Part shown: piece after piece, positions 1 to 25,591 of the stretch | Layout of the letters: each line of letters opens with the position of its first letter | Position numbering within the stretch: position 1 is the stretch's first letter | Program-made: the position numbers and the translations under genes | The notes under the pieces: model-generated | What the model saw: only the letters and a program-made list of their open reading frames with translations | What the model was told of the DNA's origin: nothing | Databases searched by the model: none | Source: a virus | Reading direction: 5' to 3' (one strand) | IMG/VR virus record: IMGVR_UViG_3300045988_170515 | Length of the DNA: 25,591 nt

Positions 1-33
1 AAGAAAAGCGGCTGTTGCTTGATGCAACAGCCG
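1..33 (-). terminator. Intrinsic terminator after the integrase gene, possibly bidirectional (second copy at 25481-25505 after the RHH gene)
   Basis: Perfect 10-bp stem cggctgttgc/gcaacagccg (9-18/24-33) with 5-nt loop ttgat. On the minus strand it starts 6 nt after the int stop (40-42) and is followed by CTTTTCTTTGG. Confidence 0.7.
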
Positions 34-119
34 TGAACTTTATCTCTCAAACACCAACCCGAACGTTTCTTTGATGAAAAACACCTGCGGTTCGTATTTG
101 AGCTGCTTTGGTGGAGCAT
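1..119. repeat. Terminal direct repeat, identical to 25473-25591 (circular-closure overlap)
   Basis: Read directly: bases 1-119 are repeated exactly at 25473-25591. The repeat cuts through the 3' end of the integrase ORF, so it is an assembly or circular-permutation overlap, not a biological boundary. Confidence 0.9.
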
Positions 120-1677
120 CCGCGACTAAAAACGAACCGTTCCCCCCTGCACTGCTGTCTTCCGCGCTGTCTGGAAACAGCTCCACACCGTCCAGTTCTT
201 CAACGGCGTTAAGCACATCTATGGCAGACACCTGCTTGCCGTTCTTAATATTATAAACGATAACAACCCGATCGTCAAACAGATACACGGAGTTGATGAA
301 AACATCAATCAGCTGCCGTCTGAACTCAAAGTCCATCAGATCCCCGCGACACATGGATCTTATCCATGCTTCAACGTCTTCCTGCTTATATCTCACCTCG
401 GAAAGCACGCGAACCTTTGCAAGATCAATCTCCATATCGGCCTTGGCTGCACCTATACGTTCAATCTTATCATACAGTGCGGCACGTCCCGCATCGGGAA
501 TTGTTGTAAGTGCATCAACCAGCTTTCGAATATCATTATCACAGTTTTCAACGGCGCGTTCCAGCTCTTTCACCTTTCCGCCGTCAAACTCAGCATCGTT
601 AATCTCGATGATTCGCTTTGCAACATGCGACAACCGCTCCGGATCCTGCATATACTGCACGGTCTGCTCACAAACATACCACTCGATGAAGTCCTTTTTC
701 TCATGTTGTTTTTTGCAGCCGCTCTTTCCACGCCGTCCAACGCAAGAGTAGTAATAGAACGTTTTTTCATGTCTACCAGTGCCGGATATGCCGATCATAG
801 GTTCGCCGCAATAGCCGCAGAACATCTTTCCGGACAGCAGGTACTCCGTTTTTGCCTTTGCTTTTGCCGGTGCTCGGCGGTTAATCTCAAGTCGAGCCTG
901 AACCTTTTCGAACATCTCCGTGTCTACAATCGCCGGGCATCCGCCTTCAACCGTGATCCCCGTTTGAGTGAATTCGCCGGTGTACTTACGGTTCCGCAAA
1001 ACTGAATCGAAAGCCCTGTATGTAAACGGCTTACCAGTGCGCCGCATGTATCCTTTTGCCGTCAGTTCATCAATAATTTGTTTTTTCCCTATCCCCGCCG
1101 CATAGCGTTCGAAAATATACCTGACTATCGGCGCGGTTTCATCATCAATAATAAACTTAGAATCCACCACCTTGTACCCAAGAGGCACGGCACCGCCAAG
1201 GAAGTTGCCCTTCATTGCGCTGTCCTGCCGTCCGCGCTTAATTTTGCGCGACAGTTCCATAGAGTAGTATTCGGCACTGGCTTCAATCAAAGCTTCAAGC
1301 AGAATTGATTCATCCCCGGTGCCGATGCCCTCGGTTGCAGACACGACTTTGACGCCGCATTGCTTCAGCTCATGCTTGTACAGCACGCTATCATATCGAT
1401 TACGCGCGAACCGATCCAGCCTGTAAACGATTACATACGAAAACTGTTTTTTCTTTGCATCATCAATCATGCGCTGAAAGTCGGGGCGGGCATCGGTAGT
1501 GCCGCTGATCGCGCGATCTATGTATTCGCCGACTATTGCCAAACCTTCAACTTTTGCATACTCATGGCATATGCGCAGCTGCCCTTCGATACTTTCTTCC
1601 CGCTGACTGTGTGAGCTGTATCGGGCATAGATAACCGCGTTTTTTGTTGTTCCCATGGCGGGATACTTGAATTTCAT
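40..1677 (-). CDS. int: Large serine recombinase (phage integrase)
   Basis: 545 aa. N-terminal resolvase-type catalytic domain (AVIYARYSSHSQ...YRLDRFARN), central recombinase domain, Cys-rich zinc ribbon (CGYCGEP...YYYSCVGRRGKSGCKK) and C-terminal coiled coil. RBS GAGGT lies upstream. Confidence 0.93.
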   Translation of the reverse strand: MKFKYPAMGTTKNAVIYARYSSHSQREESIEGQLRICHEYAKVEGLAIVGEYIDRAISGTTDARPDFQRMIDDAKKKQFSYVIVYRLDRFARNRYDSVLYKHELKQCGVKVVSATEGIGTGDESILLEALIEASAEYYSMELSRKIKRGRQDSAMKGNFLGGAVPLGYKVVDSKFIIDDETAPIVRYIFERYAAGIGKKQIIDELTAKGYMRRTGKPFTYRAFDSVLRNRKYTGEFTQTGITVEGGCPAIVDTEMFEKVQARLEINRRAPAKAKAKTEYLLSGKMFCGYCGEPMIGISGTGRHEKTFYYYSCVGRRGKSGCKKQHEKKDFIEWYVCEQTVQYMQDPERLSHVAKRIIEINDAEFDGGKVKELERAVENCDNDIRKLVDALTTIPDAGRAALYDKIERIGAAKADMEIDLAKVRVLSEVRYKQEDVEAWIRSMCRGDLMDFEFRRQLIDVFINSVYLFDDRVVIVYNIKNGKQVSAIDVLNAVEELDGVELFPDSAEDSSAGGNGSFLVADAPPKQLKYEPQVFFIKETFGLVFER

Positions 1678-1689
1678 GCGATACCTCGG

Positions 1690-3054
1690 TTATTCTTCCG
1701 CAAGCAGGGCTAACAGTTTATCTTCATCCAGCTCCGTTGCATAGCACTCACCCTTATCAAGCAGGCGTTCAAGCTTTCGTCCGTTACTGCTCAAGCAATT
1801 GCTGTCGAGTTTTTCTAAAGGTATATCACCAACAATGTAAAAATCTGTATTGCCTGTAATGGTTGATTCTATGATTGCACCCTTTTCCCGAAGGATCTCA
1901 TTCAATTTTCGGCGCGTAAATGACCGGAATTCCCCTTCAGTAACAACCACCTGCCCAAAGAAAACGGATGCAGGTTTATCAGCCGCTTCAGTCTTAGCGG
2001 GCTGCGCTGCCGTTTCATCGGCTGCCGCATTATCTTCACTTTCAACCTCATCACATTCATCCTCATCATCGCTCCAAAACTGTGCCTTGGTGTTTGAAGT
2101 TTCAAGTACAGCCTTAGTTGTTACTTCCTGCGGTGCATCTTTGGACGTTTCATCCGCATTCCTGCGGAAGCGCACAACCACTCTTGCTCCAATAATATCG
2201 TGTTCGCTGAATACCCATATAGCGGTAATACCATCGCAACGATAAAAGTTATCGTAAAAGTACTGCACCTTTTCCCTGGGTATGAATCCAATAATATCAT
2301 CATGTACGCAAACGGCGAATGAAGGTTCGCCCTCATATTCTCCGCGTCTCAGTGTGCATGAATGGCATTCATCCTTATTGAAGGGTTCATCTCGAAAAAA
2401 AATCTTTTTCAGAATTGTTTGACGTGATTTTCTGCCGTTTTTAAATGTTACTCCCGCAACCGTAACCTTCCAATAGTCGTAATCATCATCTGAATGAAAA
2501 CCGTAATCAATTTCATTCACGGAAGACGGCTGCGCTGCCTTGGTTTCGGGCATTGCATATTCAACTGCCTTTGCTGTCGGCTTATCATGCTCTTCCGCTT
2601 TTATCTTGGGTTCTTCCCTCGGAACACTGCGTTCCATGGCGGGCGGTTGTGCAGTCTTGATTTTGGGCATTGCATATTCAACCGCCTTTGCTGTCGGCTT
2701 ATCATGTTCTTCCGCTTTTATCTTGGATTCTTCCCTCGGAGCACTGCGTTCCATGGCGGACGGCTGTGCTGTCTTAGTTTCAGCCGCTGCACGTTCAGCT
2801 GTTTTCGCTGTCGGCTTATCCTGTTTCTTTTCTTTCCCCTCGGGTCCTTTTTCTTCAGGTTTCTCTTTCGGCGATTCGGCGGGCTGCTCCGTCTGTCCCT
2901 TCCGGAACTGCCAATATCCGAGAGCACCGAACACAACAATCAACGCAAAGTAAATCAGCATATTTTGCAGATTCGGAATTGAAAGAATTGCACCCAAAAC
3001 GCAGAATGCAGCGATTCCCCAAAACACACACACACTCTTTTTCATGTTCTTCAA
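1690..3054 (-). CDS. Membrane-anchored protein: two N-terminal TM helices, repeat linker, HIRAN-like domain, acidic linker, C-terminal BRCT domain
   Basis: 454 aa with a TTG start 7 nt after GGGAGGAA (alternative ATG at 3045).
- Hydrophobic helices at about aa 8-26 and 32-49, flanked by K/R.
- E/K/P/A-rich 39-aa repeats at aa 79-178.
- aa 195-296 (VTVAGVTF...TLRRGEYEGEPSFAVCVHDDIIGFIPREKV...ARVVVRF) fit the HIRAN pattern.
- aa 362-454 (FFGQVVVTEGEFRSFTRRKLNEILREKGAIIESTITGNTDFYIVGD) fit BRCT.
Domain calls are by eye. Confidence 0.8.
   Translation of the reverse strand: MKNMKKSVCVFWGIAAFCVLGAILSIPNLQNMLIYFALIVVFGALGYWQFRKGQTEQPAESPKEKPEEKGPEGKEKKQDKPTAKTAERAAAETKTAQPSAMERSAPREESKIKAEEHDKPTAKAVEYAMPKIKTAQPPAMERSVPREEPKIKAEEHDKPTAKAVEYAMPETKAAQPSSVNEIDYGFHSDDDYDYWKVTVAGVTFKNGRKSRQTILKKIFFRDEPFNKDECHSCTLRRGEYEGEPSFAVCVHDDIIGFIPREKVQYFYDNFYRCDGITAIWVFSEHDIIGARVVVRFRRNADETSKDAPQEVTTKAVLETSNTKAQFWSDDEDECDEVESEDNAAADETAAQPAKTEAADKPASVFFGQVVVTEGEFRSFTRRKLNEILREKGAIIESTITGNTDFYIVGDIPLEKLDSNCLSSNGRKLERLLDKGECYATELDEDKLLALLAEE
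2521..2820. repeat. In-frame 117-bp tandem repeat (about 2.6 copies) inside the membrane HIRAN/BRCT gene
   Basis: gggcattgcatattcaac recurs at 2548 and 2665 (period 117). It encodes DKPTAK..AMERS.PREE.KIKAEEH units. Confidence 0.9.
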
Positions 3055-3154
3055 CGAAAAGTTCCTCCCGATTGATTAGGAATTGTTATCTATCTCTTTC
3101 AAGCGGCGGCAGCATTGCAGCAGCTCAAAAGGAATGATCTTTTTTCCCCGGCAT

Positions 3155-3280
3155 TCAGCCAACAAAAATCTGATCCGTTCTTGCAGGCTTTTTTTCAATG
3201 TCATCGCAGACGTTCATAACCGCCTGGATAATGCGCATTCGTCCCTGTTCAGTTGTTCCGCGAAACATTTCCACCAACAT
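3155..3280 (-). CDS. 41-aa micro-ORF resembling the C-terminal tail of XRE phage repressors (or a gene remnant)
   Basis: Translates as MLVEMFRGTTEQGRMRIIQAVMNVCDDIEKKPARTDQIFVG, preceded by AGGAAAAG. The frame is open upstream (..PALTEQEK) without another start. The TEQE..L...F motif parallels FTEQELALLRIFESL at the repressor C-terminus. Confidence 0.3.
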   Translation of the reverse strand: MLVEMFRGTTEQGRMRIIQAVMNVCDDIEKKPARTDQIFVG

Positions 3281-3320
3281 CTTTTCCTGCTCAGTAAGCG
3301 CAGGCTCAGCAGCGGCAGCA

Positions 3321-4256
3321 CTACCTTCTGCATCTCAACATCTCCATCAATTCATTTTCGTACACTTCACGGACGAAAACGCCCTTTTCACGCATTGCAA
3401 TGACCTTTTCCTGTTTTGAACTTAGTCCATCCTCTCCGACAACGGCTTTATCCTGTTTGCCGATTATAAGCATATCGGTCTTGCGAGTAACGCTGCTCTT
3501 AACAAAAGCACCCCTGTTTATAAGCATCTGTGACAGCTCCGTCCTTGAAAAGGCAGAGAAATCGCCTGTGATCACAACAGTCTTATTTTCAAATTCGTTG
3601 CCGTCATCATGAATCAATTCGTTCGTGATTGCTGTATCATAGTCAAGTTGCTCTCTAAATCCGCCGATTGCTTTTTGCGGAGAGAAGGAAATAAAATCTT
3701 TAGGTTCAATTGAAGTGAATGTTTTTACAAAAGTTGCAAAGCTTTTGTACCGTTTACGTTTAATTGTGCTGATTACGATTTTGGCACATGTTACCGCATC
3801 CTCCTCTGCGTTGTGGTGATTTGCAACGTCAACACCGAGGAAGTTTGCTCGTGCCTCAAGCGATCTGCCCACGTCCGTGCATACCTTTCCGGTTATGGGG
3901 ATGCTGCAATACCAGGTAAGCGGAGGAATATCAATGCCGTCCTTCATAAGGCAGAGCTTAAGCACAGACATATCAAAGCTTGCATTATGAGCAACGATCG
4001 GACAGGACCCATCAAAGTAATGTTCGATTTCCTTCCAAACTTCAGGGAATTTCGGGCTGTCCTTAACCATGCTCGGAGTAATCCCGTTGATTTGAATGTT
4101 CTTCTTGCCGAAAACGAGCGAATCGGGCTGAATTAGGTGATGCTCTGTGTGAACAATTTCCAAGTCTTTAACACATGCAAGCCCGACAGAGCAGGCACTT
4201 GAGTTCTCCGAAGTAGCAGTTTCAAAGTCAATTGCAATAAAATCGTAACCGTCCAT
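3321..4256 (-). CDS. DnaQ-like DEDDh 3'-5' exonuclease fused to a C-terminal BRCT domain
   Basis: 311 aa. ExoI IAIDFETAT, ExoII VAHNASFDMSVL, ExoIII HHNAEEDAVTCAKI. The C-terminus (FENKTVVITGDFSAFSRTELSQMLINRGAFVKSSVTRKTDMLIIGK) is BRCT-like. RBS GGAG lies upstream. Confidence 0.88.
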   Translation of the reverse strand: MDGYDFIAIDFETATSENSSACSVGLACVKDLEIVHTEHHLIQPDSLVFGKKNIQINGITPSMVKDSPKFPEVWKEIEHYFDGSCPIVAHNASFDMSVLKLCLMKDGIDIPPLTWYCSIPITGKVCTDVGRSLEARANFLGVDVANHHNAEEDAVTCAKIVISTIKRKRYKSFATFVKTFTSIEPKDFISFSPQKAIGGFREQLDYDTAITNELIHDDGNEFENKTVVITGDFSAFSRTELSQMLINRGAFVKSSVTRKTDMLIIGKQDKAVVGEDGLSSKQEKVIAMREKGVFVREVYENELMEMLRCRR

Positions 4257-4307
4257 TTTCTTATCTCCATTTCTTGTTAATTTTTCTGATCTGTTCTTAC
4301 ATATTTT

Positions 4308-4676
4308 TCATTTCACCAGTTCGGCAGCGTAAGCAAGCAATTGTGCTTGCTTAACCACATCAAGACTTTCGAAAATTCTTAACAACGCAAGCTCCTGCTC
4401 GGTAAAAGTTTTACCCACAGTGTTGCCGTTGCCGATTATGTTTCCATTGCCATTCACGTTATTGAATGCGTTTTCAGTGGGTGTATTTCCGATAAGATAA
4501 TCTGTTGAAACACCCAAAAACCGAGAAAGCTTTATTAATGTTTTTCCTGTAGGAAGCGAATCATGCTCTTCCCAATACTTTAACTGGTTTTTTCCAATCA
4601 TCAGTTCTTTTGAAAGTTGTTGCCAAGTGATATTTTTTTCAGACAACAGATACTTTAAGCGCTCAGTGAAATTCAT
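4308..4676 (-). CDS. XRE-family HTH repressor (CI-like)
   Basis: MNFTERLKYLLSEKNITWQQLSKELMIGKNQLKYWEEHDSLPTGKTLIKLSRFLGVSTDYLIG is a classic HTH_3 domain. The start at 4676 follows AAGAGGGG; the ORF-track start at 4745 would lie in the promoter region. N/G-rich linker, then a helical C-terminal tail. Confidence 0.88.
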   Translation of the reverse strand: MNFTERLKYLLSEKNITWQQLSKELMIGKNQLKYWEEHDSLPTGKTLIKLSRFLGVSTDYLIGNTPTENAFNNVNGNGNIIGNGNTVGKTFTEQELALLRIFESLDVVKQAQLLAYAAELVK

Positions 4677-4738
4677 TGTAGCAAACCCCTCTTTCCCTGT
4701 TAATTCAGAATATATTTTTATTCTTAGTGTTAAACCCC

Positions 4739-4768
4739 TTGACATTCCCTGTTTTTAGGGAGTAAAAT
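4739..4768 (+). promoter_or_regulatory. Candidate rightward (early/lytic) sigma-70 promoter
   Basis: TTGACA (4739-4744), 18-nt spacer, TAAAAT (4763-4768). Confidence 0.45.
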
Positions 4769-4778
4769 TAGATACAAA

Positions 4779-4791
4779 CAACAAACATTGA
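4779..4791. promoter_or_regulatory. Candidate operator half (13-mer CAACAAACATTGA)
   Basis: Exact reverse complement recurs at 4871-4883. This copy sits at the predicted start site of the rightward promoter. Confidence 0.4.
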
Positions 4792-4845
4792 ACACAAGCC
4801 CGCAAAAACGGACTGCGACAATGGTTCATTGGATTCAGCAACCAC

Positions 4846-4874
4846 AGTATACCATTGTTGACATATAATGTCAA
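4846..4874 (-). promoter_or_regulatory. Candidate leftward (repressor/lysogeny) sigma-70 promoter
   Basis: On the minus strand: TTGACA (4874-4869), 17-nt spacer, TATACT (4851-4846). It overlaps the palindrome TTGACAT-ATA-ATGTCAA (4858-4874). Confidence 0.45.
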
Positions 4875-4883
4875 TGTTTGTTG
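4871..4883. promoter_or_regulatory. Candidate operator half (TCAATGTTTGTTG), inverted copy of 4779-4791
   Basis: 13/13 reverse-complement match. It overlaps the -35 of the leftward promoter. Confidence 0.4.
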
Positions 4884-4913
4884 CACATAAAAAACGATAG
4901 AGGAGACTACTAA

Positions 4914-5147
4914 ATGGAGACTACACGAAATGAAAGGCACGAAGTCAGAATAATGCTTTGCCGTAACGCACTGCCTAAAACTTGGCTGATTGCACAGTTG
5001 GAAGCGGCGGGCATCATCGTTGACGCGCCGCGTCTTAACAAGATGCTGAGCGGATCGATTCGCGGTGCAACAGCGGACGAAGTGATTGACGCAAGCACGA
5101 AGATCCTTCACCGCTACGAAGCCGCCATGGGCGTTAGTTTTGATTAA
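4914..5147 (+). CDS. First rightward early gene, Cro-like small regulator (function putative)
   Basis: 77 aa with RBS GAGGAG 8 nt upstream. It sits opposite the repressor. A possible HTH is KTWLIAQLEAAGIIVDAPRLNKMLSG. Confidence 0.7.
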   Translation: METTRNERHEVRIMLCRNALPKTWLIAQLEAAGIIVDAPRLNKMLSGSIRGATADEVIDASTKILHRYEAAMGVSFD

Positions 5148-5161
5148 GGAGGGAACCACCA

Positions 5162-5386
5162 ATGACAACAGAAACGCAAACGAAGCAGAAACAATACATT
5201 CAGGTTGGAATCATTGCACCGCGCGACAGGGCAACAGGCGAATTCGGCACCGCCGTTCCGCTGTATGTTGAAGCCGATATCGGCGATGCAGCCGCTGCCG
5301 ACATTGCAACTGCGCTTTGCGGCAGCAAGCCGTTCCGCGATATGGTTGAAAAGGCCGCACGGCAAAGCTCACGGAGGTGTGAATGA
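5162..5386 (+). CDS. Hypothetical early protein
   Basis: 74 aa, RBS AAGGAGGG, tight packing with its neighbours. Confidence 0.7.
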   Translation: MTTETQTKQKQYIQVGIIAPRDRATGEFGTAVPLYVEADIGDAAAADIATALCGSKPFRDMVEKAARQSSRRCE

Positions 5387-5562
5387 AAATACGCTTTTTT
5401 ATGAAAAACGGAACTGTATCGCCGGATTTTGAGTGCGCTAAATTTATAGTCCGCAAAGATGTGTGTGGAAAAATTATCGGTTGGAGTGCTGAAGAATGTG
5501 ATATCCCGCGTCTGATGTATATTGACTTGGAAGAAGTACTCATGGTTTGGAGGGTAGAATGA
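5383..5562 (+). CDS. Hypothetical early protein (59 aa, below the ORF-track cutoff)
   Basis: ATGA overlap with the upstream stop, RBS GGAGG. Translates MKIRFFMKNGTVSPDFECAKFIVRKDVCGKIIGWSAEECDIPRLMYIDLEEVLMVWRVE. Its stop overlaps the next ATG. Confidence 0.6.
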   Translation: MKIRFFMKNGTVSPDFECAKFIVRKDVCGKIIGWSAEECDIPRLMYIDLEEVLMVWRVE

Positions 5563-5783
5563 TAAGGCGAAGGCATTCCAAACGCAATAAGGCACTGCGA
5601 AAAGCAATTGCCAAAGTGATAAAGTGGGCACTTATCACGCTGTTCGGCTGGCTGCTGTTCGAGCTGTTCCGCCCGTATGCCGTGGAGTTTCGCGGCACAC
5701 TGCTGTACGGCGGCGAGGTTATGTTCCTTGGTATGCCGCTGTACTGGGCAGCGGTTGAATCGATTATTAAGGATATATGCTGA
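5559..5783 (+). CDS. Small membrane protein (2 predicted TM helices)
   Basis: The start at 5559 (ATGA overlap, RBS GGAGGG) is preferred over the track start at 5547. Basic N-terminus, then WALITLFGWLLFELF and VMFLGMPLYWAAV. Confidence 0.65.
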   Translation: MIRRRHSKRNKALRKAIAKVIKWALITLFGWLLFELFRPYAVEFRGTLLYGGEVMFLGMPLYWAAVESIIKDIC

Positions 5784-6091
5784 GATGTATGCTGAAAGGA
5801 AGGCTTGAAGTGGCGAAAAAAGAACTTGAAAACATCAAGATTAAGGGACATACCGGCACATGGTACGAAATTGACCGCCGCACACTCTATGGAAAAACAT
5901 TCTATCTTATGGAAAGCGAAATCTATGGAGATGAAGCCCCGGGCATCATCATCGATGAAGCGCATGAACCGGTTATTGAAGACGTTTTTGACGGATTCGA
6001 TCATGAAACCGTGTCAACGCTGGATTGGATCTCCGTGTACGGAAAAAACATTTGCTATGATTATTTAAAGAAAGAAGGCGAATTGAAATGA
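5777..6091 (+). CDS. Hypothetical early protein
   Basis: 104 aa with protein-like composition. The start is uncertain: ATG 5777, or in-frame GTG 5810 after AAAGGAAGG. Confidence 0.6.
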   Translation: MLRCMLKGRLEVAKKELENIKIKGHTGTWYEIDRRTLYGKTFYLMESEIYGDEAPGIIIDEAHEPVIEDVFDGFDHETVSTLDWISVYGKNICYDYLKKEGELK

Positions 6092-6315
6092 AGAGCGAAT
6101 GGAAAGTAACCAGTAACTGCATTGGCGGAGAATGGTTTTATGGTGTATACAGGCTGCGGGACCGCAAAGATGTTGACCACAGCGGCAACCGTGAAACCCC
6201 GGATAAGCAGTTTTTTGATGCGATTGAAAACCTGCTTGGGCGAAAACTTAACCCGCAAGACGAAGCCGAGGCCGAGAAGATCGCACGATTGCTGAATGCT
6301 GCTCCAAAGGAATAA
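6088..6315 (+). CDS. Hypothetical early protein
   Basis: 75 aa, ATGA overlap with the upstream gene. Confidence 0.65.
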   Translation: MKSEWKVTSNCIGGEWFYGVYRLRDRKDVDHSGNRETPDKQFFDAIENLLGRKLNPQDEAEAEKIARLLNAAPKE

Positions 6316-6510
6316 AAATAATCCACAATTCAACAGGAACATGTGGATAACTGCGCTGCGTTCTGTCAAGGTTCGCATTCATGGATTTCCTCCCTACTCC
6401 CCGTTTAAGTGCAGGTGCTTAACAAAAACAAGCCCTGCACAGACTGCGGGGCGGTGCGAAATTGACAGAACGCAGCGTATAAGCCGTATAAGCATAGAAA
6501 GGAATACCCT
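6316..6510. other. 195-bp non-coding, highly structured block (candidate single-strand origin, ori element or ncRNA)
   Basis: - TAATCCACA (6319-6327) and a perfect TTATCCACA on the minus strand (6342-6350), in inverted orientation.
- Perfect 16-bp long-range inverted repeat at 6354-6369 / 6462-6477.
- Inner hairpin 6409-6440 (11 bp with one bulge).
- ccccg/cgggg pairing around it. Confidence 0.5.
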
Positions 6511-6996
6511 ATGAATAAGCCAAAACCTATAAAAGAAATTCGAATAATGTTCGCTGAAGAGGTGCAGCAAATCCTCATTAGAAATGATTGGTTTGCGTTG
6601 GCAACCAATAAAGAATATGCGCAGTTCCTTGATTATGTGCGAAGGTTTGAAGGAACGCATGTTACGCTTGAAGATCTGCGTCAGATGGCAGCTGATGTTA
6701 TGCGTTACAGCGATCCGGATACCTATGATCAAGAGATGGGCATTCCCGGAATCATGTTTGAGCTTGCGCGAGCGGTACATTCCGTTTACACAGAGACGCA
6801 AGAACGCGCTGCCAAGTGTATCAACGCTGTAACCCTGCTGGCGCAGATAGAAAAGGACCTGCGCAAAACGGTAGATGAAAAAGGGGCGGAAAACAGTTCG
6901 ATGCATGAGCCTTACAAGATAATTGCGGACAGCATATATAAATTCATCATGGCGGAAATAGAAAAATGCCCTGCCGCCGATGCCGATATGATATGA
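6511..6996 (+). CDS. Hypothetical early protein
   Basis: 161 aa, RBS GAAAGGA, balanced composition. The overlapping minus-strand 215-aa ORF looks antisense (F/R/H/I rich). Confidence 0.7.
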   Translation: MNKPKPIKEIRIMFAEEVQQILIRNDWFALATNKEYAQFLDYVRRFEGTHVTLEDLRQMAADVMRYSDPDTYDQEMGIPGIMFELARAVHSVYTETQERAAKCINAVTLLAQIEKDLRKTVDEKGAENSSMHEPYKIIADSIYKFIMAEIEKCPAADADMI

Positions 6997-7379
6997 ATCT
7001 GCTGCCGCAAATGCGAAGGCTTGTGCAGCAAGCCTGTGCACACTACGAACTTTCCGTACGGGAAACCATACTGGAACGCGAGTTCACGCAGAATCGAAAC
7101 GGGGACAGGCTGCATGTGCCGTGCCTGCGTGTCAGCATCGATTACCCGAATATATGGCAAATCTGCGAACTGCAATGTGATCCGGTATCACCGAGCCGAG
7201 GATACTACAGCATGAGCAATAACAACATTGTTATGTATGCGGTGTTTGCTGACGGCAGCAAACGTATCCTTCCGGCATGGCGGGGCAAACTGATAACCGA
7301 TAATAAGGAGCTTAACCAACATGAATACCACATACGCAAGGGCTATATGCCGATCGAAGCGGACAAGCACCTACTATAA
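6993..7379 (+). CDS. Hypothetical early protein
   Basis: The start at 6993 (ATGA overlap) is preferred over the track start at 6966. 128 aa. Confidence 0.6.
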   Translation: MNLLPQMRRLVQQACAHYELSVRETILEREFTQNRNGDRLHVPCLRVSIDYPNIWQICELQCDPVSPSRGYYSMSNNNIVMYAVFADGSKRILPAWRGKLITDNKELNQHEYHIRKGYMPIEADKHLL

Positions 7380-7494
7380 GACCTGTCCGTATTGCGGAGC
7401 ACGGCTTGATCCGAACGAAAAGTGCGACTGCAAAAAGAGCAAGGGCATGGCAGCGGCTAAGGCACGCGCCGGTGCCGCCGGTGCTGAGAGGTAG
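7321..7494 (+). CDS. 57-aa Cys-rich (zinc-ribbon-like) micro-protein overlapping the 3' end of the previous gene
   Basis: MNTTYARAICRSKRTSTYYKTCPYCGARLDPNEKCDCKKSKGMAAAKARAGAAGAER contains CxxC...CxC. AAGGAG lies 10 nt upstream. It overlaps 6993-7379 by 59 nt in another frame. Confidence 0.45.
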   Translation: MNTTYARAICRSKRTSTYYKTCPYCGARLDPNEKCDCKKSKGMAAAKARAGAAGAER

Positions 7495-7577
7495 AGCGTT
7501 TCTACTTATAATTAGGAAGCACACAAGCCTTTTTCGGGCTTGTATGAAGTATTAACAAGTCAACGTTTGAATATGCG

Positions 7578-7643
7578 TGTGCGCTATCCCCTTCCGGGGT
7601 ATTACTCGGGGGGGATGCAGGGGGTCCTAACCCCCTGCGCACA
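7578..7643. other. GC-rich nested dyad symmetries immediately upstream of rep (candidate double-strand origin or regulatory site)
   Basis: tgtgcgc (7578-7584) pairs with gcgcaca (7637-7643). An 8-bp stem gcaggggg/ccccctgc (7617-7624 / 7631-7638) carries loop tcctaa. A small cccc-ttcc-gggg hairpin is also present. Confidence 0.35.
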
Positions 7644-7675
7644 TTATGCATCATATCGGCAGGAGGTTCACAACA

Positions 7676-8482
7676 ATGCACAGTTCCGAACGATACATGC
7701 AGCTGTTCACGGACACTGCATCCAGCTCATCAGGTGCGGCCGTAGGCAGATACAGATGCAAAACCATCAAGGCTGGTAAAATGCTCGAATGCGAAATCTA
7801 TCCGATATGGAACACTGCAAACGAAGTGCGCAAAGCAAAACAACACATAACCCGCGCCGAGCAGATCGCACTGAATGAACGTAATGCCCGCAAGCGGTTG
7901 GAGCGAAGGCTGAATGCAAACTTCACCGAAGAGGATTGCTGCGTAACCCTGACATATGCGGGAGATTTTGTTCCGGATGCAGATCAAGCCCGCAGGGATA
8001 TGCAGAACTATATCCGCCGGATACGTACATACCGCCGAAAGCACGGACTGAGCGAAATGAAGTATATATACGTCATAGAGTATGCCGATGCTGACGGTGT
8101 ACCAAAACGTGTACACCACCATGTTGTTATGAGCGGAATGCCGCGAGATGAGATAGAGCGGCTGTGGGGCAAGGGGTACGCAAACTGCCGCAGGCTTCAG
8201 CCGAATGAGTACGGATACGAAGCACTGTCCCGCTATATGACAAAGCAAAGCAAGGGCGGCAAACGGTGGTGCAGCTCAAAGAACTTGAAAGAACCGATTG
8301 TCACCACATCGGATACACGCATCAGCCGCCGAAAGGTTGAACGGATGATTGTTGATTTTACAACCGAACCAAAAGCGATTTTCGAAAAACTGTACAAGGG
8401 CTACACGTTTACGGACTGCGAAATCAGATATTCAAAGTTTGTGGCGGGTGCTTATATCCATACGCGAATGCGAAAGGAGTAA
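7676..8482 (+). CDS. HUH-superfamily rolling-circle replication initiator (Rep)
   Basis: Start at 7676, 9 nt after AGGAGG. Motif I CVTLTY, motif II (HUH) VHHHVVM, motif III SRYMTKQSK (catalytic Tyr). 268 aa. Confidence 0.75.
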   Translation: MHSSERYMQLFTDTASSSSGAAVGRYRCKTIKAGKMLECEIYPIWNTANEVRKAKQHITRAEQIALNERNARKRLERRLNANFTEEDCCVTLTYAGDFVPDADQARRDMQNYIRRIRTYRRKHGLSEMKYIYVIEYADADGVPKRVHHHVVMSGMPRDEIERLWGKGYANCRRLQPNEYGYEALSRYMTKQSKGGKRWCSSKNLKEPIVTTSDTRISRRKVERMIVDFTTEPKAIFEKLYKGYTFTDCEIRYSKFVAGAYIHTRMRKE

Positions 8483-8484
8483 CC

Positions 8485-8889
8485 ATGACGAAAGCCGAGC
8501 TGCGGAATTACAAGAATATCAAAAGCGAGAAAGAAGAACTTGAAAATCTGATACAGGAATACCTGGACAGCAGCACAACCATGAAAGCAACACGGCTTGC
8601 GAAACTATCCGCGCACGGCGGGAAAGCAAGCAATCCCATGCTTGCCGCTATCATCATGCAAGAGAATATCGCCGCCGTATACAGCCGAAAGGTCGAACAC
8701 CTTGCGGCGGCTATGCAGCGCATAGAAACCGCAATTGCAATGCTTCCGTCAGTCGAGCGGAGATTGATGCGAATGCGGTACATCGAGGGCTATACTTGGG
8801 CTGAGGTGTGCGAACGCATGTCATACAGCAGTCAGCGCGTGCATCAGATACACGGTAAAGCCTTGCTGTCGCTGCAAACATTAGAGTAA
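8485..8889 (+). CDS. Sigma-70 region-4-like / RinA-ArpU-type late transcription activator
   Basis: 134 aa. The C-terminus (LPSVERRLMRMRYIEGYTWAEVCERMSYSSQRVHQIHGKALLSL) is a region-4 HTH. It sits directly upstream of the HNH/terminase genes. Confidence 0.75.
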   Translation: MTKAELRNYKNIKSEKEELENLIQEYLDSSTTMKATRLAKLSAHGGKASNPMLAAIIMQENIAAVYSRKVEHLAAAMQRIETAIAMLPSVERRLMRMRYIEGYTWAEVCERMSYSSQRVHQIHGKALLSLQTLE

Positions 8890-8914
8890 ATTAGAGTAAA
8901 ACATGTGTTATAAT
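8881..8914 (+). promoter_or_regulatory. Candidate late promoter: tandem 10-bp direct repeat plus extended -10
   Basis: ttagagtaaa occurs twice (8881-8890, 8891-8900), followed by TGTTATAAT (8906-8914). The -35 hexamer is poor, consistent with activator dependence. Confidence 0.45.
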
Positions 8915-8946
8915 ACCATTGTTGAACTGTGCAAATCGAGGTGCGT

Positions 8947-9258
8947 ATGCAAGAGTGGGCGAAAAAGTTTTATAACTCAGCCGCGTGGGATGCCACACGC
9001 GCAGCATATTTGCTTAGCGTCAACGGGCTGTGCGAACGCTGCCTGCGCCGCGGCATAGTAACACCGGCTAAAGTGGTTCACCACAAAAAATATTTGACAC
9101 CGAAAAATATCGGAACGGCAACCGTTACACTGTCGTGGGATAATCTCGAAGCGTTGTGCCAGGACTGCCACAACTCTGAGCATCATCAGCATCGCAAGAA
9201 GCGATATACGTTCGATGCGAACGGACACATAATCCCCCCCTATTCTCACACCGAGTAG
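8947..9258 (+). CDS. HNH endonuclease (packaging-associated)
   Basis: CERCL...VHHKKYL...NLEALCQDCHNSEHH. The ATG at 8947 after GAGGTG is preferred over the GTG at 8929. Confidence 0.85.
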   Translation: MQEWAKKFYNSAAWDATRAAYLLSVNGLCERCLRRGIVTPAKVVHHKKYLTPKNIGTATVTLSWDNLEALCQDCHNSEHHQHRKKRYTFDANGHIIPPYSHTE

Positions 9259-9377
9259 GGGTTCAGCCAACCGAGGAGGGGAGGAACGAATTACTCCGCA
9301 GGTGTGCGCGTGTGCGGTGTAGCGCGTGTCGATGGGGGGTGGTGTCTCGGGCAACTGACGGAAAGGAGGGCAGATCT

Positions 9378-9734
9378 TTGGCTGCAAAGGCGATCATATC
9401 GAAAGATGAACTGATTAAGAAGGAATTAAAGCGACTTGGTAAAGTTTTTGCAGATTTAGACGGAAATCAACGCAAAGTTGTGGAACCGCTGTTGTCAACA
9501 GCGGCTTTTTTATCCGTGTCGCTTGCAGAATTGCAGGAAAGCATAAACGAAAACGGCTACACTGAAGAGTATCAAAACGGCGCAAACCAATTCGGGGTTA
9601 AGCAAAGCGAGAATGTGAAAACGCATATCGCAATGACCAAAAATCTAACTGCAATCGTTAAGCAGCTCTGTGATCTTGTGCCTCCGGAACGCAAGAAAGA
9701 GAGCCGCCTGGCTGCACTGAGACGTGATGAATAA
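9378..9734 (+). CDS. terS: Terminase small subunit (P27-like)
   Basis: TTG start 6 nt after AAAGGAGGG, with no in-frame ATG nearby. The pattern NQRKVVEPLL...LAELQESINENGYTEEYQNGANQFGVKQSENVK is typical of P27-family terS. Confidence 0.8.
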   Translation: MAAKAIISKDELIKKELKRLGKVFADLDGNQRKVVEPLLSTAAFLSVSLAELQESINENGYTEEYQNGANQFGVKQSENVKTHIAMTKNLTAIVKQLCDLVPPERKKESRLAALRRDE

Positions 9735-11373
9735 CTACATCATCGACTATGAACGCTGCATACGCACTGGAACCATGGCGGCAAGCATTGAGGTTAAAAC
9801 GCTGTACAAGAAATTGGTGCAGGGCATATCGGACGGAAGCCTGATTTACAACCACAAAAAAGCAATGAAGCCAATAAACTTCATCGAGAATTTTTGCCAC
9901 CACAGTGCGGGCCGATCGGATCTGCTTAAGCTGGAACTTTGGCAGAAGGCTGCACTGTCAGCAATATTCGGAATTGTAGATGAAAATGGCAATCGTGTTT
10001 ATCGTGAGGTATTTCTGGTTGTTGGCCGGAAGAACGGTAAAAGTTTGTTGGCATCCGCAATCATCGCATATATGGCATACATTGACGGCGAATACGGGGC
10101 TGAAATTTACTGCCTTGCGCCGAAGCTGGATCAGGCAAGTCTGGTATTCAATGCATTCTACCAAATGATTCAAAAAGAGCCGGAGCTTGAAGAATTATCA
10201 AAAAAACGGCGCAGTGATATTTACATTGCCGATACAAACACAACCGTGAAACCGATAGCATTCAACGCAAAAAAATCCGATGGATTCAACCCGCACTTAG
10301 TTGTGAATGATGAAATGGCAGCATGGCGGGGCGATGCAGGACTTAAGCAGTACGAGGTAATGAAATCCGCACTGGGTGCACGTAAACAGCCGCTGATATT
10401 GTCCATATCAACGGCAGGATATGAAAACAACGGCATATTCGATGAGCTGATGAAACGCGCATCAGCAGTGCTGAAAGGCAGCAGCAAAGAAACAAGGCTG
10501 TTGCCCATTATTTATAAAATCGATGATCCCAATCGGTGGAATGATGCAACTGAAATCCGCAAAGCAAACCCCAATATTGGAGTGTCTGTATCGGCGGATT
10601 TTTTCCGAGATGAAGCTGCCGTAGCTGAAACATCCGCGAGCAAAAAAACAGAGTTCCTGACCAAATACTGCAACATCAAACAAAGTTCGAGCGTAGCCTG
10701 GATAGACTATAACACCGTTTCCAAGTCGGTATGTGCCTGTGCGATCGATGATTTCGCAGGCTGCTATGCTGTCGGCGGGCTGGATCTGTCTCAGACAACG
10801 GACCTTACGGCAGCAAGCTGCATCATCGAACGCGGCGGATCTCTGTACAATTTCACGCAGTTCTTCATGCCGCATTCGCGCCTGGAACGTGCGTGTGCGG
10901 AAGACGGAGTTCCGTACAGCGCATTCGTGCAGCGAGGCATTCTGACGCTGTCAGGCGATAATCACGTTGACTACAACGATGTATTCGCCTGGTTTCGCAC
11001 ACTGGTGGAAGCGCACAAGATTTACATACTTAAGGTTGGATATGACCGCTATTCAGCTCAGTACCTTGTAGATCAAATGCGTGAATACGGATTTCATATG
11101 GACGATGTTTTCCAGGGTGAGAACCTAACTCCGGTTATACGCGAATTCGAAGGTATCATGCTGGACGGCAAATTTAAAATTTGCGGTGAAAACGACTTGC
11201 TCAAAGCGCATTTTCTTAACGTTGCAATGAAGCAAAATCTCGAAACACGCAAGATAAGGCCGATAAAAATAAATCAACGGGATCGCATAGACGGGTTTGT
11301 GTCCGTACTTGATGCGCTGACCGTTCGGCAAAAGTACAATCAAGAAATAGGAGAACTGCTGAAAAATGAATAA
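9727..11373 (+). CDS. terL: Terminase large subunit
   Basis: Walker A VVGRKNGKS, Walker B LVVNDEM, C-terminal nuclease region. About 548 aa. The alternative GTG start at 9724 overlaps the terS stop. Confidence 0.92.
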   Translation: MNNYIIDYERCIRTGTMAASIEVKTLYKKLVQGISDGSLIYNHKKAMKPINFIENFCHHSAGRSDLLKLELWQKAALSAIFGIVDENGNRVYREVFLVVGRKNGKSLLASAIIAYMAYIDGEYGAEIYCLAPKLDQASLVFNAFYQMIQKEPELEELSKKRRSDIYIADTNTTVKPIAFNAKKSDGFNPHLVVNDEMAAWRGDAGLKQYEVMKSALGARKQPLILSISTAGYENNGIFDELMKRASAVLKGSSKETRLLPIIYKIDDPNRWNDATEIRKANPNIGVSVSADFFRDEAAVAETSASKKTEFLTKYCNIKQSSSVAWIDYNTVSKSVCACAIDDFAGCYAVGGLDLSQTTDLTAASCIIERGGSLYNFTQFFMPHSRLERACAEDGVPYSAFVQRGILTLSGDNHVDYNDVFAWFRTLVEAHKIYILKVGYDRYSAQYLVDQMREYGFHMDDVFQGENLTPVIREFEGIMLDGKFKICGENDLLKAHFLNVAMKQNLETRKIRPIKINQRDRIDGFVSVLDALTVRQKYNQEIGELLKNE

Positions 11374-12622
11374 AACTACCAAGGGTGAACGGCGCGGGTT
11401 GTTTGATGCAATATTCGGCAAGCCTAAGGCACTGCAAGCAAACAGTTATTTTAAGCTGCTGAACGGCTACACACCTGTTTTTACGAACGCGCCGGAAAGC
11501 ATCTATGAGATGGAGCTTACCCGAGCAGCTATACACCAGTTCGCCACTTTTTGCAGCAAACTAAAACCGGAAATGACCGGCAAGGCAATGCGGCACCTGG
11601 AAAAGACACTGCAAATGAAACCCAACCCCTTCATGGATACAACCAAATTTATTTACAGGATAGCAACGATCCTATCTGTAAACAATACTGCATTTATCGT
11701 TCCTATCGAGGATGAACGCGGTGTGATTATGTACTACTATCCCGTTCTTCCGCAGCGGTGCGAAGTGGTCGAACACAAAGGTAAACCGTATTTGCGGTAC
11801 ACGTTCGGAACAGGACAGGTTGCAGCGATAGAATATGAACGTGTCGGTGTGCTGACGCAATTCCAGTATGAAAATGATTTTTTCGGCAGCAGTAACAGCG
11901 CACTGCGCCCGACAATGCAGCTGATCCATACACAGAATCAAGGCATAATTAACAGCGTAAAAAATTCCGCATCTATCCGATTCCTGGCTAAAATCGCCAA
12001 CATCATTAAGCCCGAAGACATAGAGGCGGAGCGCAAACGATTTACGAAGGATAATCTGTCAGCAGACAATGAGAGCGGTATGATCATCTATGATAACAAG
12101 TTTTCTGACATCAAGCAAGTCGATTCGAAACCCGTGACGGTATCACCGGCACAAATGCAGTTGATTAATGAATCGGTTTACAGGTATTTCGGAACAAACG
12201 CAAAGATCCTGACAAACTCTTATACTGATGAAGAATGGGGCGCCTACTATGAGGGCAAAATTGAGCCGTTTGCAGTGCAGCTTTCACTGGTAATGTCAAA
12301 CATGACATTCAGCCCGCGAGAGATATCACACGGAAACAGCATTTTGTTTTCGGCCAATCGGCTACAGTATGCAAAGACTGAAACAAAAATCGCTGTATCA
12401 ACACAACTTTTTGACCGTGGTCTTATAAATCGCAACAGCGTGATGGATATCTTCAATATGCCGCACGTAGAAGGCGGCGATAAGTACTACATTCGCAAGG
12501 AATATGCAGAGGTATCACAACTCGGAAAGGAGACTGACAATGCCGATAGTCGCAACACGGGAGTACAGAGCACTGCTGGGTCCGCTGACACAGCAGTCAA
12601 CAACACAGACGAAACGAATTGA
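11366..12622 (+). CDS. Portal protein (HK97 family)
   Basis: 418 aa, positioned right after terL with a start overlapping the terL stop. The sequence pattern is typical of HK97-type portals. Confidence 0.88.
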   Translation: MNKTTKGERRGLFDAIFGKPKALQANSYFKLLNGYTPVFTNAPESIYEMELTRAAIHQFATFCSKLKPEMTGKAMRHLEKTLQMKPNPFMDTTKFIYRIATILSVNNTAFIVPIEDERGVIMYYYPVLPQRCEVVEHKGKPYLRYTFGTGQVAAIEYERVGVLTQFQYENDFFGSSNSALRPTMQLIHTQNQGIINSVKNSASIRFLAKIANIIKPEDIEAERKRFTKDNLSADNESGMIIYDNKFSDIKQVDSKPVTVSPAQMQLINESVYRYFGTNAKILTNSYTDEEWGAYYEGKIEPFAVQLSLVMSNMTFSPREISHGNSILFSANRLQYAKTETKIAVSTQLFDRGLINRNSVMDIFNMPHVEGGDKYYIRKEYAEVSQLGKETDNADSRNTGVQSTAGSADTAVNNTDETN

Positions 12623-13148
12623 ATCATCCCACTACGTGGAAGGGTACGCAACAACGTTCGGAAAGCCGTATCTGCTGTATGATTTTAATAATACAAAAAT
12701 CTACGAACGCATTGAACCTACTGCGCTTGACAATGCGGACCTGTCAGACGTTATCATGCAGTACGATCATCACGGCAAAGTGCTGGCGCGTACCGGCAAT
12801 AACACGCTTGGCTTGATAACTGATTCACACGGGCTTTTGATGTATGCAGATCTATCGAAATCAACCGCCGCAAAAGAACTGTACGAAGAAATCGGTGCAG
12901 GCCTGGTAACAAAGATGTCATGGGCATTCACGATAGCCGATGAAGATTTTGACGAAAGCACCAACACACGAATAATTAAACGCATAAAAAAGGTTTATGA
13001 TGTATCTGCGGTAAGCTGCCCTGCTAACCCGGATACTGAAATAGCTGCGCGTGCCTTTTGTAACGGAGTGATCACAAAAAGCAAACGGGAGACGTTAAAG
13101 CGCAAAATCAGAATTAACAGACTGCTTAACAAACTGGAGGTAAAATAA
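12540..13148 (+). CDS. Prohead maturation protease (HK97/S78 family)
   Basis: ATG at 12540 after AAGGAG. Patterns YVEGYATTFG...QYDHHGKVLARTGNNTL...SWAF. It lies between portal and capsid. Confidence 0.85.
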   Translation: MPIVATREYRALLGPLTQQSTTQTKRIESSHYVEGYATTFGKPYLLYDFNNTKIYERIEPTALDNADLSDVIMQYDHHGKVLARTGNNTLGLITDSHGLLMYADLSKSTAAKELYEEIGAGLVTKMSWAFTIADEDFDESTNTRIIKRIKKVYDVSAVSCPANPDTEIAARAFCNGVITKSKRETLKRKIRINRLLNKLEVK

Positions 13149-13153
13149 CCAAA

Positions 13154-14317
13154 ATGAACCGAATAGCTGAAATTGATGAACGACTGGCTGCGATTCAGAA
13201 CGACATTACAACCCGCGCCGCAGAGCTCACGGATGCTGAAATTGCCGCATTCGAAGAGGAAGTGAAAAATCTTCAGACGGAGCGAAACGGCCTTATGCAG
13301 GCCGAACAGCGCAGAAGAGCACTTCTGAACGGCATAGCTAATCGCGGAGCAAACACAAACCCTATGCCCGGCATGGGACTGCCCAACACCGAGCCTGAAA
13401 ACATCAATCCTGCCGACAGCCCTGAGTATCGCAGCGCATGGCTGAATAGGTTGCGTGGTATACGGCTGACAGATGCGGAGGAACGCGCATACTCTAACGC
13501 CACCGGCGCAGGCGCTGAGTTGATTCCCACACAAACCGCGAATGAAATCATCAGTAAAATTCGCGAGAAAGCTCCGCTGCTGGCCGAAATCACACTGCTG
13601 CAAGTGTCTGGGAATGTTAAGTTCGTGGTGGAAGGCACTACCAATGCAGCAGCACTGCACACCGAAAATGCCGCCATTACGGCTGCAACCGACACACCGG
13701 CTGAAGTGTCGCTGACGGGCTATGAAATTGTAAAGCTTGTGGTTATATCCGACAGCGTCCGTACAATGTCTATAGCCGCATTCGAATCGTGGCTTACAGA
13801 AATGCTGTCTTCAAACATTGCCAACAAAATCAATGCACTGATAATAAACGGCACAGGATCAAGTCAGCCGAAAGGCATAAATGCCGCTAACACGTGGGGC
13901 AACACCAACAGCGTAACTGTCGCTAAGGACGCATCATTGACCACTGCAAATGTGTTGAGTTTGATCGGGCTGCTTCCTTCCGGGTATGATGCCAATGCCA
14001 AGATCGTTATGAGTAAACGCACTCTGTACACCGATTTCATGCCGTTGCAGGATAACGCCAAGAACAATATCGTTACTGTACAGGGAAAAGAATATTTTGT
14101 TTACGGGTATCCCGTTGTACTGAGCGATGATGTAACACTGCACGAAGCATTCCTGGGTGATATGAAGAAGTATGTAGGCAACCTTGGCGAAGCCGTCAAC
14201 GTAAAGTCGATGTACAACATCGATAACAACAACTATAAGTATGCCGGAATCGCTATTTTCGATGGTGCGCCTGCATTCGGAGAGGCGTTCGTCAAGCTTG
14301 TAAAGGCAACGGCATAA
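13154..14317 (+). CDS. Major capsid protein (HK97 fold) with N-terminal coiled-coil delta/scaffold domain
   Basis: 387 aa. N-terminal E/A-rich helix, then NGTGSSQPKGI and downstream HK97-family patterns. Confidence 0.92.
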   Translation: MNRIAEIDERLAAIQNDITTRAAELTDAEIAAFEEEVKNLQTERNGLMQAEQRRRALLNGIANRGANTNPMPGMGLPNTEPENINPADSPEYRSAWLNRLRGIRLTDAEERAYSNATGAGAELIPTQTANEIISKIREKAPLLAEITLLQVSGNVKFVVEGTTNAAALHTENAAITAATDTPAEVSLTGYEIVKLVVISDSVRTMSIAAFESWLTEMLSSNIANKINALIINGTGSSQPKGINAANTWGNTNSVTVAKDASLTTANVLSLIGLLPSGYDANAKIVMSKRTLYTDFMPLQDNAKNNIVTVQGKEYFVYGYPVVLSDDVTLHEAFLGDMKKYVGNLGEAVNVKSMYNIDNNNYKYAGIAIFDGAPAFGEAFVKLVKATA

Positions 14318-14328
14318 GGCGGTGCAAA

Positions 14329-14613
14329 GTGCTGCTTGACGATGCACGTTTAGCCCTGCGCCGCACATCAAAGAGCTTTGACGCCGAAATAATTAATCTT
14401 ATCGAAGCGGCACTCGATGAGTTAAGGGCAGCAGGCGCGGATATTCCCGTACGAATATCACATGAAACCGAAGCATCACCGCTTGTGAATCGTGCGGTGA
14501 TGCTTTATTGTAAGGCGCATTTCGGGTTCAATGATGATAATGAACGCTATATCAAGGCGTTCGAACACATAAAAAGCACATTAGCATTGGTAGGTGATAA
14601 CGATGCTGTATAG
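14329..14613 (+). CDS. Head-tail connector (gp6-like)
   Basis: 94 aa, GTG start. LDDARLALRRTSKSFDAEIINLIEAALDELRAAG is typical of gp6-like connectors. Confidence 0.75.
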   Translation: MLLDDARLALRRTSKSFDAEIINLIEAALDELRAAGADIPVRISHETEASPLVNRAVMLYCKAHFGFNDDNERYIKAFEHIKSTLALVGDNDAV

Positions 14614-14941
14614 TGATGAACTGGTACTGATAGCGCGATCTGAATCACAGCGCGATGCAAACGGATTCCTGCTGCCGCCCAAAGAGCAGCGCACGCAGGT
14701 TTTCGGTGAGCGAAAATCAGTAGGAACGAATGAGTTCTATAAAGCGGCCATGGCGGGATACACAACTGTACTGAAATTTGTACTGTCATCCAATGAGTAT
14801 CATGATGAAAAGTACGCCGAATTTGCCGGGAACCGCTACATCGTTACCCGCGCTTACACAGCATCGAACGGTGAAGAAACCGAACTAACGCTATCTGATA
14901 TGAAGAGCGATAAAGGGGGTGAAACCGATAGCCAGGTTTGA
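14603..14941 (+). CDS. Head-closure / head-tail adaptor protein
   Basis: ATG at 14603 after GGTAGGTGA. Call based on size and position. Confidence 0.65.
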   Translation: MLYSDELVLIARSESQRDANGFLLPPKEQRTQVFGERKSVGTNEFYKAAMAGYTTVLKFVLSSNEYHDEKYAEFAGNRYIVTRAYTASNGEETELTLSDMKSDKGGETDSQV

Positions 14942-15344
14942 GAGTATAGGCATACACGAAATTGCCGTGAGCATGAACAAACGTGCTGACGAAATCGGGG
15001 ATACTGTAGAATCCATGCTGAAAGCCGGTGCCAACGTGGTTATAGCAGCGCAAAAGGACAGTGCTGTACGTCATCGACACATTGACACGGGCGATATGCT
15101 CAAAAGTATAAAGGCTACGCGCCCCAAACGCAAAGACTACAGCAGCAGTATCGACATTTACCCGCAAGGCAAGGACCGTAAAGGCATCCGCAATGCTGAT
15201 AAAGCATTTATATTGAACTACGGATGCAGCAGCATCCCCGGATCGCGCTGGGTGCAGGAAGCGAACGAAAACTGCGGTGACAGCGTCAATGCTGCTATGT
15301 ACGAAGTGATGCACGCTGCTCAGAAAGGCGGTGCCGATGGATGA
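14919..15344 (+). CDS. HK97 gp10-like neck / tail-completion protein
   Basis: 141 aa, called from position and N-terminal pattern. The GTG start directly abuts a G-rich RBS, so the start is uncertain. Confidence 0.6.
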   Translation: MKPIARFESIGIHEIAVSMNKRADEIGDTVESMLKAGANVVIAAQKDSAVRHRHIDTGDMLKSIKATRPKRKDYSSSIDIYPQGKDRKGIRNADKAFILNYGCSSIPGSRWVQEANENCGDSVNAAMYEVMHAAQKGGADG

Positions 15345-15696
15345 TGCAATTGCAGTCGCGGACAAAAAGCTGATTGATACGCTGACCGCCGCTTCGGCAG
15401 GGGCTCCGGTATCGCGGTTGTTTAATTCGGGCAACCATGATACATACATCACTCATCAGATCATATCAATCAACCCGCGCAACAATGCGGATGATGAAGC
15501 AAGCTCATATGAAATTCTGTTTGGAATAGATATCTATTCGCGTTCAAACTATATCGCGCTGATGCAGCGCATGATAACACAACTGGAATCAGCGGATTTT
15601 TTCGGTACATCCGTTGACGCAGAAATCTATGAACCTGATACGGCATATTACCATGTGCCGATGGAAACAAAATACCTAATCGAGGAGGTAACCTAA
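15337..15696 (+). CDS. Tail terminator / completion protein (putative)
   Basis: Positioned immediately before the major tail gene. ATG at 15337 (track GTG at 15331). Confidence 0.6.
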   Translation: MDDAIAVADKKLIDTLTAASAGAPVSRLFNSGNHDTYITHQIISINPRNNADDEASSYEILFGIDIYSRSNYIALMQRMITQLESADFFGTSVDAEIYEPDTAYYHVPMETKYLIEEVT

Positions 15697-16262
15697 TGGC
15701 AACGATAGGACTTAGAGACATATACTACTCTAAAATTACCCGAAATCAGCAAACCAACAAGTGGACCTATGCAACACCGGTGCGAATGGCGAAAGCGATC
15801 AGCGCGGAACTGTCAATCAACTATGCAACAGCGGCACTGTATGCCGATGATGCGCTTGACGATGAAGCAAAGGAGTTTTCAAGCGGAGAAATTAAGCTGA
15901 ACATCAATGACCTGTCGCCGCAGGTGCAGACGGATCTATTCGGGCAGACGCTTGGCGAAGACGGCATAAGCTATGCAAACACTGCGGATGCAGCACCGTA
16001 TGTAGCGGTTGGATTTCGTGCACGCAAAACGGGAGGAAAGTACAGGTACATATGGCTGTATCGCGTGAAATTCGCACCGCCTGCCGATGCATTTCAGACC
16101 AAAGGGGACGGCATCGAGTACAAAACACCCGAAATCACCGGAACAATAACCGCGCGTGAAGACGGAAATTGGAAAGCAGACTATGTTGGTGCCGAAACCG
16201 AAGATATTGCAAAAGCATGGTTCACGGCAGTGAAAGAACCTGCTGACAGCACCGGCACCTGA
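15696..16262 (+). CDS. Major tail protein (phi13 family)
   Basis: MATIGLRDIYYSKIT...YATPVRMAKAISAELS...LYADDAL matches the phi13-type major tail signature. 188 aa. Confidence 0.88.
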   Translation: MATIGLRDIYYSKITRNQQTNKWTYATPVRMAKAISAELSINYATAALYADDALDDEAKEFSSGEIKLNINDLSPQVQTDLFGQTLGEDGISYANTADAAPYVAVGFRARKTGGKYRYIWLYRVKFAPPADAFQTKGDGIEYKTPEITGTITAREDGNWKADYVGAETEDIAKAWFTAVKEPADSTGT

Positions 16263-16279
16263 TGTTGATGGAGGGAGAA

Positions 16280-16627
16280 ATGAGCGCAATTAAAGACGGA
16301 CGCACAACCATCATGCTGGATAAGCAGAGACATCTGCTGTTCAGTCTGAACGTTATAGATGAGGTACAGGACCGATTTCAGGACATTGAAGCTCTGCCCG
16401 CTAAGCTGCAAGGTAAAGACGGCATCAAAACCCTGCGCTGGCTGCTGACGCTGCTGCTTAATGAAGGCAGGGACGAAGCAGAGCCGGAGCTCACCGAACA
16501 GCAGGTCGGCCACATGATCCACGTTGGCAACATGGCGGCAGTAAAAGATGCAATTTTCGCATCCTTCACGGTCGGCAACGGCGGAGCGGAAACCGCGCAC
16601 GCTGAACCCGATGACGAGGGGGAATAA
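16280..16627 (+). CDS. Tail assembly chaperone (short G-like form)
   Basis: ATG at 16280 after GGAGGGAG. Acidic C-terminus, located between the major tail and tape measure genes. Confidence 0.8.
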   Translation: MSAIKDGRTTIMLDKQRHLLFSLNVIDEVQDRFQDIEALPAKLQGKDGIKTLRWLLTLLLNEGRDEAEPELTEQQVGHMIHVGNMAAVKDAIFASFTVGNGGAETAHAEPDDEGE

Positions 16628-16830
16628 ACTGCGGGCAGGGCATTGACCTTGCCCGCATGATCTATATCGGTGTTACACTGCTGCACTTCCCGGAGCGTGA
16701 AGTGTGGCACATGACACCGTATAAAATTACAAAACTATTCGAAATCCACAGGGAATTCAATCCCGACAGGTTCGAAACAAAGAATAATCCGCACATGGAT
16801 CCCATTGATGCGGCATTGGCAGGCTTCTGA
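16280..16830 (+). CDS. Tail assembly chaperone, -1 frameshifted long form (G-T analogue)
   Basis: A G5 run (16618-16622) lies just before the TAA (16625-16627). The -1 frame stays open for 70 more codons (GGINCGQGIDLARMIYIGVTLLHFPEREVWHMTPYKITKLF...) to the TGA at 16828-16830. Confidence 0.7.
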
Positions 16831-16875
16831 TTGTTCGGAGCCTGCCTTTATTATCTGCGTAAGGAAGGTGAACAT

Positions 16876-19800
16876 ATGGCTGACAGAACCGACACGATGA
16901 AAACAAAAATCGAAATCAGCGGCGAAAAAGAGTACCGAGATGCGTGCAAAAGCATCAATGCCGGATTACGTGAAGTCGCATCGGAAATGAAGCTTGTTAC
17001 CGCTCAGTATGCGGATAATGCCGACAGCACCGAAGCACTGACGGCAAAGGCTGCCGTGCTGAACAAGCAGCTTGTTGAAGAACAGAACAAGGTTGCAGCC
17101 GCCGAAGCCGCACTTAAACGCATGGTATCCGAAGGCCTTGAGCCGACAGATCCCGCGTATCAGAGAATGCAGGCCAATCTGAACAACAACAAGGCGGCTA
17201 TGCTGGATACGGAACGCGCGATAAGCAAAAATGCGGATGCGCTGAACAAGCTCTCCGAAGGGGCAGGCGGTGCCGCAGATGCATCAACAGAGTATCAAAA
17301 TGCATGTAACGGAATCAACTCTACATTAGCCGAAGTCGCATCGGAAATGAAGCTTGTTACCGCTCAGTATGCGGATAATGCCGACAGCACCGAAGCACTG
17401 ACGGCAAAGGCTGCCGTGCTGAACAAGCAGCTTGTTGAAGAACAGAATAAGGTTGCAGCCTCCGAAGCCGCACTTAAGCGCATGGTATCCGAAGGTATTG
17501 AACCGACAGATCCCGCATATCAGAAAATGCAAGCCAATCTGAACAACAATAAGGCGGCTATGCTGGATACGGAACGCGCAATAAGCAAAAATGCGGATGC
17601 GCTGAATGATCTCTCCGAAGAAGCAAGCGGCGCTGCACAGGAGATCGAAGAAACAGGCGATGCATCGGAAAAAAGCAGCGGTAAGTTTGAAAAGCTCGGC
17701 GGTGTGCTTAGAGGCATCGGAACGGCACTTGCTGCAGTTGCGGCCGCCGCCGTTGCCGCTGCAATAAAGCTTGGAAAAGATGTTGTAACACAGTTCAGTG
17801 AACTTGAACAAAATCTTGGCGGTGCCGAAGCTGTTTTCGGAGAGTATGCCGATTCTATCGCCGCATCGGGAGAGAAAGCCTACAAAAATCTTGGACTGTC
17901 ACAAAGCGAATACCTTGCGACAGCGAACAAGATGGGAGCCCTTTTTCAGGGAAGCGGACTGACGCAGCAACGAAGTTTGGAGCTCACGACTCAAGCGATG
18001 CAGCGTGCCGCAGATATGGCATCCGTTATGGGTATTAACATGGAGGATGCGATGAATGCCGTTGCAGGCGCAGCAAAGGGCAACTTCACGATGATGGACA
18101 ACCTGGGTGTTGCTATGAACGCAACAACAATCGAAGCATATGCTGCCGGTAAAGGATTGGATTTTGTTTGGGCATCGGCCAGCGGTGCGGAACGTGAAGA
18201 AATGGCAATGCGGATGTTTTTTGAAACAACCGAACAGTATGCCGGAAATTTTGCAAAAGAATCCGTAAGCACGATATCCGGGGCACTGGGTTTGCTGAAG
18301 GCATCGGTATCATCGCTGACCGCAGGTCTCGGTAATTCGGGCGCGGACATTGCCCTACTGTCGGCCAATGTTGCAGATGCATTCGGTGCCGTGGTCGATA
18401 ACATAGCTCCGGTGCTCGAATCCGTTGCAGCCGCACTTCCGCAGGCTGTCGGCGCGTTGACATCACAGCTCATGCGCCTGCTGCCGACGCTGTTGGAAAC
18501 TGCATCACAGCTTTTTGCAGAAATCCTGTCCGCACTGGTGCAAATGCTTCCCGCATTGATTCCCGCCGCCGTACAGGCCGTGATTACAATCACGAGTGCA
18601 CTGATAGACAATCTTCCGCAAATCATTGCGGCAGCGATGCTGATTGTTCAATCACTGATAACCGGCATTGCAGATGCACTGCCAACACTGATACCCGCCG
18701 CTGTACAGGCTATAGTCACAATCATACAAGGGCTAATTGAAAGTCTGCCCCTGCTATTGGACGCCGCCTTGCAACTGATTTCAGGACTTGCGCAGGGACT
18801 GATTGCTGCACTGCCCGTTTTAATCGAAGCCTTGCCACAGATTATTGCAGCTGTAACAACATTCATAATTTCAGCGATTCCCCAGATTGTTGACGCGGGT
18901 ATACAGCTGTTTACCGCACTTATAGGTGCGCTGCCGGATATCATAACAGCAATTGTTGAAGTAATTCCGCAGATAATTGACGGCATTGTTACCGCAATTG
19001 TTGAATCTGTACCATTATTGGTACAGGCAGGCATTGACCTTTTAACCGCACTTATCGGTGCACTGCCGGATATCATAACAGCAATCGTTGAAGCTATTCC
19101 GCAGATAATTGACGGCATTATTACCGCAATAATCGGAGCCGTGCCATTATTAATACAGGCAGGCATTGACCTTTTAACCGCACTTATCGGTGCACTGCCG
19201 GATATCATAGCGGCAATTGTTGAAGCTATTCCGCAGATAATTGACGGCATTATTACCGCAATTGTCGAATCTATACCATTATTGGTACAGGCAGGCATTG
19301 ATCTTTTGATTGCACTTGTTCAGAACCTCCCCGCAATCATAAACGGAATTGTTGCTGCAATACCCAAAATAATCGACAGTATTATAACCGCTGTTATAGA
19401 TGCCGTTCCGCTGCTGATTCAGGCAGGCATTGAACTATTCGTTGCACTTATCGCAAACTTGCCGCAAATTATCGTTGAAATTGTAAAAGCCATTCCGCAA
19501 ATCATCATCGGTATTGTAGACGCAATCGGATCACTTGTATACATGCTTGCCGATGCCGGGTTAAACCTGATAAAGGGACTTTGGACCGGCATAAAGGATG
19601 CTGCGGCATGGATATGGGATAAAGTCAAAGGGTGGTGCAGTGATCTGCTGGGTAAAATCAAAGGATTTTTCGGCATACACTCACCGTCCACCGTTTTTGC
19701 AGATATCGGTGATAACATGGCGGCAGGTATGGGCGTTGGTTTCGGTCGCGAAATGAAAAACGTAGAACAAAACATGAAATCACGGTTAGGAACCACTGTC

Positions 19801-20133
19801 AGGGCTATGCAGCGCATCGGAGCATCGATGCAGCTGGCATCTGATACAGAAAGTATGAAAGCTGTGAATCAAACCGCACGGCGGCTGCGTGCTGCCGTGT
19901 CTGCAACATCCAGGCGATATCCGGAATTCAAAATCGCTGCATCATCCTTGGGTATATCTGGCCGAGAAACCGAACTGACACAGTTATGCCGGACGTATCT
20001 TCCTGCCCTGCTTGCAAAACAGCAGCAATCAAAGATCATGCTTGACACCGGCACACTGGTTGGCGAACTGGCCGAACCGATGGATGCTGCACTCGGAAAT
20101 CTCCAAATTAAAAAACAAAGGGGGCTGTGTTAA
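16876..20133 (+). CDS. Tape measure protein
   Basis: 1085 aa from the ATG at 16876 (RBS AAGGAAGGTGA). N-terminal coiled coil, long hydrophobic helical repeat array, conserved GIHSPSTVFADIG motif near the C-terminus. Confidence 0.93.
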   Translation: MADRTDTMKTKIEISGEKEYRDACKSINAGLREVASEMKLVTAQYADNADSTEALTAKAAVLNKQLVEEQNKVAAAEAALKRMVSEGLEPTDPAYQRMQANLNNNKAAMLDTERAISKNADALNKLSEGAGGAADASTEYQNACNGINSTLAEVASEMKLVTAQYADNADSTEALTAKAAVLNKQLVEEQNKVAASEAALKRMVSEGIEPTDPAYQKMQANLNNNKAAMLDTERAISKNADALNDLSEEASGAAQEIEETGDASEKSSGKFEKLGGVLRGIGTALAAVAAAAVAAAIKLGKDVVTQFSELEQNLGGAEAVFGEYADSIAASGEKAYKNLGLSQSEYLATANKMGALFQGSGLTQQRSLELTTQAMQRAADMASVMGINMEDAMNAVAGAAKGNFTMMDNLGVAMNATTIEAYAAGKGLDFVWASASGAEREEMAMRMFFETTEQYAGNFAKESVSTISGALGLLKASVSSLTAGLGNSGADIALLSANVADAFGAVVDNIAPVLESVAAALPQAVGALTSQLMRLLPTLLETASQLFAEILSALVQMLPALIPAAVQAVITITSALIDNLPQIIAAAMLIVQSLITGIADALPTLIPAAVQAIVTIIQGLIESLPLLLDAALQLISGLAQGLIAALPVLIEALPQIIAAVTTFIISAIPQIVDAGIQLFTALIGALPDIITAIVEVIPQIIDGIVTAIVESVPLLVQAGIDLLTALIGALPDIITAIVEAIPQIIDGIITAIIGAVPLLIQAGIDLLTALIGALPDIIAAIVEAIPQIIDGIITAIVESIPLLVQAGIDLLIALVQNLPAIINGIVAAIPKIIDSIITAVIDAVPLLIQAGIELFVALIANLPQIIVEIVKAIPQIIIGIVDAIGSLVYMLADAGLNLIKGLWTGIKDAAAWIWDKVKGWCSDLLGKIKGFFGIHSPSTVFADIGDNMAAGMGVGFGREMKNVEQNMKSRLGTTVRAMQRIGASMQLASDTESMKAVNQTARRLRAAVSATSRRYPEFKIAASSLGISGRETELTQLCRTYLPALLAKQQQSKIMLDTGTLVGELAEPMDAALGNLQIKKQRGLC
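16930..17649. repeat. 360-bp (120-aa) tandem duplication in the tape measure N-terminal coiled coil
   Basis: 16972-17270 is nearly identical to 17332-17630, with only scattered substitutions when read side by side. Confidence 0.9.
18544..19590. repeat. Array of about 8 tandem 132-bp (44-aa) repeats in the tape measure
   Basis: ctgccggata recurs at 18931, 19063 and 19195 (period 132). The three central copies (about 18925-19320) are nearly identical in DNA; the flanking copies have diverged. Confidence 0.88.
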
Positions 20134-20822
20134 TGGGCATAACAGCCCGAAAAATCCGTCTGAACGTGAAATTCGGACAATGGGATGCATATGAAGACTG
20201 GGGGCTGCAACTACAGCCCTACCAAATTCCGCTTCCTGAACCAAAAACGGAGTATCTATCCCTTGCCGGTGGCGATGGACAGATAGATCTGACCGAAGCG
20301 GCAGGTGATATTCGCTACAGTAATCGTACATTTACACTTACACTGCAAGCAATCGATCACACTCGATCATGGACGAGGACCGCAAGCACCATAGCAAATG
20401 CTATACATGGCAAGCGGCTTAACGTGGTATTCAGCCGGGACAGCAGCTACTACTATGATGCACGCTGCAAGGTGCTATCGCTGTCCACACAGGCGGCACT
20501 CGGCACCGTCACAATCGAACTCAATGCTGCTCCATATAAAATGGCAGCCGCACTAACGACTGTATCGCTGAACATATCTGACGGTGCTGCAACGGCAACG
20601 CTGCAAAACGGACGGATGCCGTGCTATCCAACTGTAACAACTAACGTGACCTGCACGATAAGCTGGGGCAGCGGACACTCACAAAAGCTTGCCATCGGGA
20701 AAACACAGCTGACTGCACTGCGTATTCCTGATGGCGGAATATCCGTAACAGTTACCCCTAATCAGACGTCCGCAGGCATCATAAGCATGTGCGCTATAAG
20801 CTATAGGCAGGGATCGCTATGA
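20133..20822 (+). CDS. Distal tail protein (Dit)
   Basis: The ATG overlaps the tape measure TAA. WGLQLQPYQIPLPEPKTEYLSLAGGDGQIDLTE...RTFTLTL is a typical siphovirus Dit N-terminus. Confidence 0.82.
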   Translation: MGITARKIRLNVKFGQWDAYEDWGLQLQPYQIPLPEPKTEYLSLAGGDGQIDLTEAAGDIRYSNRTFTLTLQAIDHTRSWTRTASTIANAIHGKRLNVVFSRDSSYYYDARCKVLSLSTQAALGTVTIELNAAPYKMAAALTTVSLNISDGAATATLQNGRMPCYPTVTTNVTCTISWGSGHSQKLAIGKTQLTALRIPDGGISVTVTPNQTSAGIISMCAISYRQGSL

Positions 20823-22054
20823 GCTATCGAATTAAAATAGGTGATGTTGATGTATTCAACAATGATATCCCGGGGATGCAGCTGGGCGATCCAACACTTA
20901 CGCTGGAACTTTCCAAGGCCGGAACACTGACATTCAAGCTTCCTGCACTGCACAACAGCAGCTCACTGTTCTCAGCACCTGCCACTATTCTTCGTGTTTA
21001 TGACGATTCAACCCTTGTATTCAAAGGGCGTATGCTGACCGAATCAAGCGATTTTTTGAAAACACGATCTGTGACCTGCGAAGGTCCGCTGGCATTTTTG
21101 AATGACAGCATAATACGTCCGTTTGATTTCAGCGGATCACTCAAAGAGTTTTTGACATACGTCATCACAGCACACAACAAGGATACGAAACCGTGGCAGC
21201 ACATCGTATTGGGAACAATAAGTATAACAGATGATTATGTACATTACAGCAGCACGGATTACCTGTCTGCGTGGGATGTAATCCAAACACGTATACTGGA
21301 AACGCATGGCGGATACATACGTGTAAGGTACGATGTTAAAGAAAATGCAGTATTGGACTATGCAGAAAATTTTACAGGTGTGACACACACTGTCGCAGCA
21401 GACGAAAATCTAATTAATCTAACTCAGTCTCGCAGCGCAGAAAATACGTACACGGCATGTATACCACTGGGTGCAAAGATCGAGCAAACACTGTCTGACG
21501 GCACTACGCAGGAACGGCGATTAACTATTGAAACCGAAAACGATGGATACGATTACCTGATTGACAACGGACTTGCAGCATCATACGGTGTGATTTATGC
21601 ACCGGTGACGGAAACCACATGGGAAAACGTTACAGTAGCAAAAAACCTGTATGACCGCGGGAAACAATACCTGGAGAATAAAGCTGCAACTCTACACAAC
21701 ACAATCACAATCGATGCGGCGCTTTTGGGCAGCCGTCCGGCACTGGGCGACAAGGTGCAGCTGATAAGCTCTGCGCACAACCTGAATGTCACGATGCTGA
21801 TAAATAAGATAACCTATCGGCTCTGCAGTCCGTATGCCGTGCGCATATCACTCGGTGCCGAAAGTCGATCCATGCTCGAACAGAACCTGACCATGCGACA
21901 GTATATAGCTCAGCTGACAGATGAATATCTGAACAAATCCGGAGCGGCCCGAAATATTGCGCTCAGTCTAAAAAACGATACAGCACCGCAGCTGAAAGCA
22001 GAAATAGAAAAAATCGTGCAATCCGTGATCTCAGGATCAGGTTCAAGAACATAA
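20819..22054 (+). CDS. Tail-associated (Tal-like) baseplate hub protein
   Basis: 411 aa directly after Dit with an ATGA overlap. The N-terminal pattern is typical of prophage-tail/Tal proteins. No recognisable lytic C-terminal domain. Confidence 0.75.
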   Translation: MSYRIKIGDVDVFNNDIPGMQLGDPTLTLELSKAGTLTFKLPALHNSSSLFSAPATILRVYDDSTLVFKGRMLTESSDFLKTRSVTCEGPLAFLNDSIIRPFDFSGSLKEFLTYVITAHNKDTKPWQHIVLGTISITDDYVHYSSTDYLSAWDVIQTRILETHGGYIRVRYDVKENAVLDYAENFTGVTHTVAADENLINLTQSRSAENTYTACIPLGAKIEQTLSDGTTQERRLTIETENDGYDYLIDNGLAASYGVIYAPVTETTWENVTVAKNLYDRGKQYLENKAATLHNTITIDAALLGSRPALGDKVQLISSAHNLNVTMLINKITYRLCSPYAVRISLGAESRSMLEQNLTMRQYIAQLTDEYLNKSGAARNIALSLKNDTAPQLKAEIEKIVQSVISGSGSRT

Positions 22055-22085
22055 AGAGCATAAACAAAGAACGGAGGAATAACCT

Positions 22086-22751
22086 ATGCCAACAATTAAC
22101 GTTACCGTACGCAACCGTATCGCAACAGCACAGCGGTGGCAGTGCATTATATGCGGCAACAGCGACTATATCGTTGATTTCGATTTAGATGATGAATGGA
22201 ACGATATGCCCAATAAGGTTGCCGTATTTGTAACAAATACACGCGGCAATATCCGCCATGAACGTGTATTATTTGACGGATCAACGTGCGGCATTCCCGT
22301 GCTGCGCGGTGTCAACATGGTTGATATCGGCATTGAAGCCGGAGACATCCGCACCACTACACCGGCGCATGTCAAGTGCGAAGCTTGCATCACTGACAGA
22401 GCGGGAATGCCGCAAGAACCTGAAAATAATGTGTACGGGCAGATCCTCGCAATGACCACTGACATAGCTCAAGCAGTCATAGCAGCATCTGAACAGGCTG
22501 AAAGCGCACAAACCGCTGCAAGTGCAGCAGCAAGAGATGCGCAGACCACACGGACGGCTGCAAGCGCAGCAGCGTCAAGCGCACAGACCGCACAAGAGTG
22601 TGCGCAGGCGATGGCTGGGACGTTTGACTTCACCGGTTATATGCGGTATCGAGTGGTTACGGAGCTACCCGAGCAGCAGGATGATAACGTGCTGTATCTC
22701 ATCGTGGATCCCGAGACTCCCGAAGGAGAAAATGGGGGAACGCTGGAATGA
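22086..22751 (+). CDS. Putative tail fibre / baseplate accessory protein
   Basis: 221 aa. A/S/Q/T-rich helical segment (AESAQTAASAAARDAQTTRTAASAAASSAQTAQECAQAMAG), then a short C-terminal domain. RBS GGAGGAA. Confidence 0.6.
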   Translation: MPTINVTVRNRIATAQRWQCIICGNSDYIVDFDLDDEWNDMPNKVAVFVTNTRGNIRHERVLFDGSTCGIPVLRGVNMVDIGIEAGDIRTTTPAHVKCEACITDRAGMPQEPENNVYGQILAMTTDIAQAVIAASEQAESAQTAASAAARDAQTTRTAASAAASSAQTAQECAQAMAGTFDFTGYMRYRVVTELPEQQDDNVLYLIVDPETPEGENGGTLE

Positions 22752-23377
22752 AAGCTTTTCTTGCGAAGGCGTCTTTAGGAACGCTGGAAAGAAACGGGAG
22801 GTTTTACGCTGCCGGGAAGCAAATACAAAAGGCAGTGTTTAAAGGCGAAACGATTTATCACCTAAGGAAGAACCTCGCACTCAATGCTGCCATTCTTTAC
22901 TACAATAAGAAGTATCCGGATTATGCGAAGAACGGACCGCAGCACGCATTCGACGGAAAGATGAGTGATCCCGAAGCCGACAAGTGGCACGCTTCCGGCA
23001 CCAACGGTTGGGTTGCATTCGACATCCATACACCGGTTACAAATCCGATACTCAAGATTTATCATGCCGGTTCCGCAGGTGAAGATTCTGGCCTGAACAC
23101 CTCGTCATGGGATGTTTATATCCTTAACGAAAGGTACTTCACGGAAGAATCGTTTTTCAATCTGACCATCTCCGAACGGAATCGAGTCTGTCAGATTGCA
23201 TGGGCTTGGAAAAAGATTCATGTCACAAACGGCAATACCGCTGGTATATCTATCGACCGCATTGATATGCCCGAGGCAAGGCGTTTGTTCAAAATCAACA
23301 TGCGCAAAACGAATCAGACCGGACAGCCCTATTATCTCAATGTCTACGAAATCGAGATGTACGAAAGCGATTATTAA
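22748..23377 (+). CDS. Putative carbohydrate-binding (discoidin / F5-8 type C-like) tail-tip protein
   Basis: 209 aa. AFDG....W.....GW..FD......I.IYH.......S.WDVY.......W......R.FKI......YYLNVYEIEMY resembles galactose-binding-like domains. Called by eye only. Confidence 0.5.
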   Translation: MKAFLAKASLGTLERNGRFYAAGKQIQKAVFKGETIYHLRKNLALNAAILYYNKKYPDYAKNGPQHAFDGKMSDPEADKWHASGTNGWVAFDIHTPVTNPILKIYHAGSAGEDSGLNTSSWDVYILNERYFTEESFFNLTISERNRVCQIAWAWKKIHVTNGNTAGISIDRIDMPEARRLFKINMRKTNQTGQPYYLNVYEIEMYESDY

Positions 23378-23387
23378 GGAGAATGAA

Positions 23388-24272
23388 ATGGAGCACGATA
23401 TAAAAAATTTCATCCGTTGGGCTTTGCAGCATGTGCGAGAGGTTCCTTCAGGGGCGGTGTTGCCCCTCCCGGCAAAGAGCTGCTGCACTGACCCGTGGCA
23501 CTATCTGTTCGGAAGCGTCAGAGTAAAAACCACCGCCGGCATGGTGGCGCAGTACCGTGAAAAATACATAGCGAGGGGCTGGAAGCCCGAAACCTATGAT
23601 TATTACACAAAAGCGTGGAAACCCTCGGAGTACGCCACTGACTGCCAGGGGCTTCTCGACGCATATCTCACATATGAGTGTGGTGAATTGACGGACATTA
23701 ATGCAAATATGAACTACAAGAACTGGTGCGTTGATAAAGGCCGAATCGTTGACGTGACACGTCCGTACGTGGTCGGAGAGGCGCTGTTTATGCAGTCAAA
23801 AACAACCGGCAAGATGACTCATGTGGGCTGGATTTGCGGCTTCACGGCGGACGACGAGCCGCTGGCAGTGGAAGCCCGCGGACTGGCGCACGGTGTGGTT
23901 ATCACGAAGGTGTCGGAGCGTCCCTGGACGCACCGGGGGCTAATGAAAAAGAAATTCAACTACGAAGAAAGAGAGGAAAGCACAATGAAAATTAAATTCG
24001 AAGTTGTATCCCCTATGCATACGGGGAAGGCGTACAAGATGATGCAGGCGGCTCTGAATGCGTCGGGCTACACCGATGCGTCGGGATTAACACTCACCGA
24101 AGACGGCAAGTGGGGGGCAAAGTCACAGGCCGCTTTTGCCGCCATGATAGCCGACTATGCGCAGACGGATAGCACTCCCGCCGAACCGATCACTGTGGTT
24201 GACAACGGCGCGGCAACCGTGCTGATGCACGGTATCCGCATTACCATCACAAAGGACGGTGCCAACCAGTGA
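23388..24272 (+). CDS. Endolysin: NlpC/P60-type cysteine peptidase plus C-terminal peptidoglycan-binding domain
   Basis: ATG at 23388 after AAGGAG; the track start at 23196 overlaps the previous gene. Catalytic-type TDCQGLL and MTHVGWI motifs. The C-terminus (GKAYKMMQAALNASGY...DGKWGAKSQAAFAAMI) is PG_binding_1-like. Confidence 0.82.
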   Translation: MEHDIKNFIRWALQHVREVPSGAVLPLPAKSCCTDPWHYLFGSVRVKTTAGMVAQYREKYIARGWKPETYDYYTKAWKPSEYATDCQGLLDAYLTYECGELTDINANMNYKNWCVDKGRIVDVTRPYVVGEALFMQSKTTGKMTHVGWICGFTADDEPLAVEARGLAHGVVITKVSERPWTHRGLMKKKFNYEEREESTMKIKFEVVSPMHTGKAYKMMQAALNASGYTDASGLTLTEDGKWGAKSQAAFAAMIADYAQTDSTPAEPITVVDNGAATVLMHGIRITITKDGANQ

Positions 24273-24610
24273 CTGCAAGTCTGTGGATAACACTGATTAG
24301 TGCCGTGCTTGGCAGCGGAGCACTAACCGCCGTTGTAACAGCGGCACTGACCGCACACCGTGAACGCAAAAAAGCAGCAGCGCAGGTATCAGCTGCCGAA
24401 GCCCGCGCTGCATCTGCCGAACGGCAGGCACTGATGATGTTGACACTTGACAGCCTACAGGCACGGTGCCGCGCTATCATAGCTAAGGGCAGCCGCACGC
24501 AGACGGACACGCAGCAAATAATCATACAGCATGATATCTACAAAGCCTTGAATGGTGACGGCTGGGCGGATGCGCTCTTCACGTCCGCCATGGAACTGCC
24601 CATAGTATGA
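24269..24610 (+). CDS. Single-pass membrane protein in the lysis cassette (holin or lysis accessory, putative)
   Basis: GTGA overlap with the endolysin stop. N-terminal TM helix LWITLISAVLGSGALTAVVTAALTA, followed by a charged helical region. Confidence 0.6.
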   Translation: MTASLWITLISAVLGSGALTAVVTAALTAHRERKKAAAQVSAAEARAASAERQALMMLTLDSLQARCRAIIAKGSRTQTDTQQIIIQHDIYKALNGDGWADALFTSAMELPIV

Positions 24611-24649
24611 TATAGTATGATGCGGAAGAACCGCAGAAAGGATAAAACA

Positions 24650-24859
24650 ATGACCGTAAAAACAAGACTCTGGCTCAAAGCCGCCGGCATCCGTGCCGTT
24701 AAAACAATCGCTCAGACTGCCGTTGCAACTATCGGCACGTCCGCTGTACTCGGTGATGTTAATTGGATTGCAGTAGCATCTGCTTCCGTGCTTGCCGGTA
24801 TCCTCTCGCTGCTCACCAGCATTGCAGGCCTGCCGGAGATTCGACAAGCAGAGGACTAA
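24650..24859 (+). CDS. Holin (r1t-like pattern)
   Basis: ATG at 24650 after [24 protein letters not shown]...[27 protein letters not shown] gives two TM segments. 69 aa. Confidence 0.72.
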
Positions 24860-24878
24860 TTAATCACGAACTCACCCT

Positions 24879-24929
24879 GCGTCCACAAATTGCAATGCTT
24901 TACAGTTTGCGGACGCATTTTTTGTTTTT
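24879..24929 (+). terminator. Intrinsic terminator ending the late operon
   Basis: Stem gcgtccacaaa / tttgcggacgc (one mismatch), followed by TTTTTTGTTTTT, 20 nt after the holin stop. Confidence 0.8.
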
Positions 24930-24977
24930 AGCTTTATGAATTCGGTTAAATATATTTGCGTTTTCAACAAAAAAGAC

Positions 24978-25006
24978 TTGACTTTTGCTCGACCATATGT
25001 TAGAAT
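24978..25006 (+). promoter_or_regulatory. Strong sigma-70 promoter of the moron locus
   Basis: TTGACT, 17-nt spacer, TAGAAT with an extended -10 TGT. An A/T-rich stretch lies upstream. Confidence 0.65.
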
Positions 25007-25062
25007 ATAATCACGGTAAGAAACTACCGTAGTACCGGGGCAGGACGAGAAAGGAGGAAAGC

Positions 25063-25182
25063 ATGGAATGTATGACGGATTTTCAATTCAAAGCAGTTAT
25101 CCGCATGGTGATGACAATCATCAAAGACAGCGAAAGCAAAGAAGAAATACTGAAAAAGCTGGAAGCCCTATTGGATAAATAA
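25063..25182 (+). CDS. 39-aa helical micro-protein (moron)
   Basis: AAAGGAGGAAA lies 3 nt before the ATG. Translates MECMTDFQFKAVIRMVMTIIKDSESKEEILKKLEALLDK. Below the ORF-track cutoff. Confidence 0.55.
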   Translation: MECMTDFQFKAVIRMVMTIIKDSESKEEILKKLEALLDK

Positions 25183-25201
25183 GTAAGGCAACCAGCTACC
25201 A

Positions 25202-25237
25202 CACGAACGGGGCGGAACTTGCCGCCGCCCTTTCGTG
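25202..25237. other. 36-bp GC-rich imperfect palindrome (hairpin without U-tract; attP or attenuator candidate)
   Basis: cacgaa..gggcgg..ccgccc..ttcgtg dyad. No T-run follows on either strand. Confidence 0.35.
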
Positions 25238-25303
25238 CCTACATTGTATCATGTCTTGCCCCGTAAATCAAGAGAGGACGTGATTATTATCGGCGAGAAA
25301 AAA

Positions 25304-25468
25304 ATGGGACGGCCCACAGATAACCCGCGCACCGAGAAAATCGGCTTTCGCCTGTCAAAGCAGGAGATCGAAGATATTGAGAAGTGCGCGGCTGCTATGG
25401 GAACGCAGCGCGTGAATGCTGTAACCGAAGGCATTCGATTGCTGAAAAAAGAACTGGGCTTGGAGTAA
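25304..25468 (+). CDS. Small ribbon-helix-helix (CopG-like) DNA-binding protein
   Basis: MGRPTDNPRTEKIGFRLSKQEIEDIEKCAAAMGTQRVNAVTEGIRLLKKEL fits a beta-strand, helix, helix pattern. The start is uncertain (weak RBS; track GTG at 25235). Confidence 0.6.
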   Translation: MGRPTDNPRTEKIGFRLSKQEIEDIEKCAAAMGTQRVNAVTEGIRLLKKELGLE

Positions 25469-25472
25469 GCCA

Positions 25473-25591
25473 AAGAAAAGCGGCTGTTGCTTGATGCAAC
25501 AGCCGTGAACTTTATCTCTCAAACACCAACCCGAACGTTTCTTTGATGAAAAACACCTGCGGTTCGTATTTGAGCTGCTTTGGTGGAGCAT
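25473..25591. repeat. Second copy of the 119-bp terminal overlap
   Basis: Exact copy of 1-119. Confidence 0.9.

Follow-up and report, generated by a model that had tools for sequence, protein, structure and literature searches.

Described systems related to the locus

Exonucleases of the DEDDh type joined to a BRCT domain (Exo-BRCT) are encoded by the staphylococcal phages phi12 (p04), phiN315, phiNM3 and StauST398-1, -2 and -4, and by pneumococcal prophages of the IPP series, in which the gene is named 'exonuclease'. These genes directly follow a CI or ImmR-type regulator and precede the integrase. Phage Exo-BRCT genes have been annotated variously as 'DNA polymerase exonuclease subunit', 'helicase' and 'exonuclease', and no functional study of the staphylococcal and pneumococcal genes was found in the literature. 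The NCBIfam model NF004844 (PRK06195, 'DNA polymerase III subunit epsilon') likewise has one BRCT domain after a DEDDh exonuclease. Mycobacterial DnaQ (Rv3711c type), a clamp-bound proofreader, has the same Exo and BRCT order, and the C-terminal clamp-binding motif of DnaQ is Q[Y/L]ALF (PMC10634781). TONDO/ISG20-like proteins are prophage-borne DEDDh exonucleases with variable auxiliary domains that serve in anti-phage defence, their targets being RNA phages (PMC13344964). Genes of pneumococcal prophage lysogeny modules reportedly modulate the response to RecA and DprA-bound ssDNA (PMC12637031). Among membrane proteins, ThaL has been named as a membrane-anchored HIRAN-type protein of a prophage lysogeny module, and the Sie genes of lactococcal P335 phages, located between integrase and repressor, encode proteins with an N-terminal membrane anchor.

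The locus described here belongs to a 25,591-nucleotide stretch of viral DNA (IMG/VR record IMGVR_UViG_3300045988_170515; hereafter the window), in which two genes, geneA and geneB, lie between the repressor and the integrase. GeneB shares the domain order and position of the staphylococcal and pneumococcal phage genes, with 28-32% identity over 97-99% of geneB; those genes differ in having other phage backbones, tyrosine integrases and no geneA-like neighbour. GeneB is prophage cargo, whereas mycobacterial DnaQ is a chromosomal replication gene. Compared by description, TONDOs resemble geneB as prophage-carried single DEDDh exonucleases with a variable auxiliary domain or ORF. GeneA recalls ThaL in concept, a comparison made by description only, and further contains a BRCT domain and a repeat linker. 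With the P335 Sie genes it shares position, expression strand and N-terminal anchor, but it is far larger and its nucleic-acid-type domains are predicted to face the cytoplasm; no Sie-type sequence relationship was found, the N-terminal 350 aa of geneA having no PHROG or PADLOC match. PADLOC gave no match of either gene to a described defence system beyond a generic exonuclease domain, the candidate PDC-S48 matching geneB (E 2.9e-25) in that domain only. The original prediction regarded the architecture as undescribed, which agrees with the PADLOC result but not with the Exo-BRCT genes already annotated in phi12, phiN315, phiNM3 and pneumococcal prophages. As geneA-type and geneB-type genes have each been annotated previously, the claimed novelty was overstated.

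Organization of the lysogeny operon

The operon runs leftward in the order promoter, repressor, geneB, scar, geneA and integrase, and all of its open reading frames lie on the minus strand where they had been placed originally. A promoter-like site (4846..4874, minus strand; TTGACA-17-TATACT with extended TG, 11/12, a consensus match only) precedes it, and a rightward promoter-like site at 4739-4768 diverges from this one. The XRE/CI-type repressor (4308..4745, minus strand; Pfam HTH_3) is started by gene callers at 4676, giving 122 aa; its counterparts are called as 122 aa in the related prophages L006 and L009-L012 and as 97 aa in L005, L007 and L008. The last gene encodes a large serine recombinase (integrase; 40..1677, minus strand; Pfam Resolvase, Recombinase and Zn_ribbon_recom) with 97% identity to that of the sister prophages L001-L004. 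Beyond it, a hairpin (9..33, minus strand) whose 10-bp stem runs into a T tract is the one clear terminator-like site on the minus strand past the operon. No terminator-like site separating geneA and geneB was found in the repressor-integrase interval, where the sole match is weak and lies within the geneA coding sequence; the placement of both genes in one repressor-to-integrase operon was borne out. In related loci, the toxin-antitoxin genes PemK/SocA and HicAB occupy the interval between integrase and repressor.

Exchange of the repressor together with geneB

The short intergenic gaps noted earlier were reproduced between geneA and the integrase (12 bp) and between geneB and the repressor (51 bp), but the gaps of 40 and 100 bp flank a 41-aa ORF (3155-3280) that was rejected as a gene. 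Its translation is the C-terminus of the L001 repressor, and it lies within a 193-bp scar (3115..3307, minus strand), the 3' part left from the 139-aa HTH repressor that the sister prophages carry instead. The alignment of window positions 109-3311 with L001 (98.7%) ends within the L001 repressor gene. Overall, identity between the window and L001 is 97-99% except in positions 3312-4775, which stand in place of L001 positions 7425-7743. The retained scar of a different repressor therefore indicates that the repressor and geneB were swapped in together, and they constitute one exchangeable immunity cassette. The scar segment was not found in L005-L012. By eye, the block had looked AT-rich. It is so in the repressor (GC 0.377) and in geneB, whose GC of 0.44 is lower than that of any window of its size elsewhere in the phage, where the overall value is 0.488; geneA is marginal (0.46, 9th percentile).

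Domain architecture of geneB and geneA

GeneB (3321..4256, minus strand; 311 aa) comprises a DEDDh 3'-5' exonuclease domain (aa 5-170), a linker and a BRCT domain (aa ~218-309), with Pfam matches to RNase_T (52 bits, cut-off 24) and BRCT (28.2 bits, cut-off 21.3). Among 105 relatives, residues D10, E12, D95, H148 and D153 never vary; in the BRCT domain, T230-G231 and K281 are invariant in the geneB family. With its full set of catalytic residues, geneB looks catalytically competent, in line with the active DnaQ-type exonuclease proposed originally. It matches NF004844 over its full length (226 bits, E 5e-67) without reaching the cut-off of 373, and weakly matches the Pfam family of Rv2179c-like 3'-5' exoribonucleases; a number of homologues carry the name '3'-5' exoribonuclease' in their sources. 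The BRCT domain of geneB is closest to those of the NAD-dependent DNA ligase LigA. The C-terminus, ending in ENELMEMLRCRR, lacks the clamp-binding motif of DnaQ. GeneB is a member of a widespread Bacillota prophage Exo-BRCT gene family, whose members almost always come next after a CI repressor or an ImmR-ImmA pair.

GeneA (1690..3054, minus strand; 454 aa) is predicted to consist of a membrane hairpin, a repeat linker, a HIRAN-like domain, an acidic linker and a divergent BRCT domain. The anchor (aa 8-50; 2905..3033, minus strand) has two hydrophobic segments at aa ~8-26 and ~31-50 (Kyte-Doolittle windows above 1.6 at aa 5-11 and 22-32), K/R residues on both flanks and an uncharged loop, PNLQN, and is predicted to be N-in/C-in. 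This agrees with the two positive-inside helices proposed before, and geneA is plausibly anchored in the membrane with its bulk in the cytoplasm. The E/K/P/A tether was confirmed as the product of a 117-bp tandem repeat of 2.6 copies (2525..2825, minus strand; Tandem Repeats Finder score 441, 84% matches), which encodes the linker at aa ~51-194 (E 16%, K 14%, A 14%, P 11%). About 20 clusters of close geneA homologues (79-99% identity) all fall within the window's prophage lineage, in which geneA is the constant partner of the integrase; they range from 371 to 510 aa, varying with repeat number.

The middle domain (aa 195-305; 2140..2472, minus strand), a predicted HIRAN-like beta-barrel with the motif VAGVTFKNGRKSRQTIL, belongs to a family of 850 representative clusters at E<=1e-3, and its AF2 model is confident (pLDDT 89.8). 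The HIRAN label given to it earlier has weak support. There was no Pfam HIRAN match to geneA at E<1; HIRAN was the most recurrent sub-threshold family among relatives (12/70 members, best E 3e-4). The model had no PDB match at E<=0.001, and HLTF HIRAN entries were absent among the 50 PDB matches listed, although the PDB sequence set includes them. One viral model, annotated 'HIRAN domain', gave E 0.012 and TM 0.42. The HLTF HIRAN domain (PDB 4S0N, 4XZF, 5BNH, 2MZN) is of similar length and shares the succession V-x-G-x-x-F/Y, A-hydrophobic-x-V and I-G-x-hydrophobic-P, and hhalign pairs the expected segments, with a probability of only 3.5% against the single sequence. The geneA family differs in an additional helix bearing an invariant Arg-Gln and in having E-G-E-P-A in place of N-P-Y-D, the HLTF pocket motif not being visibly conserved. 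As the assignment is sub-threshold, binding of DNA 3' ends is equally so. Other members of the family combine the barrel with a membrane hairpin or a zinc ribbon, and their genes occupy the lysogeny side of prophages, directly adjoining a serine or tyrosine integrase in ~20/64 loci. Relatives fused to zinc ribbons or to an RNase_T exonuclease imply a cytoplasmic role. A tblastn search with the geneA domain and a typical family member gave no match in 50,697 GenBank phage records. GeneA is a BRCT-bearing, lineage-specific variant of a large prophage HIRAN-like protein family.

The C-terminal domain of geneA (aa 359-454; 1693..1980, minus strand) was confirmed as a divergent BRCT following the acidic linker (Pfam BRCT 23 bits, cut-off 21.3). 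It is homologous to the BRCT family of geneB (hhalign, 97.9%, E 5e-13), as the proposal of a shared adaptor would have it. The aligned columns place TEG against TG and SSN against SSK, so that geneA has Glu at the invariant Thr and Asn at the invariant Lys of the geneB family; the idea of one and the same adaptor is weakened because both residues are missing.

Inheritance of the two genes

GeneA and geneB are inherited separately and are not a fixed pair. They are neighbours within one operon in the window and L005-L012, and this co-occurrence is confined to the one lineage in which geneA is constant; sister prophages with 95-99% nucleotide identity have geneA and the integrase and no geneB. 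Relatives of geneB occur in unrelated prophages of Staphylococcus (phi12), Streptococcus pneumoniae, Clostridium, Defluviitalea and Cytobacillus. All nine contexts inspected outside the lineage are lysogeny modules in which repressor-type genes precede the gene and the integrase follows it; it comes directly after CI or ImmA in seven, with one or two genes between in L013 and L089. In IMG/VR, an HTH or ImmA gene lies upstream on the same strand in 31/45 geneB-type loci, and an integrase downstream in 25/47. No geneA-like or HIRAN-like gene was found beside Exo-BRCT genes in the 47 IMG/VR loci or the nine inspected contexts, nor any Exo or BRCT neighbour of HIRAN-like genes in 62 loci outside the lineage. 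The dedicated two-gene module of the original prediction, for which co-occurrence elsewhere was expected, was therefore contradicted by the neighbourhoods.

Fusions link the parts in another way. The protein P0032, whose gene is located after a CI repressor, joins a geneA-type membrane hairpin (36% identity to the geneA anchor, E 1e-6) to Exo and BRCT domains, and P0152 joins a HIRAN-like domain to an RNase_T exonuclease; an N-terminal membrane hairpin with a P/E/K-rich linker occurs in 6/120 geneB relatives. The parts thus belong to one toolkit.

Possible functions

We tentatively favour a reading in which two independently inherited lysogeny-operon genes act on DNA 3' ends at the membrane and exclude incoming DNA, a function that is plausible. 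Both proteins would be made in lysogens and would act on free 3' ends at the inner membrane face, geneA capturing an entering 3' end and geneB degrading single-stranded or frayed DNA in the 3'-to-5' direction. Together or separately, they would exclude DNA of a superinfecting phage or of prophage-curing transformation; they may cooperate where both are present, and neither would require the other. Precedent for such a reading comes from prophage DEDDh exonucleases with auxiliary domains, which protect against phages (PMC13344964), and from the toxin-antitoxin genes in the integrase-repressor interval of related loci. On the other side, the main substrates of DnaQ-type exonucleases are single-stranded or mismatched 3' ends, and such enzymes pose little danger to phage genomes that are double-stranded.

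The strict coupling of geneB to the repressor fits a role in the lysis-lysogeny switch equally well. By this account, which we consider unlikely, geneB would not serve defence: it would trim 3' single-stranded DNA and lower the RecA/ssDNA signal, which would set the induction threshold or shield the prophage from recombination, and geneA would be an unrelated exclusion-type gene. Exchange along with the repressor, the position downstream of CI (S24) or ImmR-ImmA, mostly directly, in phages of five genera, and the pneumococcal lysogeny-module genes that reportedly tune RecA and DprA-bound ssDNA responses (PMC12637031) are all consistent with it. However, membrane anchors on some geneB relatives are odd for a cytoplasmic signal modulator, and the same position is a known hotspot of accessory cargo such as toxin-antitoxin genes.

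A somewhat smaller chance is given to the phage's own DNA transactions, with geneA as an accessory factor of the serine integrase (in integration or excision directionality, or in end handling) and geneB as a DnaQ-like repair or proofreading exonuclease. GeneA is separated from the integrase by 12 bp and is always found with it, and the roughly one third of HIRAN-like genes that directly adjoin an integrase could mean a recombination role instead. Against this, no integrase was detected beside most HIRAN-like genes, some are in phages with DDE-type (rve) enzymes, and a membrane anchor is unexpected in a recombination cofactor. For geneB, the architecture of mycobacterial DnaQ (PMC10634781) and the full-length matches to 'DNA polymerase III subunit epsilon' models are countered by the score below the NF004844 cut-off (226 vs 373), the missing Q[Y/L]ALF motif and sister phages that manage without geneB.

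It is improbable that the genes form a dedicated two-component defence, in which a membrane HIRAN/BRCT sensor recruits the Exo-BRCT nuclease through the BRCT domains. The T-G...K residues are present in the BRCT domain of geneB and missing from that of geneA, a pattern that resembles the two halves of a tandem BRCT; the homology of the two domains, their adjacency in the window and L005-L012 and the fusions elsewhere also point this way. Nevertheless, sister prophages with 98% identity have geneA without geneB, geneB came with the repressor and not with geneA, and outside the single lineage with constant geneA the partners were never found together (0/47 viral Exo-BRCT loci, 0/62 HIRAN-like loci).

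Least probable is an RNA-directed role, with geneB as a TONDO/ISG20-like RNA exonuclease that would restrict RNA phages or trim RNAs and would have the BRCT as its auxiliary domain: despite the weak Rv2179c-like match, the exoribonuclease names of homologues and the prophage-borne TONDOs with their variable auxiliary domains, we know of no RNA phages infecting gut Clostridia, the best full-length matches of geneB are DnaQ/PolC-type DNA exonuclease models, and its most similar BRCT domains belong to a DNA enzyme, LigA.

Organization and inheritance of the lysogeny region

The minus strand between 40 and 4745 holds four genes. In transcription order, these are a repressor of the XRE type (4308-4745; gene callers begin it at an internal ATG, giving 4308-4676), a 311-aa exonuclease gene with a BRCT domain (geneB, 3321-4256), a 454-aa gene separated from geneB by a short non-coding stretch (geneA, 1690-3054), and a large serine recombinase as the last gene (40-1677). 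No terminator-like site was found between the four genes, save a weak match inside the geneA coding sequence, and a clear terminator-like hairpin is located after the integrase. The spacer between the repressor and the early genes is AT-rich (GC 0.369). Promoter-like sites in the 4746-4913 spacer face each other, and divergent, near-consensus promoter-like sites with 11/12 matches each lie within 4739-4874, which is likely the genetic switch region. These features make one leftward lysogeny operon a reasonable prediction. Two small ORFs, of 41 aa (3155-3280) and 42 aa (3076-3204), were rejected as genes; both lie within 3055-3311, which in a sister prophage (L001) corresponds by alignment to the end of the repressor gene and the spacer preceding geneA. 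By homology to L001 1-7424, the early region (5000-12209) specifies a replication initiator of the rolling-circle type (REP_ORF2-G2P) and a sigma-70 region-4 protein, and an HNH nuclease gene immediately precedes the terminase. Such a replication module is unusual for a tailed prophage.

Twelve sister loci (L001-L012), with 95-99% nucleotide identity to the window, represent the same prophage. In L001-L004, which stand for 24 contigs, geneA and then the integrase follow another repressor, an HTH protein of 139 aa, and geneB is absent. In the window, 3312-4775, comprising geneB and the repressor, substitutes for 319 bp of the L001-type repressor. A 193-bp scar on the minus strand (3115-3307) is a remnant of the 139-aa repressor gene, namely its 3′ end, and the translation of the 41-aa ORF is the exact C-terminus of that repressor. 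The scar has been lost from L005-L012, where geneB lies 60 bp from geneA and approximately 13 bp are shared at the junction. The block between the repressor and the integrase had been described as more AT-rich than the structural module; this holds for the repressor (GC 0.377) and geneB (0.44) against the rest of the phage (0.488), whereas geneA (0.46) is just marginally lower. The cassette replacement, the scar, and the GC contrast therefore tie geneB to the repressor, with which it travels as an immunity cassette, and geneA to the integrase, with which it stays. The host genes beside the integrase also differ, being PfkB/SIS sugar genes in most L001-L012 loci and an acetyltransferase with an LHH toxin/SUKH immunity pair in L007 and L010, which suggests that this prophage uses more than one attachment site or host.

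The exonuclease-BRCT protein

GeneB is a DEDDh (DnaQ/RNase T) exonuclease by its Pfam RNase_T score (PF00929, aa 7-160; 52 bits against a gathering cut-off of 24, E 1.6e-13) and by its ExoI, ExoII, and ExoIII motifs. The DEDDh residues are complete, namely D10 and E12 (DFE), D95 (HNASFD), and H148 and D153 (HHNAEED), and are 99-100% conserved in an alignment with about 105 relatives. The enzyme thus appears, from its residues, to be catalytically active, and the original description of an active-looking DEDDh exonuclease joined to a BRCT domain is borne out. The BRCT domain (PF00533, aa 221-276) scores 28.2 bits against a gathering score of 21.3. In BRCA1-type BRCT domains, a Thr/Ser-Gly and a Lys form the phosphate pocket; the corresponding T230-G231 and K281 of geneB are invariant within its family. 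NCBIfam NF004844 (PRK06195, DNA polymerase III subunit epsilon) spans residues 5-308 of the 311 aa (E 5e-67) with 226.4 bits, under the curated cut-off of 373, and by this score geneB is a related subfamily rather than an equivalog.

By architecture, the closest characterized protein to geneB is mycobacterial DnaQ, a clamp-bound proofreader (PMC10634781). This likeness bears on the alternative that geneA and geneB may serve in the recombination or repair of the phage itself. Another rival is that geneB may set the induction threshold, a role that its inheritance with the repressor would also fit.

The membrane anchor, tether, and BRCT domain of geneA

Hydropathy analysis of geneA revealed two hydrophobic segments (aa ~8-26 and ~31-50) with an uncharged loop between them and Lys/Arg on both outer flanks. 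These features fit a predicted membrane hairpin with both termini cytoplasmic. A linker of ~145 residues rich in E, K, A, and P follows the hairpin directly and is encoded by a 117-bp tandem repeat (2.6 copies, 84% matches, 2525-2825). Homologs of geneA range from 371 to 510 aa, differing by repeat number, and the length of the tether therefore differs among otherwise near-identical prophages.

The C-terminal 96 residues form a BRCT domain (Pfam 23 bits against 21.3), which matches the geneB family profile with an hhalign probability of 97.9% (E 5e-13). The original prediction assigned the same adaptor domain to both proteins. The two BRCT domains are indeed homologous, but geneA presents Glu-Gly and Asn where the geneB family has its invariant Thr-Gly and Lys, and its domain is therefore not equivalent to that of geneB.

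The anchor, linker, and middle domain of geneA show no sequence similarity to any PHROGs family, and PADLOC-DB v2 returned nothing for geneA below E 0.1. No match was obtained among GenBank phages either with the middle domain of geneA and a typical family member (tblastn) or with window positions 1-6000 (megablast), and a search of genome contigs returned no geneA relatives. The predicted anchor and the position between integrase and repressor are reminiscent of the Sie-type proteins of lactococcal P335 prophages, which are made in the lysogen and block DNA entry by superinfecting phages. They would also suit a transmembrane HIRAN lysogeny protein of the kind represented by pneumococcal ThaL, the HIRAN label of geneA being sub-threshold.

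A HIRAN-like middle domain

The middle domain of geneA (aa ~195-305, motif VAGVTFKNGRKSRQTIL) belongs to a family of ~850 representative clusters, 438 of them at E<=1e-10. In most cases the protein is small and its N-terminus carries a membrane hairpin, a single helix, a TM2 domain, or a zinc ribbon; the domain is C-terminal in 134 of 154 members. An AlphaFold model built with 70 family sequences is confident (pLDDT 89.8, pTM 0.84); an earlier model, of geneA aa 190-454 with 16 sequences, was unreliable over the BRCT domain (pLDDT ~30), and its PDB search was uninformative.

The resemblance to HIRAN is a weak one. Pfam HIRAN (PF08797, gathering score 24.7 bits) gave no match in geneA at E<1; among the family members, it is the commonest sub-threshold family (12 of 70, best E 3e-4) and aligns in register, as in P0024, a homologous protein whose aa 50-126 align to HIRAN positions 7-73 of 96 with 16.9 bits. 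A Foldseek search of the PDB with the middle-domain model returned nothing at E<=0.001 (best E 0.043), and no HLTF HIRAN entry was found among the 50 matches listed, although HLTF HIRAN chains are present in the PDB sequence set. A viral BFVD model annotated as "HIRAN domain" matched weakly (E 0.012, probability 0.99, TM 0.42). The family profile matched only coronavirus nsp12 among PDB sequences, spuriously (E ~0.05); when the family was aligned by hhalign to the single HLTF HIRAN sequence, the expected segments were paired with a probability of just 3.5%. A protein search with the HLTF HIRAN domain returned vertebrate exon fragments only and no usable HIRAN profile. The domain, confidently modelled and with a sub-threshold resemblance to HIRAN in Pfam and a weak one in BFVD, reaches neither the Pfam cut-off nor an HLTF fold match among those listed, and it is therefore named "HIRAN-like".

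Residues of the HLTF HIRAN domain have defined roles in the binding of 3′-OH ends. Compared with HLTF, the geneA family keeps the aromatic residue after V-x-G-x-x, as Phe, lacks N-P-Y-D, the HLTF segment being aligned to E-G-E-P-S/A, and contains an extra helix with an invariant Arg-Gln. By analogy, geneA may bind 3′ ends. The diDNase/HIRAN-HipA clusters were set aside as relatives; they encode NrnC-type enzymes in Actinomycetes and are a parallel only (PMC11706625).

Relationship between geneA and geneB

The original prediction was largely right in its observations, but the evidence does not support its dedicated two-gene defence module in the form proposed. GeneA and geneB co-occur only within this prophage lineage, and the neighborhood survey revealed no co-occurrence across unrelated elements. 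No HIRAN-like gene was found in any of the 47 loci with exonuclease and BRCT domains that were surveyed in IMG/VR with crude home-made profiles, and no exonuclease or BRCT gene was found within 6 kb of the HIRAN-like gene in any of 62 loci outside this lineage. An obligate geneA-geneB pair, as in the original prediction, is improbable in view of these surveys and of L001-L004, where geneA stands without geneB.

The pair matches no described defence system in PADLOC-DB v2, as originally supposed, beyond matches of geneB confined to its exonuclease domain (a candidate system, PDC-S48, and a Cas-associated DEDDh model). A further, improbable rival is an RNA-directed defence resembling TONDO (PMC13344964).

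Fusion proteins bring the same parts together in other arrangements. Six of the 120 closest geneB relatives (P0032, P0036, P0056, P0063, P0084, and P0145) contain one or two N-terminal membrane hairpins and P/E/K-rich linkers. P0032 and geneA have anchors that are 36% identical (E 1e-6), and the P0032 locus (L090 7001-8488) has the order CI(S24), TM-Exo-BRCT, HicAB, and serine integrase. P0152 (489 aa) combines a zinc ribbon, a HIRAN-like domain, and an RNase_T exonuclease (E 6.8e-30) in one chain. These fusions suggest a shared kind of process for the anchor, HIRAN-like barrel, exonuclease, and BRCT domain, probably one that acts on DNA ends close to the membrane. Separately, a 454-aa viral protein in BFVD annotated as "DNA polymerase III subunit alpha" matches the HIRAN-like domain model (E 1.9e-3).

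Our leading reading, held with somewhat less than even confidence, is that geneA and geneB are accessory genes expressed in the lysogen, whose products would act at the inner face of the membrane on DNA with free 3′ ends and exclude incoming DNA, delivered by a superinfecting phage or by transformation. The two proteins may cooperate when both are present, neither requiring the other. A far bolder version, which we consider improbable, is that their BRCT domains form a split tandem BRCT and that Bacillota prophages share a hitherto unrecognized modular DNA-exclusion toolkit of hairpin anchor or zinc ribbon, HIRAN-like barrel, DEDDh exonuclease, and BRCT domain. The second repeat of tandem BRCT domains often has no pocket residues; geneB, with its Thr-Gly...Lys pocket, and geneA, as the half without pocket residues, would correspond to the two repeats. 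Where the two genes occur together, membrane-tethered, 3′-end-binding geneA would serve as the docking site of the soluble exonuclease, giving a two-protein counterpart of single-chain anchor-Exo-BRCT proteins such as P0032, and the pair would destroy single-stranded or frayed DNA during cell entry.

The exonuclease-BRCT and HIRAN-like families across prophages

Both genes are variants of gene types that have been annotated before. The specific geneA-geneB pair carries little weight, and the interest rests mainly on the repressor-linked Exo-BRCT gene and the large HIRAN-like family. Full-length geneB relatives (28-56% identity) lie downstream of CI or ImmR/ImmA, directly so in most contexts, and upstream of the integrase. 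They were found in three unrelated metagenomic prophages, Clostridium felsineum, Defluviitalea saccharophila, Cytobacillus firmus, Staphylococcus phi12, and pneumococcal prophages, none of these contexts having a geneA-like neighbor; phages phiN315, phiNM3, and StauST398 are also matched by geneB. In the IMG/VR survey, an HTH or ImmA gene lies upstream on the same strand in 31 of 45 Exo-BRCT loci, and an integrase lies downstream in 25 of 47. Such apparently active DEDDh-BRCT exonucleases are widespread, being encoded downstream of repressor genes, and mostly immediately after them, in temperate phages that infect Staphylococcus aureus, Streptococcus pneumoniae, Bacillus relatives, and gut Clostridia. 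Their role would be relevant to how prophages protect their hosts, or themselves, from incoming DNA. A literature search on the function of the Exo-BRCT lysogeny gene or on BRCT-based defence found nothing specific. In the Defluviitalea and Cytobacillus prophages (L088 8077-9294 and L089 7963-9233), the Exo-BRCT gene is followed by DUF6978, DUF1828/DUF1829, and then the integrase, which may be a conserved partnership.

The ~850-cluster HIRAN-like family, absent from PHROGs and sub-threshold in Pfam, is likewise on the lysogeny side. Its hosts are mostly Oscillospiraceae and Lachnospiraceae. Its genes are on the other strand from the lytic genes and adjoin cro-like HTH genes, often directly before or against the integrase, and they abut serine or tyrosine integrases, co-oriented or convergent, in ~20 of 64 loci (e.g., L017 8001-10310; L021 3037-7852; L050, L052-L053, L059-L064, and L077-L080). 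A BRCT domain is joined to the HIRAN-like domain only in the present prophage lineage. Should members of either family keep out phage or transforming DNA, they would add a new class to the protection that prophages provide in gut Firmicutes.

In L021, the HIRAN-like gene is beside a cro-like gene, at the expected repressor position. A large HIRAN-like subgroup (L019/L020, L039, L043, and L073) occurs in phages with an IS30-like HTH_38 + rve (DDE) enzyme and no classical integrase, where no other gene shares the strand of the HIRAN-like gene, which is located between the lysis and early regions. In L019 and L020, a reverse transcriptase adjoins a DUF6273 tail-region gene, and this locus may be a diversity-generating retroelement.
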